Shown here: one piece after another, positions 1 through 64,000 of the stretch
Layout: every line of letters begins with the position of its first letter
Numbering within the stretch: the first letter of the stretch is position 1
The notes under the pieces: generated by a model
Database searches by the model: none
Told to the model about the DNA's origin: nothing
What the model saw: only the letters and a program-made list of their open reading frames with translations
Assembly (NCBI GenBank): GCA_964555185.1
Contig: CAZKRD010000003.1
Coordinates: forward strand, 19,943 to 83,942
Length of the DNA: 64,000 nucleotides
From: an uncultured Candidatus Saccharibacteria bacterium
GTDB lineage: Bacteria; Patescibacteriota; JAQUNI01
Reading direction: 5' to 3'
Translations under genes and position numbers: made by a program

Positions 1-7
1 AATAATA

Positions 8-706
8 TTGGGCGTGAAGCCCAAAAAGCAGGGCAAGATGGAAATAATAGATAAAATTGATAATGGGATTGATCCTGACATTTTAGGGAAGGAAGACCTA
101 GAGCAAATATTGCTAAGCAATATTTCTCCCAAAATTGATATCAATATCCATGTCATTAAAAAATCTAGTAGTAAAAATTGGTATGCGGTTATAGAGGTAC
201 CAAAGGCTTATACTGCGGTACAATCTTTAATAGATTATAGGTATTACAGAAGGAGAAACTTCAAAACGGAGCCCATGACTAATGATGAAATATTAGATGT
301 TATGGGTCGTGCAAAATACCCTGAACTAGATTTAGATTTTTCAACTGCTATTTATTGCAGTCACCCCATTTTAATAATTCATATAGTCAATAAGGGTGAA
401 GTAATATCGTCTGATTTCGGTTTTAATATATTTTACTCTCAGGATGAAGCGGCGGTGGCGTGGCGCTTGCCAAATCAAGAGCAAATACTGGACTTGAGGG
501 GCAATAAAGGAGTTTTTAAATATAGGAGCTATTTAGATCCGAACAAGCCAATTTTGTTTCCAGGGGATAATTATCTCGTTACGACCACCAGCGTATGTGA
601 ATTTAAGTTGAAAGATAAAGAAGTTAAGGTTTCCTATGAGGTTTTTTCGGAAAATCCAATAAGAAAGATGAAGAAGAGATCCTTTTCTCTAAGGGGCAAG
701 GGGTGA
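8..706 (+). CDS. hypothetical protein (may be 5'-truncated by window edge)
   Basis: 232-aa ORF from track, ends TGA; no motif I can recognise by eye. Confidence 0.3.
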   Translation: MGVKPKKQGKMEIIDKIDNGIDPDILGKEDLEQILLSNISPKIDINIHVIKKSSSKNWYAVIEVPKAYTAVQSLIDYRYYRRRNFKTEPMTNDEILDVMGRAKYPELDLDFSTAIYCSHPILIIHIVNKGEVISSDFGFNIFYSQDEAAVAWRLPNQEQILDLRGNKGVFKYRSYLDPNKPILFPGDNYLVTTTSVCEFKLKDKEVKVSYEVFSENPIRKMKKRSFSLRGKG

Positions 707-1133
707 TGATCGCTTCAAACATTACTTGAACATGCGCCTGATTGGCATACACTCAAATGCTTCGTTAAGTCTAAAGTACGATGCGATCAAGAGGACGGTT
801 GCTTTGATTATGATGACCTTGATATGTTGATGACTGTGCAGAGAGACCAGACAAATCCAAGAGTAGGAAAAGTTACTGTGAAAGATCAGTAAGACAAAGG
901 CTATGAATTCAAAGGAGAAATTCACGATAATATTTCTGGAGCAACTTATATAAACTCAACGATCATTCCGGGACAGTTTCTCAAAATTACAAACGATTTT
1001 GACTTTATTCAATTCGCGTCTCCCGGTCCTAATGATATTGAGTACTTCTTGGAGACTGGTAGTTGCGTTGTCGATGACAACCAACAAACGACAATACTAA
1101 AAAAGATAGGCAATAGAGAATTAATTTAAACAT

Positions 1134-1724
1134 ATGCAAGAACAAGCTCAAGAGGAGGTGGAAAAACCGCAAAATGTGACTGCTAATACGCCGGTTACGC
1201 AGCCACAAAAGAAAAAGCACGGTTGTTTATGGGCGCTTCTGGTGGTCATTGGCTTGATTCTGATTATTGGAATTGTTTTGATTGCATCATGTAGTAAAGC
1301 ACTTAAAGAAGCTGAGGAACAGGAACGAGAAGAAATAGAGAAAGAAAAAGTTGTCACAGATACTGAAGCGGAAGGAGAGACTATCGATGAAGAAGCTATA
1401 GAAGTAACGCAAGTGGATATTGAGGAATTTATGGCGGAGTTTGATGATAATCAGTTAGCTGCTGAAGAAAAGTATAAGGATAAATGGGTGCGGATGGAGG
1501 CCAAAATTCGGAATATTAGTGATGACATTTTCGGTACGCCGTTTTTGTCATTAGAACCTGTTGGTAGTGATGAGTTTACGATGACATCGGTTAAATGTAA
1601 TTTTGAGGATGCGGAGCAACTAATGGAAGTTAAAAATGGTGAGATTATTACGGTGCAAGGAAAAGTAAGTAGTCAAGATCTGGGTGTTATTTCATTGCGT
1701 CATTGTGAGATTGTGGGCGAATAA
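1134..1724 (+). CDS. membrane-anchored OB-fold (tRNA_anti-like) protein
   Basis: N-terminal TM helix (LWALLVVIGLILIIGIVLIA), acidic E-rich linker, C-terminal ~100 aa (KWVRMEAKIRNISDD...ITVQGKV) resembling tRNA_anti-like OB-fold proteins. Confidence 0.35.
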   Translation: MQEQAQEEVEKPQNVTANTPVTQPQKKKHGCLWALLVVIGLILIIGIVLIASCSKALKEAEEQEREEIEKEKVVTDTEAEGETIDEEAIEVTQVDIEEFMAEFDDNQLAAEEKYKDKWVRMEAKIRNISDDIFGTPFLSLEPVGSDEFTMTSVKCNFEDAEQLMEVKNGEIITVQGKVSSQDLGVISLRHCEIVGE

Positions 1725-1747
1725 CTTAGAGCTGATATAAAAACTAA

Positions 1748-1798
1748 AGGCCTAAATCAAAAATACTTTTTGTATTTGCGATTTAAGCCTTTTTGTTT
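1748..1798 (+). terminator. hairpin + T-run downstream of 1134..1724
   Basis: aggcctaaatc ... gatttaagcct (11-bp arms, 1 mismatch) followed by ttttTgttt. Confidence 0.4.
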
Positions 1799-2052
1799 AG
1801 ATGATCGCGATAATTGTAAATAAAGTTTTACTAGCTTTTTCTTTTCATATTTCTAAGGCAAACTTTCACAAGCGAGTCCGTCTTTATCGCGGTCTCATTG
1901 GTGAATGTCGCCTTTGCCTAGTTGATTACAATAATTGCAACACTCTTAGCTCGGCTATGGGATGATGCTAGGGCCTATTTAAAGAAATGAAAAAGACGAC
2001 AAGAAAGCTCAATCTGTTGTTAAGTAAAGTTAAAAATACAAAAGCTAATTTA

Positions 2053-2283
2053 TTATCTCGTAGATTCACAGGGCATACAGTACGCACAAGGATCATAGCC
2101 ACGAGCCAATGCCTTCGCTTTTGTTTCAAAGTACACCTTACATTTGATTTCATTTATCTGGCAGTTTTTCTTTTTGTTCTGCAGATCATGAAACTCACGC
2201 TTCCTTTTCGGATCCTTGGGGTTGCAGTTACCCAACCACCTAGCAGAACTAGGCCCGGTTGAGCACTCTACTTTTTTAGCCAT
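2053..2283 (-). CDS. small Cys-rich zinc-binding protein (Ada-like metal-binding motif)
   Basis: 76 aa; C-terminal ...ARGYDPCAYCMPC resembles the GYRPCKRC end of the Ada Zn-binding domain; N-terminal CSTG...C. Confidence 0.3.
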   Translation of the reverse strand: MAKKVECSTGPSSARWLGNCNPKDPKRKREFHDLQNKKKNCQINEIKCKVYFETKAKALARGYDPCAYCMPCESTR

Positions 2284-2310
2284 GGTTTTTTTGTTTATTT
2301 TATTAATTTA

Positions 2311-3429
2311 TTATTCTCTCATCTCTCTTTGAGTTAACTCTTCTTTAACTGACTGAATATTTCCTCCATTCTCTTCAATAATAAAATAATTATAACTTTC
2401 AGAATCCGCAGCTCTATCAAAAATAGCTTCAAATAAGAACTCAAATGCTGGCCCTCTTCCTCTTTCGTTCTCGTATTCTTTTAGTAAATCGTCGAATTCA
2501 GAACTTTGAAGCATTTTCTCACGGATTTGTTCAGTTGAAAGATCAACCTGATCCCAGTAAGCTAATCCTTCTCTGTCTGGTTTGCGTCTAAAGACTGTCC
2601 AATAGAGATGAGCTATCTTCTCAAGACGTTCTGTGTCTTGTTTATCCATAAATTTCTCTTTATATTCTTCGCTATTTAGGAAGTAAAATTTAATTCCTAA
2701 AATATTAGTATTATCTTTCTTCCAATCTTCTAAATTTTTACCATCTATCTCTAGAATACTTCCAAAAAAATCTTGATATAAAGTTTTTAAGGCGTGTTGC
2801 CTGCTATAGCGATCTTCCAAAATGATAATTTTCTTTTCGTATTCATGGCTATTTAAAAAAGCTCGCCTAACATCATCAATAGAATAATCGTTCTGATCAA
2901 CCCAAAAATTTATTTCATCTTCCTCAGCAACTCGGTCAAAAATATCTTGGTATAATGATTCTATTTCTGTTCGTCGTTTATCTTGGGATAAAGAAGCAAT
3001 AATAGGGCCCAAAGAAAAACGACCTGCCTTAACAGATAGAGATTTAAGGCCATCAACTGCCCAGCGCACGGAAGAAACAACTTTGCCCGTTAGCCCAATA
3101 AGATAAGATTCGAAGCGATCAACTTCAGTCGGTGCGGGATTTTCCGGCGTCTTCGGTTGTTCACGAGTTGCTTCCAGTGGCTCATAAGGTTTCGATTCAG
3201 ATATTTCTGGCTCTGGTGGTGGTTCATAGACTGGTTTCGGTTTAGAGTTACAACCTGGATAGTATGGTGCGCATTTTGCTGAAAGTGGTGTACCATCACA
3301 GCAACGGCAACCGCAGACGCCACCATGATGAGAACAGCAACCACTTCTTGCTTCTGTATTTGCTGGCAAGAAAATTATCAAAACAATTGCAATGAGAATA
3401 ACCGGAAAAATTGTCTTAATATTCTTCAT
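2311..3429 (-). CDS. secreted protein with N-terminal Cys cluster and DUF4214-like repeats
   Basis: Start adjusted to MKNIKTIFPVILIAIVLIIFLPANTEA (signal peptide). 8 Cys in SGCCSHHGGVCGCRCCDG. C-terminal half has 4 repeats of the DUF4214 pattern (e.g. IAHLYWTVFRRKPDREGLAYWDQ). Confidence 0.5.
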   Translation of the reverse strand: MKNIKTIFPVILIAIVLIIFLPANTEARSGCCSHHGGVCGCRCCDGTPLSAKCAPYYPGCNSKPKPVYEPPPEPEISESKPYEPLEATREQPKTPENPAPTEVDRFESYLIGLTGKVVSSVRWAVDGLKSLSVKAGRFSLGPIIASLSQDKRRTEIESLYQDIFDRVAEEDEINFWVDQNDYSIDDVRRAFLNSHEYEKKIIILEDRYSRQHALKTLYQDFFGSILEIDGKNLEDWKKDNTNILGIKFYFLNSEEYKEKFMDKQDTERLEKIAHLYWTVFRRKPDREGLAYWDQVDLSTEQIREKMLQSSEFDDLLKEYENERGRGPAFEFLFEAIFDRAADSESYNYFIIEENGGNIQSVKEELTQREMRE

Positions 3430-3433
3430 AATT

Positions 3434-4027
3434 TTAAGGTAAACTTTCACAAGCAAGGCCATCGTTATCATTACCATCTAACCTATGAATGTTCCCAGCT
3501 CCTTGTTGCACACAATAGTTATAGCAGGCCTGAGCGGCGGCGTGAGTTGTGAAATCAGAACAATTATATCTGTTATAACTACAATCACAAACTGCTGTCG
3601 TGGGCGGTGGCGTAGGCTTAGGTGTCACTTTGGGTTGTGCAGTAGGGGTGGGTTCGACAGGTGTCGGTTCTAGTTCTTGTGGTTGAGGCGGTTGTTCTTG
3701 TTTTGGCTCTTGAATCAATGGTTCAACTTTTTGGGTTTGTTCGGTTTTGGGTTGTGTCGTAGGAGCGGGTTCAACAGGTGTCGATTCTGATTCTTCAGGT
3801 TGAGATGGTTCTTCTTGCTCTGGTTCTTGATTTAATGATTCAGCTTCTTGGGTTTGTTCAGTGGCTGATTGTTCCTGTACACCTTCTTGTGGTTGTTCTG
3901 CTTCGGTTGTTCCTGTTTTCGTCTCCTCTATATTGGTTTCTTCTTCTCTAGGGATTTGAGTGGTTTCTGTACAACCAGATAAAATCAACACGCCAACTAA
4001 AATAACAAATAATGTTATTTTTTTCAT
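3434..4027 (-). CDS. lipoprotein with Pro/Glu/Thr-rich tandem repeats and C-terminal Excalibur Ca-binding motif
   Basis: Lipobox LILSGC; ~100-bp tandem DNA repeats encoding EPxPTxQPK units; C-terminal DGNDNDGLACE matches the Excalibur DxDxDGxxCE motif. Confidence 0.6.
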   Translation of the reverse strand: MKKITLFVILVGVLILSGCTETTQIPREEETNIEETKTGTTEAEQPQEGVQEQSATEQTQEAESLNQEPEQEEPSQPEESESTPVEPAPTTQPKTEQTQKVEPLIQEPKQEQPPQPQELEPTPVEPTPTAQPKVTPKPTPPPTTAVCDCSYNRYNCSDFTTHAAAQACYNYCVQQGAGNIHRLDGNDNDGLACESLP

Positions 4028-4036
4028 CTTTTTGAA

Positions 4037-4294
4037 TTATTTTGCAAGCCCATTTCGTCTTAAACAATTTTGATAAGACCTTTCGAAATCATCACTTATT
4101 AAAAACTGTTGTTTGGCGACAAACTCTTTAAAAGTGCCATCGGTCTTAAAACTTCCCCCTACGGTTTCATAGCATTTTTTCCTAATCTGGCTTGGTCGCC
4201 ATTCAAACCAATAAAACCCAAATCCTAGAATGAGAAGCACCAAAACTACTAAGACTGTTTTCCAAATAAAGATTTTTTTGATTTTTTCTCTCAT
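4037..4294 (-). CDS. small single-TM protein (paralog family WFxxRPxQIRKxCY...CLxxxGL)
   Basis: 85 aa; TM helix then conserved motif shared with 5091..5420 and 5429..5683. Confidence 0.4.
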   Translation of the reverse strand: MREKIKKIFIWKTVLVVLVLLILGFGFYWFEWRPSQIRKKCYETVGGSFKTDGTFKEFVAKQQFLISDDFERSYQNCLRRNGLAK

Positions 4295-4302
4295 ATAATT
4301 GT

Positions 4303-4596
4303 TTAATAATGAACACCTGTTCCCTCCTCACCAAAGGTCTCTTCACAAAGGCTAAAACCGCCTTCCCATTTACAATTTTTGCCACATTCCCATCTATCAG
4401 TTAAATTCCCACTTTGAGATTTTATTCCTTCTCCCCACTTAACACATTCTTCGGCAGATTTTAAGTCTGGGCTAATTATATAATTATTACAAGTCAAACA
4501 ACCATTAGGATAATAGAAACCCTGATAATTATCTTTCTTAAAAAGGAAATTATATCCAAAATAAATAAAAGCTATAATTAAAATCAAAATCATCAT
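4303..4596 (-). CDS. small Cys-rich membrane protein
   Basis: 97 aa, N-terminal TM helix, 8 Cys. Confidence 0.3.
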   Translation of the reverse strand: MMILILIIAFIYFGYNFLFKKDNYQGFYYPNGCLTCNNYIISPDLKSAEECVKWGEGIKSQSGNLTDRWECGKNCKWEGGFSLCEETFGEEGTGVHY

Positions 4597-4671
4597 TTTT
4601 ATTGATGAAATAATTCTTGTTTTTGTCTATCGTCTTTTCCTCTATCATATATTTAAAATAAGGCCCATCGC

Positions 4672-5118
4672 CTATTTTTGTTCCTTGTCATGTTTACGCC
4701 TTGCAAAACCACCCACCATTAAAGCAATCGCAATAATAGTCCAAGCCATGGTCGCGCCACTAAAATATACCTGTTGCACTATAATTGTTGAAAACCACCC
4801 AGGTATTGCGAAGACAACCAAAAGCCCAATGCCCCAATAAACCAAGGTTTTACCCGAACGAAGGCCCATTTTGTCTTTGGCTTGTGCATATTCTTTATTT
4901 GATCGGAAAAGCATCCATACAAGCAAGCCTAAACCAACCCACTGGATAATCACAGCGACGATTGTTACTGCTAAAGACCTGCCAAGCAGAAGGAAAAGCA
5001 AACTAGGAATTACAGCAAGCAGGATAAGCCCCAGAACAATATTTTTTCTAACAGTCCATTGTTTCATGATATTAAAATTAGCTTTGTCACTTACTTTAAG
5101 CCGTGCTTCTCCAAGCAT
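4672..5118 (-). CDS. polytopic membrane protein
   Basis: 148 aa with 4 hydrophobic helices. Confidence 0.4.
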   Translation of the reverse strand: MLGEARLKVSDKANFNIMKQWTVRKNIVLGLILLAVIPSLLFLLLGRSLAVTIVAVIIQWVGLGLLVWMLFRSNKEYAQAKDKMGLRSGKTLVYWGIGLLVVFAIPGWFSTIIVQQVYFSGATMAWTIIAIALMVGGFARRKHDKEQK

Positions 5119-5420
5119 TGGTCGAAATAGACTTTAAAATCATCCATGTTATACATTTCTTCTTGCTCAACTGTTTTAGCAAGCTCCTCATCAAATTCCC
5201 CAAACTTTATTCGTATATCCTTCATTTTGTTTATCGCTTTTTCCGAGGCTAGGTCATCACACCTTTGCCTGATTCGTAGGGGGCGATATTCATACCAGTA
5301 AAACCACCCACCAATTACAATCAACAAGAAAACTAAAATCATCCCAACAAGCATAATTTTGGGTTTGATAGACTTCTTTTTTTCATCTGGCATATTTTCG
5401 TCTGCCATATATTTATCCAA
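5091..5420 (-). CDS. small single-TM protein (same paralog family)
   Basis: WFYWYEYRPLRIRQRCD...CLEKHGLK. Confidence 0.4.
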   Translation of the reverse strand: MDKYMADENMPDEKKKSIKPKIMLVGMILVFLLIVIGGWFYWYEYRPLRIRQRCDDLASEKAINKMKDIRIKFGEFDEELAKTVEQEEMYNMDDFKVYFDQCLEKHGLK

Positions 5421-5428
5421 GAGTCTAT

Positions 5429-5683
5429 TTATTCCTTTAGGCCGTGCTCATAAAGGCACGCCTGATAATAAAAGCCGAACATATTTTTTACAAAAGTATT
5501 AACTTCAGAGTCTGCTAATTTAGGTAATTCGACTTCTGTTAGGCCTTTCATTGTGTCGTTAGCTTCAGTATAGCAAGCCTTTCTTATTTGATAAGGTCTA
5601 AATTGAAACCAATAAAACAGGAATCCTAAAACCAGAATGATAACAACGATGTGAACGATCTTCCAAGAGAATATTCTTTTCAT
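5429..5683 (-). CDS. small single-TM protein (same paralog family)
   Basis: FYWFQFRPYQIRKACY...CLYEHGLKE. Confidence 0.4.
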   Translation of the reverse strand: MKRIFSWKIVHIVVIILVLGFLFYWFQFRPYQIRKACYTEANDTMKGLTEVELPKLADSEVNTFVKNMFGFYYQACLYEHGLKE

Positions 5684-6505
5684 ATGTTTAGAAAATATAC
5701 CTTGATTTAAATCACAAAACCTCCCGCCAGATTATGGTCTTGCGACCAACAGACTCTTTCGAGACTGACTTTGTAAAGCAAGTTCCTCTGACGAGAGGCT
5801 CTCTATGCTTTACAAGGCTTTTGATGCCATATCAGTTGAAAACTGACTTAGGCGATTTGATTGTAGGGTCTAACTGGTTAACTCCTCTTACATCAATTAT
5901 TACTTAGCCTTTTATAATCTTATTATACAGCAGAGGCTTATTATCTGTAAATCTTAAAATGAACATTAGCGCCTCGCTCTTGAAGCCAAGGCCTGTTCAA
6001 AATTTCCTTGCGCTCTTACTACTTGAAAGCGACTTACCAATTCGTTCACTGTCCCCCAAAAACAAGTTTTTTACGATAAAGCTGGAAACGAGAATGATTC
6101 CGATGAGTGAAATGCACAGAAGAAACAAGATTATCAGGAATATCAAGAAGATGAGGCAGTATTATTGATTCTTGCATTTTCCGAAGTCTCGGTGTAAGGT
6201 GGTATTAGAGTCGCAAAAAACACAGTTCAAAAAAGGACAATCTGGTAACCCTAAAGGTCGGCCCAAAGGAACTAAGAATTTCTCTACTATTTTTGATGCA
6301 GCTGTCAAACAGATAGCGATAAAGGATAACATCTCTGTAGCACAGATTGCTTTCGTAGTAGTAAAGAAGCTCAAGAGAAAGCAAGAGAGATCATAAAATT
6401 TTTAAGAGAAACACAAAACGAGAACGGCAACAATTAAACAAAAAAGGCGATAAAGAATCAACCTGTAAAAACAGGTAAAAAACAGGTGGGTGGTAGAAAA
6501 GCAAA

Positions 6506-7822
6506 ATGTCTGTTAATAAAAAAGAGAACAATTATTATCCTGAAGTTCCTGATAAATATAAGAAAGAATATATTGACAGATTTGGAGATAATAAAAAGAA
6601 ACCAAAAATCCTAAAAATAGTAGGATTTTTTTGTAAGTTTATAATTTTTGCAATAATTGCAACTGTACTTATTTGGTTTTTTATTAATTCCGAGGATAAT
6701 ACTGACAATACTTTTAATGCAAGAGAATTTCCTCAACTGGAAGAACCAAAGACTATAACATTTGAATGGGGATATAAAGGATCAAAATATTCAATAACAG
6801 ACATTTTTTACAAGACGGTTTACGATTATTACAATTCAGACCTAGATAAAAATTGTTCCCAAAGAGAGATTGAAGAAGAGATTTGTTTTAAAAAGTTCCT
6901 AGAAGAAGCGGAAGAAGACAATACAATTTTAAGGATAGTTTCGGATATTAAAGAAATAGCATCTGAAAACGAATTCAGTAATGATGAGTTAGTAGAAGTA
7001 GTTGTAGCCTTTGTTCAATCGATTCCTTATGATGATGATAAGGCTAGATTAATTACATCACTCCCAGAGTCTTATTATGAAGACGACTATGATGTTAAAT
7101 CTAAAATAGAAAAAACCCTCCCAAGGTATCCATACGAAACCCTATACGATAATACGGGAATTTGTACAGATAAGAGCTTTTTAACAACATCCCTTATAAG
7201 CAAACTAGGCTATGGTGTCGCCTTGTTTGATTTTGATAAAGAAGAGCACATAGCTCTCGCAATAAAGTGTCCAATAGAATATTCTTCCTATGACTCTGGT
7301 TATTGTTTTACAGAAACGACTGAAACAGGATTTAAAATAGGTGAAATACCTCTAATAGATAACAAAACAAATAAGCCGAAAGCCAGAACTACATTGGGCT
7401 CGCATAAGCAAAACAATACAAGAACAGACCTTTTGCCCTTAGAAGGTGTTGAAATATATGAAATAACTGATGGAAATAGTTACCAAGGAGTAATTGAGAT
7501 AGCCAAAACAGAGCAGAAATTACAGAAACTAGAAAAAGAAATCGATAGTTTATATATAGTTATAAACTCGTTAACTAAAGAACTGGAGCAATTAGAAAAA
7601 AATATTACTTATTATGAGCAGCAGGTTGATGAAGCTTATGAAAGGCATCAAATAATCCAAGATTACGCATCGTATGAGGACTATGAACAGGTATATACTG
7701 AATATGAATATGAGGTAAAAAAGTATAAATCTAAAACAGCTTTGGCCAATGATCAAATTGCTAAATATAATAAATTAGTCGACGAATATAACGGTATTAT
7801 AGAATCCTTCTATCCCGAATAG
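6506..7822 (+). CDS. membrane-anchored transglutaminase-like protein with C-terminal coiled coil
   Basis: TM helix near N-terminus; GICTDKSFLTTSLISKLGYGVALF...EEHIALAI resembles the transglutaminase-like Cys/His core; C-terminal heptad-rich region. Confidence 0.4.
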   Translation: MSVNKKENNYYPEVPDKYKKEYIDRFGDNKKKPKILKIVGFFCKFIIFAIIATVLIWFFINSEDNTDNTFNAREFPQLEEPKTITFEWGYKGSKYSITDIFYKTVYDYYNSDLDKNCSQREIEEEICFKKFLEEAEEDNTILRIVSDIKEIASENEFSNDELVEVVVAFVQSIPYDDDKARLITSLPESYYEDDYDVKSKIEKTLPRYPYETLYDNTGICTDKSFLTTSLISKLGYGVALFDFDKEEHIALAIKCPIEYSSYDSGYCFTETTETGFKIGEIPLIDNKTNKPKARTTLGSHKQNNTRTDLLPLEGVEIYEITDGNSYQGVIEIAKTEQKLQKLEKEIDSLYIVINSLTKELEQLEKNITYYEQQVDEAYERHQIIQDYASYEDYEQVYTEYEYEVKKYKSKTALANDQIAKYNKLVDEYNGIIESFYPE

Positions 7823-7973
7823 ATACTATAAAAGGTATGGGGTCAGGTTTTGAATCTTGACCTTTTTTTTATTTCTCCTTCCATCAAGCAAAACAAAAAA
7901 AGAATCTTGCGATTCTTGATTTTTTAATCAAGTTCTGCGAATGGTCTCCAGTAGCTCTTGTTGCTGTCATTTT

Positions 7974-9011
7974 CTACAAATCTTCCTTCATCAACTTAAA
8001 ATTCACCTGGTAGGTGTAAAGAGTAATGTTTTTCAATTCTTTGAGAGCATATTTTAATTTCTTGTCTACTTCCAAAACCACAATTACTCCTTTAACTATT
8101 TTGTCTTTGGCAAGGTTTTCTCGAACCCAAGCAATATAACGCAGTATCTGACCGACAACTGCATCGGAACTTCTGCCCTTTTTTAGCTCGATAACTAAAT
8201 ACTCCTTGCCATCTTTAAATCGAGCTAAAATATCTATTGGACCAACTGGTGTAGCATATTGTTGGCTTACCAAGTCCCCTTCCTCTTCGATCAACTCGTA
8301 TTTCTTACCGAAAGTTGTTTTACTCCAGTTAGCTATTAGAAAATCCTCAAGATGGCTCTCCATGCCAAAATTGACCAAATCTGCAACTCCATGTTCCTCG
8401 GCTTCCTTCTTTATTGCCTCTTCTTCGCTTTGAGAAACACCAAATGGGCTACTTCCGGAAATATTTCCTAAAACACCATCCAGTTGCCACAGGGTTATAT
8501 CGTGCTTATCTGCTAACTCCAACAACACTTGGTTGACCTTCAGATACTTATCAGCAAAGGTATCTCTTGGCAAAAACCTGGGAAATAGATTAAGTTTCTT
8601 TAAAGCCGACTCACTTTTGGTATTCCACACACCGTATTTGGCAGGATAAACGACTAGGAGAATAGGGGTAACAACCGCTCTACCCAATCCCTTGATATTA
8701 TAGCTGCTTCTTTTACTAAACGCCTTCTGTAATCTCTCTTTTATGGGGATATTCTCATCAAGAAGAAGATGCAGAAACTTCTTTAGTGCGTCCATATCAG
8801 AGGTAACTAGATTTCCTTGCCTATGTATTCCCTCCCAGTGAAGGTTGTTTTTTAGGAGTAAAAACGATTTGAAATCTTCTTTTATAAGACCATCGAGGTT
8901 AGCCGGATTAAACAATTGCCCATATTCTCCAACCACCTTTTTCTCTGACGTTACCCACCATGGGTCTTTTGCCCTGTTTTTAACAACTTTCTGAATGATT
9001 TCTTGTTCCAT
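7974..9011 (-). CDS. NucS/DUF91-like PD-(D/E)xK nuclease domain protein
   Basis: C-terminal PIDILARFKDGKEYLVIELKKGRSSDAVVGQILRYIAWV matches the conserved DUF91/NucS nuclease core. Confidence 0.5.
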   Translation of the reverse strand: MEQEIIQKVVKNRAKDPWWVTSEKKVVGEYGQLFNPANLDGLIKEDFKSFLLLKNNLHWEGIHRQGNLVTSDMDALKKFLHLLLDENIPIKERLQKAFSKRSSYNIKGLGRAVVTPILLVVYPAKYGVWNTKSESALKKLNLFPRFLPRDTFADKYLKVNQVLLELADKHDITLWQLDGVLGNISGSSPFGVSQSEEEAIKKEAEEHGVADLVNFGMESHLEDFLIANWSKTTFGKKYELIEEEGDLVSQQYATPVGPIDILARFKDGKEYLVIELKKGRSSDAVVGQILRYIAWVRENLAKDKIVKGVIVVLEVDKKLKYALKELKNITLYTYQVNFKLMKEDL

Positions 9012-9410
9012 AGGTCTATTTTAACAAAATTATAATAATTCTTTACACTGGCAACAAAAATATGATGAATACTAAAGACACAAATCCTCCAAAGCATAAA
9101 CCACGGAAGTATTTAGAAATACTGCGACAACTTGGGAAAAATGGGGTCGGGGTCGACTCTGATTTTTCTTTAGCTTAAACTCAAAAGTTTTACACTTAAA
9201 GTCCGATGTTGCTCCGCATCGTGGATAATGTTAGAACTATTATCCAGCGACAAAATGAGTATATTTACATCCCAGACTTATCTTCACAAGGTCAGATTTA
9301 GTTTATTGATTATTACTCCACCCCACTACTCACTATATATTTTGAATAAAAGGTTCCTGACACCTTTTTTCCCAGGCAAAAATTTCCTCCCCCCAACCCC
9401 CTCCATTTTT

Positions 9411-9448
9411 GCCTGCCTGCTGTTTTGGTAAGGCGAAATTAACAGGCC
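9411..9448. repeat. left 38-bp terminal inverted repeat of RM cassette
   Basis: gcctgcctgctgttttggtaaggcgaaattaacaggcc is the reverse complement of 13099..13136 with one mismatch. Confidence 0.85.
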
Positions 9449-9451
9449 AAA

Positions 9452-10912
9452 TCAATTTTTGAGTATAGTCAGGTCAATATCAATCTGCTTTCCAGCGACC
9501 AAATCGCCAGCAATAGATTCCAGTTTTTGCTTGATTCGTTTGGTTTTCTCGTGAGTCAAAACAACTTCCCGATAAACTTTTGCGATTTGGCCTCTCAGAC
9601 CAGCTGGAAAATTAGGGAATGGTGTATTCAAAAATTGATTTGTCTTGATTTCTTTCATCTTTGACCCTATCGCAAGCCCAGCACAATAAAGTCGCATATA
9701 GTTGCAGTTCATAAAACAAGACATAAATAGTAAATCAGTATCAGGATAACCGGAGACCCTATAAATCCCTTGATTGTGTTGGGCTTTACCATACAGAGCT
9801 ATGTCAAAGAACATTGCGACACCAACATATTCTCCTCGGCCGCCACGCGAAGTTCGATTGACGAGCAACATCGCATTTTTGTTTAGATTGTTCTTTTCGC
9901 AAGTGATACGCTCCTCGTTTCTAAACGCGCCGAAGTCAGTAATATTTGCCGGCGTAACCCAAAAATATTTTAGTTCCTGACTTGTCCCGACCATGCGTTT
10001 TTTAGGCGTGTTCCCACTCTTGATATTTTTTTGATCAATTAGAAAAAATCCTGCTTTGTAATTCCGAACTAAAAAATCAATCTGCTAAAATTCTTTGCTA
10101 TATGTCCTAGTATCTAAACGAATCTCTTTCCCGATTTTGTTGGTAGTTGGATATTCGTACTGAAATTTCTTTGATTTTTGATTTGAGAGTTCCTTTTCAA
10201 TCAACTCATTGATAGTGGCGGATTTGTCTCTGACAAACCTTTCTTGTTTTATGACCGCCGTAACAAGTTTTTCAATATATTTAATTACTTCCTCCTGATT
10301 TTTTTGGTTCGGAAATGGAATTTTACAATCCAAAAAAAGTGTTTTTGCGTGCTTGATCGTGGTGCCTCGTGAGACAAGGAGTAAGAGTTGAATTTTAAAA
10401 AAAACACTTTTCAGCAATCCAAACACATATAGTTTTTGTTTTGTAAGGGGCAACCTGTATATGCCGCCTGAAATCATATGTTGTGGATAATCTTTATCCA
10501 AAATGATAACCTCGCCGACATTCGAATCTTTTGAAATCAAAATATCACCTTTTTTTAATTCATAATTTTTGAAACTCGAGGGTAGAATAGGAACCACACT
10601 TTCGGGCGAGAATGCAGGCAAAAAATAATCCGGCTGTAACCCCTTTGTTCGAATAAACTGAAATGGAGAATTCGATATATAACTCTGCGATCCGACCTCA
10701 ACTCCTTTATCAGTGGATTTGAGCGGACGATCAAGGAGATCGCGCAAATCCACACTATTTCTATTCTCAATTCTTAATCCTTTATATTGAGAAGCGGAAA
10801 GAGAATAGTGCCTGGAAGCTACTTCATTGGAGCGTATTTCAGTTGGTACTTTAATATAGTTCATTTGTCCAAAAAAACATCTTGTAGAGTTTTCTCTTGA
10901 CCTAAACACCAA
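9452..10912 (-). pseudogene. HsdS-like two-TRD specificity subunit interrupted by a single in-frame TAG (10085..10087)
   Basis: ORFs 10085..10912 (TRD1: GDILISKDSNVGEV...IPFPNQKNQEEVIKYIEKL) and 9452..9994 (TRD2: NTPFPNFPAGLRGQIAKVYRE) are in the same frame; the 31 intervening codons are open and separated only by the TAG. Confidence 0.6.
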
Positions 10913-13008
10913 TCCTTGAATTCCTTGACTGTTTGGGTAAATTCTTCATCAAGCAAGGGTTTACCCTCCTCATCTATTTTAACCTCAAATTTATTACTAT
11001 CAATTTTATAGATCGGAACAAAATGTTTAACACGCTTGATGGTTTTTACTTTGTATCCGACTCGCTGAATATCTTTCACAAAAATGTTGTAGCCATTCTC
11101 ATTGAGTTTCTTCAATTCTTTCTCAGATGGCTTGTAGGCAACGATGACCGTTGTATTGACTCCCGTATCGGCAAATACATTTGCAGGAAGATCGAATAAA
11201 GCAACGACTCTCATTTTTGACATAATCCATTTCCTTGCCTTCTCCCATCTATCAATTGATGCTATCGAATTTGAAAGTATAATACCGACTCGGCCGTTTT
11301 CTTTCAAGATACGGTAAGCATTTTCAAAAAACACAAGGCCGAGATCAATCCAATTTCCATTTCTTCCAACGTGCCAAAGCTCATAGAGTTCAATAATCTC
11401 TTTATCTTTTTGAGTTTTTGGTTCAAATTTCCTATCTTCTCCAAACGGCGGATTAGTTAGGACGATATCAAATTTTTTGAGTTCAGTATAGTCGTCCCAC
11501 GCATCCCAATTTCCGGCCTTGTGTTTTGCTGGAATGAGATTTACTAATTTCCCGTCCTTGTCGAATTTGTGAGTGATGGAACCATAGCCCGGCTGGAATT
11601 CTATCTTGGCGTTTCCGTCTCCGTTCAGAAGCATATTTAACTGTGCTAACATGACCATTTGCACGTCGTTATCAATTCCATAAATGTTTTTATCGTCCAT
11701 TTTTCTGTCGGACTTGACATAAGAAATTGACAAGAAATCTCCGCTGCCAACAGTCGGATCGGCTATCGTGTCCAACGCTTTCGGGTGAACTATATCAACA
11801 AGAAAATCAATCAATGGAATTGGTGTCAAAAATTGTCCCTTCTCGGATTTGGTAAAAGCGTTCGCAAAACGATAGAAAATGAGTTGATATAGATCAGTTG
11901 TACTCGATCTGGTAAAGCTGTAATCCTGCAAGTTATGGACTATTGAACCCACGACGGCAACATGTCCCTCGTTTTTCCAGTCAATAATTGAATTGCTCAA
12001 AATCACTTTATATGTACTTACCGCTTGGGCGCACAAATCCCGCATGCGTTTAATAAATGTTTGTATACTTTGGTCGTTGAGCGTCTTGAAATCGCGTTCA
12101 TTTTGTTCGATATAAAATTTGAGACGATGAATATCCCCGTATTCATCGTCTTGAATATAGTATTTCAACAACTCGTTCTTTTTTTCGTCGAAAATTTTGA
12201 GCGCGATAAGTTGAACCAAAATTTCATATCCGCGCTGGTTCAACATGCTTACCTTGTCGAGCGTTCGCAAAATATCGGAAATCGCCTGATTGATTTGAGT
12301 ACTAAAGACTCCGGTGATAACATCAAGATCATTTACGGTTCGTGCAGACCTGTCAATTTCTATATCAATAATGCGCTTTTTGATTTGATCAAAGGACGGA
12401 ATTTTTCGGAATTCATCGGGTAGGTGGAGAGACAATTCTCTTGTTGAACTGTTTTCTCCTTTTAGGTTGTACGATTCATCAAGGCGAATAAACTTGCCAT
12501 GCTTTTTTTGGAATAAAAATAGCCGTTCGGTGTCATAGAGAACGCCAAGACAAAAGTCGCTCTCCGATTCTTTAATGGCTGGTTTAAGTTGTTGATTATA
12601 GACCGTTTCAATATCCTTGCCATCTTCTTTCTTGAATTCAATGACGGCAATGAGATGACTTCTCAACCAATCAAGGTCGGATTGATTCTTTTTTGTAATC
12701 CAATTTTTATATCTATCAAACCAATTCTTATCGTCGAAAATCGCGCCGTCAAATTTGATGGGTGCAGAATTCTTGTTGCCTTTCGGAAAATAAACCTCCG
12801 AGCCGATAAAATCTTTTTGATAAAGTCCTGAATATACCAATCCGTAGAAAAATTGCCATTTGTAATATTCTTCGTTGGGCGTATTTCTTGACCCCTTGAT
12901 TTTGACCTTCTTATTCAACTTAAGATTGACAGGAAGGAAGGCCATGAAGTCTTTTTTTGTCAAATAGAACTTATCAAATTTTTGTTTTGTTTCAAAAAAT
13001 GTCTTCAT
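10861..13008 (-). CDS. type IIB/IIG restriction-modification enzyme (PD-(D/E)xK endonuclease fused to N6-adenine methyltransferase), BcgI-A-like
   Basis: N-terminal FDGAIFDD...IAVIEFKKED (D...ExK); methylase motif I DPTVGSGDFL and motif IV NPPFG; 3' end overlaps the specificity gene. Confidence 0.8.
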   Translation of the reverse strand: MKTFFETKQKFDKFYLTKKDFMAFLPVNLKLNKKVKIKGSRNTPNEEYYKWQFFYGLVYSGLYQKDFIGSEVYFPKGNKNSAPIKFDGAIFDDKNWFDRYKNWITKKNQSDLDWLRSHLIAVIEFKKEDGKDIETVYNQQLKPAIKESESDFCLGVLYDTERLFLFQKKHGKFIRLDESYNLKGENSSTRELSLHLPDEFRKIPSFDQIKKRIIDIEIDRSARTVNDLDVITGVFSTQINQAISDILRTLDKVSMLNQRGYEILVQLIALKIFDEKKNELLKYYIQDDEYGDIHRLKFYIEQNERDFKTLNDQSIQTFIKRMRDLCAQAVSTYKVILSNSIIDWKNEGHVAVVGSIVHNLQDYSFTRSSTTDLYQLIFYRFANAFTKSEKGQFLTPIPLIDFLVDIVHPKALDTIADPTVGSGDFLSISYVKSDRKMDDKNIYGIDNDVQMVMLAQLNMLLNGDGNAKIEFQPGYGSITHKFDKDGKLVNLIPAKHKAGNWDAWDDYTELKKFDIVLTNPPFGEDRKFEPKTQKDKEIIELYELWHVGRNGNWIDLGLVFFENAYRILKENGRVGIILSNSIASIDRWEKARKWIMSKMRVVALFDLPANVFADTGVNTTVIVAYKPSEKELKKLNENGYNIFVKDIQRVGYKVKTIKRVKHFVPIYKIDSNKFEVKIDEEGKPLLDEEFTQTVKEFKDWCLGQEKTLQDVFLDK

Positions 13009-13098
13009 GAAATTTTTATTCCATCAGATTGCTTGATTATACATCATGGTTTCCTTACGTATTTAGTATAGCAAGAATATTAAAAAAAGAACAGAGTG

Positions 13099-13136
13099 GC
13101 CTGTTAATTTCGCCTTGCCAAAACAGCAGGCAGGCA
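13099..13136. repeat. right 38-bp terminal inverted repeat of RM cassette
   Basis: ggcctgttaatttcgccttgccaaaacagcaggcaggc. Confidence 0.85.
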
Positions 13137-13139
13137 GGT

Positions 13140-13366
13140 TGAGATGGCTCTTCTTTCTTTGGCTCTTGACTTAACGATTCAACTTCTTGGGTTTGTTCAG
13201 TGGCTGATTGTTCCTGTACATCTTCTTGTGGTTGTTCTGCTTCGGTTGCTCCTGTTTTCGTCTCCTCTATATTGGTTTCTTCTTCTCTGGGGATTTGAGT
13301 GGTTCCTGTACAACCAGATAAAATAAACAGGCTAACTGAAATAATAAATAATATTATTTTTTTCAT
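13140..13366 (-). pseudogene. truncated duplicate of the 5' end of lipoprotein gene 3434..4027
   Basis: First ~75 codons (MKKIILFIISVSLFILSGCTGTTQIPREEETNIEETKTG...) and the upstream catctttttgaattatt leader are ~90% identical to 3792..4035; reading then continues into the TIR. Confidence 0.55.
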
Positions 13367-13375
13367 CTTTTTGAA

Positions 13376-14221
13376 TTATTTGTTCAGGCATTCTAAATAC
13401 TGCTTGTCAGACAGGGCTTTCGCTTCCTGCTCAGTCTTAACGACCGTTTCTTCCGCCTTGTCCTTGATCGCTTGTAGCAATTCTTCACTGGAGTAAACTG
13501 CGACCATACAAGTATCGTACTCTGATTGTCTAATATCTCGAAGTTGAGAAGGACTAAAAGGAAATCCTTGTAATCTTTCTGGTAATGGTTCGTATGATTT
13601 CTTAGCGCAGTCGCCTTTCGCATCTAATATTTCAAGTTCTTTAGGTTTCAATGTCTTTTCGGCCTCCTCTTGTATGTAATTCATATTGACCTTGAATTTG
13701 TCAAAACTTAACTGGGTTTCAGCCTTACATTTTTCTATCTTTAATTGAGTTTCCTCTTCCTTTCTTTGCTCTTCGGTTAGCCTTTGGGCTTCTTCCGTCG
13801 CTTTTTTCTCTGCTTCTACTTGTCTTTTTGCTTCCTTCTCGGCCTCAGCCTGTTGAGCCGCCAAGACTTGTTGTTGATGTTTTCTTTCTTCTTCTTGTTC
13901 CTTTGCTCTTCTCGCTATTTTTGCTTGGGCTTCTGCCTCTGCTTCTTCCGCTTCCTTTTCTACTCTTACTCTTTCCTCTGTTTGCCTCTGGAGTTCCGCT
14001 TCTTGCCTCTCTTTTTCCAGCTTAGTGATCTCTCGATCAATCAACTGCTTTCCTATTTGCTGTTCAGTTCTGATTTGCTCCTGCTCTGATGATCTTTGCG
14101 TTTTAACATAAGAAGCCAAGACCGAAAAGTTAATAATCAAAAAAAGCGCAACCCCAGCGCAAATATAAGAGAGAATCCTCCAAGGAAATATTTTTTTAAC
14201 GAAATTCCAGATTCGTTTCAT
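13376..14221 (-). CDS. membrane-anchored coiled-coil protein (E/K/Q/A-rich)
   Basis: N-terminal TM helix, ~150-aa charged coiled-coil segment, Cys-containing C-terminal domain. Confidence 0.4.
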   Translation of the reverse strand: MKRIWNFVKKIFPWRILSYICAGVALFLIINFSVLASYVKTQRSSEQEQIRTEQQIGKQLIDREITKLEKERQEAELQRQTEERVRVEKEAEEAEAEAQAKIARRAKEQEEERKHQQQVLAAQQAEAEKEAKRQVEAEKKATEEAQRLTEEQRKEEETQLKIEKCKAETQLSFDKFKVNMNYIQEEAEKTLKPKELEILDAKGDCAKKSYEPLPERLQGFPFSPSQLRDIRQSEYDTCMVAVYSSEELLQAIKDKAEETVVKTEQEAKALSDKQYLECLNK

Positions 14222-14241
14222 CTTTTTAAATATTTTTATAT

Positions 14242-14296
14242 AAAAACGTGGAAAAACGTGGAAAAACGTGGAAAACCATGGAAAATGGTGGAATTG
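14242..14296. repeat. 10-bp tandem repeat array (gaaaaacgtg x3 plus two degenerate units)
   Basis: aaaacgtggaaaaacgtggaaaaacgtggaaaaccatggaaaatggtggaa immediately upstream of the 13376..14221 start. Confidence 0.75.
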
Positions 14297-14797
14297 CAGC
14301 TCCCAAAGGTTGGGATTTAGAGTGAGGGTTGTAGTAAATCGAGATTGAGGTCGAGTAGGTCAGGTGCTTTATGTTGTCCGATTCAATGCTATGTCAAAAA
14401 CCGTTATAGAAGAGGTTATAAAAAATGCGATAGTTAGCATGACAAGAATGGATATATTTTTTCGTTCCTTTATTCTATTTTTATAATTTGTCCTGCCCTG
14501 CCACTCACTATATAATTATAAAACCTGCTTTCATTATAGCAGGTCGCTTTGATTGAAGGAATCAAAGGAGTTCGAATTTGATTCGGGGTAATAAAAAATA
14601 ATCGCGTCGATAAGCGATTTTTTTGTTGGCTCCCTGTATTGGACGCATTTAGAACTATAGATTGGTACAAGATTAAACAAGAATTTAAGCTTATTCAATT
14701 TATACTCAAACGCAATAATGTTTATATAATGCTTTGAAAAAAATCCCATTTGATTTTGACATTTTCCACATTTTATAATAAAATTAAAGTAAGAATT

Positions 14798-14941
14798 ATG
14801 TCAGACGCAAATTTATTAAACCTTATTATTGGAATCATTGGTGGCGTTCTGGGTGTTATAGCAACGCTTTTGGTTTTTTTTATAAAAATTGGCAGAGCTA
14901 TTGAAAAAATAGACAAGCTTGAAGAATGGAAAAAAATGTGA
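14798..14941 (+). CDS. small single-TM protein
   Basis: MSDANLLNLIIGIIGGVLGVIATLLVFFIKIGR...; first + strand gene of the AT-rich module. Confidence 0.3.
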   Translation: MSDANLLNLIIGIIGGVLGVIATLLVFFIKIGRAIEKIDKLEEWKKM

Positions 14942-15338
14942 AACAAAAATCAATGCAATAGAGAAAGAATTAGCCACCTTAAAAGAATTCAAGGCAAATG
15001 CTCAAAAATTCATAGACAAAAGTATCTATGAATCCAGAAGTCCAATAGAGCTTACTGAATTTGGAAAACGATTATTAAAAGAGAGTGACTTTTACAGCAT
15101 ATTTGAAAAACATAAAAATAATCTCGTAAACAAATTAACCCGATTCTCTCCTGCGACAAAATATGATGTCCAAGAAAAATCTAGAGAGCTTATGAACAGC
15201 TTAAATGATTGTGAAGCTTTCAAACCTTTGAAAACTTATGCCTTCAACAATGGAAAGGATTTCGGACAAATATTAAGAGCGGGGGCTATTCCTCTACGAG
15301 ATTATTATTTAAAGAAACATCCTGAAATAACACAATAA
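14919..15338 (+). CDS. hypothetical protein
   Basis: 139-aa ORF co-oriented with its neighbours; no recognisable motif. Confidence 0.35.
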   Translation: MKNGKKCETKINAIEKELATLKEFKANAQKFIDKSIYESRSPIELTEFGKRLLKESDFYSIFEKHKNNLVNKLTRFSPATKYDVQEKSRELMNSLNDCEAFKPLKTYAFNNGKDFGQILRAGAIPLRDYYLKKHPEITQ

Positions 15339-15445
15339 TTTTAATTTTTTAGAGGCTTCGGCTTAACTAAATACACCTTTTTTTCAGGGTGTATTTTACT
15401 AGCATTGCCTTTTAGGTAATCTGGATAGGGGGAAATAAAAAAGTA

Positions 15446-16027
15446 ATGAAAAATGTAAAAAACAACAAGGAAGATGCAAAAATTATAATTGATTATGCAA
15501 AAATAGAATGTGATAATCTAAAAATTCTTTTGCCTATGTTAGATGATATGCTAATAGACAAAACATCTGATAAAAAGATGCCTGAAGGTTTAGATGACTG
15601 GAATTGGAAAATTGCTGAATTTATTGAGTTTAGAACCTCTTATATCGCTGTAGATATTAGTGCAGATGCTGACTTTGAAGCTGGAGAATGGGGTATGCCA
15701 GTAGCAGGTGGTGGAATGGCAACACCTATTGGCGTAGAGGTAAATGACAAAGATAATCTTATGGTTTTAAGACAGGAAATTGATGCTATTTTAAACCATA
15801 CTATAGATAAGATACCAGAATTTATTTCAATGAAAGATAGACCAAAATGGAAATGCAAAAAATGTGGCAGATTCTTAGGAAAAGAGCTTTCATCATTAGA
15901 TGAAATAAAAAAGTTATTAAGAAATTTTAACATCAAAAAATATTGGAAATGCCGTTCTTGCAAAACACCTAATTATTTTGAGTTCAATGGTAATGAAATT
16001 ATTTTTAAATCTGACTTGACTAATTAG
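15446..16027 (+). CDS. hypothetical protein with C-terminal CxxC...CxxC zinc ribbon
   Basis: WKCKKCGRF...WKCRSCKTP. Confidence 0.4.
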   Translation: MKNVKNNKEDAKIIIDYAKIECDNLKILLPMLDDMLIDKTSDKKMPEGLDDWNWKIAEFIEFRTSYIAVDISADADFEAGEWGMPVAGGGMATPIGVEVNDKDNLMVLRQEIDAILNHTIDKIPEFISMKDRPKWKCKKCGRFLGKELSSLDEIKKLLRNFNIKKYWKCRSCKTPNYFEFNGNEIIFKSDLTN

Positions 16028-16043
16028 TGATTATTGCTATAAT
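16016..16043 (+). promoter_or_regulatory. sigma70-like promoter TTGACT-N16-TATAAT
   Basis: ttgact (16016-16021), 16-nt spacer, tataat (16038-16043). Confidence 0.45.
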
Positions 16044-16235
16044 GTACTTAATAAGGTTCGTTGAATTATAAATAATCTTGTTTTGTGGGATGCACATACA
16101 AGAGAATTGTTTCTAATTTATAGGTAATCCACATAGGTGGACTATAGAAGCCAGAACAATGAATAACAGTTTGTTTTGCAAGCTGGTATTTGTTGTTTTG
16201 GCTTTTTCTTTTTTAAAAAACTTTCAACAAACAAA

Positions 16236-16268
16236 CCGGCAGTACACAAACTGCTGGTTTTTTGTTTA
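16236..16268 (+). terminator. rho-independent terminator
   Basis: ccggcag-N8-ctgctgg then TTTTTGTTT. Confidence 0.5.
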
Positions 16269-16429
16269 AAGATGTCTGAAGTAAGTAATGAGAAAAATAA
16301 TAAAAAAAATAGATAACTCAAAAAAAGAATCTGATTTTGAGGCAAGGAAAAACTTGTCCGGTTTTTTCAGTTTGCTTCTGGAAATAGACCAAAGAGTAAG
16401 CCCGCGTTTATATAAAAAGACTAAAAACA

Positions 16430-16690
16430 ATGAAAATAACAGAGATTCAAATAATTCCAATTAAGCCTCAAAACGGTCTTGTGGCCTTTGCCAGCGTAGT
16501 ATTCGATAATTGTCTCTATCTAGGCTCAATAGGCGTTTATTCCCGCCTAGACGGCACAGGATACCGCCTTACCTATCCCATGAAGAAAATAGGCGACAAG
16601 AATATCAATATCTACCACCCCATCAACAGAGAAGCCAGCGAGGCCATTGAAAAAGCAATAATCGCAAAGGCAAGGGAGATATTAAACTAA
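16430..16690 (+). CDS. spoVG: SpoVG family protein
   Basis: MKITEIQIIPIKPQNGLVAFASVVFDNCLYLGSIGVY...NINIYHPINREASEAIEKAI aligns by eye along its length with SpoVG. Confidence 0.75.
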   Translation: MKITEIQIIPIKPQNGLVAFASVVFDNCLYLGSIGVYSRLDGTGYRLTYPMKKIGDKNINIYHPINREASEAIEKAIIAKAREILN

Positions 16691-16874
16691 ACAACCACTA
16701 AAGAAGTAATGAAAATATTAGACACTATTATTTTAACAATGCCTATTAGTTATTATGATATTACCGACCACTCACACTTCATTCCTTCAGTTGAAGGAAT
16801 GTTGGAAAGCCGACGGGCTTATTGCAAATACCAAAAGCTTTTTAGAAAACGATTTGACTTAGATAAAAATAAGT

Positions 16875-17087
16875 ATGAACAAATGTGAAAAACTTTACCA
16901 AAAAGGACTGAAACAAATCAAAGAAGGGACAAGACTTTCTCCCTTAAGGGCTATTCGCTTGAAATGTCTTGATTGTTCTGGTTGGTCAGAAGCAGAGGTA
17001 AGAAAATGCGTTATTCTTGACTGTGCTCTGTATAAGTTTAGATTTGGTAGAAACATGACAGGGAAAAATCCATCAAAACGTAGATAA
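16875..17087 (+). CDS. small Cys-rich protein
   Basis: CLDCSGWSEAEVRKCVILDC. Confidence 0.3.
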   Translation: MNKCEKLYQKGLKQIKEGTRLSPLRAIRLKCLDCSGWSEAEVRKCVILDCALYKFRFGRNMTGKNPSKRR

Positions 17088-17640
17088 AACTATAGACCGA
17101 TAGTCTCCCCTAGATACCCCTCAAACTTACCTCCAAGGGTCTCATCAGAAGGATTAAAGAATTTATATAGCTTTTACAAGGATTTACTAGTAATCTTTTT
17201 ATTTATAAAAATAATTGTGATGAGAGGAGGGGGTGGATCGTTCCATGTCATATCCTGAATACAAAGCAATTCATGACTCTTCCATTAAAAAAGCAAAATT
17301 ATTTTTGAGAATAGAAAATGACTTTTATAGAAAAGAATAAATTTAAAATCAGATTAAGATTTTCTAAAAATAAGTTAAGTGATCAGGCACTTAATAGGGT
17401 TTTTAATTTTATTTTGAACCTGAGTGATTCAGATATTAGCTCCAAAAAATATGAACAAAATAATTGTTCAGAGAAAAATGAGCATTTTCGCTGAAAGTGG
17501 TGTTAGATTTTAAGGGTTGCCATCCAACACCACTTCTAGTAGAAACTAACCCTTTATCAGAAATAATTAGTACATCAATAAGAATAGTGAGCGGTGGTGC
17601 TAATGCCTTCACCGCTTACTATTCCTGTTGAAAAGGCATT

Positions 17641-18078
17641 ATGAGTGAACCAGAAAAGTTGGAAACAATTATAACAAGACGGAAAGAAGGAGAACATACG
17701 CGGGACGACTCGGCGAAGGAATTTTTGCGCAAAAGGGATATTGAGGTGCGTGATCCAGAAAAAGCAAAAAGAAAACAATCAGTAAAGGTGCTAAAATTGC
17801 AATTTGTTGGCATCTACATAAATTTATTGGGACTGCTTAAGGGTAATGAATTAAAAGTTTATTTGTATATGCGGGTTAGACGGCGAATGAAAAGAAGCAC
17901 GATTGCCGATGAGACCGAATTTTTTAAGGATAAAAGTATATCAGCCAAAGAGCTGAATATCTCAACACCAACCCTTCTTAAAGCCATCGTTGGATTGGAG
18001 AAAAAAGGACTAGTGAAAAGGGACGGCAGGACTTCTGGCGGATTTGTAAAATTAAAAGTATTTAGTCAGCCCAAGTAA
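17641..18078 (+). CDS. winged-helix DNA-binding protein (replication-initiator/regulator-like)
   Basis: C-terminal ...ISAKELNISTPTLLKAIVGLEKKGLVKRDG... wHTH pattern; iteron array immediately downstream. Confidence 0.4.
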   Translation: MSEPEKLETIITRRKEGEHTRDDSAKEFLRKRDIEVRDPEKAKRKQSVKVLKLQFVGIYINLLGLLKGNELKVYLYMRVRRRMKRSTIADETEFFKDKSISAKELNISTPTLLKAIVGLEKKGLVKRDGRTSGGFVKLKVFSQPK

Positions 18079-18160
18079 AATTTTTTTACCTAGCAAGTAA
18101 ATTTTTTTTACTTGACAGGTAAAGTTTCTTTACTTGGGTAAGTAAAATTTCTTTACTTGG
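18075..18160. repeat. iteron-like array: four ~21-bp units, each a GTAAA-N6-8-TTTACYTGG palindrome
   Basis: gtaaaatttttttacctag / gtaaattttttttacttgacag / gtaaagtttctttacttgg / gtaagtaaaatttctttacttgg. Confidence 0.65.
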
Positions 18161-18641
18161 CTCAAAGCACAAAATGCCTTCTTCTACGCTTATATTAAAG
18201 GAAAAAATAGAAGCAAGAACGCTCTACATAAAGTAAGGCCACATATATAAAGATATAGATATAAAGATATAGATAGAGAAGTATTAACTTAAAGAAGGGG
18301 AAAGAAAAGAAAACTTCTAAAGAAGTTTGTTTCTTCCCCTCTTCTAACCTATCTTTACTTAACCTATCCTTACCTAACCTTACCTGTGCCGTCCGTGGAC
18401 CGTCCACCTATTCTGCTTGTATTGTTTTTTACATGTTTTGCTAACGCAAAACCGATTAAAAAATCTTTAAAAAATACAAAGAATCTTTTAAATCTTTGTT
18501 GGATATTATCAAAAAGAATCAAAAAATAAAGAGTTTTATGCGCGCTTTATAAAAAGAGAAGTGTCCCATTTATAAAAAAGAGGGCCCACACGAGCCTTAA
18601 AAGGTGATTATAAGGAAGTGTATAACTTAAGTTGACAAAAG

Positions 18642-18857
18642 ATGACAAAGAGGTACAATAATATAAAGAACATAAATAGGATGAATAACAATAAAAAGAA
18701 AATTCAACTTTATACCACCCAAGAAGTAGCTGACATTTTAAGGGTCAGTCGGCGAACTGTGTATAGGCTTATTAAATCTGGAAAATTAAAGGCAGTGATG
18801 ATTGGGCAATGGAGAATTAAAGCAGAGGATTTAGATAAGTTTTTAGATAGTCGTTAA
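18642..18857 (+). CDS. excisionase-family helix-turn-helix DNA-binding protein
   Basis: LYTTQEVADILRVSRRTVYRLIKSGKLKAV is the classic HTH_17/Xis pattern. Confidence 0.65.
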   Translation: MTKRYNNIKNINRMNNNKKKIQLYTTQEVADILRVSRRTVYRLIKSGKLKAVMIGQWRIKAEDLDKFLDSR

Positions 18858-18868
18858 TCTAAATTTAT

Positions 18869-20479
18869 ATGAAGAAAGTCGCTATTTACACAAGAGTTTC
18901 TAGCGAAGAGCAAGTAAATGGTTATAGCCTAGGAGATCAACAAGAGAAGTTGCAGGATTATTGTAAATCCAATGGTTTTCTATTAGAAAAAAGACATATA
19001 TACCGAGAGGAAGGAATTAGTGGCGCAAAAAAGGAAAGGCCTGTTTTAAGCCTGTTATTACAGGCAGCTCAAAATAAGGAGTTTGCCTTAGTTTTAGTTT
19101 ATAAATTAGATCGGTTTTCAAGGAGCCTAAAGAATCTCCTTGAGCTAGTTGCTGATTTAGAGAGAAATGGAATTGGTTTTAAGTCAATTACAGAGACATT
19201 TGATACTTCAACTCCGATGGGCAAGTATATGCTTCAGAATTTAGGGTCCATAGCTGAACTAGAGAGAGAGATGATCAGAGAAAGGACTCTAATGGGACAA
19301 ATCAAGTATCTTAAAGAGGGCAACTGGAAGGGGGGCATTACTCCCTATGGATACGATTACAATAAAGAGACTCACAAACTTGAAATTAATAAAGAAGAGG
19401 CTAAGATTGTTCGGAAAATGTATAAATGGGTTGCAGAAGAAGGTTCAACTTCACATTCAGTCCAAAAGCGACTTAATGATTTAGGGATTTCTACTAAGTA
19501 TGGTAACTTAGGTAAAAAGAAGCAGGTTAATGGTGCGTGCTTTTGGAAGAAAAGGACCGTTGGCAGGATTTTAACTAACGAGATTTATTCGGGTACATTT
19601 ACTTATCGTAAATATAAATATTTGGGGAGGGTTAGAGGAGAAGATAATTTACGTCCCGAGGACGAGTGGATTAAGATTAAAACTCCTAGAATAGTTAGTA
19701 AAAAGATTTTTGATTTGGTCCAGAATCAAATAAATAAAAATAAAAAACACTCACCGAGAAATAGTAAGTATAAATATCTTTTTGCCCACATGATTAAGTG
19801 TGGTTACTGTGAAGGTAGGTATGGGAGTATGTATAGTGCTGAACGCAAAAGAGGTGTAGTTGGACGGAAGAGATATTTTTGTCATAACACCAGAGCGGAT
19901 AATAAACAGGAGAAATGTAAAGCCAAAAGCGTGGCAGAAAAAAGAATTAGTGAGCCCATCTGGAACAAGATAGCAGAGGCGTTGAGTAATCCAGCCATAG
20001 CTTTTGAGCAATTGGAAAAGATACAGAAGAAAGAGAACAACATTGAGGAGGTTCAAGAGAAACAGAGAGAATCAGATAAGCTGATCCTTAAGAACAAAGA
20101 AAAATCCAGACGATTACTGGATTTGTATTTGGGAGGTGGGGTAGATAAGGAGACTTACGAAGAGAAAGTGGGGGAGATAAATAAAGAGGCCGATAGCTTC
20201 AGGCGGGAAAAAGTAAGGTATAATAACCTTTTTATTTCCAAAGAAGAGAAGAAGGCGAGAACACAATCAATTCAGGAGATGTATGGGCGGTTCAAGGACA
20301 ATCTTAAGAAAATCACCTATTCTCAAAAGAGAGAAGTGCTTAAAATGTTGATAGATAAGGTAATTATTAAAGGCGCAAAGATTGATATTTACTGTAATAT
20401 TCCCTATAAATACTCGTTTGAGGGACAGTCAACTCTCCTTCCGTGTCTTTGCCTTCGGGGTCGGGCAGAAATTCATTGA
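18869..20479 (+). CDS. large serine recombinase (integrase)
   Basis: N-terminal AIYTRVSSEEQ catalytic serine motif, recombinase domain, Cys-rich zinc ribbon (CGYCEG...C...C), coiled-coil C-terminus. The last ~15 codons read antisense through the LTD gene. Confidence 0.9.
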   Translation: MKKVAIYTRVSSEEQVNGYSLGDQQEKLQDYCKSNGFLLEKRHIYREEGISGAKKERPVLSLLLQAAQNKEFALVLVYKLDRFSRSLKNLLELVADLERNGIGFKSITETFDTSTPMGKYMLQNLGSIAELEREMIRERTLMGQIKYLKEGNWKGGITPYGYDYNKETHKLEINKEEAKIVRKMYKWVAEEGSTSHSVQKRLNDLGISTKYGNLGKKKQVNGACFWKKRTVGRILTNEIYSGTFTYRKYKYLGRVRGEDNLRPEDEWIKIKTPRIVSKKIFDLVQNQINKNKKHSPRNSKYKYLFAHMIKCGYCEGRYGSMYSAERKRGVVGRKRYFCHNTRADNKQEKCKAKSVAEKRISEPIWNKIAEALSNPAIAFEQLEKIQKKENNIEEVQEKQRESDKLILKNKEKSRRLLDLYLGGGVDKETYEEKVGEINKEADSFRREKVRYNNLFISKEEKKARTQSIQEMYGRFKDNLKKITYSQKREVLKMLIDKVIIKGAKIDIYCNIPYKYSFEGQSTLLPCLCLRGRAEIH

Positions 20480-21935
20480 TCCAGACAGTGCGTGGATATT
20501 CTTGGGCTTCTTTAGGGCTTTGAGCTGAACAAATGTTTTGTTCAGCTGGTGTGGGTTCTAGGCTCCAACACCAATCACCATTCATTTTATTATAAGATTC
20601 AGCTTTGGGGGCTTCTCCATATTCAATCTCATCAATTGCTTGGCCTGAGGGCCAGAGGAGCCTGACCCAATCACCACTGTTGTTTAAGGTGATCTTGGTT
20701 TCGGAATAGGGGAGGCTTAGATACTCCCCTGCTTTAATTTCAGAATCTTCAGGAAAGGTATAGGGCCGTGATCCTTTATCCTCTTCGTCATCTAATTGCC
20801 AATTTTCCAGATCAATTTCATCTGGGCCTGGGTTGTAAAGTTCAATAAATTCTCCTTCCGTGTCCTTACCTTCGGGGTCGGGTAAAAATTCTGAAATCCA
20901 GATATGACGGGGATAGCTGGAAGAATCGTCTTTTTCGTCTTCTGAAATTACATTCTTCTGTCCAGGTGTTAAAGTAGTGCTCCAGGTCCAAGTGTCATCT
21001 TCCTTACGATTGTAGGATTGGTTTTTGGGTACAGGGCCGGAATAACTTACCTCTTCCAAGGTTTCATTATTGTGAATCAAAAAGACTGTGTCACCACTAT
21101 TGTTTAAAAGGAATTTTGAACCGGTGTAAAAGGCAAGGTAAGAATAGGCCGGCATCGTGGTGCCGGGATCAATTGTAAAACTTGAGGCGGTCTTATCTTT
21201 TATTTTCCAAGATGATAAATCAGCGGTTGTGTCTGAATTATTGAAAAGCTCAACAAACTCTCCTTCCTGGTCAGAGCCCTCTGGGTCAGGCAGAAATTCA
21301 TTGATTACAATATAGTTTATAGAGGGGGTGGTATCTTGGGGGTAGGCGGCGCTGTTTTTTTGTTTGGGCGTGCCATAGATTGGGCCACCATTGCTGTCTT
21401 TACCATTTATAACTATTTGATTGTTCGTCGCCCAATTATCAGAGCTTGAAGCTTCTTTTTGGGGGTCAACCCTTTCCATGCTTGTTTTGTCTGTACTGTT
21501 GCCGCTCAACCAGTCGCTGGAATTGTCTATTTCATCGATTGTATTATTTAAGTTGTCTTTTAAGACAAGATGCTCTCCAGAGTTTTCTAGAGCGCCGGTA
21601 TAGATTTTGTTAGCGGGAAGGTCGGAGATTGTGTTATCATCGGTGCGCTCAAGCAGATAATAGCTTTTTGCCGGAATTGTATCAGCAAGAGCAATTGTTG
21701 GCGTACCATCTTTTGCTTCTAGGGTCCAACCAGCAAGGCCTATATCTTGATCAGTGTTATTAAAAAGTTCAATCCACTCATCCGCGGTAGAAGCCCCAGT
21801 TCCCATCCAAGCAATTTCGTTGATTAGGACATCACTAGGTGAGGCGGCATAGGTCCTGAAAACAAAAGATTCTGCCCCCAAGCAGAACAGAAGAAATATA
21901 ATTAGTCCGAGCGGCAATCTATATTGCCTACGCAT
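20367..21935 (-). CDS. secreted lamin-tail-domain (LTD) repeat protein, 3'-truncated
   Basis: Signal peptide; four repeats of INEFLPDPEG(S/K)D.EGEF(V/I)EL(F/Y)N; the fourth stops after ...PDPEGKDTEGE and continues as non-homologous residues from the recombinase region. Confidence 0.65.
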   Translation of the reverse strand: MRRQYRLPLGLIIFLLFCLGAESFVFRTYAASPSDVLINEIAWMGTGASTADEWIELFNNTDQDIGLAGWTLEAKDGTPTIALADTIPAKSYYLLERTDDNTISDLPANKIYTGALENSGEHLVLKDNLNNTIDEIDNSSDWLSGNSTDKTSMERVDPQKEASSSDNWATNNQIVINGKDSNGGPIYGTPKQKNSAAYPQDTTPSINYIVINEFLPDPEGSDQEGEFVELFNNSDTTADLSSWKIKDKTASSFTIDPGTTMPAYSYLAFYTGSKFLLNNSGDTVFLIHNNETLEEVSYSGPVPKNQSYNRKEDDTWTWSTTLTPGQKNVISEDEKDDSSSYPRHIWISEFLPDPEGKDTEGEFIELYNPGPDEIDLENWQLDDEEDKGSRPYTFPEDSEIKAGEYLSLPYSETKITLNNSGDWVRLLWPSGQAIDEIEYGEAPKAESYNKMNGDWCWSLEPTPAEQNICSAQSPKEAQEYPRTVWINEFLPDPEGKDTEGELTVPQTSIYREYYSKYQSLRL

Positions 21936-21954
21936 TTTTATTTCTATTTTTGAT

Positions 21955-22953
21955 TTATTCCTTAAGTCTTTTCTTCAAGTATTCCACTATTTCTACTGGG
22001 CTGGGGTCGGTTTTGTATTCTAGGGCTAGATAGTAGCTGATAAAGTCGCCGTAATAAATTGTGCCGAAGATTTGGGTTAAAAGGCTTCCTTCCACCATTT
22101 TGATCGTGATCACATTGCCGCCTTTTTGGTTGATAATGTCTGCCGTGATTTTCATTCTTTTTAGGATCCGGGGGTGATCTTTACTATTGCGGAGGATGAT
22201 GACAGTGGTAGGGATTCCTTCTTTTTTAAGGTTTGTGAACCCGGCGGTTTCATTGTGATTTAACTCTGGAAAGTAGTTGTGAAAAGCGAGGACCTTTGAG
22301 TTCTCGTTGAATTTGATTTTCCAGATCCGGGCGATTTCGCGGAAGCGTTCGCTGGCATAAACAATGATTAGATTATTTTTGAGCATGCGGGCGATCTTTT
22401 GGGCTGGGGGGAATTGCATCTTGGCTAAAGCTTGAGCTGTTTCTTTAATTTCTTTGGTTTTGTCCGGGACAATGCCGGCCTTGCTCATCGCGGTCAGGAT
22501 TCCAGTGAAATTATAGCCATTGCCGCAGCGGGGCTGGATCCCTTCTTCGGGTAGCTTAATGAAGGGGACATTGTCTTTTTTACACCATTTTGAAAGCTGG
22601 CCGTTGGTGGTGATCCCAACCATTGTGATCTTTTTTTGTTTGCATTCTTGATACACACTCAAGGTTTCTTCGGTGTTGCCGGAAAAGGAGGAGATAAAGA
22701 CCAAACTTTTTTGATCAGCTTCTTGGGGCAGGCTGTAGTTTTGGCAGATATAGATCGGGAGACTGATTTCTCCCTGCAGATAGGTTTCAATGATCGCGGC
22801 AGGGAGAGAAGAGCCGCCCATCCCGGCGATCACCACATTTTTGTATTGTTTCCGGGGCACTTTAACTTTGGCGGTAATCTCTAGGGCTTTGCCGAATTGC
22901 AAGGGGAAGTCATGGAGGACTTTTAGCATGTTGGATTTGTCGATTGAAGGCAT
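21955..22953 (-). CDS. SIS-domain bifunctional phosphoglucose/phosphomannose isomerase family protein
   Basis: VVIAGMGGSSLPAAII, SGNTEETL, PRCGNGY motifs; ~330 aa. Confidence 0.6.
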   Translation of the reverse strand: MPSIDKSNMLKVLHDFPLQFGKALEITAKVKVPRKQYKNVVIAGMGGSSLPAAIIETYLQGEISLPIYICQNYSLPQEADQKSLVFISSFSGNTEETLSVYQECKQKKITMVGITTNGQLSKWCKKDNVPFIKLPEEGIQPRCGNGYNFTGILTAMSKAGIVPDKTKEIKETAQALAKMQFPPAQKIARMLKNNLIIVYASERFREIARIWKIKFNENSKVLAFHNYFPELNHNETAGFTNLKKEGIPTTVIILRNSKDHPRILKRMKITADIINQKGGNVITIKMVEGSLLTQIFGTIYYGDFISYYLALEYKTDPSPVEIVEYLKKRLKE

Positions 22954-22965
22954 AGATTTTGATGA

Positions 22966-23982
22966 TTAGATTAGTTTTTGTTTTGGTTTGATAATATTAA
23001 GATGCTGATAAGCAAGCGGAGTGGCGACTCTGCCTCGCGGGGTCCGCGCGATCAGGCCGCTTTGCAATAAAAACGGTTCATAAACATCCTCAATCGCGTC
23101 TCGCTCTTCAGCCGACGAAGCGGCCAGGGCGCGCAAGCCCACTGGTCCCCCGTTGAATTTTTCAATAATATTTTTGAGAAGCTCGCGGTCAACCTGATCA
23201 AGGCCGAGCGTATCTATTTCCAAGATTTCTAAGGCTCTTTGGGCAACAGAGAGTGTGATTCTGCCCTCTGCCTTTATTTCCGCATAATCCCGCACTCTTT
23301 TTAAAAGCCGGTTAGCAACCCTGGGCGTGCAGCGCGAACAGACGGCGATTTTATCTAAGGCTTTATTTTCTATGTATTTGATATTTAAAAGTCGAGCAGA
23401 ACGTTTGATGATTGCTTTGATTTCGTCGGTCTCATAGTAACGGAGACGGTAGATTGCACCAAAGCGGTCGCGTAAAGGAGAGGAGAGCATTCCGATTTTA
23501 GTGGTCGCGCCGATCAGGGTGAAGCGGTTTAGGGGCAGGCGGATGTTTTTGGCCGCCGGTCCTTTGCCGATAATAATATCTAAAACCTGGTCTTCCATTG
23601 CCGGATAGAGGATTTCTTCGATCTGGCGGGCAAGCCGGTGGCATTCGTCAATAAAAAGGGTGTCGCCGTCTTCTAAATTGGTCAGGATTGAGGCGAGGTC
23701 TCCGGGTCGTTCAATTGCCGGCCCAGAGGTGGTTCTCAAGGAAACTTGAGCTTCGCGGGCGATAATATTAGCAAGCGTGGTTTTGCCTAGGCCCGGCGCG
23801 CCATAGAGGAGGATATGCTCTAGGGGTTCGCCTCTTTTTTTTGCTGCGGCTAAAAAAATCCGCAAACTTTCTTTGATTTTGGCCTGGCCAATGTATTCAT
23901 TCAGGGTCTTTGGCCGCAGGGCCAAATCAAGCTTTTTATCTTCATTTTTTTCTTGAGGAGAAACAGTTGGATTTTGGTCCAT
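22966..23982 (-). CDS. ruvB: Holliday junction DNA helicase RuvB
   Basis: [12 protein letters not shown]...[18 protein letters not shown], sensor and arginine finger regions, ~338 aa. Confidence 0.95.
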
Positions 23983-24059
23983 TTTTGTACTTCAATTGTT
24001 TTATTTTACCATTTTCTTAGTGTATTGACAAGAAAATTCAGCTATGGTAAGATATTTAG

Positions 24060-24365
24060 TTCAAAGTGACCAAGGGTCATCCCGAGGATGAGCGAGGCGA
24101 GGATGAAGGGATCTCGCGGGTATTCCTTAAGGATCCTTGGGACCTTCGATTTATAATTAATGCTTCTTAATCTGTAGGCGGTTTTACGGGGCTATGCTTG
24201 TCAATGGATTTTTTAATGGCGAGTTACCCCTCGCTTAGCGAAGATTTTCGGATGATGATCGTAAATTGAATCTTCATTGGGCGAGGGGGCCAGACTTTCC
24301 TAATCCTTGGAGTTTAGCCTTGCTCTTAAGTAGACTTAGGAGCTTAGCGTCTACAGATTAAGAGG
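24060..24365. ncRNA. candidate structured RNA of unknown class (strand undetermined)
   Basis: ~420-bp ORF-free gap in a compact genome. Nested long-range complementarities: 24070-24078/24132-24140 (9 bp), 24168-24180/24348-24360 (13 bp incl. one G-U), 24227-24234/24281-24288 (8 bp), plus local hairpins. Confidence 0.3.
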
Positions 24366-24425
24366 CATTTATTGTTTTAAAATCTGGGTGGTAATCATCA
24401 AAAACAGAAGGAGGGATGATGTATC

Positions 24426-24848
24426 GTGAAGAAGAAAATGTTCGCTTTTTTGTACTTTTTGCCACTCTTTGTGGTTATTCTCACCACAGTTATTAGATGG
24501 GGGAATCCGGAGAGCTTTAAGGGGGTTTTGGGGCTGCTTTCACCTCTCCTTAACCTCGTGCTTTGCTACTTGCTGCTAAGTTGGAAGATTTTCCGCAAGA
24601 TTTTCTTGCATGAGAGGTTTGTTGTGGGACAAACTTCCCATGCGAAGGCTTATAACAGGATCAAGGACAAGGAGATTCACGTTCATTTGCAAGTGGGTAG
24701 GAAAGTGGTGATTGATCAGAAGGTGTGCGTTAGAGCAACGGTCCCTTCTATAGATAAGCCGTGCATTTTGGTAGCCGTGGTTAATGAAGATGGAGAATCA
24801 ACCAGTCTTCCTTCTGCTGCAACCATTACTATCCTGGGCCCCTGCTAA
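24426..24848 (+). CDS. hypothetical membrane-anchored protein
   Basis: 140 aa, two N-terminal hydrophobic helices; followed by a terminator. Confidence 0.4.
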   Translation: MKKKMFAFLYFLPLFVVILTTVIRWGNPESFKGVLGLLSPLLNLVLCYLLLSWKIFRKIFLHERFVVGQTSHAKAYNRIKDKEIHVHLQVGRKVVIDQKVCVRATVPSIDKPCILVAVVNEDGESTSLPSAATITILGPC

Positions 24849-24884
24849 AGCGGTAGAAATATAAGACCGCTTTTTTATTTTTGG
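24848..24884 (+). terminator. rho-independent terminator
   Basis: aagcggt-N12-accgctt then TTTTTTATTTTT. Confidence 0.5.
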
Positions 24885-25122
24885 AACTTAAATCCCTTGA
24901 TTCCAAACTCCGCATTATTCAGAAAACATTGTCTTTCTTTGCTTTTTGGATTATAATCTACTAATATATTCAGTTAATTTCGTTCTTTCTACTTTTCGCG
25001 GTTGGCATTTCAATGTGGAGGGAGGTTTTTAAAATGTCAAATTTGGAGCTACACTATGATTCGGGTGTTTCGGTAGTTTAATGTTTTCTCGTATGTTCTG
25101 TCAAAGAAAAGGAAGGAGAGGG

Positions 25123-25875
25123 ATGATGGTTAATGAAAAGGCAATAGCACTAGCCCTGAAACAGGGCGAGAGCTTGGCGGCAGCAGATCAGGTTCTGATT
25201 AATCCAAGGCCTGGAGATTTAGTTTCAATGACCACAGCGGCAATAGCAGCAATCCGGAAGCACGCCTGCACACCAGCCCAGGAGGGAGAGGCGCTTATTC
25301 TTTTGGGTCGTAATTTCGTCGGGAGAGAGGCAGTAATCGTAGGATATAAGCCCGAAGAGAGAGATGACGCCTTTAAGCAGGTTCTCGCCGCGCTGGATAG
25401 TTTAGACTTAGAAATCCAGAAAAACGTAGTGGAATCCCTTCTTGCTGATATGCAGTCAGTGAATGGTGGAGACAGTCTGCCTGGTCTTTGGGCAGAGAGG
25501 ATTCGCGAGAAATTAAATCAGGAAAAACCAGCCGGTTCTTTCTTGATCAAACTTGGAGAGCAAATACATCGCTGCGTTTATACGAAGATGGTTGAAAGAG
25601 AGATGGGCAAATTCGGGAACGATTTTGCCCGGGGCCTGGGGTGGATGAGATCATTTTACTGCCAAGTTTCCACAAACCCAGTATTGGCCTGGAAGGCATA
25701 TCTTGAAGATCTAGGTTTAAGGGAAAAGCTGAAAAGCAAAATTGCGGAGCACAGTGATTGGCTTGCGGATCCTGAAGCTTACAAGTTTGAGATCGCAATG
25801 CAGGCAACACTCTTGGCGCTCTGGCCTAATCTCACCATTTTCCGCCCATTAGCCTGTGTTCACCGATCTTACTGA
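25123..25875 (+). CDS. hypothetical protein (upstream half of overlapping pair; higher GC)
   Basis: ORF from track trimmed to MMVNEK; contains ...YCQVSTNPVLAWKAY weakly resembling the transaldolase TTNPSL motif. Confidence 0.35.
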   Translation: MMVNEKAIALALKQGESLAAADQVLINPRPGDLVSMTTAAIAAIRKHACTPAQEGEALILLGRNFVGREAVIVGYKPEERDDAFKQVLAALDSLDLEIQKNVVESLLADMQSVNGGDSLPGLWAERIREKLNQEKPAGSFLIKLGEQIHRCVYTKMVEREMGKFGNDFARGLGWMRSFYCQVSTNPVLAWKAYLEDLGLREKLKSKIAEHSDWLADPEAYKFEIAMQATLLALWPNLTIFRPLACVHRSY

Positions 25876-27085
25876 CTATCAGGTGAGTTTTCAGTTAAGT
25901 CCTCTGATCGCTGGTTCGGTTGAAAAGAGCATTGCGGATGCTGAACGCGCTCGTCAACAGGCCAGAGAATTCTTGATAAAGTATGATCAATTACTGGGTT
26001 TTGGCGATGAAGCCGGGAAAATAGCACCGAATTTGGTTCTGAAAGTTGCTGCCTGCCATCCGGCTGCTCTGGAAATCACCCGTAAGTTGAATAGCCGGGG
26101 ACAGGGCACGAATAACACATTGGTCTATGCAGTAGCCCAAGAGGTTATGCTCTGGATAGAAGCTTTAAAGGGCAAGGCTGCGGCATTAAATACAGGACAT
26201 CCGGTTGTCCGAACCTATATGACCAATATGCCGGGACGGCTGGTTAGTCATCTTCGGGAGCAAGCAGCCGTTAGTATATTTAACTTAGTTGCTAAGTATC
26301 GTTCTGTTAGTCAGGCCATGGATCTTCTGGAGAAGCTTGCAAACGAACTGGGTGTAGATAGGGCAGTTTGGGAAGCTCTCGCACCTAGCGATATTGAGAC
26401 AAAAGTAAGGGTCATTTGCGCCTATAAGTATCTCAAGACCCTTGATCCTGCTGACCAGCCCACTATAATGGAAACGGCAATATTAGCTGGGTATTCGCAA
26501 GAAAGTCTGGAAACTTTAGAGAAGGCCCTGAAAATGGCTGGAACCTTTGTCGCCCAACGGGTTTGGAAAATATTCTTGTCTCCAGGAAATAAGGAGAAAT
26601 GGATAGCCTTTATAGAAAGGGAATACAACCTGAGCCGCGAAAAGGCAGAATGGGTTGTGGACTCGATGGGATATCTCCCTGCGTCCAAACGGACTCCAGA
26701 TGATACTTTGCTCGCACTTGGTGATAATATGATCCACACCGAGTTCCCTAACCATGGTCGGAGCGTTGCAGAGTATGCAGAATTGGCAGGCTTTCAGCTT
26801 GAGGATTATCGGGATTCGATTGCCTCCGAGCCTGAATATCCCTGGCTTACTTTACTGCAAGCGCTTCCTGATTTTTGTCGGGCATATGGTCTCACCCAAG
26901 AGATAAAAGACTTTCTGGTGGCAAGAGTTGGAATCACAGATGTGATGCACTGGGGAACAGAAGGCTTAAAGCCGGAAGAATGGTCAACTTTCGGGTCTGT
27001 GCAGAAAACCGCCTGCGAATTTCAATTTGCCTTTGGCGAGTTTGTGAAGATGTGTCTGGAGATTGCCAGAGAGGCTGCGGGGTAG
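25856..27085 (+). CDS. hypothetical protein with transaldolase/Fsa-like active-site segment
   Basis: LVLKVAACHPAALEITRKLNSRGQGTNNTLVYAVAQ aligns by eye with FsaA [35 protein letters not shown] and TalB ILIKLAST...NCNLTLLFSFAQA. Overlaps the previous ORF by 20 nt in the +1 frame. Confidence 0.4.
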   Translation: MFTDLTDYQVSFQLSPLIAGSVEKSIADAERARQQAREFLIKYDQLLGFGDEAGKIAPNLVLKVAACHPAALEITRKLNSRGQGTNNTLVYAVAQEVMLWIEALKGKAAALNTGHPVVRTYMTNMPGRLVSHLREQAAVSIFNLVAKYRSVSQAMDLLEKLANELGVDRAVWEALAPSDIETKVRVICAYKYLKTLDPADQPTIMETAILAGYSQESLETLEKALKMAGTFVAQRVWKIFLSPGNKEKWIAFIEREYNLSREKAEWVVDSMGYLPASKRTPDDTLLALGDNMIHTEFPNHGRSVAEYAELAGFQLEDYRDSIASEPEYPWLTLLQALPDFCRAYGLTQEIKDFLVARVGITDVMHWGTEGLKPEEWSTFGSVQKTACEFQFAFGEFVKMCLEIAREAAG

Positions 27086-27114
27086 GTTTGTATGGTGATC
27101 TTTGGGAAAGGGAC

Positions 27115-27255
27115 GGGCGACCATAAAGATCGCCCCTACAATCCCTACAGCGGTGTGATGATTTTCCACCGCTTTTTATTTTTAAAGGATTGGGCGACCA
27201 CATGGAGTCGCCCCTACGGGGATGCAACCGGGCGACTATAAAGGTCGCCCCTAGA
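27115..27255. repeat. three REP-like hairpin repeats GGGCGAC-N7-8-GTCGCCCCTA
   Basis: 27115-27139, 27192-27217, 27230-27255, between convergent genes. Confidence 0.75.
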
Positions 27256-29214
27256 TTATTCTTCCTCTTCTTCGTCTGCTTCCTCTTCTGGCGGTTCAGG
27301 AGTTGGTTCTGGTTTGGGCGGAGGCGGCGGTGGTTTTGGTTCTTCTTTTTTTTCTTCTTTTGGAGGGGTGCCTGCACCCACTAAAAAGACCGCTTTCCAA
27401 GGATAGTATTTTGAATAAAAACTGTCTTTTAGGATTTCCTCGCCATCGCGGGTAACCGTGCGGTGGAAGACCGTAGAGATACCTTTGTGGGCGCGTTCAA
27501 TCTGTTTTTTCTGGCCCGCAGGCAGGGTGTTGGTTTCAATCTGGGCTGGCTCGCCAGGTTCAATCCAACCCGAGATATAGACGGGGCCTTTGATTTCAAT
27601 TTTGCGATTGTCATCTGTGCCGTAGAAGTCAAAATAGAGCTTGTTGCCGGAAATTCGGCTCTGAATCAGGATATGGCCGTCGGTATTGTTTTTAAAGCGG
27701 ACATCAGGATGGGGGATATAGATCGTGGCGTCCATGCCGATCGGTTTGTAGTAACTGACCACATATCTATGGGGCTTCCGTTCTAAAATCGGCAGACCAG
27801 AGTAGATTGCCGACCGGAAGATGGTGGTTGAAACCTGGCATAACCCGCCGCCGAACTCTGGAATCGTGCCTTCGGGCTTGATCACCAATTCTGGCTTGTA
27901 ACCGGTCTGGGCGGAAACTTCGCCCAAGGTTTCAATCACGGAGAATTCCTGATCTGGTTTGATTAAGACACCATTGAATCTGCCCGCGCCGATCCGGATG
28001 TTGTGGCGGCGGTTAGCGGGTGATCCGGTAAAATCGGATTCACCCGTGCCAATCAAGGTTGTAATTCCCAGGTCATTGATGTTTTGGTTGCTGACGCTGG
28101 GAACGATTGTTTTGACGACGATTTCGGTTTGTCTTTCCGAGTCGGGAGTGTTATGAGTAAGCGCGGATTCAATCTGTTGAATAGTTGCCTCAAAGTCCAG
28201 TTCCTTCCCGTCCCGTCCGGGTTTAAACAGGGTGACCTTGCTTCCGGCCATTTTAAAGAGAGCGTTAATCGGCTCTTGGGAAAGCTCTGGGGCAATGCTT
28301 TCCAAAAAAGTACTAGTTTCGGCACGATTTAGAGTAAGCTTTAAGATTTTACTTGATTCTTTTCTTCCTAGATAATCAGAGACAGAGAGCGTGAAGTCTC
28401 TCAAAGACAATTTTCTTTCTTTTTTGAGGGGGGCAGGGCCTTTGCTTTTGATTAGATCTTCAGACAATTCAAAATCGATCCAGGAAATAATGGTTTCGGG
28501 ATTGATTGTCCAGTACTTTCCCTCCCAAGTCAGTTTTAAAGATTTGTTGCTTGCTTCTTGGGCAGCGCGGTAGGCCGGGAGGATGCCGATTCGGGTCAAT
28601 TCGGGCGCTTCTGTTTTCAGTCTGACCTCAATTCTGTTTTCGGAAAGACTATCTAAATTTTTTTTTATTTCTGCTTTTAACTTTTCAAAATTGACTTTTT
28701 TCCCTTCTTTTTCCGGGATGATGTAAAAACGGCTGTCTTTTAAAACCAGTTTGGCGGAGACAGGCTCTTCGCGAAGCAGAGAGAGGTTGTCGTGAAGGTA
28801 TTGATCAAGCCTGTCTGGATCCAGAGTATAGCGCATCGGCAGATCTGCTTGTCCCAAGACCAGGAGGATTTGATTTAATGTTCTTTTGGCTATATTTTTT
28901 TCGCGGCCCACATCAAAGGCCTGGTCTAGGGTTTTTTCAAGATCAAATTCAAGCGAGATATCCTCTTTTTTAATGTTCCACTCCCTTTGTTTGTAGAAGA
29001 TTTTAAAACTTTGGTTTTCAAAATAGCTGACCCGACCTTCCAAAATCTTAAAAGCCTGCTCGCGATTTTTTTTGCCTAAATTAAGACCTGCCACTCGGGT
29101 GCCGGGATAGATCCGATTAGCATAAGCTAAGCTAAAGACGGCAACAAGCGGGATGACGAGCAGGATGATCGCGATCAAGGCGAGCAGAATTTTTTTAGGG
29201 ATGGTCATTTTCAA
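27256..29214 (-). CDS. VanW family protein (N-terminal TM, C-terminal Pro/Glu-rich tail)
   Basis: GGGLCQVSTTIFRSAIYSGLPILERKPHRYVVSYYKPIGMDATI matches the VanW core. Confidence 0.75.
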   Translation of the reverse strand: MKMTIPKKILLALIAIILLVIPLVAVFSLAYANRIYPGTRVAGLNLGKKNREQAFKILEGRVSYFENQSFKIFYKQREWNIKKEDISLEFDLEKTLDQAFDVGREKNIAKRTLNQILLVLGQADLPMRYTLDPDRLDQYLHDNLSLLREEPVSAKLVLKDSRFYIIPEKEGKKVNFEKLKAEIKKNLDSLSENRIEVRLKTEAPELTRIGILPAYRAAQEASNKSLKLTWEGKYWTINPETIISWIDFELSEDLIKSKGPAPLKKERKLSLRDFTLSVSDYLGRKESSKILKLTLNRAETSTFLESIAPELSQEPINALFKMAGSKVTLFKPGRDGKELDFEATIQQIESALTHNTPDSERQTEIVVKTIVPSVSNQNINDLGITTLIGTGESDFTGSPANRRHNIRIGAGRFNGVLIKPDQEFSVIETLGEVSAQTGYKPELVIKPEGTIPEFGGGLCQVSTTIFRSAIYSGLPILERKPHRYVVSYYKPIGMDATIYIPHPDVRFKNNTDGHILIQSRISGNKLYFDFYGTDDNRKIEIKGPVYISGWIEPGEPAQIETNTLPAGQKKQIERAHKGISTVFHRTVTRDGEEILKDSFYSKYYPWKAVFLVGAGTPPKEEKKEEPKPPPPPPKPEPTPEPPEEEADEEEEE

Positions 29215-29359
29215 TGTTTTTGTTTAAAACAAAAATTAGAAACCTTCAAATTCCTCCTTATACTATAGCTAAAAAATTCTGTTTTTTCAACCAAAAACCC
29301 CGCAACACAAAGTACAAAGTTCTTCGGGGTTTTTTGGATAGAATTTTATTGAATACGTT

Positions 29360-31933
29360 TTAATCCTCTTCTTCCTCTTTCGGTTCTGGCTCTGGCACTG
29401 GTTCTGGAGAGATTTTGGCTCTCAGGCTTTGAATTTTTTGTTTCACTTGTTCATTATCAGGATTTAATTCTTGCACTTTGCTCATTTGCTCCAAGGCCAG
29501 ATCAAGTTCTCCTAAAGTTTCATAAGCCAAAGCCAGACTGTAGCGGGCGTTAGCGTGATTTGGATTCAAACCAATTACGAGAGTAAAAGCATTGACCGCG
29601 CGGACAAAATCAGGATTTTCTTCAAGATTATTCTGGTTTTCCGACATCGCTTTGTTGTAAGAGAGGCGGCCGACTTCATAGATTACTTCTTGATTTTTTG
29701 GGGCCAGCTGATAACAGATTCCAATTCGCTCTAAAGCTTCTTGGAGTTGATTCTTTTTTTCAAAAATTAGGGCGAGGTAATAATGGGCGGCGAGGTAATC
29801 CGCCTTTAACTCCACTGCCTTTTGAAAGGCTTCTTCGGCTTTGATGTAGCCTTCTTCCTGTTCTGCTCCTTCGGAAAGCCCTGCTTTCAGCATATAGGCG
29901 CGGCCCAGTTTGGCCGCAAAGACGGGGTTGGTTGGCTCGAGCTCCTGCGCTTTTTCATAAGATTTGATTACCCAGTCGTTAGCATCCTGGGAGTAGAGCG
30001 TGGTGTTTTCATAGACCTGGCCCCGCGCTTCCCAGAAGTTGACATTCTGAGGCACAAGATCGGTAGCCTGCTTTGACTGATTGATGCCGTTGGCGATTAA
30101 GAGTTGAATCAGATTGATGTCAGCGGCATCACCTTTGGTTGCTTCTATGTTTGCCTGGGTTAAATAATTTTGAGCTAAGGCTAAATAGTAGATCGGACGG
30201 TGTTGATTTAGTTCCAGGGCGCGGTTAAAGAGACGAGTTGCTTCATTATAGTTTTGTTCGGAAGCTTTTTCTAAAGCCTTTTGGTGATAAGCGTCTGCCA
30301 AGTAGATCCGTCCTAAGTAGCTGAATAGGATGGCGACTGCAGAGAGGGCAGCAACAAAGGTAAAGGAGAGAAGAAGGGCATACTTAGGAGAGGCCTTGAA
30401 AGACAAGGTGAATTTTCTAAATTCATACGGTCGATAGATGCTGATGATAGCCATAATCAAACCCATCGAGAGCCAAAAAAAGGTTTGAAGCGTGGTATTA
30501 GTGGAATTTAAAAATCCGGCAAAGAATAGAGAGGCCCAGCCAGCGATCAAGCCGAGGGCAATGAAGTCAATGCGGGATTCCCGCTTTACTCCTTGTTCTT
30601 CCTCTTCTTCTTCGCCTTCTTTGATTTCTCGGATAGGGATAGATCTGGATTTTAAATCTAACTCATTCTCATCTTTTTTTGGTGTCTCTAATTCTTCTTC
30701 CTCTTTGAATTTTTCAAAGAAAGAGCTCGTTTTTCCAGGACCTCTCTGATTATTAGCGAGCGGCCCTTCTTTAAAAACAGATGGTCTGTTTCGTCCCTTT
30801 TTGATTAAAATTAAACTGGATGAGCCGATGAAGACCAAGACGATTACGGTCAGGGCGAGTACGCCCAATACCCCGGTCGTGGCCAAGGATTCAAAATAGA
30901 CGTTGTTTGCTTTTTCAAACCTTACATTCCAAAGGATGTTGCGGTTAAAACGGGCTGGACGATATTGAGAAAAGTCATAACTAAAGGTTTCGGGCCCAGA
31001 GCCAAAAAGGAAATTAAAGAAGCCGGACCAGACTGTTTTTCGGCTGATCTCCCAAGACAGTTTATTGCTTAAAGATACCTCGCTAGGCAAGTTTCCTTTT
31101 ATCACCGAGGGTATGCCCAAGGTGGCGCCAAAGATCGCGACCAGCAAGAGGATTCCGGGGACAACCAGCCATTTCTTGGCTAAATAGTCTTTACTCTTGG
31201 CAATGCCAAAACCCAAAATTGCAAACATAGCTAGAATTAGTACATACCACCCCACTTTAAAATTGATTATATTCATCAGGACCCAGTTTGCAATAATCAG
31301 AATCAGAACTAATATCCTGAAGATTAACTTCATTCTGGTCTTTAAGAGGAAGGCGACAGCCAGACAGAGGGTAAAGGTCAAAAAGACTGTTAAGCTCATC
31401 AAGCTGCCCACGGGATTGAAGGAATTGATTTTGGTCAGCTCAAAAGGGAGAATGAAAACGTTGAAGATCTGAAGAAGAGTGTAGACAACCAGGAGGGCTG
31501 TTGAAGCAAGGAGAGCTATCCCGAGCCTAATGATTTTTTTGGCGGTGTTTAAGTTGCTGACAACGAGAAAATAGAGGAGAGCATAGAAAACAACCGTGAT
31601 TAATCCTGTTGAACCTTGGCCGTAAGCGCCCAGGATGCTGCTTACTTTATCTTGAGAAAATATTGTGGCGAGGGCATAGATAATCAAGAAAGCAATAATC
31701 GGGATATCAAGCGGCGTGCGCTTGATAATCATTTTTTTGCCTTGAATCCCCTTGGCAAACCAAGCGAGGTAGCCGATCAGGACAGTAGCGAAGAGTAAGA
31801 GTTGCTTTGAGAATTCCAGAACGCGAGGCGTGAAGGGGAGAAAAAAGAGCGGAAGCAAAAAGACTAAAAGAATCAACGACCAAAAAATAACCTGGTCGCA
31901 AGTTAGAGACACTTTCTCTTTGATACTAATCAT
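29360..31933 (-). CDS. polytopic membrane protein (O-antigen ligase/Wzy-like) with C-terminal TPR repeats
   Basis: >10 predicted TM helices in the first ~480 aa, E-rich linker, then TPR-like helical repeats. Confidence 0.45.
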   Translation of the reverse strand: MISIKEKVSLTCDQVIFWSLILLVFLLPLFFLPFTPRVLEFSKQLLLFATVLIGYLAWFAKGIQGKKMIIKRTPLDIPIIAFLIIYALATIFSQDKVSSILGAYGQGSTGLITVVFYALLYFLVVSNLNTAKKIIRLGIALLASTALLVVYTLLQIFNVFILPFELTKINSFNPVGSLMSLTVFLTFTLCLAVAFLLKTRMKLIFRILVLILIIANWVLMNIINFKVGWYVLILAMFAILGFGIAKSKDYLAKKWLVVPGILLLVAIFGATLGIPSVIKGNLPSEVSLSNKLSWEISRKTVWSGFFNFLFGSGPETFSYDFSQYRPARFNRNILWNVRFEKANNVYFESLATTGVLGVLALTVIVLVFIGSSSLILIKKGRNRPSVFKEGPLANNQRGPGKTSSFFEKFKEEEELETPKKDENELDLKSRSIPIREIKEGEEEEEEQGVKRESRIDFIALGLIAGWASLFFAGFLNSTNTTLQTFFWLSMGLIMAIISIYRPYEFRKFTLSFKASPKYALLLSFTFVAALSAVAILFSYLGRIYLADAYHQKALEKASEQNYNEATRLFNRALELNQHRPIYYLALAQNYLTQANIEATKGDAADINLIQLLIANGINQSKQATDLVPQNVNFWEARGQVYENTTLYSQDANDWVIKSYEKAQELEPTNPVFAAKLGRAYMLKAGLSEGAEQEEGYIKAEEAFQKAVELKADYLAAHYYLALIFEKKNQLQEALERIGICYQLAPKNQEVIYEVGRLSYNKAMSENQNNLEENPDFVRAVNAFTLVIGLNPNHANARYSLALAYETLGELDLALEQMSKVQELNPDNEQVKQKIQSLRAKISPEPVPEPEPKEEEED

Positions 31934-31952
31934 GGTTTTTGAATATTATTTT

Positions 31953-32426
31953 TTATTTAGCTTCCACCGCGATCGTTTTTGTTTTTGCTTTTGAGGCCTT
32001 GGGGAGGGTAATGGTCAGGATTCCGTTTGTAAGCTGGGCTTTGATTTTTTCCGTTTCTACGTCCACCGGCAGGATTACAGACCGGGAAAAGGGACCCCAA
32101 TAACATTCCTGATAATAGTAGTCTTCTGGTTTAATCTGGGCGTCATTTTTTCTTGTTCCTTTAATCGTCAACATATCGTTGTTGATTGTTACGTCCAAGT
32201 CTTCGGGTCTAACGCCGGCAATCGTTGATTTGATCACTATATCATTCGGAGTCTGGTAGACGTCAATCGTGAGCTGTCCTTCATAATCCCCGGCAGCTTC
32301 TTCTGTTGCTTGCGGGTTTTCTTTCTTGTCGGGATCAGGGTTCTTGTCTTGAAGTTTTGTCGGCAGGTTTTCAATCGGAGTGTTTTTAGCGCCTGCTAGT
32401 TTTTCTAAGAAATGCTTTTTAGCCAT
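31953..32426 (-). CDS. Hsp20/alpha-crystallin family small heat-shock protein
   Basis: alpha-crystallin domain ...DVTINNDMLTIKGTRK...GILTITLPK. Confidence 0.85.
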   Translation of the reverse strand: MAKKHFLEKLAGAKNTPIENLPTKLQDKNPDPDKKENPQATEEAAGDYEGQLTIDVYQTPNDIVIKSTIAGVRPEDLDVTINNDMLTIKGTRKNDAQIKPEDYYYQECYWGPFSRSVILPVDVETEKIKAQLTNGILTITLPKASKAKTKTIAVEAK

Positions 32427-32484
32427 TTATGTTTTCCTTTCTGCCCGTCTCTATCTTTTATGATAGCAAACAGGCTTTGATTGT

Positions 32485-33240
32485 TTACTGATTATGTTTG
32501 TTGGCTTGCTGTTTCTCAAAGTCGTTTGGGACGCCTTGGCCGTTTCCCGGATTACTTCTCGAAAGCATGCGGGCCCGTCTTCTCTTTAATCCTTTGATCA
32601 GCTGGTTTAGCGTGACAAATCCTCCGATGACGATAATGACCAAGAGGGGAATCGTGACGCTGATCCCGATTGTGATCACAAAGTTATAGGCGCCGTGAAT
32701 GATGATCGCGATCAAGAGGCCGCGGCGGATCAAGCTTTTTTCTCTTTTTGGGTTAAAGCGCGCGCGCCCCAGATAATAGCCGACAATCCCGGAAGCAAAG
32801 GCGTGCATCAAGGTCGCGCTAAAAAAACGCAGGAGGATGATGCTTGGCCCGTTGCCTAAAGTGGCCATCACATTCTCGAGGGAGGCAAAGCCAAGGCCTG
32901 CTACTGTGCCGTAGATGATGCCGTCAAGCCGTTGGTCAAATTCCGGACGTTTATAGACCTTTCGCTTGATGACCAGGTATTTAAGGTATTCTTCAATCGG
33001 CGCGATTACCAGGAAGGTCCCCCAGATGATTTGACTTATGCTTTCATTGAGGGAATAGGGCATAATGTAGTCAACCACAAACTCAAGGAGCGCGGCCGGA
33101 ATCGTGGCCAACATGCCCCAGACAAAGATTTTGAACACGAGGCGCAGAGGCTCTGGTTCTTCTTTGTCTTTCCGCCGGTAAAAGATCAACCAAAAAATAC
33201 CAGGCCCCAGCGCAATCAGCGCGTAGAGGATGATCAGCAT
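32485..33240 (-). CDS. PrsW family intramembrane metalloprotease
   Basis: EExxK (IEEYLK), FxxxE (FASLEN), HxxxxxxxG (HAFASGIVG), HxxxN (HGAYN) motifs in a polytopic membrane protein. Confidence 0.75.
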   Translation of the reverse strand: MLIILYALIALGPGIFWLIFYRRKDKEEPEPLRLVFKIFVWGMLATIPAALLEFVVDYIMPYSLNESISQIIWGTFLVIAPIEEYLKYLVIKRKVYKRPEFDQRLDGIIYGTVAGLGFASLENVMATLGNGPSIILLRFFSATLMHAFASGIVGYYLGRARFNPKREKSLIRRGLLIAIIIHGAYNFVITIGISVTIPLLVIIVIGGFVTLNQLIKGLKRRRARMLSRSNPGNGQGVPNDFEKQQANKHNQ

Positions 33241-33450
33241 AAAATCAGGTCATTATGGATTGTCTTACCTCTCCATTATAGCAGGATTGCCAAGCAAAAA
33301 CAAAAGACGGTGGATAATTTCTTTGGTAAAGAGCACTCTTATATTTAATAACGATTGATTGGGGATAATACTGCAGGGATGATATAATAAAAGGGATTCT
33401 AGTTTTCTTGGTTCTTTGAGATCATAATCATACTGTGAGGGGTGTTTTAG

Positions 33451-35976
33451 ATGAAGAGAAGGTTCAGAGCGGTAGTGATCGTTTTGTTGTTTTTATTGTT
33501 TCTGGGGAATCAGGTTTTGGCCCAAGCACAAGAGGAAGATCCAGAGATTCAGAGAGCGCGGCAGTATATCCGCACCGTTTTTCGGATCACCACGATTTCG
33601 GATAAGGTTTTAAACATTGCCTTAGGGGAGAAATTCAACGGAATCCCTTGGCTCAAGTGGATCGGTTTTCTGATTAGCGGGGATCAGATTTATGAAGAAT
33701 TCTCAATAGGGGATTATTATCGAGGGATTTACCTCGCAATCCAGACCGGGTTCGACAAGATTTTAGTTGAAGCCTTAGAGCTTGTTGGTTTTGGGGGGAT
33801 TGCTAAGACAGCGAGGCTTGCTTTCTCGCCAATTGAAAGGGCTTTATTGGAATTCTATGACAACGCGGTGGCTGTCGCGATTCAAAACCAGATTAGTCTC
33901 TATCTTGAGGCGCGGCGTTTAGGATATTCTCATCAGGAGATTTTAGACCAAGAGGATGGAGACGGAGAGCTGTTTTTCACAGACGATGGTTGGTTGTACA
34001 TTGCTGGTGATTTAACAATCCCTCCCTTTGGCGCTGTCAGGCCGGGACACAACAAGCGGGAAGATGTTTACGATCTTGCTCGTGATGTTTATTTAACGCT
34101 TCAAGCCCAAGTCGTTTATTCAGAAGAAAAAGAGGAGTTGGGCGAGAAATTTTTAGAAAGGGTTTTGGGAGTTAGCCAGGCAATCGGCAGTGCTGATCTT
34201 GCTTTGGTCATTGACCGTTCCGGGAGCATGACTTATCCGATGACGAATTCAGACTCCCGTTCGCGTTTGGCAGTGGCAAAAGTCGCGGCTGAAGCTTTTG
34301 CCGATCTTGTCTGGCCCGAAGATTACTGCGCGGTCGTGGATTTTGCCGGTGATGTTGATGTTCCAGGTCAAGGCTATTTCGAAAGTAGCAATGAAATTAA
34401 AGAGCTGATCAGGGGCATTGAAGTTGGCAGTTGGAATGGGACAGCAATCGGATTGGCTCTCTATGCCTGCTTTAAGGGTTTTAAGACCCTGCCCCATCCC
34501 AATAACCAGTTGATTTTGCTTTTGACCGATGGCGCGAACAACCGAGATCCTGACCCTTTTGAAGTGATTCCCGAGGACAGCTGTCCTGTTTTTACGATCG
34601 GGTTTGGCTCGGGCGAAGAATACAATGAACCGATGCTCCAGGAAATTGCTAAAGTTACAGGCGGGATGTACAAGCACGTGGATTTTGGTTCTCCGGAAGA
34701 GCTTGCTGACTTCTTTGCTTTTATCGGGGGCTTAATGCACGGAGCGAGCACTGCCTTAAAAGAAAGAGGATACATCAATCAAGAACAAACAGTAGAACAC
34801 AGGTTTAGAATCGGAGACGATGTCGGTTTAGCCCAGATCAATCTTAGTTGGGGCGGGAGTACTTTAGGAGCCCAGATTATCGGGCCGGCAGGCGCTTTAA
34901 TCTTGCCAGACAGGAGAGGCGAAGTTTATTTGGGCTTTGACTTGGCAGTCCCCTCCCTTGGTCAATACAGAATTGAAATAAAAGGGGAGAGCGTGAGCCC
35001 GGGCGGTGAACCTTATGTTTTAAGCGTGGCCACGGTCAGTTCGGTGATTGCCAATTTTCATCCTTTCAAGTCTCTTTATGCTTTAGGTGAAGCGATTGAG
35101 ATTAGGATTTCTGCCAAACAAAAAGGGGAGGATTATGTTCTCAAATCCCTTCCCTGCACAGTGGTTTTGTGGATTTGCGATCCTGATGGTCAGGTTTTAG
35201 AAAAAGAGGGGGATCTTTGTCAATATATTCCAGAAATCCCCGGTCCCTATTTGATCCGGGCCGAGATTTCGGGCGTGGATTTAGAGGGCGAGCCCTTTCA
35301 AAGAATTTTGGAAGAGCGGATCTGGGCCGGTTCACGGGAGGCTTTGACCATTAATCCAGATTCTCTGGCGCCGGCGCCAAACTCTGTGATTTATAAGCGG
35401 AAGCCCTGTATTTCTGCTCAAATTTTAGGGCCGAGCTCTAATTTGAATCCAGAAGCTTGGAGTCTGGCGATAGACGGGACAGAGGCAGAATTTGAGTTTA
35501 ACGAGGTTGATCAAATCATATCTTGGGTCCCTTCCAGCTACCTTGCTTTTGGCGAGCACAATGTCATTTTGACCATCGTGGACAGAGAGGGACAGGGCCC
35601 ACCGCCGCTTCATTGGTCTTTTCAGATTGAGTTTAACGAATTAGCGGTTTCCGAGAATATTACAGTAGAAGAAAAAGATGGTTTAGGGGAACAGGTGGAT
35701 TTTAGGGATTTATGGGCAATCAACTTTCCCAACCCCTTTTTTAACGAAACCACATTCGCTGTTTGGCTGGAAAGAAAAGCAGAGATTCAGATCGAGGTGT
35801 TTACTGCAGGCGGTCAGAAGGTGGCTTCTTTTACTTTTTCCGGACAGCCAGGGCATAACAAGATTCCTTGGCAAGCTCAAAACAGCCAAGGAGAAATTCT
35901 GGCCAGCGGCATCTATTTTTATTCTGTCAAGACGCAAGAATCTAGTTTGCAACGAAAGATGTTGATTTTGAAGTAA
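33451..35976 (+). CDS. secreted von Willebrand factor A domain protein with C-terminal sorting-domain-like beta segment
   Basis: Signal peptide; MIDAS LVIDRSGSM ... LLTDGANN; C-terminal ~80 aa resembles T9SS/Por-type C-terminal domains. Confidence 0.6.
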   Translation: MKRRFRAVVIVLLFLLFLGNQVLAQAQEEDPEIQRARQYIRTVFRITTISDKVLNIALGEKFNGIPWLKWIGFLISGDQIYEEFSIGDYYRGIYLAIQTGFDKILVEALELVGFGGIAKTARLAFSPIERALLEFYDNAVAVAIQNQISLYLEARRLGYSHQEILDQEDGDGELFFTDDGWLYIAGDLTIPPFGAVRPGHNKREDVYDLARDVYLTLQAQVVYSEEKEELGEKFLERVLGVSQAIGSADLALVIDRSGSMTYPMTNSDSRSRLAVAKVAAEAFADLVWPEDYCAVVDFAGDVDVPGQGYFESSNEIKELIRGIEVGSWNGTAIGLALYACFKGFKTLPHPNNQLILLLTDGANNRDPDPFEVIPEDSCPVFTIGFGSGEEYNEPMLQEIAKVTGGMYKHVDFGSPEELADFFAFIGGLMHGASTALKERGYINQEQTVEHRFRIGDDVGLAQINLSWGGSTLGAQIIGPAGALILPDRRGEVYLGFDLAVPSLGQYRIEIKGESVSPGGEPYVLSVATVSSVIANFHPFKSLYALGEAIEIRISAKQKGEDYVLKSLPCTVVLWICDPDGQVLEKEGDLCQYIPEIPGPYLIRAEISGVDLEGEPFQRILEERIWAGSREALTINPDSLAPAPNSVIYKRKPCISAQILGPSSNLNPEAWSLAIDGTEAEFEFNEVDQIISWVPSSYLAFGEHNVILTIVDREGQGPPPLHWSFQIEFNELAVSENITVEEKDGLGEQVDFRDLWAINFPNPFFNETTFAVWLERKAEIQIEVFTAGGQKVASFTFSGQPGHNKIPWQAQNSQGEILASGIYFYSVKTQESSLQRKMLILK

Positions 35977-36022
35977 CAGAGGATTATCCTCAATAATCCT
36001 CTTTTTTAGTTTTTCCCATTTC

Positions 36023-36092
36023 CTGTCATTGCGAGCGACCAGAGGGAGCGAAGCCGCCGATACCGGGTGGTCACCCGTAGGGTGACAATCTC
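36023..36092 (+). repeat. 70-bp direct repeat, copy 1
   Basis: ctgtcattgcgagcgaccagagggagcgaagccGccgataccgggtggtcacccgTagggtgacaatctc. Confidence 0.85.
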
Positions 36093-36165
36093 ATAAACAG
36101 CAAGGATAGACCATTTTTTATTTTTTGGAGATTACTTCAGTTCACAGCGGCATTACCATCTTCTA

Positions 36166-36194
36166 TTGACACAGGCGACATTTTATGATACAAT
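36166..36194 (+). promoter_or_regulatory. consensus sigma70-like promoter TTGACA-N17-TACAAT
   Basis: ttgaca 36166-36171, tacaat 36189-36194; ~170-nt structured leader follows (perfect 9-bp inverted repeat gtaacactc/gagtgttac). Confidence 0.5.
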
Positions 36195-36369
36195 ATGGAG
36201 TATTTGAAAAAAGAACTAGATTTGGGCTTAAATAAAGGGAATTTAGGCCTTAATTTAGCCCTTTGGACAATGTTTTTATCAGGCTTTTCATGTATTTTCG
36301 TGCTTATGAAGTAACACTCGCCTGACAGACAGGAAGGAGTGTTACAAAAGAAGGATAAGGAGTCAAAGA

Positions 36370-37206
36370 ATGAAAAAGTTCAGTTTGGTTATGGCGATGG
36401 TCCTGGTAGTTGGTGTGGTTGGTTTTCTGGCTGGCTGTGGCGGTTCGGGTATGGATATAACTGTCCCGGAAGGCGGGACAATTAGTGTTACTCGGAATTC
36501 TGTGCTTGTGCATGTGCCTGCTGGCACACAGCTAAATGTAAGCACAGGAGGACAACAGGTAGCGGCAAAGTCCAGGGTAGCGGCAAAGTCCGAGAGTGAG
36601 AGAAAGGCGACCCAGACCGAAGTCAGGCAACCCGAAACGTGGGTGGCCGAGGAAGCTGGTTATTATTATGCCAGCAGTACGAAAATGTCGAGTACTCGCG
36701 ACTTCGCTCTGACCGAAGCTCGCCGGATGGCTGTGTCGAGCTTATTCGGTAAGCTCCCGGCAAACGTTGACCGGAAGGACCTTCCGGGCGACGCGGTTGA
36801 AAAGGTAGATGAGGCCGTGTCTATGTCCGGTAGTTTTTACCGGGCAACGGTCAAGGTTCGTGTCTCTAAGGCTCTTGTAGACAAGGTCATCGCGGCGAAG
36901 AAGGGCCCTCAAGTCGAGTTAATTGAACTCGATAAGGACATCTATACCGATCAGGACCGTCGGTACTACTATGTTGATGGTTTTGAAACATCGAGCAACC
37001 AGCAGTTTGCCCTTGACGGCGCTGCTCACGACGCGAGGATCCGCCTTGCACGCTACTTCAACGATAGACTGAACATTATCATTGAAGTCAGCGAGATAGG
37101 GGGACAGGTTGTGAGTCAGGGGGCCAAGAGAAACGACAGCGGTCGTTATGAAGGGACCGTTAGAATAAAGATTCCCCGTGCTGGTCTTCGAACGACGCAA
37201 GACTGA
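36370..37206 (+). CDS. lipoprotein, higher GC than surroundings
   Basis: Lipobox FLAGCGG; 278 aa. Confidence 0.5.
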   Translation: MKKFSLVMAMVLVVGVVGFLAGCGGSGMDITVPEGGTISVTRNSVLVHVPAGTQLNVSTGGQQVAAKSRVAAKSESERKATQTEVRQPETWVAEEAGYYYASSTKMSSTRDFALTEARRMAVSSLFGKLPANVDRKDLPGDAVEKVDEAVSMSGSFYRATVKVRVSKALVDKVIAAKKGPQVELIELDKDIYTDQDRRYYYVDGFETSSNQQFALDGAAHDARIRLARYFNDRLNIIIEVSEIGGQVVSQGAKRNDSGRYEGTVRIKIPRAGLRTTQD

Positions 37207-37226
37207 CTAGACAGAAGTCTAGTCCA

Positions 37227-37262
37227 GGGACGAGAGCAATTAACTCGTCCCTATTTTTTTTA
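37227..37262 (+). terminator. rho-independent terminator
   Basis: gggacgag-N9-ctcgtccc then TATTTTTTTT. Confidence 0.65.
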
Positions 37263-37265
37263 TTT

Positions 37266-37335
37266 CTGTCATTGCGAGCGACCAGAGGGAGCGAAGCCAC
37301 CGATACCGGGTGGTCACCCGCAGGGTGACAATCTC
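37266..37335 (+). repeat. 70-bp direct repeat, copy 2
   Basis: 68/70 identical to 36023..36092. Confidence 0.85.
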
Positions 37336-37430
37336 GTGAAAGTCTTATTTGACTCTTAGGAATGGGATTGCTTTGTCGACGCTAATGCGTCTCCTCGCAA
37401 TGACGTTTTGTATTTTTAGGACAAAATAAA

Positions 37431-37460
37431 AAAGCCAAGATAAACTTGGCGAAAGATCAC
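37431..37460 (-). terminator. rho-independent terminator for 37465..38361
   Basis: minus strand GCCAAG-TTTATC-TTGGC then TTTTTTATTTTGT. Confidence 0.5.
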
Positions 37461-37464
37461 TACA

Positions 37465-38361
37465 TCACACATAAAGTTTAATGGGCAACTCGTTGATCAT
37501 CCTCCTAATGGTTTTAAGATCGGCCGTGGCATGTTCTGCCCCAGGAAGCGGCTCAAGATCAATAGGCACTTGAATCTTCAGCATCCGTAACCTCAAGAGC
37601 AGCTCTTTGAAATCAATTTCTTCCATTGAATCTATTCCTTCTGTTTGAGCTAGAGGAATAGTTTCTGCTTCGAGGCCCACTCGCCGCGCGTTCTTAAGGT
37701 GAATTGCTTTTACGATAGGCCAGTGAACCTTAAGCTCTTTGTCAAGAAAAGAAGCCAGTGACATCCTTTCTGTTTTTAAATGGTTTAAGGTGTGGATACT
37801 GTAAAGATAATTGCCAAGATCCCACAGGCAGCCGAGGCGATCATCTTTTAGTATTTCACAGAGGCGAGCTACATCCGACAGGGTCTCACATCCAGTCGCG
37901 GCCTCGTTCTCCACAGCTAACACAAAATTAGGAGGGAGTATCTCTAAGGCTCGTTTGAGGTGGTCCACCAATCCACTTTTGGCCATATACGGGATGTCGA
38001 GCTGGCGCCTGCCCGCGAAAGCGCGGATCACATTTGTGCCGAAGATTATGGCGCACTCAATGAGTTTCGGGAGTTTCTTGAAATGTTCTTCTACTTGAGT
38101 TGGATCATCAAGTTCGCATTTCAGAAAACAAGAAGCAAGGAGGCTTACTTTTTTTTCGGCATCATTGAGTATACTTGCTTCCTTTTTTACTCGTTCGAGT
38201 GGAATGTCCCATATATCCTCGCCATCAATTTTTCTGATTTCTACTTGCTTGATTTCCTGTCTTTGAGCCCAGGGCAGAAATGTTGCTGCATTCGGAGCAA
38301 CTTTGTCCATTATAATCCCAACAGAAAACTGATCAGGCATCTGCTTTCCTCCTCCTTCCAA
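37465..38361 (-). CDS. sugar phosphate isomerase/epimerase (xylose-isomerase-like TIM barrel) family protein
   Basis: IRAFAG, AVENE, WDLGN motifs. Confidence 0.55.
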   Translation of the reverse strand: MEGGGKQMPDQFSVGIIMDKVAPNAATFLPWAQRQEIKQVEIRKIDGEDIWDIPLERVKKEASILNDAEKKVSLLASCFLKCELDDPTQVEEHFKKLPKLIECAIIFGTNVIRAFAGRRQLDIPYMAKSGLVDHLKRALEILPPNFVLAVENEAATGCETLSDVARLCEILKDDRLGCLWDLGNYLYSIHTLNHLKTERMSLASFLDKELKVHWPIVKAIHLKNARRVGLEAETIPLAQTEGIDSMEEIDFKELLLRLRMLKIQVPIDLEPLPGAEHATADLKTIRRMINELPIKLYV

Positions 38362-38420
38362 AAAAGTTTTCTGTGACGCCTAGGCTGTGCCTGAAGCGCC
38401 ACAGAAGTTACCGACAGCCT

Positions 38421-39662
38421 TTAGAGAACTTCGGATCCCTTGCCCTGCTGGATCAGCGGGATATAGGTTTCCAGTTCTTCCAGCACACTGGCGTCGGTCA
38501 GGTCGAGTGCCTTTCCCTTCTCGTGGGACATATATCCAGCCATGATCAACCTGACGATCTCACGTCCATACCTGAAATTAAGCAGAGCGTCTTTGCCTTG
38601 CTCAAAGGCGGCAATGGCGTCTCTCCATTCAGCCGCGTATCCATACAGATCAGGCTCATTGGGTTGCATGGTAAGAGCACCGCGCGTCGCCTGTGCCTTT
38701 TCTAGGGCGAGTTCGCCGTCTACAATGGATTCAGCCGCGATGTCGCTGATAAATATGCCAGCAGGCGATTCCAGGGAGTTGATCGTGTATGAATACCCGG
38801 GGCCAAAAGCTTCCATCAGAAGTCTCAACCCGGGAGCGTCATACATCCATGAATTCGTAGCTTGAGCTACGCTTCGGACACCAGTGTCAGGGTCTTTGAA
38901 TTCGGCTGTAACCAGCGCGTAGTCTTCTGCTGGAGTTGTGGCATAATCCACGCCACGGTTGCGAAGTTGGCTGACCCACGGCTCTTTGCCCCACTTGAGC
39001 AGTGTCATGGTACCATTGATGGAAACGGGTTCCAGATGATCAGGTGGCTTGCCAGTAGGGGTTAACATATACATGCCAACGGCAATACTGTGACAGCCCA
39101 TATCGCACCAGACACCACCACCCTGTTTTTTTGGGTCCCAGAACCACGCTTCGTGCGGCCCGCCGTGTTCTTCTGCTGATCGGGTTAGGTGCACAGCGCC
39201 TATAGATTGCTCCACTGACTGAAGCTGGAGTCGGGCGTTTTGAACTGCGGGCATGTGGATCTGATTCTCAAAATACGCTGTGGAGACACCCACTGATTTG
39301 ACCAATTCAGCCAGACCCACCATCCTATTAGCTTCAGCCATGTTTCGAGCCAGCGGTTTTTCACAGATGATCCCCTTGATTTTTGCACCTCTCTCCTCGA
39401 TTGCGCGGATAATTTTACGCAGGACTTCAAGGCGAACAAAGTTAGGGATAAACATACAGACTACATCCACCTTTTGGCAGAGCTCCTCCACGCTTCTATA
39501 AACCTTAGTATCACCCAACCCGGCTTCGCGTGCTCTTTGAGCGAGTTCTTCTGCCCCATCCAGGGCATAAACACCAGCTAATTCCACGCCGCGAACCGAT
39601 TCCAAAGCCTTCCGGTGGAACTCCGCAACAAAACCAGCTCCGATCATTCCAATCTGTAACAT
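38421..39662 (-). CDS. Gfo/Idh/MocA family NAD(P)-dependent oxidoreductase
   Basis: N-terminal Rossmann motif MLQIGMIGAGFVAEFH, EKP motif (ICEKPLA), ~410 aa. Confidence 0.8.
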   Translation of the reverse strand: MLQIGMIGAGFVAEFHRKALESVRGVELAGVYALDGAEELAQRAREAGLGDTKVYRSVEELCQKVDVVCMFIPNFVRLEVLRKIIRAIEERGAKIKGIICEKPLARNMAEANRMVGLAELVKSVGVSTAYFENQIHMPAVQNARLQLQSVEQSIGAVHLTRSAEEHGGPHEAWFWDPKKQGGGVWCDMGCHSIAVGMYMLTPTGKPPDHLEPVSINGTMTLLKWGKEPWVSQLRNRGVDYATTPAEDYALVTAEFKDPDTGVRSVAQATNSWMYDAPGLRLLMEAFGPGYSYTINSLESPAGIFISDIAAESIVDGELALEKAQATRGALTMQPNEPDLYGYAAEWRDAIAAFEQGKDALLNFRYGREIVRLIMAGYMSHEKGKALDLTDASVLEELETYIPLIQQGKGSEVL

Positions 39663-39871
39663 AATTATTCTCCTTTTCTTGTTTGTGGTTTGAAACTAAA
39701 CACATTGCCTAGCTTAAAACGTTCCTCCTTTCGTTTTGGGACTGACATTTTTACTAATTAGTTGTGATAATGAGCCAAGAAGATAGAATAGCAAAAATTG
39801 TAGGTTTGTCAATTTTTCAAACTAAAAAACAGAGCAAGCCCTCCGTTATAATATTTAAATCTTGTTTCTAG

Positions 39872-39943
39872 CAGCCCCAAGGGGAATCGAACCCCTGTTT
39901 TTAGGATGAAAACCTAATGTCCTAACCACTAGACGATGGGGCC
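39872..39943 (-). tRNA. tRNA-Glu (anticodon UUC)
   Basis: Cloverleaf folded by hand: acceptor GGCCCCA/UGGGGCU, D arm GUCU-AGUGGUUAG-GGAC, anticodon stem UUAGG/CCUAA with loop UUUUCAU, T arm AGGGG-UUCGAUU-CCCCU; CCA not encoded. Confidence 0.85.
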
Positions 39944-40175
39944 AAAGTTAGTTTAAAATTCAAAGTTAAAAATTAAAAGTTATAGTGCGAGCATAGCATA
40001 TTGAAGGGGATTTTTCAATGAGGCGGATAATGGGTATAATGAATTAGTTGGCTTATTTTTTATTTTTTATTTAAGAAATTTTTCCAGTACCTATTCAGTA
40101 GAAAATAAGAAATGACCTGCCTGCTGGCGAGGCAGGAAAATCGACAAAAAATTCAAAATAAGAAATAATAAATTT

Positions 40176-41195
40176 ATGTTAATCCTTGGCATTGAAACAT
40201 CCTGTGATGAAACGGCGGCGGCAATCGTCAAAGACGGCAATCAAATTCTCTCTAACATTGTTTCTTCGCAGGTCAAACTCCATGCGCCGCACGGCGGAGT
40301 GGTGCCGGAATTGGCTTCCCGGGCGCATATTGAGAGGATCATTCCGGTTATTGATCAGGCGACCCGTAAAGCGCGAATAAAGCCGCGGGACTTAGATTGT
40401 ATTGCCGTAACTTGCGGTCCGGGTTTGATTCCGGCCTTAATGATTGGCGTGGATACGGCGCGCGCCTTGTCTTTTGCTTGGCAAAAGCCAATTATTGGGG
40501 TAAATCATATTGAGGGACACGTTCGCTCCGCTCAAATTCAAAATTCAAAATTCAAAATTCAAAAAATAAGATTTCCGGCGGTTTGCCTGACTGTTTCCGG
40601 CGGTCACACGAAATTGATTTTGGTTAAAGGTTGGGAAGATTATAAGATAATTGGCGAGACCCTGGATGATGCCTGCGGGGAGGCCTTTGATAAGGTGGCC
40701 AAGCTTTTGGCTTTAGGTTATCCCGGCGGGCCGATTGTTGAAAAGATGGCTTTGCAAGGGAATCCCAAAGCTTTTGATTTCCCCAGACCGATTTTACATC
40801 AAGCTAATTTTGATTTCAGCTTTTCAGGACTCAAGACCGCTGTTTTATATCAAGTTAGAAAAATAAACGAGAAGAAATTGAACAAATACGATGTTTGCGC
40901 TTCTTTTCAAGCAGCTGCTTTTGATGTTTTGGTTAACAAGACCTTGAAAGCAAGCAGGAAGTACAAGATAAAATCAATTATTTTAACCGGCGGCGTGGCT
41001 GCGAATGAAGCTTTGCAAAATTTATTTAGGCAATCACTGGCAGCTACTGGTTACAAACTATTGATTACAAAGTTTCCTACAGACAACGCGGCAATGATCG
41101 CGGCCGCGGCCTATCCCCGCGCGATCAAAAAAGACTACGATGATTGGCGCAGTCTTCAGGCAGACGCGAACCTTAAATTAAACTCTAAAGCTTGA
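40176..41195 (+). CDS. tsaD: tRNA N6-adenosine threonylcarbamoyltransferase TsaD
   Basis: MLILGIETSCDETAAAIV..., HIEGH metal site, VSGGHT, GVAAN. Confidence 0.9.
   Translation: MLILGIETSCDETAAAIVKDGNQILSNIVSSQVKLHAPHGGVVPELASRAHIERIIPVIDQATRKARIKPRDLDCIAVTCGPGLIPALMIGVDTARALSFAWQKPIIGVNHIEGHVRSAQIQNSKFKIQKIRFPAVCLTVSGGHTKLILVKGWEDYKIIGETLDDACGEAFDKVAKLLALGYPGGPIVEKMALQGNPKAFDFPRPILHQANFDFSFSGLKTAVLYQVRKINEKKLNKYDVCASFQAAAFDVLVNKTLKASRKYKIKSIILTGGVAANEALQNLFRQSLAATGYKLLITKFPTDNAAMIAAAAYPRAIKKDYDDWRSLQADANLKLNSKA
40534..40561 (+). repeat. perfect heptanucleotide repeat (aaattca)x4 inside tsaD
   Basis: encodes QIQNSKFKIQK between HIEGH and VSGGHT. Confidence 0.9.
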
Positions 41196-41263
41196 ATGTT
41201 CTTCTCGCTCGCCGCGAGGCGAGTGTTTAGAATTTGTCATTTGTCATTGGGAATTTACCTACC

Positions 41264-42931
41264 CTAGGTTATTCTTTTCAACTCTGCCAAGGTAGTCTTG
41301 CCGGCAATCACTTTAGAAAGGCCGTCTTGAATCAGGGTGATCATTCCCTCTGACAAGGCTTGATCCCAGATCTGTTGAGGGGTATTGCGCTGGGCGATTA
41401 AGTTGCGGATTTTTTTGGAGATATTCATTACCTCAAAGATGCCGATTCGTCCTTTGTAGCCCATGCTTTGGCAATCAGGACAACCCTTTGGCTGATAGAG
41501 GGTTAAGTTTTCCGGCACTGGGAATTTATTCCGGATCACTTTTTTCATTTTTTCAATAACCTCTGGCGAAGCTTTTTCTGCTTGGCGGCATTTAGAACAT
41601 AAAAGCCGAACCAGTTTTTGGTTAATCAAAAGGTTAAGCACGTCAGCCAGGTTTTGAGGGTCAGCGCCCATGTTTTCGAGTTGAGTAATGATTTCGGGCG
41701 TGGAGCCGGCATGGAGAGTAGAGAGGACAATATGGCCAGTGGTGGCGGCGCGGATCGTGATTTCGGCGGTTTCAGGATCGCGGATTTCACCAATCATGAT
41801 CACGTCCGGGTCCTGGCGCAAGACTCCCCTTAAGCCTTTGGCAAAACCCAAACCCTTTTTTTCATTGATCTGAATTTGGGAGATCCCAGGCAGGCGGTAT
41901 TCAATCGGGTCTTCCAAGGTCATAATTTTGATCTGAGGGCTTTTTTTGTAGTTTAGGAAAGCGTAGAGGGTGGTGGTTTTGCCTGAACCAGTGGCGCCGG
42001 TTAGGAGCACCATGCCTGATGGTTTTTCCAGATTATTTTTTACGATTTTTAGTTCTTTTTCTTTGATCCCTAGGTTTTGGATATTCAGAAGGTAGTCGCG
42101 TTCTAATCCTAAGAGCCGGAGAGTGATCGCTTCTCCATAATTAGTGGGCAGGGTCGAGACCCGGATATCCATTTCTATGTGGTTATGCCGAATCGTGAAA
42201 CGGCCGTCTTGCGGTGTTTGGGTGATATTCAGTTTGAGTCCGGCTACAAGTTTTAAACGGGAAAGAATGCGGGGATAGACCTTGGCGGAGAAAGAAACTA
42301 CCTCTTGCATTATCCCGTCAATCCTGAAGCGGAGGATGATTTCTTCCTTTTTGGGCTCTAGGTGGAGATCACTGGCGCGGGTCTTAATCGCATGGGCGAC
42401 CAGGGCAAGAATAATTTCTTTTATCGGTTTGTTGATGATGCTGGTGCCAAGCTTGGGCCAGGTTTTAATTTCAGAGCCCGCTTTTTCAATCAACTCTTTG
42501 CTTATTTTGATTTCCTCCTCTCTTTTTTTCTTTTTGGATTCAAATTTTACGGTCAGAGGATAGAGAAAAATGCCGTGTTCAAAACTTGCTTCTGACATTA
42601 AATAAACAATGCATCTATCAAAATTCTTTTTTAAGTCTTTGATAGTTTTTTGGGCTCGTTGGTTATGGGGGTCATTAATCGCCACTCTTACTGTATTTTT
42701 CTCTCGGTGAAAGCAGATAATTTGCCCTTCTTGTGCTTTTTGTTTGGGGATTAAGGTCAGAGTGTCGTACTCAATGCTTAGTTTCTGTAGATTGATGTAG
42801 GGTGTTTGGGAGTCTTCGGCTAGATTTTTGATCCTTTTTTCTTCAAAGCTGATGCTTTTTTCCTCGATGGTTTGAAATAGTTCGGCCACATCCCTATCCT
42901 TTGCTTGTTGATTGTTTTGATTTTTGGACAT
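41264..42931 (-). CDS. type IV pilus assembly / type II secretion ATPase (PilB/GspE family)
   Basis: N-terminal T2SSE_N-like region, Walker A LLTGATGSGKTT, Asp/His boxes, C-terminal CxxC...CxxC. Confidence 0.85.
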   Translation of the reverse strand: MSKNQNNQQAKDRDVAELFQTIEEKSISFEEKRIKNLAEDSQTPYINLQKLSIEYDTLTLIPKQKAQEGQIICFHREKNTVRVAINDPHNQRAQKTIKDLKKNFDRCIVYLMSEASFEHGIFLYPLTVKFESKKKKREEEIKISKELIEKAGSEIKTWPKLGTSIINKPIKEIILALVAHAIKTRASDLHLEPKKEEIILRFRIDGIMQEVVSFSAKVYPRILSRLKLVAGLKLNITQTPQDGRFTIRHNHIEMDIRVSTLPTNYGEAITLRLLGLERDYLLNIQNLGIKEKELKIVKNNLEKPSGMVLLTGATGSGKTTTLYAFLNYKKSPQIKIMTLEDPIEYRLPGISQIQINEKKGLGFAKGLRGVLRQDPDVIMIGEIRDPETAEITIRAATTGHIVLSTLHAGSTPEIITQLENMGADPQNLADVLNLLINQKLVRLLCSKCRQAEKASPEVIEKMKKVIRNKFPVPENLTLYQPKGCPDCQSMGYKGRIGIFEVMNISKKIRNLIAQRNTPQQIWDQALSEGMITLIQDGLSKVIAGKTTLAELKRIT

Positions 42932-43036
42932 TTATTTTCTCAAATGAAATTTGTTGTTTCTGATTGCATATTGATTGTACTATTTTTTGATAAAAATAAA
43001 AAGACCTTTTGGAAAACCAAAGGAGTCTTCTTGGGT

Positions 43037-44209
43037 TTAGGCGGGGATGAATTCTTCCAGTATTTCTAGTACCTCTTGTTCCAGTTCGGTGAGGGTTCCC
43101 TGCTTTGTGCTTAGCAGAATCAAATCATCCTGCGTTTTTTCTTCTTTAAATCCGTAAGCGGCCAACTTTTCTTTGAGGGATTGCAAATCAATATTTTTAT
43201 TCAGCTTCTTAATTTCGAGGTAAATGAGGCTGGGCTTTTTTTCGGCAAGCAGAAAGATGATATCTGCTTTGATCGTGTTGTTTTTTAATTCATTGATAAT
43301 CCGTTCAATGTCTTGAATTGTGCTTTCTGATTTTTCAAAATCCGCCTGGGAGAGTAAGGACCAGACAAGTTTTTGGTTTAAGTTGGTCTTAAGGCGAGCC
43401 AAGGTCCTGCCCCAGAGATGGAGGTTTGAGAGGGAGCGGGTTTTATAGAGGTTTTGGATAATGAGCTCTCTTTCGGCACCCAGCTCTATCAGCTTGGCCG
43501 CGGCGATGAATGTTTGGGGCGTGGTTTTAAGATTTTGGAAGTTGTTGGTTTTACTGATGATGCCGGTTAAAAGACAAGTGGCGATGTCCTCGGAAATAAT
43601 TTCAGGATCAAGGCTCTTTAGGAAGGAAAAAAGGATTTCCGCGGTTGCCGAGGCGGTTATTTTTACAAGATTGATTTCACCAAAATTTTCATTACTTGAA
43701 TGGCAATCAATATTAATCAGAGGAGACTCATAGAAGAGTTCGGCGTTTTCTTGGTAGAGCAGATTGAGGTTTTCTAAGGTAGGCGTGTTTAAGACCACAA
43801 TTAGGTCGTATTTGGATTTTCCCTTTTTGATTTTGACATCGTGAGGCTCAAAATGACCCCTTTTGGGTGTAATGTGAATATTCAATTTGTCTTTTTTGAT
43901 GTTGTATTTGAATTGGCCAACCTTGGCGTGACTGATATCCAGGGAGATGATAAAGTCTTTGGCTCCTTTGAGATTGGTTTGGATTTTTGAAAACCCGGGC
44001 AGAAATTCTAGATTTTTTGAGGAGGACCCGAGTTTAGCAACCGGTGTGGTTGTTTTGTCGAGTTTCTTAAGGGCAAGATGGAAAGCTAAAAGACTGGCAA
44101 GAGAATCTATGTCCTCGGAGCCGTCAGTGACCAACAGCGCTTCCTTGCTTTGTTTGATAATTTTTTTGATTTGTTCTTCCGGGGTCAACTCCATTTTATT
44201 TTGGCGCAA
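43037..44209 (-). CDS. DHH-superfamily (NrnA-like) phosphoesterase homolog, catalytic motifs degenerate
   Basis: DGSEDIDSLAS (motif I-like), DCHSSNE in place of DHH, LLTGIISKTNNF; no clear GGGH. Confidence 0.45.
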   Translation of the reverse strand: MRQNKMELTPEEQIKKIIKQSKEALLVTDGSEDIDSLASLLAFHLALKKLDKTTTPVAKLGSSSKNLEFLPGFSKIQTNLKGAKDFIISLDISHAKVGQFKYNIKKDKLNIHITPKRGHFEPHDVKIKKGKSKYDLIVVLNTPTLENLNLLYQENAELFYESPLINIDCHSSNENFGEINLVKITASATAEILFSFLKSLDPEIISEDIATCLLTGIISKTNNFQNLKTTPQTFIAAAKLIELGAERELIIQNLYKTRSLSNLHLWGRTLARLKTNLNQKLVWSLLSQADFEKSESTIQDIERIINELKNNTIKADIIFLLAEKKPSLIYLEIKKLNKNIDLQSLKEKLAAYGFKEEKTQDDLILLSTKQGTLTELEQEVLEILEEFIPA

Positions 44210-44346
44210 TTTTAGATTATCAGTTTAATCTATCTTATCTTGCTTGTAGTGTCAATGTGTGGATAACGATTTAGTTTAAAGTTTAAGGTTCAAAGTGTAA
44301 AGTTATTGCTATATTGTTGAGTTTTGGATAAGATAGTAATGAAACA

Positions 44347-45135
44347 ATGGATATCATTCAGTCAATAATTTTAGGGATTGTGCAGGGAGCAACTGAGTTC
44401 ATCCCGGTTTCAAGTTCAGGACATTTGGTTTTGACCCGGGAATTTTTAGGTTGGGAGGATCCGGGGATTTCTTTTGATATTGCCCTGCATTGCGGCACGC
44501 TTTTTGCCCTGCTTTTTTATTTCCGAGAGCTCTGGCAAAGGATATTCAAAAAAGGCATAGGGGTTTTCCGTAAACGTTTGTTCTGGGGGATTATACTTGC
44601 TACATTACCAGTTGCCATTTTGGGTTATCTGGGACAGAGCTTTGTTATTAAGTATTTCCGCTCAAGTGTTCCTGTAGGAGTCTTCTTGATCATTGTCGGC
44701 ATCATCTTTATTCTGACTGAAAAACTATATTCTCGCCGGGAAGCTGCTAAAAGCAAAGGTGTTTTATCTTTTACAGACTATATTTTGATCGGGATTGCTC
44801 AAAGCTTAGCTTTAATCCCCGGGGTATCCCGTTCAGGGATGACAATTGCAGCTGGTATGAGTCTTAAAATGAGCCGCTGCGAGTCAGCAGAGTTTGCTTT
44901 CTTGCTTGCGATTCCTGCTATTTTTGGTGCGGCAGTTTATGATTTTTTAACAAATTATCAGGCTTTGAGTATTAATTTTTTGCAGACAACCCTTGGTTTC
45001 TGCGTGGCTTTGATTTTCGGTTACCTCAGTCTCCGTTTTTTAATCAATTATTTAAAAAAGCATAGCTTGAATGTTTTTGCCTATTATCTTTTTGCTTTAG
45101 GTACTATTATTATTATTTTGAGGCTACTATGGTAA
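44347..45135 (+). CDS. uppP: undecaprenyl-diphosphatase
   Basis: GATEFIPVSSSGHL and PGVSRSG motifs, 8 TM helices. Confidence 0.9.
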   Translation: MDIIQSIILGIVQGATEFIPVSSSGHLVLTREFLGWEDPGISFDIALHCGTLFALLFYFRELWQRIFKKGIGVFRKRLFWGIILATLPVAILGYLGQSFVIKYFRSSVPVGVFLIIVGIIFILTEKLYSRREAAKSKGVLSFTDYILIGIAQSLALIPGVSRSGMTIAAGMSLKMSRCESAEFAFLLAIPAIFGAAVYDFLTNYQALSINFLQTTLGFCVALIFGYLSLRFLINYLKKHSLNVFAYYLFALGTIIIILRLLW

Positions 45136-45572
45136 GTCAAACAGAACTTATTTCCAATTCAAACTTAAAAACCAAAGAAATAGGCAAGCTCTTTGGTCAG
45201 AGCCTCAAAGAAGGAGTGATCATTTCTTTAGTCGGGGATTTAGGCGGGGGCAAGACAACCTTTGTTCAGGGTTTAGGTATGGGTTTGGGAATCAGAGAGC
45301 GGATTACAAGCCCCAGCTTTGTCTTAATGAAGAGATACAAAGTGAACGCTCGAGAACCAATAAAATATCTCTGCCATATTGATTGTTATCGTTTAGAAAA
45401 AGCTCAAGATATTTTGGGAATAGGTTATCGGGAAATTATCAAAGAAAAGGATGCAGTGATAGTGATTGAATGGGCAAATCGAATTAAAAAATACTTGCCC
45501 AAAAAAAGAATTAAGATCAATTTTGAATTTATTGATCAGAATCAGAGAAAGATTCTTATTGCACCTTGTTAA
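45129..45572 (+). CDS. tsaE: tRNA threonylcarbamoyladenosine biosynthesis protein TsaE
   Basis: Walker A GDLGGGKTTF, SPSF motif. Confidence 0.8.
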   Translation: MVSQTELISNSNLKTKEIGKLFGQSLKEGVIISLVGDLGGGKTTFVQGLGMGLGIRERITSPSFVLMKRYKVNAREPIKYLCHIDCYRLEKAQDILGIGYREIIKEKDAVIVIEWANRIKKYLPKKRIKINFEFIDQNQRKILIAPC

Positions 45573-45970
45573 ACTCTAAACTACAAGTTAAATGGGAGGA
45601 GAAGCGGATGAGCAAAGAACGACAGAAAATTCCGGACTATTTTGGTATTATTAGTGGTTTTCGGCAAATGCTTATTCTTATGGGACTGATTATTTCCTAT
45701 TATTGCTTGGAATGGATATTGGGGCCGATAGCAGGAGAAATAGCTTTGCTTTGCGTTGCTTTTGGCTTTTTTTTCATTTTTCGGAAATCGAAGAAGTGGA
45801 TTCTAAAAGCTAATAAATCGGTTCAAGGAGAAGGTGATCAGGGAAGGAGAATACCTTTAAAGATCCTCAGATGGTTTAGATGGTTTTTTCTTATTGTGGC
45901 CATAGCACTTTTAGCTGGTGCTATTGTTTATGGCTATAGACATAACTTCTTTCTGAATTCAGGGCTATGA
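45566..45970 (+). CDS. hypothetical membrane protein
   Basis: two pairs of TM helices. Confidence 0.3.
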   Translation: MLNSKLQVKWEEKRMSKERQKIPDYFGIISGFRQMLILMGLIISYYCLEWILGPIAGEIALLCVAFGFFFIFRKSKKWILKANKSVQGEGDQGRRIPLKILRWFRWFFLIVAIALLAGAIVYGYRHNFFLNSGL

Positions 45971-46036
45971 GGGAGGGATAGCCTTTTTTTATTTTAAAAA
46001 ATCTTGATAAAATGCTATGATACAAAAAGAAAGGAT

Positions 46037-48814
46037 ATGCCTAAAAGTAATAAGAAAACATTAGTTTTAATTGATGCCAATGCCCTGATTCACCGCGGGT
46101 TTCATGCCTTGCCTGTCACAATGGCAACGAAAAAGGGTGAGATTGTGAACGCGGTTTATGGGTTTGCTTTGGTTTTCTTGAATGTTTTGGAGCGGTTAAA
46201 GCCGGATTATATTGCGGCTTGTTTTGATTTGGCCGCGCCTACTTTTCGACATAAGGCATCAGAAGCATATAAGGCAAAGAGAGTTAGGGGAGCAGACGAA
46301 CTCTATGCCCAGATCCCGCGGGTTAAAGAGCTTTTGCGTGCTTTTAATATTCCGATTTTTGAAAAGAAAGGCTATGAGGCAGATGATTTAATCGGTACTT
46401 TAGCTAAAGAAAGCACGCGCAAGAGAAACATCAAAAGTATCATTGTGACCGGAGATTTAGACGCCCTGCAGCTTGTCAGCCCCAAGACCCGGGTCTATAC
46501 TCTGCGCAAAGGAGTGAAGGATACAGTAACTTATGATTCGAAGATGGTTCTTAAGCGCTATGGCCTTAAGCCGCTCCAGCTTCCGGATTTCAAGGGTCTA
46601 GCCGGTGATGCTTCGGATAATATTCCTGGTGTTTACAAAGTAGGAGAGAAAACAGCGGCGCGGTTATTACAAGCTTTTGGCAGTTTGGAAAAATTGTATC
46701 AGTTTTTAGCAAAACACAAAAAGGAAGACAGGGTTAAGTACAAGGACTTAGAAATTAAGGGCAAGCTCTTAGAGAATTTAAGGAAGTACAAAAAAGATGC
46801 TTTCCTCTCTAAAAAACTAGGCACGATTGTGCTTGACGTGCCCGTTAAACTTGAGCTAGGTAAGTGCTTGCTTGCTGATTTTGATCGCAATAAGGTTATA
46901 AAATTGTTCCGTGAGCTGGAGTTCCAGAGTTTGATCAATAAGTTGCCGGAAAGCAAGCAGGGTAAGAGCTCCAAATTTTCTCTCAAGGCAGCAAAGTCGG
47001 GAGATTACACATTGATTCAGACAAACGAGAAGTTGAATAATTTAATTGTTCAACTCAAGAAAGCAAAAAAAGGATTTTCTCTTGATACAGAAACAACCAA
47101 TAAAAAGCCGATGGAGGCTTCTTTGGTCGGCATCTCCCTGAGTTTGCGAAAGGGGCAGGCCTTTTACATTCCAATCCGTTATCAGGATCGCGAGATAAAA
47201 TACGATGGCAAGAGCGCCTTAGAGCTTTTAAGACCAATCTTAGAAAATCAGGATTTGCCCAAAATAGGGCATAATATTAAATATGACTATATTGTTTTAG
47301 CCCAGGCAGGAGTGAAATTGGCGGGTATTTATTTTGATACGATGCTTGCTTCTTATCTGCTGTCACCAGGATCCAGAGCGCATTCTTTGGATGCTTTAAG
47401 TTTTACCCTTTTAGGATATGAAAAGATTAAGATCGAGGAGCTCATTGGTAAGGGCAAAAAACAAATTACGATGAATTTAGTTAGTTTGCCCCAAGTTTCT
47501 CAATATGCCTGCGAAGACGCGGATATGTGTTTAAGACTTGTGCCGATTTTGCTTCAGAAGCTTCAGAATGAGAAGCTTCTGAAGCTATTCTCTGAAGTGG
47601 AGATGCCTTTAGTTCCGATCTTGGGAGAGATGGAGATGAACGGAGTGAAGATTGATAAAGGCCATTTGAAGGGCTTGGACTTTGAGGTTTCGGTTAAAAT
47701 TAGAGCTCTAGAAAAAAGAATTTACAACCAGGCAGGCCAGGAGTTTAACATTAATTCTACTTTAGAGTTAAAGGATATTCTTTTTGATAAATTAAACCTG
47801 CCAACGGTCGGGATCAAGAGGACAAAGACCGGTTATTCCACTGCCGCTTCTGAACTTGCGAAATTAAGGGAAATGCATCCGATTATTGATTTAATTTCCC
47901 AGTATCGGGAACTCTCCAAACTAAAATCAACCTATATTAGCGCCTTGCCTCGTTTGATTAACCCCAAGACCGGCAGGGTCCACACCAGTTTTAATCAGAC
48001 AGTTACAGCGACCGGCCGTCTTTCTTCTTCCAAGCCTAATTTGCAGAACATTCCAATTAGGACAAAAGTTGGCAATCAGATCCGCGGGGCTTTTGTGCCG
48101 AAGCCAGGATACAAGCTGGTCGCTATAGATTACTCCCAGATTGATTTGCGGGTGGTTGCCCACCTATCCGAGGATTCGCAGTTGATTAAGGCGTTTTTGG
48201 ATGACCAGGACATTCACGCTTCAACCGCAGCCAATATTTACGGGGTTAATCTTGAGGATGTTACCCCCAGGATGCGGAGAGTGGCCAAGACAGTGAATTT
48301 TGGTTTGATCTATGGCATGGGCGCTTTTGGTTTGGCCCAGAATTTAAAGATCAGCCGCGAGGAAGCCGAAGTGTTTATTGAGAATTACTTAGAAAAATAT
48401 CCGGCTCTGGAGGACTATGTTCAAAAGATTCTCCGTTTTGCCAAAAAACACGGATTTGTCAAGACCCTGCTTGGCCGCAAGCGCCTGCTCCCGGAGATTA
48501 ATTCTTCTCAAGCTCAAATCGTTGCTTCGGCGGAGAGAATGGCGATTAATATGCCAGCGCAAGGGATGACCGCCGACATTATGAAATTAGCAATGATTCA
48601 AGTAGATAAAAGATTAGAGAAAGATAAAGATGAATGCCGGATGCTTTTACAGGTGCATGACGACTTGCTTTTTGAGATTAAGAAAGAAAAAGTTCGTTTT
48701 TGGATCAAGAAGCTCAAAAAGATTATGGAAGGAGTTTACAAATTGCGAGTGCCTTTGAAGGTAGAAGTTTCCACAGGAAAGAACTGGGAAAAAATGAGAG
48801 AGTTCAAGGTTTGA
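46037..48814 (+). CDS. polA: DNA polymerase I
   Basis: 5'-3' exonuclease, 3'-5' exonuclease-like and polymerase domains (RRVAKTVNFGLIYG, QVHDDLLFE). ATG at 46037 with AAAGGA SD preferred over the upstream TTG. Confidence 0.95.
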   Translation: MPKSNKKTLVLIDANALIHRGFHALPVTMATKKGEIVNAVYGFALVFLNVLERLKPDYIAACFDLAAPTFRHKASEAYKAKRVRGADELYAQIPRVKELLRAFNIPIFEKKGYEADDLIGTLAKESTRKRNIKSIIVTGDLDALQLVSPKTRVYTLRKGVKDTVTYDSKMVLKRYGLKPLQLPDFKGLAGDASDNIPGVYKVGEKTAARLLQAFGSLEKLYQFLAKHKKEDRVKYKDLEIKGKLLENLRKYKKDAFLSKKLGTIVLDVPVKLELGKCLLADFDRNKVIKLFRELEFQSLINKLPESKQGKSSKFSLKAAKSGDYTLIQTNEKLNNLIVQLKKAKKGFSLDTETTNKKPMEASLVGISLSLRKGQAFYIPIRYQDREIKYDGKSALELLRPILENQDLPKIGHNIKYDYIVLAQAGVKLAGIYFDTMLASYLLSPGSRAHSLDALSFTLLGYEKIKIEELIGKGKKQITMNLVSLPQVSQYACEDADMCLRLVPILLQKLQNEKLLKLFSEVEMPLVPILGEMEMNGVKIDKGHLKGLDFEVSVKIRALEKRIYNQAGQEFNINSTLELKDILFDKLNLPTVGIKRTKTGYSTAASELAKLREMHPIIDLISQYRELSKLKSTYISALPRLINPKTGRVHTSFNQTVTATGRLSSSKPNLQNIPIRTKVGNQIRGAFVPKPGYKLVAIDYSQIDLRVVAHLSEDSQLIKAFLDDQDIHASTAANIYGVNLEDVTPRMRRVAKTVNFGLIYGMGAFGLAQNLKISREEAEVFIENYLEKYPALEDYVQKILRFAKKHGFVKTLLGRKRLLPEINSSQAQIVASAERMAINMPAQGMTADIMKLAMIQVDKRLEKDKDECRMLLQVHDDLLFEIKKEKVRFWIKKLKKIMEGVYKLRVPLKVEVSTGKNWEKMREFKV

Positions 48815-48881
48815 AATTTTTTTATTAAAAAACTTATGGGGCCCCCAGCTCGAAACGAAGTTTTTGCGGGGTTCACCGTTT

Positions 48882-49826
48882 ATGATACTTTTTTTATACG
48901 GCGAAGACACCTTCCGCTCACGGGAAAAGCTAAGACGGATCAGGAAGAAATTTAGAGAGTCTGATCAACAGAGTTTAAATCTTGCAGTTTTTGGGGAGGA
49001 GTTGGATTTTGCCAAGTTTAGAGAAGCGGTAAGTCAGGCTGCTTTTTTGGCGAAAGCGCGTTTGGTTATTGTGGAGAGTGTTTTTGGGAATAAGAAAGAA
49101 ACCCAACGCAGGATCGTTGAATTTTTAAAAAAAGGCAAGGTTCCAGATTCAACGATTCTTGTTTTTTGGGAAAGAGGTGTGCCGGATCAACGGAGCCTCC
49201 TGTTTAAAACTCTGGTCAATTTGACAAAAAGTGAAGAGTTTAAGGCGCTTTCTCCTTGGCAGCTTGAGAGGTGGGTCAGAGAGGAGGTCAAAAAGAGAGA
49301 AGGTGTGATTTCCTCCGAGGCGACCCGCGAGTTGATTGTGAGAACAGGGAACGACCTGGCCCGAATCAGCAATGAAATTGACAAGCTCTTGGGTTACGCG
49401 GGCCGCGGCAGTATAGGGTTAGAGGCGGTTCGAGAACTGGTGAAGGCAAAGCTTGAGACCGATATTTTTAAATTGGTTGATGCCTTGTCTCGAAAGGATC
49501 GTAACCAGGCCTTGAAATTCATTCAGGATCAGATAGCCTCTGGCGCGGAAGAGCTTTATCTTTTGGCAATGATTGTTTATGCTTTTCGGAATCTGATTTT
49601 GGTTTCTGATTTGAAAAACAAGGGTTTCAGTCAGAATGCGATTGTTCGCGAATCCGGGCTTCACCCTTTTGTCGTTAAAAAGACTTTATCTTTCTCCCCC
49701 GGGTTTCAATTGTCGGATCTAAAAAAAATCTACTTAAAACTCCTCGACTTGGATACGAAAATAAAAACCGGCGTTCTTTCCGCCGATTTCGCGCTTTCAA
49801 TGCTGGTTTTTGGCGTGACCGGTTAA
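48882..49826 (+). CDS. holA: DNA polymerase III subunit delta
   Basis: MILFLYGEDTF... typical HolA N-terminus; ~315 aa. Confidence 0.7.
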   Translation: MILFLYGEDTFRSREKLRRIRKKFRESDQQSLNLAVFGEELDFAKFREAVSQAAFLAKARLVIVESVFGNKKETQRRIVEFLKKGKVPDSTILVFWERGVPDQRSLLFKTLVNLTKSEEFKALSPWQLERWVREEVKKREGVISSEATRELIVRTGNDLARISNEIDKLLGYAGRGSIGLEAVRELVKAKLETDIFKLVDALSRKDRNQALKFIQDQIASGAEELYLLAMIVYAFRNLILVSDLKNKGFSQNAIVRESGLHPFVVKKTLSFSPGFQLSDLKKIYLKLLDLDTKIKTGVLSADFALSMLVFGVTG

Positions 49827-49827
49827 A

Positions 49828-50094
49828 TTATTTGATTTTGTTGTAAGCACGGGTCAGCCGCGATTTTTTGCGGTCTCTTGTGTTTTTTTTAATCACTCTT
49901 GCTTTTGCTGCCTTATCTAAGCTTTTTACTGCTTTAGCTAACATTTCTTTCGTTTTTTCCGGGCTTTTTTGGGCGGCAATAAGCTTGCGCGTATTTTTGA
50001 TAACCTTCTTCAGATTATTTTTTAATGCGCGATTCTTGATTTGACGCTTCTTTGATTTTCTTAAATATTTTTTAGCTGCAGCTTTATTGGGCAT
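49828..50094 (-). CDS. rpsT: 30S ribosomal protein S20
   Basis: MPNKAAAKKYLRKSKKRQIKN..., 88 aa, basic. Confidence 0.9.
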   Translation of the reverse strand: MPNKAAAKKYLRKSKKRQIKNRALKNNLKKVIKNTRKLIAAQKSPEKTKEMLAKAVKSLDKAAKARVIKKNTRDRKKSRLTRAYNKIK

Positions 50095-50172
50095 TTTTGT
50101 GTATAAATTTTTAATTTTTAATTCTTAATTTTGGAAATTCTTTAGTGCTTTCATAATTTAGCACAATCCTTC

Positions 50173-52146
50173 TTATTTATCAATATCTGCTCTAATTCTA
50201 TTAATCTGGTCTCTTAACCTCGCTGCTTTTTCAAACTCCAGATTTTGGGCGGCAAGAAGCATCTGGTTTTCCAGATTTTTAATTAAAAACAGGAGCTCAG
50301 CTTGAGGAATTTTTTTAAGATCCAAGACAGGTCTTTCCCCCTTTTTGATTTGCCTAACTGGCAGGAAGTCTTTGATTCGTTTTTTGATCCCGCGGGGAGT
50401 GATTTTATGTTTTTTATTGTAGGTAAGTTGGATTTTCCGGCGGCGGGAAACTTCTTTGATTGCCCGGCGCATTGAGAGGGTTTTGCTGTCCGCGTACATA
50501 ATCACTCGGCCTTCAATGTGGCGGGCGGCTCGGCCCATGTTTTGAATCAACGCGGTTTCTGAACGCAAAAAACCTTCTTTGTCCGCGTCCAAGATTGCGA
50601 CCAAAGAGACTTCGGGCAAATCTAAACCCTCGCGCAGAAGATTGATTCCGACCACAATGTCAAAGATCCCTTGGCGGAGTTTTTTCAAGATATCCAGTCG
50701 CTCTAGAGTGTCAATTTCTGAATGGAGATAATGGACTGCGCGTCCGGCATCTTTTAGATATTGAGCGAGTTCTTCCGCCATTCTTTTAGTCAGGGTGGTG
50801 ACCAAGACCCGCTGTTTTTTCTTGATTCTTTTTTGAATTTCGTTCAAAAGATTATCAATTTGGTTTTTAGTGGGGCGGACTTCAATTTCAGGGTCAGGAA
50901 GGCCAGTCGGCCGGATCAGCTGTTGGACAACAGCCTGTGATTTCTGAAATTCATAGGGGCCGGGAGTAGCCGAAGTCAAGATTGCTTGATTAATTTTTTT
51001 TTCAAATTCAGGGAATCGCAAGGGCCGGTTATCAAGCGCTGATGGCAGACGAAAGCCAAAGTCAATCAATCTCTCTTTGCGCGAACGGTCGCCAAAATAC
51101 ATCCCGCGGATTTGAGGAATGGTCATATGCGACTCGTCAACAAAGAGCAGGAATTTTTTAGGAAAGAAATCAATTAAGGTTGAGGGCGGCTCACCGGGGA
51201 GGCGATTGTCTAAATAGCGGGAATAGTTCTCAATCCCTGTGCAGTAGCCGACTTCTTTGATCATCTCGAGGTCATAACGAGTCCGTTGCTCAATCCGTTC
51301 CTGTTCAAGGGGCTTATTTAGCTCTTTAAAATATCTGATCCGTTTTTTTAGTTCTTGATTTACTTTAGCAAAAAAGTTCTCCATGCCCAAAACAGGCGTG
51401 ATCCAATGGCGGGCCGGAAAGATCTCAATCTCTTTTAACTTCTGAAGCGGCTTGCCGCTTAGACGATCCACCCAGGAAATTTTTTCGATTAGAGAGCCAA
51501 AGAATTCAACCCGGACAATCCGGGTGTCTTCGGAAGCCGGATTGATCTCCAAAGTGTCGCCGCGGACCCGAAAAGTGCCGCGATGAAAGTCAATATCATT
51601 GCGAGAATATCGGATTCGAATTAGTTCGCGCAGGAGATCATTGCGCCGCATCTTAAGGTTGAGTTTGAGAGTTACGGCCTGGTTTTTGTATTCTTTGGGT
51701 GAACCCAAACCATAGATGCAGGAAACCGAGGCAACAATAATTACATCGGACCGGGAGAGCAGGGCCGAAGTCGCGGCGTGCCGTAACTTATCAATCTCTT
51801 CATTGATTTGAGTTTCTTTTTTAATGTAGGTGTCGGTTTGGGGGATGTAGGCTTCGGGCTGGTAGTAGTCATAATAGGAAACAAAATAATGGACTGCCGC
51901 ATCCGGGAAAAACTCTTGAAATTCCGAGGCCAATTGCGCGGCCAATGTTTTATTGTGGGAGATGACGAGCGTGGGCAGGCCAGTCTTCTCTATAATATTG
52001 GCCATGGTAAAAGTTTTGCCGCTGCCCGTGACTCCGAGCAGGGTTTGTTGTTTTAATCCTTTCTTTAAGCCGGCCGCCAGTTTCGCGATCGCCTGTGGCT
52101 GATCACCGGTTGGCCTGTAAGAAGATTTTAATTTGAATATTGACAT
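50173..52146 (-). CDS. uvrB: excinuclease ABC subunit B
   Basis: Walker A GVTGSGKTFT, helicase motifs, C-terminal UVR domain ELEFEKAARLRDQI. Confidence 0.95.
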   Translation of the reverse strand: MSIFKLKSSYRPTGDQPQAIAKLAAGLKKGLKQQTLLGVTGSGKTFTMANIIEKTGLPTLVISHNKTLAAQLASEFQEFFPDAAVHYFVSYYDYYQPEAYIPQTDTYIKKETQINEEIDKLRHAATSALLSRSDVIIVASVSCIYGLGSPKEYKNQAVTLKLNLKMRRNDLLRELIRIRYSRNDIDFHRGTFRVRGDTLEINPASEDTRIVRVEFFGSLIEKISWVDRLSGKPLQKLKEIEIFPARHWITPVLGMENFFAKVNQELKKRIRYFKELNKPLEQERIEQRTRYDLEMIKEVGYCTGIENYSRYLDNRLPGEPPSTLIDFFPKKFLLFVDESHMTIPQIRGMYFGDRSRKERLIDFGFRLPSALDNRPLRFPEFEKKINQAILTSATPGPYEFQKSQAVVQQLIRPTGLPDPEIEVRPTKNQIDNLLNEIQKRIKKKQRVLVTTLTKRMAEELAQYLKDAGRAVHYLHSEIDTLERLDILKKLRQGIFDIVVGINLLREGLDLPEVSLVAILDADKEGFLRSETALIQNMGRAARHIEGRVIMYADSKTLSMRRAIKEVSRRRKIQLTYNKKHKITPRGIKKRIKDFLPVRQIKKGERPVLDLKKIPQAELLFLIKNLENQMLLAAQNLEFEKAARLRDQINRIRADIDK

Positions 52147-52364
52147 AGACAGGTTAGGTATAATATGCTTTAATTCTTGATATGGCCCTTTTATTCTAGC
52201 ATATAATTACTTGGGAATTTCCACAACAGCAGAGGAGGACAAGACTAAATAGACTTACTTGTTGAAGGTAGGTTTTTTTATTGCTTGAACCAGTTTTTTG
52301 GGTTAGAATTAACATAACGCCATATCCAAAATTCATTATTCAAGATTCATCATTCAAATCTATG

Positions 52365-52922
52365 CTTTCTTATTTAAAGGGCAAAATTAAAATCAAAACA
52401 GATCAATTTATTGTTTTAGAGGTTCATGGTATTGGCTATAAGGTTTTTGTGCCCCAAAATGTGGCAGAGAATCTCAATCAAGAAGGCGAAGAACAAGAGC
52501 TTTACATTTATCAATATGTTGCAGAAGACCGACAGGAGCTTTATGGCTTTCATCGTTTTTCGGATTTAGAATTCTTTGAGCTTTTGATTTCAGTATCGGG
52601 TATCGGGCCTAAATCTGCTTTGGGTGTGATGGCAATTGCTTCCACCAAAACTCTTCGCCAGGCAATTGTTTCTGAAGATACCAGTGTTTTTACTAAGGTT
52701 TCGGGGGTGGGTCAAAAAACCGCGGAAAGAGTCATTTTGGAGCTTAAAAATAAGCTTCCGGACGTGATTGGTTACCGGGTGAGCACTGAAAGCGGCGAGG
52801 CGATTGATGCCTTGGTCGAACTCGGTTATCCGCAGAAGCAGGCGCGGGAGGTCTTGGCTAAAGCGCCTAGTAACCTCACTTTGCTTGGCGAAAAGATTAA
52901 ATGGGCTTTAAGGAATCTTTAG
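52365..52922 (+). CDS. ruvA: Holliday junction branch migration protein RuvA
   Basis: MLSYLKGKI...GIGYKVFVP, HhH motifs (ISVSGIGPKSA, VSGVGQKTAERV), C-terminal domain III. Confidence 0.9.
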   Translation, partial: LSYLKGKIKIKTDQFIVLEVHGIGYKVFVPQNVAENLNQEGEEQELYIYQYVAEDRQELYGFHRFSDLEFFELLISVSGIGPKSALGVMAIASTKTLRQAIVSEDTSVFTKVSGVGQKTAERVILELKNKLPDVIGYRVSTESGEAIDALVELGYPQKQAREVLAKAPSNLTLLGEKIKWALRNL

Positions 52923-52928
52923 AAATAG

Positions 52929-54002
52929 ATGAGTTTGATTCTCATAAACAGTGAAAAACGCCTGAACAATTTTATTGTTCAGTCTGGCCGAAGCAATTTC
53001 CTCCAATCTTGGGAGTGGGGTGAATTTCAAATGGGTTTAGGTAGAAAAATTTGGCGAATTGGCACAGTAAGGAAAAGAAAACTGATTGCTTCGGCATTAA
53101 TTATCAAAAAGACTCTGCCTTTGGGCAGGTGTTATTTGTATTGTCCCCGCGGCCCGGCAATGAATTTCCAATTTCCCCGCCTACGCCAAAGGCGGACGAG
53201 CGGACAGGCAATTTCCCCGCCTACGCCAAAGGCGGACGAGCAGGCAGGCAATTTCCAAAAAGTGTGGAACGCGTTCTTGTCTAAGATAAGGGAAATTGGC
53301 AGAGAGGAGAAGGCGGTTTTTTTCCGTTTTGACTTCCCGGACGCGAGACTGCCAATTAAACCTAGTGGAGATTTTGTTCGAGCGCCGATTGATGTTCAGC
53401 CTCGGCACACTTTGATTGTAAATCTCCAAAAGGATCAGAATGATCTTTTGCAGGAGATGAAACCCAAAACACGTTATAATATCCGGCTTGCCAAACGCAA
53501 GGGCGTGCGCGTAAGACAGGGTTTAAAACCTAGGGATTTAAACAAGTTTTTAGAACTAATAGAGACAACTGCGAAGAGAGATAAATTCAGGGCGCATCCC
53601 GCTGATTACTATCGCAGGATGGTTGAAGTGTTGGGCAAAGGGGGATTATTGCGAATATTTTCGGCTGATTATCAAGGCAAGACTATTGCCGCGAATTTAA
53701 TCCTCTTTTTTGGCAGATCGGCAACCTATTTGCACGGAGGGTCGGATAATCAGCATCGTAATGTGATGGCTCCCCATCTTTTGCAATGGGAGCAGATTTT
53801 AGAAGCTAAAAGGAGAGGTTGTCTTGAGTATGATTTTTGGGGAATCACAGCGCCTGCGGCGCAATTTCCAAAATGGGAAGGCATAACTCGTTTTAAAAAG
53901 GGATTTGGCGGCGAAGAGGTGGGTTATGCGGGGACCTACGATTTAGTGCTTAATCCTTTATGGTGTAGAATGTACAAAATTTTTCACAAGAAACATAGAT
54001 GA
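52929..54002 (+). CDS. FemAB-family peptidoglycan interpeptide-bridge aminoacyltransferase
   Basis: FLQSWEWGEF...LYCPRGP...HLLQWEQILEAKRRGCLEYDFWGI. Confidence 0.75.
   Translation: MSLILINSEKRLNNFIVQSGRSNFLQSWEWGEFQMGLGRKIWRIGTVRKRKLIASALIIKKTLPLGRCYLYCPRGPAMNFQFPRLRQRRTSGQAISPPTPKADEQAGNFQKVWNAFLSKIREIGREEKAVFFRFDFPDARLPIKPSGDFVRAPIDVQPRHTLIVNLQKDQNDLLQEMKPKTRYNIRLAKRKGVRVRQGLKPRDLNKFLELIETTAKRDKFRAHPADYYRRMVEVLGKGGLLRIFSADYQGKTIAANLILFFGRSATYLHGGSDNQHRNVMAPHLLQWEQILEAKRRGCLEYDFWGITAPAAQFPKWEGITRFKKGFGGEEVGYAGTYDLVLNPLWCRMYKIFHKKHR
53163..53256 (+). repeat. aatttcc + 2 x 40-bp tandem repeat + aatttcc inside the femAB-family CDS
   Basis: aatttccccgcctacgccaaaggcggacgagc(g/a)g(a/g)caggc x2; 87 bp in total, in-frame. 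Confidence 0.85.
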
Positions 54003-55276
54003 AAGAACTGATTAAAAAATTTATTCCCAAATCCTGCCTGCTTTTTTATCATAAAATATTGGCCCTCCTCGCGGCCTGGCTTTATCGTTCCCCCTCACGC
54101 AAGTTGAAGGTGATTGGGGTTACTGGCACAAACGGCAAGACAACGGTTTGCCATCTGATTCGGGATGTCTTAGAGACAGCAGGCTTTAAAGTCGGCATGA
54201 CTACTTCAATTTCATTCTGTGACGGAGAAAAAATATGGGAGAACAATACCAAACAGGGGATGCCAGGCCGTTTTCGTTTACGCAAGCTTTTGCGCGAGAT
54301 GCTTCGGAATAAATGTGATTATGCGATTATTGAAACCACTTCTGAAGGGATCAAACAATTTCGGCATTACAAGATTGATTATAATCTGGCTGTGTTTACT
54401 AATCTCACTCGCGACCACATTGAAGCGCATGGCTCTTTTTTAAAGTATCGCATGGCAAAGGAGAAGTTATTTGAAGTGGTGAGCAAGAGAGAGGATGGGA
54501 TTGCAGTGGTTAATCTTGATGATCAAAATGCGAAATATTTTTTGCAACCCAAGGCCTTCCGTGTTTATGGATACACCTTGAGAAGAGCTAAGGCCCGAAC
54601 TCCTTTGACTTTGCTCTCTGCTGATTTAGTTAAATTGCACGCGGAAGGTTCAATCTTTTCAATTCAGGGCGTGAATTATTCCTTGGCTGTGCCGGGTCAG
54701 TATAATATCTCTAATGCCTTAGCCGCGTTTTGTGTCGGTTTATCTCAAGGGATTGTCCGGGAAAAGTTAGGACAAGCTTTAACTAATTATTCGGGCATTC
54801 CTGGCCGCATGGAAGAGATTAAGAATAAAAAAGGGATCCGGATTTTCGTGGACTATGCTCATACAGAGGACGCATTGGAGAATGTATACCAAACCTTGCA
54901 GAGGATCCCCCATCAAAAAATGATTGCTGTTTTGGGCGCAACCGGCGGCGGCCGGGATAAAAAAAAGCGGCCGATTTTAGGCCGGTTGGCGGCAGAGTAT
55001 GCTGACTTGGTGATTATTACTAATGAGGATCCTTACGAGGAGGATCCAGAGAAGATTATTGCGGCAGTTTTCGCTGGAGTTTTAGCAGGCGGAAAGCAGG
55101 AGAATAAAAATTGTTGGCGCGTTTCAGCCCGGGCGGAGGCAATCAGACTGGCGGTTAAAAAAGCCGGATCAGGAGATGTTGTTATTATCACGGGCAAGGG
55201 ATCTGAAAAAGTAATGGCGGTTCGCGATGGACTTGTTCCTTGGGATGATCGGGAGGAAGTGAAGAGAAACTTGTAG
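53999..55276 (+). CDS. Mur ligase family protein (MurE/MurT-like)
   Basis: P-loop IGVTGTNGKTT, Mur ligase middle and C-terminal domains; adjacent to femAB. Confidence 0.7.
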   Translation: MKELIKKFIPKSCLLFYHKILALLAAWLYRSPSRKLKVIGVTGTNGKTTVCHLIRDVLETAGFKVGMTTSISFCDGEKIWENNTKQGMPGRFRLRKLLREMLRNKCDYAIIETTSEGIKQFRHYKIDYNLAVFTNLTRDHIEAHGSFLKYRMAKEKLFEVVSKREDGIAVVNLDDQNAKYFLQPKAFRVYGYTLRRAKARTPLTLLSADLVKLHAEGSIFSIQGVNYSLAVPGQYNISNALAAFCVGLSQGIVREKLGQALTNYSGIPGRMEEIKNKKGIRIFVDYAHTEDALENVYQTLQRIPHQKMIAVLGATGGGRDKKKRPILGRLAAEYADLVIITNEDPYEEDPEKIIAAVFAGVLAGGKQENKNCWRVSARAEAIRLAVKKAGSGDVVIITGKGSEKVMAVRDGLVPWDDREEVKRNL

Positions 55277-55282
55277 AAATTT

Positions 55283-55485
55283 CCAATTCCCAATTATCAA
55301 TTTCCAGATAATTTCCAATGACCAATTTCTGAATATTTTTATTCGCCTCCGCAGCCACTAAGGGTGAACCTCGCTATAGGCGGGAAAACCATGGGCGCAC
55401 GTCCATGGAGCTTCATTTGGATTTTAGTTTGGAAATTGAGCATTGAGCATTGATTGGAAATTGGAAATTGCAGAATTGGAAATTC
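55283..55485. repeat. inverted arrays of AATTTCC / GGAAATT units flanking a GC-rich hairpin core
   Basis: Left arm aatttccaattcccaattatcaatttccagataatttccaatgaccaatttc; right arm ggaaattgagcattgagcattgattggaaattggaaattgcagaattggaaattc; core contains ccatgggcgcacgtccatgg. Confidence 0.5.
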
Positions 55486-55490
55486 AGGCA

Positions 55491-55922
55491 CTAAGGCAGC
55501 ACCCAATACAATAAAACTGTAAGCGCTCCTCCCAAGACAGCGCCCAAGACAACCTCCAGGGGTGTATGGCCAATATGTTCCTTTTGGTCGGCAAGGCCGT
55601 TTTTGAGGCCGTTGGGCAGTTGTTTGGTCAATTGGTTGATCGCTTTGGCATGGTTGTCCAAAGATTTTCTGATTCCCAGGGCATCGCGGAGGATTAAGAT
55701 TGTAAAGACCATAGCGATACCAAAGGCTACAGTGAAAATCCCTTCGTAAAGCCCGACCAAGATGAGCACAGACAAGGAGAAGGCGGTATGGGTGCTGGGG
55801 ATGCCGCCATAATCAAAGAGGAGGCTGAAGCTTCCTTTCTTGCCTTTGGCAATTTTAATCGCGAATTTGAGAATTTGGACAAGAAGGCCTACAGTCAAGG
55901 GGATAATAACGATTTTATACAT
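55491..55922 (-). CDS. divergent PAP2 family membrane protein
   Basis: GGIPSTHTA and HIGHTPLEV motifs. Confidence 0.65.
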   Translation of the reverse strand: MYKIVIIPLTVGLLVQILKFAIKIAKGKKGSFSLLFDYGGIPSTHTAFSLSVLILVGLYEGIFTVAFGIAMVFTILILRDALGIRKSLDNHAKAINQLTKQLPNGLKNGLADQKEHIGHTPLEVVLGAVLGGALTVLLYWVLP

Positions 55923-55976
55923 AATTGAGTTTATTTGTTATCTATATTATAGTAGATAAACAATAAGTTAGCAATT

Positions 55977-56405
55977 ATGTTTTTATTGATTGATACTTCT
56001 CAAAGAGAACAGATCAGGATTGCGCTTGTTAGACAGGGGCAGGAAATTTTAGACGAGCAGGTTCTGAAAATAAAGCAGGCTCATTCGGAAAAATTACTGC
56101 CTTTAATCGAAAAGATATTAGTCAGAAATAAATTAGCGCTCAAAAGACTTAAAGGCCTTTACGTGGCCAGGGGCCCAGGCTCTTTTACCGGCGTGCGCGT
56201 GGGCGTGGCCACTGCTAATGCCCTAGCTTATGCTTTGAATATTCCAGTCAAAGGAGTGAAATGCAAAGAGGGGACAGATTTTGTAAAGCTGGCCTTTCAG
56301 GGACCCAGAGGAGATAAATTTTTAGGAAGCACAATTCCTTATTACAGCGAAGCAGGAACTCCCAACACGAAAGCCGGCAACGGTATAAGTTGGAGCATCC
56401 CCTAA
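55977..56405 (+). CDS. tsaB: tRNA threonylcarbamoyladenosine biosynthesis protein TsaB (short form)
   Basis: MFLLIDTSQ...ARGPGSFTGVRVGVATANALAYALNIPV. Confidence 0.8.
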   Translation: MFLLIDTSQREQIRIALVRQGQEILDEQVLKIKQAHSEKLLPLIEKILVRNKLALKRLKGLYVARGPGSFTGVRVGVATANALAYALNIPVKGVKCKEGTDFVKLAFQGPRGDKFLGSTIPYYSEAGTPNTKAGNGISWSIP

Positions 56406-56713
56406 CTTTAGTTATAGTCATGGGGACTTGAACAACCACTGAAAAAGATGAGATACATAGGTAACACCTTGACAGTAATTCTAGCTATGTTACACTAGAG
56501 TTATGGAAAATATATTGAGGCAAGACTGATAGTCTTTTGTCTTAAGAGGCTCGTTTTTGGTTGATCCAAAAGGAGATTTGTTTTATTTACTTTTTGTTTT
56601 TGAATTTTGCTTTTAAATAAAATTTTCGCCCTTCTAGGTTATATCTTATTGAATTAAAAGGGTGGCTAGAAATTTTCCCTATTTGCGAATTTTTTTCAAT
56701 TTTTAAATAGGAT

Positions 56714-59700
56714 TTGAAATTTATGGGAATCTCTAAACCGGTCAAAAAAAAGTCTTCCCAAGGATCTAATCGGGTGAATAGATTCTCCCCTCGCAGATAT
56801 TTTTCTAAAAAACAGGAAGTGATCAAGCAGCCTAATTTGATTGAGATTCAAATTCATTCTTACGATTGGTTTATCAAAGAGGGTTTGAGGGAGTTGTTTG
56901 ATGAGATTTCACCGATTTGCGATTATTCCAGCAAAGAGCTGGAATTATATTTCAAAAAGTATTATTTGGATGAACCTAAATACGATGAATTTACCGCCAA
57001 GGTGAGGAACACTACTTTTGAGGCCCCATTGCGCTGTCAGGTTGAATTGAGAAATAAAAAAACTAAAGAAATTAAAGAGCAAGAAATTTACCTCGGGGAT
57101 TTTCCGTTAATGACACCACGAGGTACTTTTGTTATTAACGGAGTGGAAAGAGTAGTGGTTTCTCAATTGATCCGTTCGCCGGGCGTGTTCTTTACGGCTG
57201 AAAATAATCAGGGCCGTAAATTGTTTGGTGCTAAGGTAATTCCCAACCGAGGGGCTTGGCTTGAGTTTGAAACCGACAAACAGGGAGTGATTAATGTTAA
57301 AATTGATCGCAAGCGAAAAGTTCCAGTTACCGCGCTTTTACGCGCTTTTGGTTATGCGGATAACAAACAGCTTAGAGATTTATTTGACGATGTTGATGCC
57401 AACCCTGATCTCTCTTACATCAAGGTGACGATCAAAAAAGACCACTCCAGCAACCAAGACGAGGGCTTGAAAGAAGTCTATAAAAGGATTAGGCCAGGGG
57501 ATTTGGCCACGGCTGATAATGCCCGCTCTTTGATTTACGCTATGTTTTTTAATTTTGATCGTTATGATTTTGGCAAAGTAGGTCGCTTTAAAATGAATAA
57601 AAGATTAGGGCTCAAAGTTCCGATGAACAAAAAGGGCCGTGTTTTACAACAAGAGGATTTGGTGGCTATCGTGCGCGAGATCATTCGACTGAACAATATC
57701 CAAGGCGAGCCGGATGATATTGACCACTTGGGCAATAGAAGAGTGCGGGCAGTAGGCGAACTGATTCAAAATAGATTCAGGGTGGGTTTGGCGCGCATGG
57801 AAAGGATCGTCCATGACCGGATGAGTACTCTGGATTTAACAGCGATCGCTCCCTCTCAATTGATCAATGCTCGACCAGTGATTGCAGCTGTCCGGGAATT
57901 TTTTATGTCTTCACAGCTCTCCCAATTTATGGACCAGACCAATCCTTTAGCTGAACTTGCTCATAAAAGGAGGTTGTCGGCAATGGGACCAGGCGGCCTG
58001 CATCGCAAGCGCGCAGGATTTGATGTCCGTGACGTCCATCGTTCACACTATGGTCGGATCTGCCCGATTGCTACTCCTGAAGGTCCTAACATCGGCCTGG
58101 TCGGACACCTTGCTAATTTCGCCTGTTTGAATGAATATGGCTTTATTGAGACTCCTTACCGCAAGGTGATCCACAAGGTTCCGAATCAGCCGGCGAAAAC
58201 ACGGGGTGAGATTGCGCGCGGCAATTACAAAAACAGAAGAGGAAAAATAATCGTAGGTGATAACGAGGAGATTAGCCCCATAGCGGCCTCTAAACTTGCC
58301 AAGGAAAAATTGAAAGAGATTACAGTGAAGCCCAGGGTGAGCAAGGAGATTGTTTACCTTGATGCTTTTGAAGAGGAGAGAATAATTACAGTACCCGCCA
58401 CAGTAAAATTAGACGAAAAAGGTCATTTTTTGGAAGAACATATTCGCTGCCGCGTCCACGGGGAACCCACGATTCGTTCTTCGGAAAAGGCGGACTATGT
58501 GGATGTGTCCCCGCGTCAGATCATCAGCCTGGCCACGTCCTTGATTCCTTTTTTGGAACATGATGACGCGAGTAGGGCTCTGATGGGCAGTAATATGCAG
58601 CGTCAAGCCGTGTCTTGTATTGTACCCGAAGCACCTTTGGTCGGTACAGGAGCGGAGAAGGCGGCCGCTTTGTATTCGGGCCAGGCAGTAGTCGCGGAGA
58701 AGGCGGGCAAGGTGATTAAAGTATCTTCAAATCAGATTCAACTCTTGGCTTTAGATGGCGAGATTTTAAAATATAATCTTCTCAAATTTGCGCGTTCCAA
58801 TGCTTCTACCTGTATGAATCAGCGCCCTCTTGTTGCAAAGGGTCAGCGAGTGAAAAAGGGCGACATTATTGCCGATGGTGCTTCCACCCACGAGGGAGAG
58901 TTGGCGCTGGGACAGAATTTACTAGTAGCTTTTATGGCCTGGGAAGGTGGTAATTTTGAGGACGCGATTTTGATTTCAGACCGGGTAGTCCAAACCGATC
59001 GTTACTCTTCTATTCATGTTGAGGATTTCTCTATGGATATGCGCGACACAAAGCTGGGGCCAGAAATGGTGACTCGGGATATCCCCAATGTAGGGGAAGA
59101 GCGCCTTAAAGATCTTGATGAAGAAGGAATTGTTCGGATTGGCGCCGACGTATCTTCGGGTGATATTTTAGTGGGCAAAGTAACCCTTAAAGGAGAAAGC
59201 GATTTAACCGCAGAGGAGAAGCTGCTCCGTGCTATTTTTGGAGAGGAAGCCCGCGATGTAAAGGACACCTCTCTTTATCTGCAGCACGGTGAGCACGGCA
59301 AGGTGGTTGATGTGAAGATATTTTCTCGCGAACAAGGCGACAAGTTGCCCACTGGCGTGATTAAGACGATCCAAGTGAGCGTGGCTAATTTGCGAAAGAT
59401 TCAGGTTGGCGACAAGATGGCCGGCCGGCACGGTAATAAAGGGGTCATTTCCCGAATTGTTCCCCAGGAAGATATGCCGTTTTTGAAAGATGGGACACCG
59501 ATGGACATTGTCCTTTCCCCCTTAGGCGTGGTTTCCAGAATGAATATTGGTCAAATCTTGGAGACCCACTTGGGTTGGGCAGCCAAAAGGCTAGGATACA
59601 AAGCGGCTAGTCCCGCTCTCAATGGGGTTAGTGAGGAAACTATCCGCGGCGAGCTTAAAGATGCGGGCCTGCCAGAAGACGGCAAGGTTGTTCTTTACGA

Positions 59701-60112
59701 TGGTCGCAGAGGTTTGCCTTTTAATGAGAAGGTTACAGTTGGTATTATTTATATGATGAAGTTGAATCATTTGGTGGAGGATAAAATGCACCAACGTTCA
59801 ATCGGCCCTTATTCTCTGGTTACCCAGCAACCCTTGGGAGGCAAGGCCCAGTTTGGAGGTCAGCGTTTTGGCGAGATGGAAGTTTGGGCTCTGGAGGCTT
59901 ATGGTGCGGCTCATACCTTGCAGGAAATGTTGACAATAAAATCTGATGACGTTTTAGGCCGTTCAAAAACTTACGAGTCTATTATTAAAGGAGAGGAAAT
60001 CTTGAAGCCCCATGTGCCAGAATCATTTAATGTCTTAGTTAAAGAATTGAAGGGGCTTTGTTTGGACGTGGAGTTAGTAGGGCAAGAACAGAAGCTAAAT
60101 CGTAAGAGTTAA
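56714..60112 (+). CDS. rpoB: DNA-directed RNA polymerase subunit beta
   Basis: conserved beta-subunit blocks throughout ([24 protein letters not shown]-like, [14 protein letters not shown]); 1132 aa. Confidence 0.97.
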
Positions 60113-60181
60113 AAATTATATCTACCCGCCTCATTTAAGATTTGGTTTTAGCTTTTAGGTTTTAGCTTTTAACTTTTTTCA

Positions 60182-60736
60182 ATGTATCTTCCCACGACTC
60201 ATGCCGCCCTTGGTGTTTTAGGAGCTGTTCTTGCAAGAGCAGGTTCAGAGTATGTTTTGGATTATAAGATTGTGATTTGGGGGATGGTTTTTGGAGTACT
60301 GCCGGATCTTGATTACATCTATTACCTCATCCGTTGCGGGATCAGGCCGGTCGAATACAGCCATGAACACAGACAGGCGGTCACCCATAGTTTTTTTCCT
60401 CATCTGGCAGTAAGTACGATTTTATTCTTTGTCTGGGGGAGACCCGAAGCCCTGGTGTATTTGTTCGCTGTCTTAAGCCATCTAGTTTTAGACAGTGTAC
60501 ATCCGCCATGGGGGATTCGTTGGCTTTGGCCTGCCTCTGGAAATTTCTACAGCATAGGTTTTCGTTCTGGTTTTACAGCAATAGGCAAAAAAGAACTGGA
60601 TAGATTTGTTAAGACAAGGGCGGATCGGGGCTGGGTCAGACGTTTTGTTAGATTAAATAATCCTTATTTCATCTTTGAGGCTTTAATTTTTTTAAGTTTC
60701 GTGAGTTTTCTTATTTACTTCTGTTTTTATTTATGA
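60182..60736 (+). CDS. DUF457-like membrane-bound metal-dependent hydrolase (YdjM-like)
   Basis: H...LPDLDY...HR..THSFF...H pattern in a polytopic membrane protein. Confidence 0.45.
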   Translation: MYLPTTHAALGVLGAVLARAGSEYVLDYKIVIWGMVFGVLPDLDYIYYLIRCGIRPVEYSHEHRQAVTHSFFPHLAVSTILFFVWGRPEALVYLFAVLSHLVLDSVHPPWGIRWLWPASGNFYSIGFRSGFTAIGKKELDRFVKTRADRGWVRRFVRLNNPYFIFEALIFLSFVSFLIYFCFYL

Positions 60737-63700
60737 ATTCATTTAAAGCAATCAAATTAAAACTTGCTTCTCCGGAAGAAATTTTGTCTTGGTCGCATGG
60801 TGAAGTGACCCGCCCGGAAACAATCAACTACCGCACGGGTAAACCCGAGAAAGACGGCCTTTTTTGCGAGAAAATATTCGGGCCGACAAAGGATTGGGAG
60901 TGTTATTGCGGTAAATATAAGCGGATACGTTACAAGGGAATTATTTGTGATAAGTGTGGCGTGGAGGTTACCCGTTCCATTGTCCGTCGCGAGAGGATGG
61001 GAAATATTTCTTTGGCCACGCCTGTTTCTCATATTTGGTTTTTGAGGGGGGTTCCTTCCAAGATTGGACTTCTTTTGAACCTGGGCGTTCAGAGTTTGGA
61101 AAAAGTGATCTACTTTGCTAACTACATTATCACTAAGGTTAATAAGGGGGCAAAGGAGGAGGTGAAACAGAGAATCGAGAAGGAATTCCAGGATAAGCAA
61201 CGGGCGATTAACAAAACACACAAAGAGACAGTTAACTTAATTAAACAGAGGAAAGGCAAGGCCTTATCCAAAATAAAGAGTACAACTAAACGTAAAGGAA
61301 TTCTAGACAAGTTTGATCGTAAAGTGATTAAAGCGCATCAACAAAAAGAGAAAGATCAGGAAAGACTTTCTCGCGCTCATGTTTTGGCCCAGAAGGAGCT
61401 TGCGGAGATCAAGCGGCTGGCTGTGATTTCCGAACTATTGTATCGAAATTTTTCCCTAAAATATGGAGAGGTCTTTGAGGCGAGCATCGGCGCAGGGGCA
61501 ATTCGTCAGATTTTGGCCAAGATAGACCTAGGGAGGTTGAGCAAAAAATTAAGCCAAGAACTGCAGAATGCTTCTTCCACAGAAAAGAAACGGCTGAAGA
61601 AAAGAGTTTCTTTGGTTCAGGGCCTTCTGGTTGCTAAGATTCGTCCCGAATGGATGGTGTTAACAGAGCTTCCCATAATTCCCCCAGATCTTCGGCCAAT
61701 GGTTCAATTAGACGGCGGTCGTTTTGCCGCGTCTGATCTTAATGATCTTTATCGTCGGATCATCAATCGCAATAATCGATTAAGAAGACTACAGGAATTG
61801 AACGCTCCAGAAGTCATTCAACGTAACGAAAAAAGGATGCTTCAGGAAGCGGTGGACTCTCTGATTGATAATGAGGCGCGGCGCGGCCGGGCAGCTTCCA
61901 CAACGACTGGCCAGAGGCGAACCTTAAGGTCAGTGGCTGATATGCTTAAAGGCAAGCAGGGTCGATTTCGTCAGAATCTTTTGGGCAAAAGGGTGGACTA
62001 CTCTGGGCGGAGTGTAATCGTGGTCGGTCCAAAATTAAAACTGCATCAATGCGGCATTCCAAAGAAAATGGCCTTGGAGCTTTTTAAACCTTTTGTGATT
62101 TCGAGATTAATTCAAGAGGAATATGCCCATAATGTACGTTCCGCAGGCAAGCTCTTAGAAGCCGCCACCGCCGAAGTTTGGGATATCTTAGAGGACGTGA
62201 TTAAAGATCAGTATGTGCTTTTAAACAGGGCCCCGACCCTCCACCGTTTGAGCATCCAGGCTTTCAGGCCGGTTCTGATCGAGGGGAAGGCGATTCAGAT
62301 TCATCCTATGGTTTGCGCCGCCTTTAACGCGGATTTTGATGGTGATCAGATGGCGGTTCATGTCCCCTTAACAGATATGGCCCGGAGAGAAGCAGAGAAA
62401 ATAATGCTTTCCTCGCGGAATCTTTTGAAGCCAGCCACAGGCGAGCCAATTACTACAGCCTCAAAGGCGATCGTTTTAGGCTGTTACTATATGACCCGTT
62501 TGCGCAAAAAAGATCAGACTAAGATTAGGATTTTTTCGGATTCTAATGAAGCACTTTTGGCGTATGAGCTTCATGACATAGATATCCAGGGGCTGATCGA
62601 GGTCAGGGTTGGTTCGAGCAAGAGAATTAAGACTTGTGTGGGAAGGATTATTTTTAATCAGATTCTCCCCCACTCGTTACGTTTCCAGAATAAGGTGATG
62701 GATAAGAAGGAGCTCAAAGATTTAATTCATCTTTGTTTAAAAAAGCATGGTCGCAAGCGGGCCGTTAAATTGATTGATGACATTAAAGATATTGGATTTG
62801 AATACCTGACTCGCTCTGGACTTTCTTGGGGGATGGCTGATCTGGTAACCCCTTCCCAAAAAGAGGAGTTATTGGCGCAGGCGGATACTCAAGTAAGTCA
62901 GATCTACAGACAGTTTAAGGAAGGGCTTTTGACTGATGAAGAACGTTATGCAAAGGTTTTAGAGATTTGGACCAAGACTAAGGATTTGATTACCAAGTTT
63001 GCAACCAAAACCATAGATCAACACGGACCGCTTTATTCTATGCTCATCTCGGGAGCGAGAGGGAGCTGGAGCCAAGCGTCTCAACTTGTTGGGATGAAGG
63101 GTCTGGTCGCCAACCCAGCTGGCAAAACAATTGAGTTGCCAGTCAGGGATAGTTTTAAAGAAGGGTTTTCTGTTTTAGAGTACTTTATTTCCACGCATGG
63201 AACGAGGAAAGGAATGTCCGACACGGCCCTTCGGACCGCCACCGCCGGTTATTTGACCAGGAGGCTGGTGGACGTCTGCCAGGAAGTAGTAATCAAAGAA
63301 AAGGACTGCAAAGACAAGACAGGGATTCTGATTACGCGCGAGGAAACCGAGGAGATGGGGGAAACGATTGCTGGTCGAGTAACGGGACGCACTTCTTTAA
63401 CCTCCCTTTCTGATCTCAAAACAGGTGGGATTGTGGTCAAGAAGGGAGATTTGATCAATGAAGAGCAGGCCCTCAAAATAGCTAAGATAGACCCAGACGA
63501 ATTCCGAATCCGTTCCTCTCTGACCTGTAAAACTCCTAAGGGGATTTGTCAGAGATGTTATGGTTGGGATTTAGGACATAATAGATTGGTTCGATTAGGC
63601 GAGGCAGTAGGCATCATCGCCGCTCAATCTATCGGTGAGCCTGGCACTCAACTCACGATGCGTACTTTCCACACAGGAGGAGTAGCAGAGGGAGATATTA

Positions 63701-64000
63701 TTCAGGGTCTGCCTCGGGTAGAGGAGCTTTTTGAGTGCCGAGCTGTAAAAAAGCCGGCGATCATGGCAGAGGTCGGCGGCATTGTTGACGTTGAAGAAAC
63801 AGGGGACAAGAAAATTTTGAGAATATTCCCTCAAGATGTTATTGTCGATCGTTATCAGATCAAAGGCAAAAAAGTACAAATTGAAACCGGGGATCATGTC
63901 GAGGCCAAAGAGGTTTTAGCGGTATCTAACCAGTCACCCCACAAAGGACGTAAGATTAAAGCCAAGGCGGCAGGGTCGGTCCGGATCGAGGGGGAGGTGT
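60733..64000 (+). CDS. rpoC: DNA-directed RNA polymerase subunit beta' (3' end beyond window)
   Basis: MNSFKAIKLKLASPEEILSWSHGEVTRPETINYRTGKPEKDGLFCEKIFGP..., Zn finger CYCGKY...CDKCG, NADFDGDQM catalytic motif; ATG overlaps the previous stop. Confidence 0.95.
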   Translation, partial: MNSFKAIKLKLASPEEILSWSHGEVTRPETINYRTGKPEKDGLFCEKIFGPTKDWECYCGKYKRIRYKGIICDKCGVEVTRSIVRRERMGNISLATPVSHIWFLRGVPSKIGLLLNLGVQSLEKVIYFANYIITKVNKGAKEEVKQRIEKEFQDKQRAINKTHKETVNLIKQRKGKALSKIKSTTKRKGILDKFDRKVIKAHQQKEKDQERLSRAHVLAQKELAEIKRLAVISELLYRNFSLKYGEVFEASIGAGAIRQILAKIDLGRLSKKLSQELQNASSTEKKRLKKRVSLVQGLLVAKIRPEWMVLTELPIIPPDLRPMVQLDGGRFAASDLNDLYRRIINRNNRLRRLQELNAPEVIQRNEKRMLQEAVDSLIDNEARRGRAASTTTGQRRTLRSVADMLKGKQGRFRQNLLGKRVDYSGRSVIVVGPKLKLHQCGIPKKMALELFKPFVISRLIQEEYAHNVRSAGKLLEAATAEVWDILEDVIKDQYVLLNRAPTLHRLSIQAFRPVLIEGKAIQIHPMVCAAFNADFDGDQMAVHVPLTDMARREAEKIMLSSRNLLKPATGEPITTASKAIVLGCYYMTRLRKKDQTKIRIFSDSNEALLAYELHDIDIQGLIEVRVGSSKRIKTCVGRIIFNQILPHSLRFQNKVMDKKELKDLIHLCLKKHGRKRAVKLIDDIKDIGFEYLTRSGLSWGMADLVTPSQKEELLAQADTQVSQIYRQFKEGLLTDEERYAKVLEIWTKTKDLITKFATKTIDQHGPLYSMLISGARGSWSQASQLVGMKGLVANPAGKTIELPVRDSFKEGFSVLEYFISTHGTRKGMSDTALRTATAGYLTRRLVDVCQEVVIKEKDCKDKTGILITREETEEMGETIAGRVTGRTSLTSLSDLKTGGIVVKKGDLINEEQALKIAKIDPDEFRIRSSLTCKTPKGICQRCYGWDLGHNRLVRLGEAVGIIAAQSIGEPGTQLTMRTFHTGGVAEGDIIQGLPRVEELFECRAVKKPAIMAEVGGIVDVEETGDKKILRIFPQDVIVDRYQIKGKKVQIETGDHVEAKEVLAVSNQSPHKGRKIKAKAAGSVRIEGEV

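Follow-up and report, generated by a model that had tools for sequence, protein, structure and literature searches.

A probable gene for a rod-shaped structured RNA beside ruvB in a lineage of Patescibacteria

What is encoded in the 443-bp gap without open reading frames (ORFs) next to ruvB in the 64-kb stretch of patescibacterial DNA that was analysed here at its full length (the window)? A large part of bacterial diversity belongs to the candidate phyla radiation, whose mostly uncultured members have very small genomes with few recognisable regulators, and to our knowledge very few of their non-coding RNAs have been described. The initial annotation had proposed a candidate novel structured RNA for this place, and the proposal is upheld by compensatory changes in five helices, a promoter of its own, terminators in three copies and the absence of a match in Rfam 15. 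We are confident that a structured RNA with the shape of a rod is encoded at positions 24157-24371 of the plus strand by a single-copy gene that is transcribed on its own, and the conserved unit of about 215 nt, reaching from P1 to P1, very probably represents a family outside Rfam 15 that occurs in a Patescibacteria lineage.

Two details of the setting had been read differently at first. The RNA had been placed after ruvB, but ruvB is encoded on the minus strand (22966-23982), and the RNA locus lies upstream of where this gene starts, in a divergent region. The gap had also been regarded as unusual for such a compact genome, but the window contains 15 gaps of more than 250 bp and is about 80% coding according to a crude tiling of ORFs. 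The closest named relatives of the RuvB and VanW-like proteins of the window are found in Magasanikbacteria, Falkowbacteria, Uhrbacteria and 'Parcubacteria', and among the loci the neighbours of the RNA are ruvB, a VanW-like gene, a TAL_FSA-like gene and small membrane ORFs. The ruvB locus is identical to one on a 707-kb metagenomic scaffold.

Extent, strand and fold of the RNA

The fold is rod-like and supported by covariation, with a stem that closes the molecule end to end, an interruption and an arm with a variable tip (Table 1), and single-sequence folds of each homologue give the same architecture independent of any alignment. From the roughly 305 bases that had been flagged as structured, about 215 (24157-24371) are conserved, whereas 24060-24156 is a leader without conservation. 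The two nested long-range helices of the initial annotation proved to be parts of longer ones: the 13-bp helix (24168-24180 with 24348-24360) is the inner part of a P1 of 24 bp and the 8-bp helix (24227-24234 with 24281-24288) is the base of P4, and the covariation analysis suggested at that time has now been run and supports both. Two further elements, the 9-bp helix 24070-24078/24132-24140 and the hairpin CAUCC-CGA-GGAUG, do exist in the window, but they lie in the leader and have given way to unrelated sequence in L033, the closest relative. The proposed hairpin GCGAG-UUACCC-CUCGC had to be given up, as it contains a C-A mismatch in L035, L037, L042 and L043, where the competing helices P3 and P4 are intact.

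The plus strand folds with -132.3 kcal/mol compared to -94 +/- 5 kcal/mol for shuffled sequences (z = -7.1), and the minus strand with -97.5 kcal/mol. Covariance model R1 gives 184.4 bits on the plus and 25.6 bits on the minus strand of the window, the overall ranges being 175-184 and 25-26 bits. Among the homologues, several G-U pairs show little or no variation; in P3, for example, the pair 70-217 is G-U in seven of the eight sequences and A-U in L049, and the pair 74-213 is U-G in the same number of sequences and unpaired in L049. Since such pairs would be A-C mismatches on the other strand, they and the model scores show that the RNA is on the plus strand.

Table 1: Features of the RNA locus in the window (positions count from the first letter of the window).
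Feature	Positions	Strand	Remarks
Distal promoter TTGACA, 17-nt spacer, TG-extended -10 TAAGAT	24025-24053	+	10/12 matches
Variable 5' leader, outside the conserved RNA	24060-24156	+	length and sequence differ in every homologue
Conserved structured RNA	24157-24371	+	nhmmer profile match 24158-24371; covariance model R1 match 24161-24367
P1, 5' strand	24157-24180	+	20 modelled pairs, 7 compensatory, 98% paired
J1/2, single-stranded 5' side of three-way junction, GUUUUACG	24181-24188	+	
P2, 5' strand, with small bulges	24189-24210	+	19 pairs, 9 compensatory
Internal loop, asymmetric, A/U-rich, 5' side	24211-24218	+	8-12 nt, sequence variable
P3, 5' strand, GCGAGUU	24219-24225	+	7 pairs
P4, 5' strand, invariant CCCCUC at base	24227-24248	+	18 pairs, 10 compensatory, 98.6% paired
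Apical region	24249-24266	+	18 nt in the window
P4, 3' strand, invariant GAGGGG at end	24267-24288	+	
Bulge before P3 3' strand	24289-24292	+	4 nt
P3, 3' strand, GACUUUC	24293-24299	+	
P2, 3' strand	24302-24320	+	
P5, side hairpin at junction, 9 bp, UAGA loop	24322-24343	+	9 pairs, 4 compensatory
P1, 3' strand, CGUCUACAG invariant	24348-24371	+	
U-rich tail after P1, UUAUUGUUUU	24372-24381	+	possible termination point

P1 (21-24 bp) and the P2-P4 arm (about 45 bp) keep their lengths among the homologues, which also have two invariant helical blocks in common and bulges at the same positions; the bulges and the internal loop stay in place even in L049. One block, CUGUAG(G/A)CG/CGUCUACAG, is next to the junction, its 5' strand in inner P1 being kept in all eight copies, and the other, CCCCUC/GAGGGG, is found in the arm at a distance of about 30-36 bp. 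Counted in the sequences, GAGGGG and CGUCUACAG are 56-59 nt apart in every copy, with exactly 59 nt in the window as well as in L049. The tip, the leader and the single-stranded loops (J1/2, internal loop and P5 loop) vary freely. J1/2 measures 5-13 nt (5 nt in L049) and is poorly conserved in sequence, the 3' side of the junction has 25-27 nt that are mostly taken up by P5 in the homologue folds, and P5 itself is reduced to 6 bp with a 13-nt loop in L049. The apex consists of unalignable branched hairpins of 80-110 nt in L035, L036, L037, L042 and L043, and the overall size ranges from 180 to 290 nt around a conserved rod of about 70 bp.

Homologues, selection and transcription signals

Homologues were collected from contigs of RuvB relatives at 74-97% identity and by one pattern scan of metagenomes. 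This gave seven distinct in-clade copies, namely those in the window, L033, L035, L036, L037, L042 (the same as L044) and L043. The eighth copy, L049, was located by synteny (a TPR protein, a VanW-like protein and then the RNA) and represents an outgroup whose VanW-like protein is 39% identical to that of the window, so that the family sampling comprises at least eight distinct sequences from two sub-lineages. The metagenome pattern ATCTGTAGGCGG N28-58 AGTTACCCCT matched three contigs, all of them in-clade, and was probably too strict. A search with RuvB in genome contigs returned mostly unrelated phyla and no locus carrying the RNA, nor was it found beside the RuvB relatives at 66-69% identity on a Firmicute contig and a Magasanikbacteria contig. 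The short contigs L038-L041 do not contain the RNA region, and a VanW homologue at 37% identity (L050-L052) has a different synteny and no R1 match. Each relative contig has one copy, always in the same neighbourhood, and a second copy in the 64-kb window was found neither by BLAST nor by nhmmer nor by the covariance model.

In the in-clade alignment (seven sequences, MAFFT) 95.6% of the cells are paired and 20 of the 79 pairs show compensatory changes, compared to 12.0 +/- 2.0 in column shuffles, none of which reached 20 in 500 trials, and at most 6 when the partners were slid. The copy in L049 is not detected by an nhmmer profile search, but it matches the in-clade covariance model from end to end with 70.9 bits (E about 1e-14), and its fold has a z of -10.3. 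With L049 included (eight sequences) 97.2% of the cells are paired and compensatory changes are present in 31 of the 73 pairs, all five helices contributing; shuffles gave 11.7 +/- 2.3 and slid partners at most 12, the values for the eight sequences being read with the reservation that this alignment was fitted to the covariance model and thus favours the structure. The in-clade MAFFT alignment and the single-sequence folds agree with it. The core of the RNA is 74-79% identical between the window and the RuvB relatives at 75-78%, compared to 45-48% for the third codon positions of ruvB. Thus, the RNA is more conserved than these positions and is under purifying selection. As the homologues differ by indels of 1-2 nt and of 80-110 nt, no reading frame is conserved.

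The distal promoter (Table 1) has its predicted transcription start near 24060, and its -35 overlaps a -35-like hexamer of the divergent ruvB promoter. The arrangement TTGAC(A/T)-17-TGnTA is found 15-115 nt upstream of P1 in all eight copies; it is weaker in L049, where the -10 falls under the threshold of the scanner. A TATAAT box (24152-24157) abuts P1 in the window and likewise in L049 and may be a second, proximal promoter. Even in L033, with a RuvB 97% identical to that of the window, the leader is an unrelated T-rich sequence, and given a promoter 15-115 nt upstream of P1 this variable part is presumably trimmed off the RNA. Intrinsic terminators are located 10-30 nt after P1 in L035, L036 and L049 (at 10 nt in the latter), and the U-rich tail in the window could be the corresponding point of termination.

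What the RNA may do

Of the bacterial RNA classes, 6S RNA, which sequesters the RNA polymerase holoenzyme by imitating an open promoter, has the best-fitting shape. Our leading, although tentative, hypothesis is that the RNA is a 6S-like decoy of the RNA polymerase holoenzyme that acts in trans, since its ends are paired, its middle is interrupted and bears a 3'-side hairpin, its tip varies, its conserved span measures about 70 bp, the spacing between the two helical blocks is nearly constant, and the gene is single-copy with a promoter and a leader that is presumably trimmed. P1 would then mimic the downstream duplex DNA, the junction (J1/2 and the P5 side) the opened bubble and P2-P4 the upstream promoter DNA, with CCCCUC/GAGGGG and the adjoining bulges, about 30-36 bp from the junction, in the -35-equivalent position. 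A short release (product) RNA would be copied from the 5' strand of inner P1, which adjoins the junction, and this role would explain why inner P1 is conserved. The conserved rod would correspond to about the length of DNA that is covered by the holoenzyme, the parts beyond it (tip and leader) being those that vary. Against this reading, no 6S model, whether RF00013 or lineage-specific, matches even when the 231-nt core is searched by itself (E up to 10), and the interruption is a three-way junction whose unconserved 5' side has 5-13 nt, whereas the bubble in the 6S RNAs that have been characterised is larger and less structured. The upstream arm of about 45 bp is also longer than in known 6S RNAs and contains an invariant helical sequence, a requirement not known from them. 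A candidate 'release hairpin' formed by the P5 loop (GUAGAC) and the 3' strand of P1 (GUCUAC) exists within the clade, but it is missing from L049 and was therefore rejected as a feature of the family.

We consider it about as likely that the RNA is the subunit of a different ribonucleoprotein, whose protein or proteins would recognise the fixed bulges and the invariant helical blocks (inner P1, the P3/P4 boundary and the junction), P1 being at the same time a processing stem of the RNase III type that frees the mature RNA from its variable leader. Inner P1 and the base of P4 are invariant in sequence and not just in pairing across the eight copies, the other helices covary, and even L049 keeps its bulges and internal loop in place, all of which would suit recognition by protein. 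The near-perfect P1 (21-24 bp) and P4 (18-20 bp) are long enough for double-strand RNases, duplexes of this length being sufficient as a substrate of RNase III, and the long and variable leader (15-115 nt) would fit processing as well. We might then be dealing with a new housekeeping ribonucleoprotein of one branch of the candidate phyla radiation, neither 6S nor any known class, whose partner would read CUGUAGRCG/CGUCUACAG and CCCCUC/GAGGGG at a fixed distance from each other on the rod of about 70 bp. However, no candidate gene for such a partner travels with the RNA: none of its neighbours (ruvB and the VanW-like, TAL_FSA-like and small membrane ORFs) has to do with RNA biology, and the last two are inconsistently present. 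The idea is also unspecific and hard to tell from the 6S-like model.

We consider it unlikely that the RNA is a precursor or a base-pairing regulator, whose duplexes are cut to small RNAs or whose segments pair with mRNA. Its unit of promoter and terminator resembles that of bacterial sRNAs and its perfect duplexes are long, and chance matches to models of microRNA precursors in Rfam reflect the hairpin shape. However, what is conserved in sequence lies inside helices, whereas each of J1/2, internal loop, P5 loop and tip varies; the lack of a conserved single-stranded seed argues against an antisense regulator.

The initial annotation had also considered a large riboswitch or leader for 24426-27085, which would be a cis-acting element for the ORF 24426-24848 and the TAL_FSA-like gene ending at 27085. 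In its favour, a co-oriented ORF with a GGAGG ribosome binding site begins 45-60 nt after P1 in the window, L037, L042 and L043, and the terminator in L035, placed between the RNA and the next ribosome binding site, looks like an attenuator. The gene order makes this reading very improbable, as the gene that follows the RNA is not the same in all loci. The window, L035 and L036 have the TAL_FSA-like gene downstream of the RNA, L037 and L042 have it upstream, and L033 and L049 lack it. In the latter two no ORF follows the RNA, which is directed at the 3' end of a convergent VanW-like gene, and yet compensatory change in L033 maintains the structure without a gene to regulate. L049 has a terminator 10 nt after P1, and the closed rod has no conserved junction sequence that resembles a ligand pocket. 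With a neighbouring gene on either side in different relatives, the RNA is a separate gene and not a leader.

That the RNA is a highly divergent RNase P RNA, tmRNA or SRP RNA is hardly tenable, although it has a conserved position like a core gene and two short strings, AGGAAAGUCUGGCC on the minus and GGGGCUAUGCUUG on the plus strand, had been noted for their resemblance to RNase P RNA and tmRNA. Using Rfam 15 at gathering thresholds, only tRNA-Glu and a LOOT RNA (RF03000, 5734-5854) were found in the whole window. A permissive search at E up to 10 with the region, six homologue loci, L049 and the 231-nt core, nine loci in total being covered by the negative results, gave no match to a bacterial family, but only chance matches to eukaryotic microRNA and snoRNA models. 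The check proposed initially against RNase P, tmRNA, 6S and SRP models thus leaves the class outside Rfam 15. The RNase P RNA models RNaseP_bact_a/b do not match on either strand of the window region, the six loci or L049 at E up to 10. The P4-like string is to be compared with the P4 strands of RNase P RNA (GAGGAAAGUCCGG ... ACAGAA.CCGGCUUA); it is on the strand excluded by the G-U pairs, varies among homologues (GGCCAGACUUGCCU, GGGCAGACUUGCCU and, in L049, GAUCUUACUUCCUU) and has no complementary CCAGACUU partner on the minus strand. A tmRNA has a tRNA-like domain (acceptor stem, T arm and CCA-proximal 3' end) and a tag reading frame; here the tRNA-like domain is missing, the Rfam models do not match, ARAGORN finds only the tRNA-Glu in the window, and the supposed 5' end is the internal 5' strand of P2, which varies among homologues. 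L042 carries, away from the RNA, a weak 19-nt match to the 3' end of tmRNA (E 0.026), possibly that of a separate tmRNA. SRP RNA is bound by the SRP protein (Ffh) at its apical domain IV with a GNAR tetraloop and symmetric and asymmetric loops; no SRP model matches here, and the apex, which ranges from 18 to about 110 nt, is conserved less than any other part. A nested rod could furthermore form neither the P4 pseudoknot nor a tRNA-like domain.

Further classes were rejected as well. A retron RNA would be accompanied by a reverse transcriptase, which is present in no neighbourhood, and by inverted repeats around msr and then msd hairpins, an order that only the excluded minus strand would match. 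Gene context, copy number and model searches together speak against retron RNA, mobile elements and self-cleaving ribozymes. Literature searches on 6S or other non-coding RNAs in these phyla returned nothing relevant, and in a full-text search 6S RNA and the candidate phyla radiation were not found together in any paper. The family is outside Rfam 15 and has no description in the literature searched.

The least credible reading is that there is no RNA gene at all but a mobile inverted-repeat element, a DNA palindrome or a decayed coding sequence, for which the terminal inverted repeats of 22-24 bp around an element of about 200 bp and the overlapping ORFs of 31-34 aa could be quoted, but the element is present once in the 64-kb window and once per relative contig and is always syntenic (a MITE would be expected in multiple dispersed copies), was not found in the phage, plasmid and viral collections searched, keeps invariant G-U pairs, which in DNA would amount to A-C mismatches, is more conserved than the third codon positions of ruvB, and its indels break any reading frame, contrary to the degraded coding sequence once considered.

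On the basis of covariation, promoter and a constraint stronger than at the silent sites of ruvB, the RNA is a candidate global regulator or a candidate new ribonucleoprotein of candidate phyla radiation bacteria. With covariance model R1 it is now possible to chart the family across Patescibacteria genomes.

Comparison with known RNAs

The LOOT RNA in the same window is likewise lineage-restricted, supported by covariation and intergenic in a very small genome. Sequence and fold are unrelated, however, as LOOT RNA has about 120 nt with several hairpins and is part of Rfam, whereas the RNA beside ruvB has 180-290 nt, is rod-shaped and is not. With the Ro60-associated Y RNAs (YrlA) it shares paired ends in a long conserved stem, features suited to recognition by protein and a variable distal module, but there is no match to an Rfam Y RNA model, no Ro60/Rsr gene nearby and no tRNA-like distal domain. 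The RNase III stalks of rRNA precursors are similar in having a near-perfect duplex of more than 20 bp that flanks the mature RNA, a strong promoter and a dispensable leader. In contrast to them, the enclosed RNA measures only about 170 nt here and matches no rRNA model, and the inner 9-12 bp of the stalk are its most conserved part.

The likeness is broadest to 6S RNA (ssrS; RF00013) and mycobacterial Ms1. Both these and the RNA described here are single-copy and about 180-300 nt in size, with ends paired in a long closing helix, a largely duplex body with fixed bulges, a central interruption accompanied by a 3'-side hairpin, a variable apex, a promoter of the sigma-70 type, a leader that needs trimming and a rod of about the footprint of RNA polymerase. 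They differ in that a three-way junction with 5-13 unpaired nt takes the place of the large two-sided bubble and that the arm of about 45 bp is longer and has an invariant helical sequence; polymerase binding and the synthesis of a product RNA are candidate properties here. If the RNA is the 6S equivalent of these bacteria, the definition of the class widens to include a three-way junction that replaces the open bubble, and if it is not, it represents a new class, that of rod-shaped RNAs whose helices are sequence-specific.

Promoters and leader of the RNA gene

The promoter-like sites of ruvB, the divergent minus-strand gene, and of the conserved structured RNA lie back-to-back at window positions 24003-24053. 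Their -35 hexamers overlap, with TTGACA at 24025-24030 (+) for the RNA and TTGTCA at 24031-24026 (-) for ruvB, and therefore both genes could compete for, or share, polymerase binding. Between the promoter and P1, the closing helix of the RNA, the leader carries insertions that differ by lineage, as seen in the window and in the relatives' contigs L033, L037 and L043, with L037 also possessing a CCCCG...CGGGG hairpin. They look like small insertions in a tolerant spacer.

Features in the window and in relatives' contigs
Feature	Position	Strand	Description
Leader insertion, window	24070-24140		GC-rich hairpin
Leader insertion, L033	about 2860-2925	-	three tandem CACTCTT units
Leader insertion, L043	1070-1180	-	CCCCG...CGGGG hairpin
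Small hydrophobic protein ORF, window	24426-24848	+	140 aa
Small hydrophobic protein ORF, L042	6086-6265	+	59 aa
TAL_FSA-like gene, window	25081-25875 and 25856-27085	+	two overlapping ORFs, 264 aa + 409 aa
TAL_FSA-like gene, L042	3563-4981 and 4959-5597		two ORFs, 472 aa + 212 aa
Large serine recombinase gene, window	18869-20479	+	Resolvase/Recombinase/Zn_ribbon in relatives
Lamin-tail-domain protein gene, window	20367-21935	-	convergent with serine recombinase gene
Other ORF-free gaps, window	14221-14919, 16690-17641, 18078-18869		700-950 bp each
LOOT RNA (Rfam RF03000), window	5734-5854	-	56.6 bits vs gathering score 46.4

Neighbouring genes

In several loci the RNA is followed on its 3' side by an ORF for a small hydrophobic protein with a GGAGG ribosome-binding site; these proteins had no match in Pfam and do not obviously resemble one another. 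The neighbouring TAL_FSA-like gene, located on either side of the RNA depending on the relative, is a single ORF of ~650 aa in L035, L036, L037 and the short contig L039. Where it is split, in the window and in L042, the gene could be frameshifted, a pseudogene or misassembled. The large serine recombinase gene, which overlaps the 3' end of the lamin-tail-domain gene by ~110 bp, is separated from the RNA by 3.5 kb and could be a sign of an integrated element.

ORF-free stretches and other RNAs

Window positions 61221-63595 form a stretch of 2.4 kb without any ORF of at least 80 aa, in which we found no Pfam match for the short minus-strand ORFs, no Rfam match at E up to 0.1 and no notable repeats. 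The other gaps were called ORF-free by crude ORF tiling.

A weak 19-nt match to a tmRNA 3' end (L042 12599-12617 (-), E 0.026, model positions 346-374), cut by the contig end, suggests that the tmRNA gene of this clade is located ~6.5 kb away from the RNA. In the window, the equivalent position showed no detectable tmRNA. The LOOT RNA is a further orphan structured RNA in the window, and its presence marks the genome as a member of the candidate phyla radiation.

Follow-up and report, generated by a model that had tools for sequence, protein, structure and literature searches.

The reading frames at positions 25081–27085 of the 64,000-nt stretch of DNA analysed here (the window), from an uncultured Candidatus Saccharibacteria bacterium, raise the question of whether they represent two genes or one, and, if one, how it came to be interrupted. 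The initial annotation had described a pair of overlapping ORFs (20 nt, with ORF B in +1 relative to ORF A) and proposed a single transaldolase-like gene split by a frameshift arising from error, pseudogenisation or programmed recoding. The coordinates confirm both the overlap and the frame, and the features of the locus are as follows.

24379–27168, unstranded: segment exchanged for ~49 nt in the relatives L094/L095 (locus comparison)
24929–24957, plus strand: promoter-like site TTGTCT-17-TATAAT upstream of the gene (sequence pattern)
25081–25875, plus strand: extent of ORF A, the N-terminal fragment; 25123–25875 from its likely start
25111–25128, plus strand: ribosome-binding site GGAAGGAGAGGG followed by ATG 25123 / ATG 25126 (alignment of homologue N-termini)
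~25853–25855, plus strand: single extra nucleotide, GCC-T-GTG in the window against GCG-GTG in the intact relative L004
25856–27085, plus strand: ORF B, the C-terminal 409 residues, in the +1 frame
27115–27250, unstranded: three local palindromic hairpins at 27115–27135, 27192–27213 and 27230–27250 (pattern scan)
27149–27184, plus strand: intrinsic-terminator-like hairpin AGCGGTG...CACCGCT followed by a T run, conserved in L004

The probable true start is ATG 25123 or 25126, behind the ribosome-binding site GGAGAGGG; the N-termini of homologues align there and not at 25081. Both this site and the promoter-like site are conserved, the latter within a block (24925–24996) that is 86% identical to L004. 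Joined from ATG 25123, the two frames (25123–27085) encode 653 aa, so that the earlier figure of ~665 aa is revised by the homologue-based start, while the judgement that the product is far longer than a canonical transaldolase (316–360 aa) stands. ORF A from ATG 25123 comprises 244 native residues and six out-of-frame residues (CVHRSY) before the TGA, and encodes an N-terminal helical domain, β1 (KFGND), β2 (QVSTNPV) and helix α2, including D167 (25621–25623) and N185 (25675–25677). ORF B encodes β3 (VSFQL, with Q257 at 25892–25894), β4 (with the putative Schiff-base lysine K307 at 26042–26044), β5 (GTNNT), β6 (TYMTNMPGR), a helical insertion, β7 (LPASKR), β8 (TEFPNH) and a C-terminal helical extension.

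Membership of the transaldolase/fructose-6-phosphate aldolase (FSA) superfamily is supported by both profile and structure comparisons. Against a gathering score of 27 bits, the Pfam family TAL_FSA (PF00923) matches ORF B at 31.0 bits (residues 6–99), the fused product at 35.3 bits (residues 181–342, the match reaching back over QVSTNPV) and intact homologues at 32–38 bits; ORF A alone gave no match to this family. The AlphaFold2 model of the fused sequence (pLDDT 90.6, pTM 0.90) contains eight barrel strands, and the fused product is thus predicted to be a transaldolase-type (β/α)8 barrel with extra helical parts. In a Foldseek search of the PDB all 36 significant matches (E ≤ 1e-4) were transaldolases or transaldolase-family aldolases, as were 48 of the best 50 matches (transaldolase or FSA; best E ~3e-8), and among the significant matches the TM-score normalised to the target was 0.59–0.73, highest on Escherichia coli TalB (1onr). 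The modelled additions are an N-terminal helical domain (1–160), a helical insertion between β6 and β7 (370–513, ~145 aa) and a C-terminal extension (545–652, ~110 aa). The ~150 extra N-terminal residues reported initially correspond to the first of these; the ~300 at the C-terminus hold only in part, since strands β7 and β8 are modelled at residues 515–541 and most of this excess is therefore an insertion inside the barrel.

Much of the catalytic apparatus can be located by alignment. Using hhalign, STNPV (183–187) falls on TalB TTNPS (33–37), and N185, Q257, K307, N330 and T332 fall on TalB N35, E96, K132, N154 and T156. These alignments, together with the Pfam matches, bear out what had been seen by eye, namely a Schiff-base lysine strand and N-x-T strand in ORF B and a weak TTNPS-like segment in ORF A. 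K307 also aligns with the equivalent lysine of 3r5e and 1wx0 in a profile search against the PDB, which links the family to solved transaldolases at a marginal E = 0.007, and it is invariant in the family, as are the Asn of STNPV and the Thr of β5. D167, likewise invariant, ends the modelled β1 and may correspond to the β1 Asp (D17 in TalB, D6 in FSA), no sequence alignment to a known enzyme spanning it. The position of the catalytic Glu of TalB-type transaldolases holds Gln257, and the residue is Gln in all full-length members that were inspected; the motif S-[FYL]-Q-L was found in 72 of the 76 full-length family ORFs (the other four are unmatched by the pattern). On the second half of the barrel, the motifs TNM(G/P)GR (β6) and ASKR (β7) resemble SPFVGR and ASFR and lie on the right strands in the model. 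In TalB this region holds Phe178 and the phosphate-binding Arg and Ser residues of β6–β7 (R181, S226 and R228). We infer the mapping of β6–β8 residues onto TalB from these motifs, since profile alignment did not reach significance for this half (E = 0.22); on this mapping, a Met appears to occupy the Phe178/Tyr131 position.

A search with the fused protein returned 149 homologues at E ≤ 0.001. Among the 120 matches listed, every full-length one is a single chain of 615–708 aa (typically 635–680 aa) that covers 91–100% of the query, end to end, apart from ORF B of the window itself and four partial proteins that are shorter. Homologues are therefore not two separate conserved genes with unrelated folds, and the closest of the matches listed (P0001, 73% identical, 654 aa, intact) has a convergent VanW gene beside it and shares the gene order of the window. 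One 411-aa protein starting at β3 (P0137) was considered as another case of natural splitting at this position and rejected, since only 48 nt separate it from the end of its 1.5-kb contig and it is thus a truncation. With the single fused protein as query, no close relatives were found in genome and metagenome collections; the alignment-based genome scan did recover relatives.

The position of the break can be narrowed considerably. TAG at 25850–25852 closes frame B and TGA at 25873–25875 closes frame A, thus any shift must fall within 25853–25872. In a gene-to-gene DNA alignment with L004 the window has a surplus of exactly 1 nt at the junction; elsewhere the alignment is gapped just twice, by 3 and 6 nt towards the 5' end, and both of these gaps preserve the frame. 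The extra base falls in a variable six-residue loop just before β3, with the invariant motifs FRPLA and DY on either side, in a context (GCCTGTG) that is not a homopolymer. That homologues span both ORFs as single chains, that the difference from L004 is a single nucleotide and that the fused model forms one barrel all support the original proposal of one gene split by a frameshift.

Comparison with relatives places this break in a lineage in which the gene is either kept whole or lost. Intact genes encoding 647–654 aa are present in L004, L096, L097 and L098, more distant relatives within the lineage, which share the order VanW–Tal–RuvB–PGI. The nearest relatives, L094/L095 (RuvB 97%, ~92% nucleotide identity to the window), lack the whole of segment 24379–27168 (~2.8 kb), which in the window holds an ORF at 24426–24848, the entire Tal-like gene, the first hairpin and part of the terminator. 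The gene is therefore dispensable in this lineage, as a sister strain has deleted it. A further relative with shared synteny, L060, carries an independent frameshift near codon 90, although its sequence comes from a co-assembled MAG and the frameshift there could be an error. In the window copy, 2 of 138 otherwise invariant family positions are changed, compared to 0–7 in intact members, and dN/dS against L004 is 0.21; neither measure revealed a second lesion or relaxed constraint. The event is therefore very young or else tolerated, and the sequence by itself is no proof of lost function.

The GC content of the gene had been thought clearly higher than that of its neighbours and a sign of horizontal origin; this was rejected after per-gene comparison, as the gene (0.48, compared to a window mean of 0.417 and a per-gene mean of 0.429, sd 0.05) lies close to flanking ruvB (0.485), VanW (0.461) and PGI (0.45) and is syntenic in at least five relatives. 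Downstream, the Tal-like gene and VanW converge on the terminator-like hairpin. The palindromic hairpins that flank it (consensus GGGCGACY-N5/6-RGTCGCCC) are absent from L004 and different in the sister strain L094. The three copies directly 3' of the gene are as first reported. Their description as REP-like is not borne out, since within the 64-kb window the consensus occurs only at 27112–27253 and is therefore local rather than dispersed. A metagenome pattern scan found no further copies of the neighbouring RNA.

We propose, with a probability of about 0.7, that 25123–27085 is a single gene for a long transaldolase/FSA-superfamily protein that has very recently been inactivated and is dispensable in this small-genome, probably Patescibacteria/CPR, lineage, i.e. 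a young pseudogene. One nucleotide would have been inserted at ~25853–25855, in the loop before β3, so that translation from ATG 25123 would stop at TGA 25873, after β2, yielding a fragment of 250 aa that lacks the catalytic lysine; ORF B would be left with neither β1–β2 nor a ribosome-binding site of its own. The split product is thus most likely inactive, and since relatives have either kept the gene intact or lost it, the window copy is most likely freshly dead. The frame is broken relative to intact orthologues, and there are independent losses in L094/L095 (deletion) and L060 (frameshift), while neither relaxed constraint nor further lesions have followed. Among the three causes offered initially pseudogenisation is the best supported, given identical assemblies, the lack of a slippery site and the lack of conservation.

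The same perfectly preserved halves, with promoter and ribosome-binding site intact, would also be expected if the organism's gene were whole and the extra base a sequencing or assembly artefact. However, loci of 9.2 kb and 2.9 kb in Logan SRR8482196, Logan SRR8482191 and ENA ERZ23486238 match the window at 100% identity, also across the junction. These three assemblies represent two pipelines and at least two runs or read sets, which may sample one clonal population, and their identity makes an assembly error unlikely. As the site is also not a homopolymer and loss from the sister strain shows the gene to be dispensable, we consider an artefact improbable and the lesion to be in the DNA. Slightly less improbable is that the gene functions in two pieces, ORF B being translated by reinitiation so that (βα)1–2 with the N-terminal domain joins (βα)3–8 as an active barrel. 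Protein engineers have shown that TIM barrels can be complemented from fragments, the surface loop that joins α2 to β3 is where the break falls, and no further decay has set in. GTG 25856 opens ORF B directly after the insertion and ORF A ends 17 nt further on, within the 20-nt overlap, thus termination–reinitiation and assembly of two fragments are possible. Against this, no ribosome-binding site was found upstream of 25856, no homologue is naturally split there (P0137 being at a contig edge and L060 broken elsewhere) and the sister strain does without the gene.

Programmed +1 frameshifting, or a shift at the UAC-UGA-C stop, could restore a full-length enzyme as in prfB, and any +1 shift within 25853–25872 would give a protein of normal length that keeps every invariant residue. 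The locus resembles prfB-type frameshifting in that ORF B is in +1 relative to ORF A, which closes with UGA-C, a weak context for termination. However, prfB-type sites have a CUU-type slippery codon and a Shine-Dalgarno stimulator, and reading of the sequence at 25846–25880 found neither a slippery +1 codon nor a Shine-Dalgarno-like element; no P-site codon in the overlap re-pairs in +1. Nor is the shift conserved, as L004, L096, L097, L098 and all 226 genome matches carry one uninterrupted ORF and the break in L060 is unrelated. Programmed frameshifting is therefore very unlikely, the least probable of these explanations. Transcriptional slippage was ruled out because the site has no A/T run, as was an alternative genetic code, since TGA read-through in frame A leads to more stops and long standard-code ORFs fill the window. 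Together with the deletion in the sister strain and the break in L060, the young pseudogene proposed here offers a clean view of gene loss under way in a lineage with small genomes. Taken alone the frameshift is ordinary gene decay, and the long family to which it led is the more useful by-product.

This family is rare, strongly conserved, uncharacterised and twice the normal length for a transaldolase fold. It is represented by 52 cluster representatives (E ≤ 1e-30) among 1.84 billion and by 226 of ~185,000 species genomes, spread over Latescibacterota, Gemmatimonadota, Acidobacteriota, Bathyarchaeia/Thermoprotei and one small-genome CPR-like clade. Annotation pipelines label its members 'hypothetical' or 'transaldolase', and a search for literature on a long transaldolase-like family found nothing relevant. 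BLAST clustering of 902 neighbouring ORFs from 15 identity groups of the family identified no conserved operon partner; the most frequent Pfam neighbour, AP_endonuc_2, makes up just 5 of the 140 neighbours at 19 loci and is suggestive of sugar metabolism at most.

In the intact protein, a keto-sugar (phosphate) donor would be held as a Schiff base on Lys307 of β4, with Asn185, Gln257 and Thr332 acting from the positions of TalB N35/E96/T156 and FSA N28/Q59/T109, so that class I aldolase or transferase chemistry may be expected from the sequence. Members could simply be pentose-phosphate transaldolases (EC 2.2.1.2) with decorative extra domains, as the fold, the conserved Lys, Asn and Thr, the name given in some sources and the central-carbon genes nearby in several genomes (PGI in the window, TIM in Bathyarchaeia, PEPCK in Gemmatimonadota) might suggest. 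We regard this as doubtful, given the marginal sequence similarity to solved transaldolases, the lack of a conserved gene partner, the apparent Met (by motif) at the Phe178/Tyr131 position and the Gln in place of Glu96. The last is the FSA state, and a passage in PMC13259622, citing Stellmacher et al., indicates that aldolase and transaldolase activity can be converted into one another by exchanging the residues that position the catalytic water. Tentatively, the long family may instead be a class I (lysine Schiff-base) enzyme of distinct function, with Gln and Met paired in the active site, three extra helical modules and an orphan role in carbohydrate metabolism, whose loss is caught in the window. 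Metabolic reconstructions in which the family figures as a pentose-phosphate transaldolase may be wrong.

Among known enzymes, the classical transaldolases (TalB 1onr; Neisseria gonorrhoeae 7bbx/3clm; Corynebacterium glutamicum 3r5e) resemble the window protein in their barrel (TM 0.66–0.73 normalised to the solved structure), Schiff-base Lys (β4), TTNPS-like Asn (β2) and N-x-T (β5). They differ in length (316–360 aa compared to 653 aa), in lacking the three helical additions and in carrying Glu96 where the window family has Gln, and sequence identity is just 10–14%. Escherichia coli FsaA shares this Gln (Q59) and has K85, N28 and T109 as equivalents of the window Lys, Asn and Thr (residue roles from PMC13259622), but is far shorter at 220 aa, and its proton shuttle Tyr131 lies in A-P-Y-V-N-R where, by motif correspondence, the family has T-N-M-G/P-G-R; by profile, FsaA aligns weakly with the family (E = 0.017 over 48 columns). 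As for the lesion, ordinary frameshift pseudogenes of reduced bacterial genomes show secondary decay, of which the window gene has as yet none, but in other respects the two are alike: a single-base indel truncates the product, orthologues are intact and a sister strain carries a deletion.

The transaldolase-like (Tal-like) gene lies in two overlapping ORFs, which share 20 nt and the second of which is in the +1 frame:

25081-25875, forward strand, ORF A (264 aa counted from the first ATG)
25856-27085, forward strand, ORF B (409 aa, GTG start)

Its likely start is the ATG at 25123 or 25126, downstream of GGAAGGAGAGGG, as supported by the alignment of homologue N-termini and the choice of independent gene callers. 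Frame B is preceded by a TAG (25850-52) and open only from 25853, and frame A is closed by a TGA (25873-75), so that the event joining the frames is confined to 25853-25872. Joining them after Ala244 gives a 653-aa query that matched 149 proteins; the 120 matches listed are single chains of 615-708 aa with 91-100% query coverage, except for ORF B itself (P0002, 409 aa) and four partial proteins of 502-553 aa. The closest homologue among the matches listed, P0001 (654 aa, 73% identity), is encoded on JGI contig L004, which shares a convergent VanW-like neighbour with the window. In a gene-to-gene DNA alignment with L004, the window is longer by exactly one nucleotide at the junction (GCC-T-GTG vs GCG-GTG); elsewhere the alignment is gapped just twice, towards the 5' end, by 3 and 6 nt and in frame. 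The six residues following the junction read VFTDLT in frame B and CVHRSY in frame A; the former resembles VFHNLT in P0001, and thus frame B is the ancestral reading and the insertion lies at ~25853-25855. This is a variable six-residue loop, flanked by invariant FRPLA and DY in a 16-sequence family alignment. The proposal in the initial annotation of one gene split by a frameshift is therefore upheld, both by single-chain homologues spanning the two ORFs and by the one-nucleotide surplus relative to L004.

An identical protein is called on five contigs, and DNA from three of these (Logan SRR8482196, Logan SRR8482191 and the 706,972-bp scaffold ENA ERZ23486238) is 100% identical to the window, junction included, over 9.2, 2.9 and 9.2 kb respectively. 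Given these three identical copies and an insertion context with no homopolymer, a one-off assembly error seems unlikely, and we see only a slight chance that the extra base is an artefact.

Relatives were located by RuvB search. Three contigs (L096, L097, L098) have RuvB 76-78% identical to that of the window; L004 is linked by its Tal-like protein. The order VanW > < Tal-like ... RuvB > PGI is common to all four, and each carries an intact Tal-like gene of 647-654 aa, from which we conclude that the gene is ancestral and vertically inherited in the clade. In the nearest relatives, L094 and L095 (two JGI samples; RuvB 97% identical, nucleotide identity about 92%), alignment to the window reaches 27169 and resumes at 24378, the intervening 2.8 kb being reduced to about 49 nt. 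L060 (a GTDB species-representative MAG, label Candidatus Saccharibacteria) shares the VanW/RuvB/PGI synteny and carries a different frameshift near codon 90, which may be genuine decay or an error introduced by co-assembly:

24379-27168, clean 2.8-kb deletion, against L094 5589-5637 and L095 3309-3357
L060 5657-7686, Tal-like gene split into ORFs 5657-5980 and 6001-7686, around GCTAAGAAGCATTAA

The deletion removes the ORF at 24426-24848, the whole Tal-like gene, the first of the three hairpins 3' of it and part of the terminator. The gene may thus have been inactivated independently as many as three times in one clade (window, L094/L095 and L060), a record that speaks for its being dispensable in these organisms.

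The fused window sequence has changes at 2 of 138 otherwise invariant family positions (intact members have 0-7), its dN/dS against L004 is 0.21 (0.28 for half A, 0.16 for half B), and its promoter-like TTGTCT-17-TATAAT and ribosome-binding site are conserved with L004. Together these would make the lesion very young. We therefore regard the split gene as a young pseudogene (probability about 0.72): an ordinary frameshift pseudogene, correctly spotted in the initial annotation, of an uncharacterised long branch of the transaldolase/fructose-6-phosphate aldolase (FSA) superfamily. A functional two-piece enzyme made from ORFs A and B is improbable; the GTG opening ORF B does directly follow the insertion, but there is no ribosome-binding site ahead of ORF B and a sister strain lacks the gene entirely. 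That loss also speaks against a programmed frameshift rebuilding the full-length protein, which we rate as the least probable explanation. Since the loop that received the insertion is variable, shifting by +1 at any point of the overlap would indeed yield a protein of normal length with all invariant residues kept; however, 25846-25880 contains neither a re-pairing codon nor a Shine-Dalgarno-like stimulator, and the shift is conserved in none of the orthologues.

Membership of the superfamily is established by profile and fold. ORF B, in which the initial annotation had recognised an aldolase-like segment, scores 31.0 bits against Pfam TAL_FSA (gathering score 27; residues 6-99 on profile positions 75-148), and ORF A alone has no match. 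The AlphaFold2 model of the fused sequence, run on the family alignment (pLDDT 90.6, pTM 0.90), comprises, by residue:

1-160, N-terminal helical domain
163-166, β1 (KFGND)
179-184, β2 (CQVSTN)
253-257, β3 (QVSFQ)
304-309, β4 (LVLKVA)
329-334, β5 (GTNNTL)
364-368, β6 (TYMTN)
370-513, helical insertion
515-520, β7 (YLPASK)
536-541, β8 (IHTEFP)
up to 652, C-terminal helices

Transaldolase-family structures dominate a Foldseek search of the PDB with this model: all significant matches (top 36, E <= 1e-4) are transaldolases or transaldolase-family aldolases, as are 48 of the top 50 (transaldolases or FSA). N. gonorrhoeae 7bbx (E 2.9e-8) and C. glutamicum 3r5e head the ranking, and the TM on target of E. 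coli TalB (1onr) is 0.73. In sequence the relationship is remote, a family profile reaching only E = 0.007 against 3r5e.

The long family is rare, with 52 cluster representatives at E <= 1e-30 among 1.84 billion (about a dozen full length) and 226 matches in 185,579 species-representative genomes, mostly Latescibacterota, Gemmatimonadota and Terriglobia/Acidobacteriota, with others in Bathyarchaeia, Thermoprotei, Aerophobetes, Dehalococcoidia and Poribacteria. Members are named 'hypothetical protein', 'transaldolase' or 'transaldolase family protein' at source, and a literature search found no paper on the family. No neighbour was found conserved over its 15 identity groups; central-carbon or sugar genes recur loosely, including PEPCK, DapB and DHDPS (Gemmatimonadota and Latescibacterota), TIM and glyoxalase (Bathyarchaeia), inositol-1-phosphate synthase and KDPG aldolase. 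The commonest neighbour family is AP_endonuc_2 (5/140), in L096, L007, L010 and L011, contigs from unrelated phyla. Genes for AP_endonuc_2 (xylose-isomerase-like TIM barrel) and a GFO_IDH_MocA oxidoreductase also lie at 37465-39662, ~10 kb from the Tal-like gene. The proximity of AP_endonuc_2 in the window and in unrelated phyla is a weak hint of a sugar pathway in common.

This patchy distribution makes an ancient transfer into the clade plausible. GC content is no evidence for it: the initial annotation took the gene to be clearly richer in GC than its neighbours, but its value of 0.48 is comparable to those of ruvB (0.485), VanW (0.461) and PGI (0.45), the mean of 38 window ORFs being 0.429 (sd 0.05). 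What made the gene stand out were the AT-rich spacers and the left third of the window, which is low in GC. The three REP-like hairpins reported after the gene are real (the region folds with z = -3.55) but local only. The GGGCGACC...GGTCGCCC hairpins vary by strain: L004 lacks them, the window has three copies (27115-27250), and L094 has a single copy (5520-5590) with a nested palindrome, CCTACCTGCTGGTAGG, in its loop. Their behaviour is that of small palindromic insertions expanding locally about an intrinsic terminator, which is conserved between the window and L004 and lies amid the three.

A candidate structured RNA adjoins the locus between the ORF at 24426-24848 and the ruvB promoter, and one end of the L094/L095 deletion coincides exactly with its 5' edge. 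By nhmmer it is present in each of the six lineage members, in every case beside the Tal-like locus and on the ruvB strand. Its positions in the window, L097, L098 and L060 are:

24151-24382, reverse strand, window
5363-5632, L097
4080-4362, L098
7845-8132, L060

It is 97% identical in L094/L095, against about 92% for the flanks, and in L096 its identity is about 80%, with only 71.5% for ruvB DNA. The structure predicted by RNAalifold is a long 63-pair rod whose apical part varies (25-110 nt); 95.2% of cells are paired, and compensatory double changes are seen at 16 pairs (slid controls 1-4, shuffles 0/500). It has no Rfam match even at E <= 1 and may be 6S-like. A AGGAAAGUCUGG word within it recalls RNase P CR-I, although its elements do not come in the order that RNase P has.

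The window's gene content includes LTD, VanW, FemAB and a type IV pilus ATPase, which together with RuvB affinities points to a probable member of the Patescibacteria/CPR. Most ORFs in the window have A/T-rich leaders without a Shine-Dalgarno sequence; a strong one, GGAGAGG, precedes the Tal-like gene at 25111-25122 and is conserved in L004 and L096. The C-termini of the VanW-like and adjacent TPR proteins are low-complexity tails rich in proline and glutamate (...PPKEEKKEEPKPPPPPPKPEPTPEPPEEEADEEEEE and ...PEPVPEPEPKEEEED). The left part (1-20479), where genes have a GC content of 0.30-0.41, resembles a mobile or defence island; L094 also has a serine recombinase, beside the LTD gene. Individual features lie at:

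5734-5854, reverse strand, Rfam LOOT RNA (RF03000), full length, 56.6 bits (gathering score 46.4)
7974-9011, NucS_C-domain protein, inside the low-GC part
10085-10912, Methylase_S, restriction-modification
10861-13008, N6_Mtase/Eco57I, restriction-modification
18869-20479, large serine recombinase, ending the low-GC part
27256-27380 and 29360-29420, reverse strand, VanW-like and TPR tails

Comparison by hhalign with E. coli TalB (sequence from NC_000913.3) continues unbroken over the frameshift site and pairs the following residues:

TalB TTNPS 33-37, STNPV 183-187 in the long family
TalB E96, Q257
TalB K132, K307
TalB N154 and T156, N330 and T332

Profile alignment of the β6-β8 half to TalB is below significance, so assignments there follow motifs: Met369 would occupy the Phe178/Tyr131 position, and R372, S521 and R523 would be at phosphate-binding positions. 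S-[F/Y/L]-Q-L is found in 72 of 76 full-length family ORFs and TNMGGR in 70, with TNIGGR and TNMPGR once each. According to PMC13259622 (citing Stellmacher et al.), the catalytic water in FSA is organised by Q59, T109 and Y131, and FSA/TalB swaps of these residues interconvert the two activities. The long family differs from true transaldolases in having Gln in place of their defining Glu, at the Glu96 position, and in this it resembles FSA (Q59); at the place of FSA's Tyr131 it would have Met369, as judged by motif.

Follow-up and report, generated by a model that had tools for sequence, protein, structure and literature searches.

A lipoprotein gene between two composite, REP-like hairpin repeats in a Candidatus Saccharibacteria genome

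The locus and its lipoprotein gene

The DNA analysed in this work (the window) is a stretch of 64,000 nucleotides from an uncultured Candidatus Saccharibacteria bacterium, in which two direct repeats bracket one gene, just as an earlier note on the same DNA had it. The repeats are 94% identical over 78 nt (36020-36097 and 37263-37340), their cores agree at 68 of 70 positions (36023-36092 vs 37266-37335), and the single long open reading frame between them spans 36370-37206. One 31-nt stretch of the repeat has precisely two occurrences in the window, the number expected from shuffles being 0. The features concerned are as follows.

33451-35976: gene with VWA and T9SS-sorting domains, upstream of copy 1
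35978-36015, + strand: intrinsic terminator of that upstream gene (10-bp stem, then a T-run)
36020-36097, + strand: repeat copy 1, composite, solo (without an inverted partner)
36166-36194, + strand: sigma-70-type promoter TTGACA-N17-TACAAT with extended -10 TG, matching at 11 of 12 positions
36200-36369, + strand: predicted leader of about 170 nt, with RBS AAGGAG
36370-37206, + strand: lipoprotein gene (278 aa, signal peptide and lipobox LAGC)
37226-37261, + strand: lipoprotein terminator GGGACGAG-N9-CTCGTCCC plus T8, with a GC-rich stem of 8-9 bp
37263-37340, + strand: repeat copy 2, composed in the same way as copy 1 and serving as left arm of a convergent doublet
37364-37406, - strand: inverted basic unit GTCATTGCGAG-GAGACGCATTAGCGTCGAC-AAAGCAATCCC, right arm of the doublet (covariance model E = 2.4e-5)
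37434-37450, - strand: intrinsic terminator of the convergent TIM-barrel gene
37465-38361, - strand: TIM-barrel (AP_endonuc_2) gene, convergent with the lipoprotein gene
24074-24115, + strand: a further basic unit, with outer stem ATCCC/GGGAT (covariance model E = 0.004)

The lipoprotein gene is an ordinary, self-contained unit that is only mildly GC-rich. Its signal peptide and lipobox (MKKFSLVMAMVLVVGVVGFLAGCGG) agree with the bacterial lipoprotein pattern L-[AS]-[GA]-C, and the lipobox is conserved in the homologues P0003 and P0004; the N-terminal 95 residues or so are predicted to be disordered, and the C-terminal part consists of two beta-alpha-beta-beta repeats. In a search of 5.8 billion proteins, this protein and that of the adjacent TIM-barrel gene each matched only themselves, and close relatives of the lineage are absent from the databases. 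The lipoprotein family is rare, and its four distant homologues lie in another context, directly after ECF sigma genes, which counts against the reading preferred below (i.e., local copying of the repeat around a resident gene).

The consensus promoter, the structured leader with its 9-bp inverted repeat and the separate terminator announced in the earlier note were all recovered. The consensus type of the promoter recurs in a native one at 24025-24053. The leader folds better than its shuffles (z = -3.4), with a 5' hairpin at about 36216-36258 and the 9-bp stem GTAACACTC/GAGTGTTAC just before the RBS (36311-36319 / 36338-36346). Comparison of 35900-37500 with Rfam 15, at E up to 10, matched the leader to no known riboswitch or cis-regulatory RNA, the only two matches being at chance level and both outside it; the homologues have no comparable leader, because their genes directly follow an upstream gene. 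The lipoprotein terminator was missed by the terminator scan on account of its 9-nt loop.

The gene was also said to have a markedly higher GC content than the window. It does have the highest GC of the 48 ORFs (0.527, z = 2.0), but the claim was overstated, as the housekeeping-type neighbour at 38421-39662 reaches 0.523 and the gene ranks only fifth in GC3 (z = 1.2). The k-mer composition between the repeats falls within the top 7-8% of same-size windows. The top GC and the mildly atypical k-mers both count against the preferred reading, because a recent acquisition would look so.

Copy 1 lies between the terminator of the upstream gene and the lipoprotein promoter, and copy 2, together with its inverted partner, between two facing terminators; both 70-mers are thus probably in untranscribed DNA.

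Composition of the repeats and their wider family

The 70-mer is a composite: 33 nt at its start and a few bases at its end come from a widespread hairpin-repeat family, whilst its middle is a genome-specific module of two hairpins (module B). In copy 1 the family's 5' end, GTC-ATTGC-GAG (36025-36035), is followed by a first hairpin, GCGACCAGAGGGAGC (36035-36049), by module B, GCCGCC-GATACC-GGGTGG-TCACCC-GTA-GGGTGAC (36053-36086), and by the 3' end AATCTC. The hairpin previously noticed inside each repeat was found again as GTCACCC-GYA-GGGTGAC, at 36070-36086 in copy 1. Only two mismatches separate the copies (G/A at 36056/37299 and T/C at 36078/37321), and both either keep the pairing (G-U to A-U) or fall within a loop. 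Thermodynamically, a single 70-mer folds no better than its shuffles, which counts against the preferred reading.

Copy 2 and the inverted unit beyond it form one long hairpin (z = -6.7), in the convergent doublet arrangement (37266-37406, gap of 28-31 nt) typical of the family; the same order, extended unit first and inverted basic unit second, is also found in L003, L014, L015 and L016. The inverted 11-mer reported earlier beyond copy 2, CTCGCAATGAC, exists and is the end of this inverted partner, although it lies at 37394-37404 rather than 37408-37418, and 58 nt past the copy instead of 70. A degenerate inverted partner was also considered for copy 1 (~36141-36174) and rejected, the similarity stopping at the repeat and the covariance model finding nothing there. 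The other basic unit, at 24074-24115, is in a divergent intergenic region just 3' of the promoter-like site at 24025-24053, and all copies of the family in the window are intergenic.

The consensus of the family is YGTC-ATTGC-GAG-[variable hairpin]-CGAA-GCAAT-CYC, i.e., a covarying outer stem of 5 bp, next a GA/GA(A) internal loop, and then an inner hairpin that varies and most commonly is the very stable mini-hairpin GCGNAGC (N variable). Carriers include Patescibacteria, Chloroflexota, Alphaproteobacteria, Cyanobacteria, Helicobacter prophages (those of H. canis among them) and viral contigs, with members also in Novosphingobium, Methylobacterium, Methylosinus and Aulosira; one Novosphingobium replicon has units in at least 40 places. 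The 29-mer CATTGCGAGCGACCAGAGGGAGCGAAGCC of the 70-mer is identical in one Patescibacteria and two Anaerolineae MAGs, and a 23-nt part of it, GAGCGACCAGAGGGAGCGAAGCC, is present in four JGI metagenome contigs, each of these copies having a different second hairpin followed by (G)CAATCTC or GAATCTC. When the open frames of the 70-mer were concatenated and used as a peptide query, with the aim of reaching other copies by way of spurious ORFs, nothing matched.

Covariation is seen in both stems. In viral contigs the outer stem takes the form ATTGC..GCAAT in at least 120 and ATTCT..AGAAT in at least 120, against only 26 matches to the mismatched combination, 23 of which have spans of 42-54 nt. In the inner stem 84% of cells are paired vs 56% in shuffles, with a covariation score of 0.463 vs 0.139 shuffled (none of 500 shuffles scored as high, and slid controls stayed at or below 0.063). 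Of 477 units, 58% are outside crude ORFs, which leave only 17% of the sequence uncovered. Singletons next to co-directional genes are in sense orientation in 33 cases and antisense in 37 (again by crude ORF calls), and mismatches inside stems comprise 6 G-T vs 10 A-C, so that there is no excess of RNA-type wobble pairs. The crudeness of the ORF calls, on which the intergenic and strand figures depend, is a further point against the preferred reading. Doublets are convergent in 63 cases, divergent in 10 and tandem in 12, with a modal gap of 21-23 nt. The units thus behave as elements at the DNA level, being mostly intergenic, with covarying inner stems and no bias towards the transcribed strand.

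A recurrent enzyme beside the units was rejected as a candidate, the recurrent neighbours being only phage capsid, portal and terminase proteins. That neither a transposase nor a RAYT or other trans-acting factor could be tied to the family counts against the preferred reading. A link to RAYT gained no support from the searches: unit-carrying replicons gave 0 matches in a tblastn of E. coli RayT against plasmids, and the Chloroflexota RAYT examined is flanked by different, GTAG-headed REPs, with no covariance-model match there. The Pfam lists for about 80 kb of this genome contain no Y1 transposase. Rfam gave nothing at gathering threshold across the window and nothing above chance at E up to 10 for the locus and the units in L003 and L050, and string searches of the open literature with the unit and its translated peptides returned nothing relevant.

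The earlier note named a 70-mer that is a widespread intergenic REP without cargo association as something that would refute its view. This largely applies to the repeat, whose conserved parts belong to a very widespread palindromic family of intergenic DNA that is not associated with any cargo. The exact 70-mer itself, however, is visible in 2 copies in the ~80 kb that could be read of a 707-kb scaffold, and this counts against the preferred reading; these ~80 kb hold 2 composite copies, 2 basic units and 2 further copies of module B. The latter, in the form GCCRCC-N6-GGGTGG-TCAYCC-N3-4-GGGTRA, are on the same scaffold about 40 kb away (L276, 4052-4088 on the + strand and 2345-2381 on the - strand), in inverted orientation, where they flank one gene, with gene starts 18-90 nt downstream of them. 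In ~80 kb module B thus occurs in four copies, which form two pairs, each around a gene, the one pair direct and the other inverted, and the closest relative of each copy is its own pair partner; the chance of two such pairs is ~0.002, by a post hoc estimate. Outside this genome module B was not recovered, its five viral matches being fortuitous and within coding sequence.

How the bracket may have arisen

In our opinion the 70-mers are, with reasonable likelihood, composite intergenic repeats of the REP/BIME/REPIN kind that were copied locally around an ordinary lipoprotein gene. The bracket would then most likely result from copying of the repeat into a neighbouring spacer, in the manner of small non-autonomous elements that hop or convert locally, and site-specific insertion of the gene would not be its origin. 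Once the direct repeats of 70 nt are in place, homologous recombination between them could lead to deletion, circularisation or duplication of the 1,243-bp unit. Logan unitig L002 ends at both repeats, as it must in a graph of k = 31, because the copies have a run of 33 nt in common, and its breaks are therefore uninformative on copy number or excision.

The layout had been likened to a gene cassette with attC-like or duplicated attachment sites, or to a repeat-mediated insertion. What stands of this is a self-contained unit between direct repeats; the attC part does not. As in integrons, a single gene lies between structured imperfect palindromes of attC-like length (attC sites measure 57-141 nt), direct repeats with internal hairpins, and a large serine recombinase is encoded at 18869-20479. 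The 78-nt repeat, however, contains no GTTRRRY/RYYYAAC core, nor in fact any GTT or AAC, so that R' and R'' core sites are missing; the Pfam lists for about 80 kb include neither intI or another tyrosine integrase (Phage_integrase) nor any integrase or transposase adjoining the locus, and there is no array of cassettes. In addition, the gene bears its own strong promoter, whereas integron cassette ORFs are generally promoterless. The serine recombinase, the only recombinase in the ~80 kb, is 16 kb away, and such enzymes' att sites are not known to leave identical direct repeats of 70 nt. It is thus extremely improbable that the 70-mers are attC-like or att sites of a cassette, be it of integron type or site-specific in some other way.

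A second possibility, which we regard as rather unlikely, is acquisition of the gene by a Campbell-type event, in which circular or linear DNA brought in the lipoprotein unit along with one repeat and, by homologous recombination with a repeat already present, left a 70-mer on each side of the unit. In that case the repeats would serve as portable homology, comparable to the PeSL 'mobile regulatory cassettes' of T4-type phages, in which, as Arbiol et al. reportedly found in 2010, promoter/stem-loop repeats bracket single genes and are said to permit recombination-based shuffling, with excised mini-circles. Both systems have repeated stem-loop sequences around a single gene, but the PeSL repeats are phage-specific and carry the promoter, whilst those described here lie outside promoter and terminator. 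Such an event fits with copies that are 97% identical and in direct orientation, and also with a solo copy 1 next to a paired copy 2, the outcome to be expected had the insertion taken place left of an existing doublet; it likewise fits with the gene's top GC, the interior k-mer distance in the top 7-8%, and the rarity of the gene family and its different location in other genomes. On the other hand, the module pair in L276 is inverted, an arrangement which this mechanism cannot yield. In GC3 the gene is no outlier and in GC the housekeeping-type neighbour equals it, the promoter follows the native consensus type, and the gene's unitig occurs in 7 runs, vs 6 and 4 for other parts of the window, so presence/absence polymorphism is not indicated.

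Alternatively, the repeats could be functional cis elements of the neighbouring genes, acting as insulators or back-up terminators, as stabilisers of mRNA 3' ends, or as operators for a dimeric regulator at the palindrome GGGTGGTCACCC. The intrinsic terminator directly preceding each copy, the position of the L276 copies upstream of gene starts and the structure-preserving nature of both substitutions between the copies are in line with this. Nevertheless, the family shows neither orientation bias to transcription nor an excess of G-U pairs, and its units occur in very different contexts, e.g., between phage structural genes. Copy 2, moreover, is downstream of both convergent genes, past their terminators, and so upstream of nothing. 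A cis-acting role therefore appears to us improbable, and local copying of an intergenic repeat is still the reading we prefer.

Relation to known repeats and meaning

The units resemble REPs, BIMEs and REPINs, a REPIN consisting of a pair of REPs in inverted orientation around a spacer (PMC3116915, PMC3337134), in several respects. They are short, imperfect palindromes of 25-40 nt with a conserved 5' head beside the stem, mostly extragenic and typically located by gene 3' ends and terminators; several sub-families may co-occur in one genome, and the inverted doublet with a short spacer is strongly preferred. They differ in that their head is GTCA and not GTAG, in that the copies bracketing the gene are composites of ~70 nt with three hairpins, and in that the sequence of the units is common to several phyla and to phages, in contrast to REPIN-RAYT systems, for which lineage specificity and vertical inheritance have been described (bioRxiv 10.1101/2022.05.22.493013).

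With MITEs (e.g., Correia, ERIC and RUP) they share the nature of small, non-autonomous intergenic repeats with terminal inverted repeats, the unit being the terminal inverted repeat of a doublet of about 75-140 nt. Unlike MITEs, however, they have no known parent IS, have a far wider distribution than the MITE families described so far, and show no evident target-site duplication: the flanks (Y...R) are part of the palindrome, with Y at -1 and its complement, not a direct duplication, on the other side. A third likeness is to the DNA mini-hairpins GCGNAGC / GCGNNAGC, since GCGNAGC is precisely the inner hairpin that units of the family contain most often, and the second hairpin of module B, CCC-GYA-GGG, has a GNA triloop as these do; mini-hairpins have been described at single-strand replication origins and in phage N4 promoters, and not as dispersed repeats (PMC13037366).

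It is hard to refrain from a more far-reaching speculation, to which we give little weight, namely that the GTCA-headed units might be an undescribed class of structured DNA repeats of bacteria and phages, crossing phyla and dependent for their spread or binding on factors other than RAYT transposases. The 70-mer of the window would then be a three-hairpin variant of the class, pairs of which tend to settle around single genes and make them mobile by recombination. If so, the identity of the first 29 nt in Patescibacteria and Chloroflexota would imply horizontal spread or very strong constraint.

In conclusion, the locus itself comes down to an ordinary lipoprotein gene flanked by two repeats of REP type, and no new recombination system. 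The wider interest lies in the repeat family, since at least five bacterial phyla and many phage contigs have units that agree in sequence and whose stems covary. Since repeats of REP type are normally lineage-specific, a family that crosses phyla raises the question of what recognises and spreads its units; and since such repeats break short-read assemblies and seed spurious small ORFs, a model of the family would aid genome annotation.

The bracketed lipoprotein gene

The lipoprotein gene stands between two direct repeats (36020-36097 and 37263-37340; 78 nt, 94% identity), and the core 70-mers described in the earlier note (copy 1, 36023-36092; copy 2, 37266-37335) are indeed identical at 68 of 70 positions. 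A 31-nt piece of the 70-mer occurs exactly twice in the 64 kb and never in shuffles, and both copies contain the internal hairpin GTCACCC-GYA-GGGTGAC. Also as described there, the repeats bracket a single long ORF (36370-37206, 278 aa, N-terminus MKKFSLVMAMVLVVGVVGFLAGCGG), which has a consensus promoter (TTGACA-N17-TACAAT with a TG extension, 36166-36194), a 9-bp inverted repeat in its leader (36311-36319 and 36338-36346) and its own terminator (37226-37261). The inverted 11-mer reported beyond copy 2 exists as well, at 37394-37404 rather than 37408-37418. The gene's GC content, said to be markedly high, is above the ORF mean (0.527 against 0.423, z = 2.0), but the excess is only modest: the gene at 38421-39662 comes close with 0.523, and GC3 ranks only fifth among 48 ORFs. 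The k-mer make-up of the interior between the 70-mers falls within the top 7-8% of windows.

Copy 1 separates the upstream gene's terminator (35978-36015) from the lipoprotein promoter, and copy 2, with an inverted repeat unit to its right, lies between the lipoprotein terminator and that of the convergent TIM-barrel gene (37450-37434, minus strand). Being confined to spacers between terminators or promoter, the repeats occupy probably untranscribed DNA, which is in itself enough to give the transcription unit they enclose the look of a cassette. An integron-like, site-specific cassette with attC-like ends, as the earlier note had proposed, is nevertheless extremely improbable, since its defining features were looked for and not found.

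The ~170-nt leader folds better than its shuffles (z = -3.4), with the RBS region paired in the minimum-energy fold; it has no Rfam match and no homologous leaders were found, and a regulatory role is possible, if unsupported. A 39-codon ORF within it (36195-36314, plus strand, MEYLKKELDLGLNKGNLGLNLALWTMFLSGFSCIFVLMK) is hydrophobic in its C-terminal half. It has no RBS and its ATG comes immediately after the -10 box, so that it is probably not expressed from the lipoprotein promoter.

The gene product is a real, rare envelope lipoprotein with no assigned function. It matches no Pfam or NCBIfam family, and a word-indexed protein search returned only the protein itself, whilst four relatives, 33-37% identical to it, came to light when HMMER was run exhaustively; the homologues P0003 and P0004 retain the lipobox. 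None of the four is flanked by the repeats. Two directly follow an ECF sigma-70 gene (L018 77-844, L020 5651-6028), a position which hints at membership of the family in an envelope-stress or ECF regulon. In the AlphaFold model residues 98-270 are confident and form two beta-alpha-beta-beta repeats. By Foldseek there is weak similarity to FTT1539c (4qvr) and HP1454 (4kzs), which are secreted or hypothetical proteins, as well as to dodecin-like folds. A 16-nt exact repeat of 18-nt period (36558-36591, GGTAGCGGCAAAGTCC twice) encodes VAAKSR/VAAKSE in the N-terminal region, which is predicted to be disordered.

A composite repeat from a widespread hairpin family

The 70-mer is composite in structure. 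Its 5′ 29-mer, CATTGCGAGCGACCAGAGGGAGCGAAGCC, has exact matches in one Patescibacteria MAG and two Anaerolineae MAGs, and 23 nt of it, GAGCGACCAGAGGGAGCGAAGCC, also occur in four JGI metagenome contigs. In all these outside matches a different GC-rich hairpin comes next, followed by (G)CAATCTC or GAATCTC; the conserved ends are therefore part of a general unit, which reads YGTC, a 5-nt outer stem, GAG, a variable hairpin, (C)GAA, the outer-stem complement and CYC. The 70-mers and their outside relatives are an extended form of this basic unit, with a second hairpin added. In the window the second part, module B, is GCCRCC-GATACC-GGGTGG-TCACCC-GYA-GGGTGAC, which also occurs alone at two further sites of the scaffold (4052-4088, plus strand, and 2345-2381, minus strand, of the stretch L276) and was not found in viral contigs. 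R2, a covariance model derived from 51 basic units, has four matches in the window.

Matches of R2 in the window
37364-37406, minus strand: inverted unit, E = 2.4e-5
24074-24115, plus strand: basic unit, E = 0.004
5′ parts of both 70-mers: E = 0.09 and 0.4

Together with the inverted unit, copy 2 makes up a convergent doublet, which folds into a single long hairpin (z = -6.7), and an extended unit is likewise followed by an inverted basic unit in four other loci (L003, L014, L015 and L016). No inverted partner of copy 1 was found by sequence similarity or by covariance-model search. Some 20 nt upstream of the basic unit at 24074-24115 there is a promoter-like site, TTGACA-N17-TAAGAT with TG (24025-24115 including the unit). 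From this site the gene at 24426 would have a long leader, headed at its 5′ end by the unit.

The outer stem of the unit covaries. Exact-pattern scans of viral contigs, made by outer stem with the inner hairpin left unconstrained, found the ATTGC..GCAAT form and the ATTCT..AGAAT form in at least 120 contigs each; the mismatched combination gave 26 matches, 23 of them spans of 42-54 nt and only three of unit length. Units with ATCCT, ATTCC and ATCCC stems and matching 3′ halves also appear in loci fetched for one stem type. The inner hairpin pairs in 84% of cells against 56% in shuffles, and its covariation score (0.463 against 0.139) was reached by none of 500 shuffles and by no slid control (at most 0.063). 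The commonest inner sequence, CGNAGC, gives GCGNAGC, an extraordinarily stable DNA mini-hairpin (PMC13037366).

Crude ORF calls put 58% of 477 units in non-ORF sequence, which makes up 17% of the whole. Among neighbouring units the convergent order is by far the most frequent (63 +/-; 10 -/+; 12 tandem), and the gap most often measures 21-23 nt. By the same calls, singletons are antisense to co-directional neighbouring genes in 37 cases and sense in 33, and internal mismatches show no excess of G-T (6, with 10 A-C). The lack of both strand bias and G-T excess argues for a palindrome acting at the DNA level and against a strand-specific RNA. We give little credence to a reading in which the 70-mers serve the genes beside them as cis elements.

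Among cultured bacteria the unit is carried by Methylobacterium, Methylosinus and Aulosira, and by Novosphingobium, one 1.76-Mb replicon of which has it in at least 40 places. Units also occur in Helicobacter canis prophages and, in phage contigs, between capsid, portal and terminase genes, with no recurrent transposase neighbour among the phage-contig loci examined. No Rfam 15 family matches the units, in the window, at the locus or in two other loci (L003 and L050), and sequence-string searches of open-access text found no description of them. On a Chloroflexota plasmid from an uncultured-lineage isolate (CP069395.1, L288), a RAYT-like transposase gene has GTAG-headed REP doublets on both sides (2890-2960 and 3555-3625; GTAGGGTGCGC...GCGCACCCTAC), a textbook REPIN-RAYT arrangement.

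Chromosomal surroundings

The window comes from a scaffold of 706,972 bp (metagenome assembly ERZ23486238, BAEC19-1_SAMN10404973), of which ~80 kb (~11%) was read outward from the window genes. The neighbourhood is chromosomal, with genes for a transaldolase family member, VanW, HSP20, PrsW, a VWA protein with a T9SS sorting domain, the TIM-barrel protein, a GFO/IDH/MocA oxidoreductase, TsaD, TsaE, BacA, PolA, UvrB, RuvA, RpoB and RpoC. The AT-rich spacer that follows the GFO/IDH/MocA gene contains a tRNA gene (39872-39943, minus strand, 66.9 bits in Rfam). Genes rpoB and rpoC are adjacent as a rule; here (56714-64000, equal to 6542-14397 of the scaffold stretch L278) a YdjM-family gene (60182-60736) stands between them, sharing 4 nt with the start of rpoC.

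In the ~80 kb read there is no integrase or transposase gene near the locus, and the sole recombinase is a large serine recombinase (18869-20479; domains Resolvase, Recombinase and Zn_ribbon_recom). Around it, at ~1-20500, lie N6_Mtase/Eco57I and Methylase_S genes, NucS and many small family-less genes; immediately beyond the left edge of the window (L276 7337-9573) are an AlbA_2 gene and a HicB-like antitoxin. The region could be a defence island or an integrated mobile element. A LOOT RNA match (RF03000; 5734-5854, minus strand; 56.6 bits, gathering score 46.4) sits in a ~1.1-kb gap without an ORF of at least 100 aa.

A second repeat pair and probable local copying

The two free-standing copies of module B, which lie ~5-6.5 kb before the window begins, are inverted and bracket a PKD/7TM-transglutaminase gene (L276 2393-3964), which adjoins ATP-grasp and MATCAP genes. 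The closest relative of each module-B copy is its own pair partner, and the arrangement of four copies as two single-gene brackets has a chance of ~0.002 under random spacer choice, a post hoc estimate. Two single-gene brackets with partners most alike point to local copying of the repeats. The alternative, that the gene was acquired by recombination through the repeat, as in the insertion suggested by the earlier note, seems unlikely, because one of the pairs is inverted and a Campbell-type insertion of the bracketed gene is thus not indicated.

We therefore favour, with some reserve, composite REP/REPIN-like repeats that would have been copied locally into the two spacers flanking an ordinary gene. 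As a by-product, recombination between the 70-nt repeats could lead to loss or duplication of the 1,243-bp unit.
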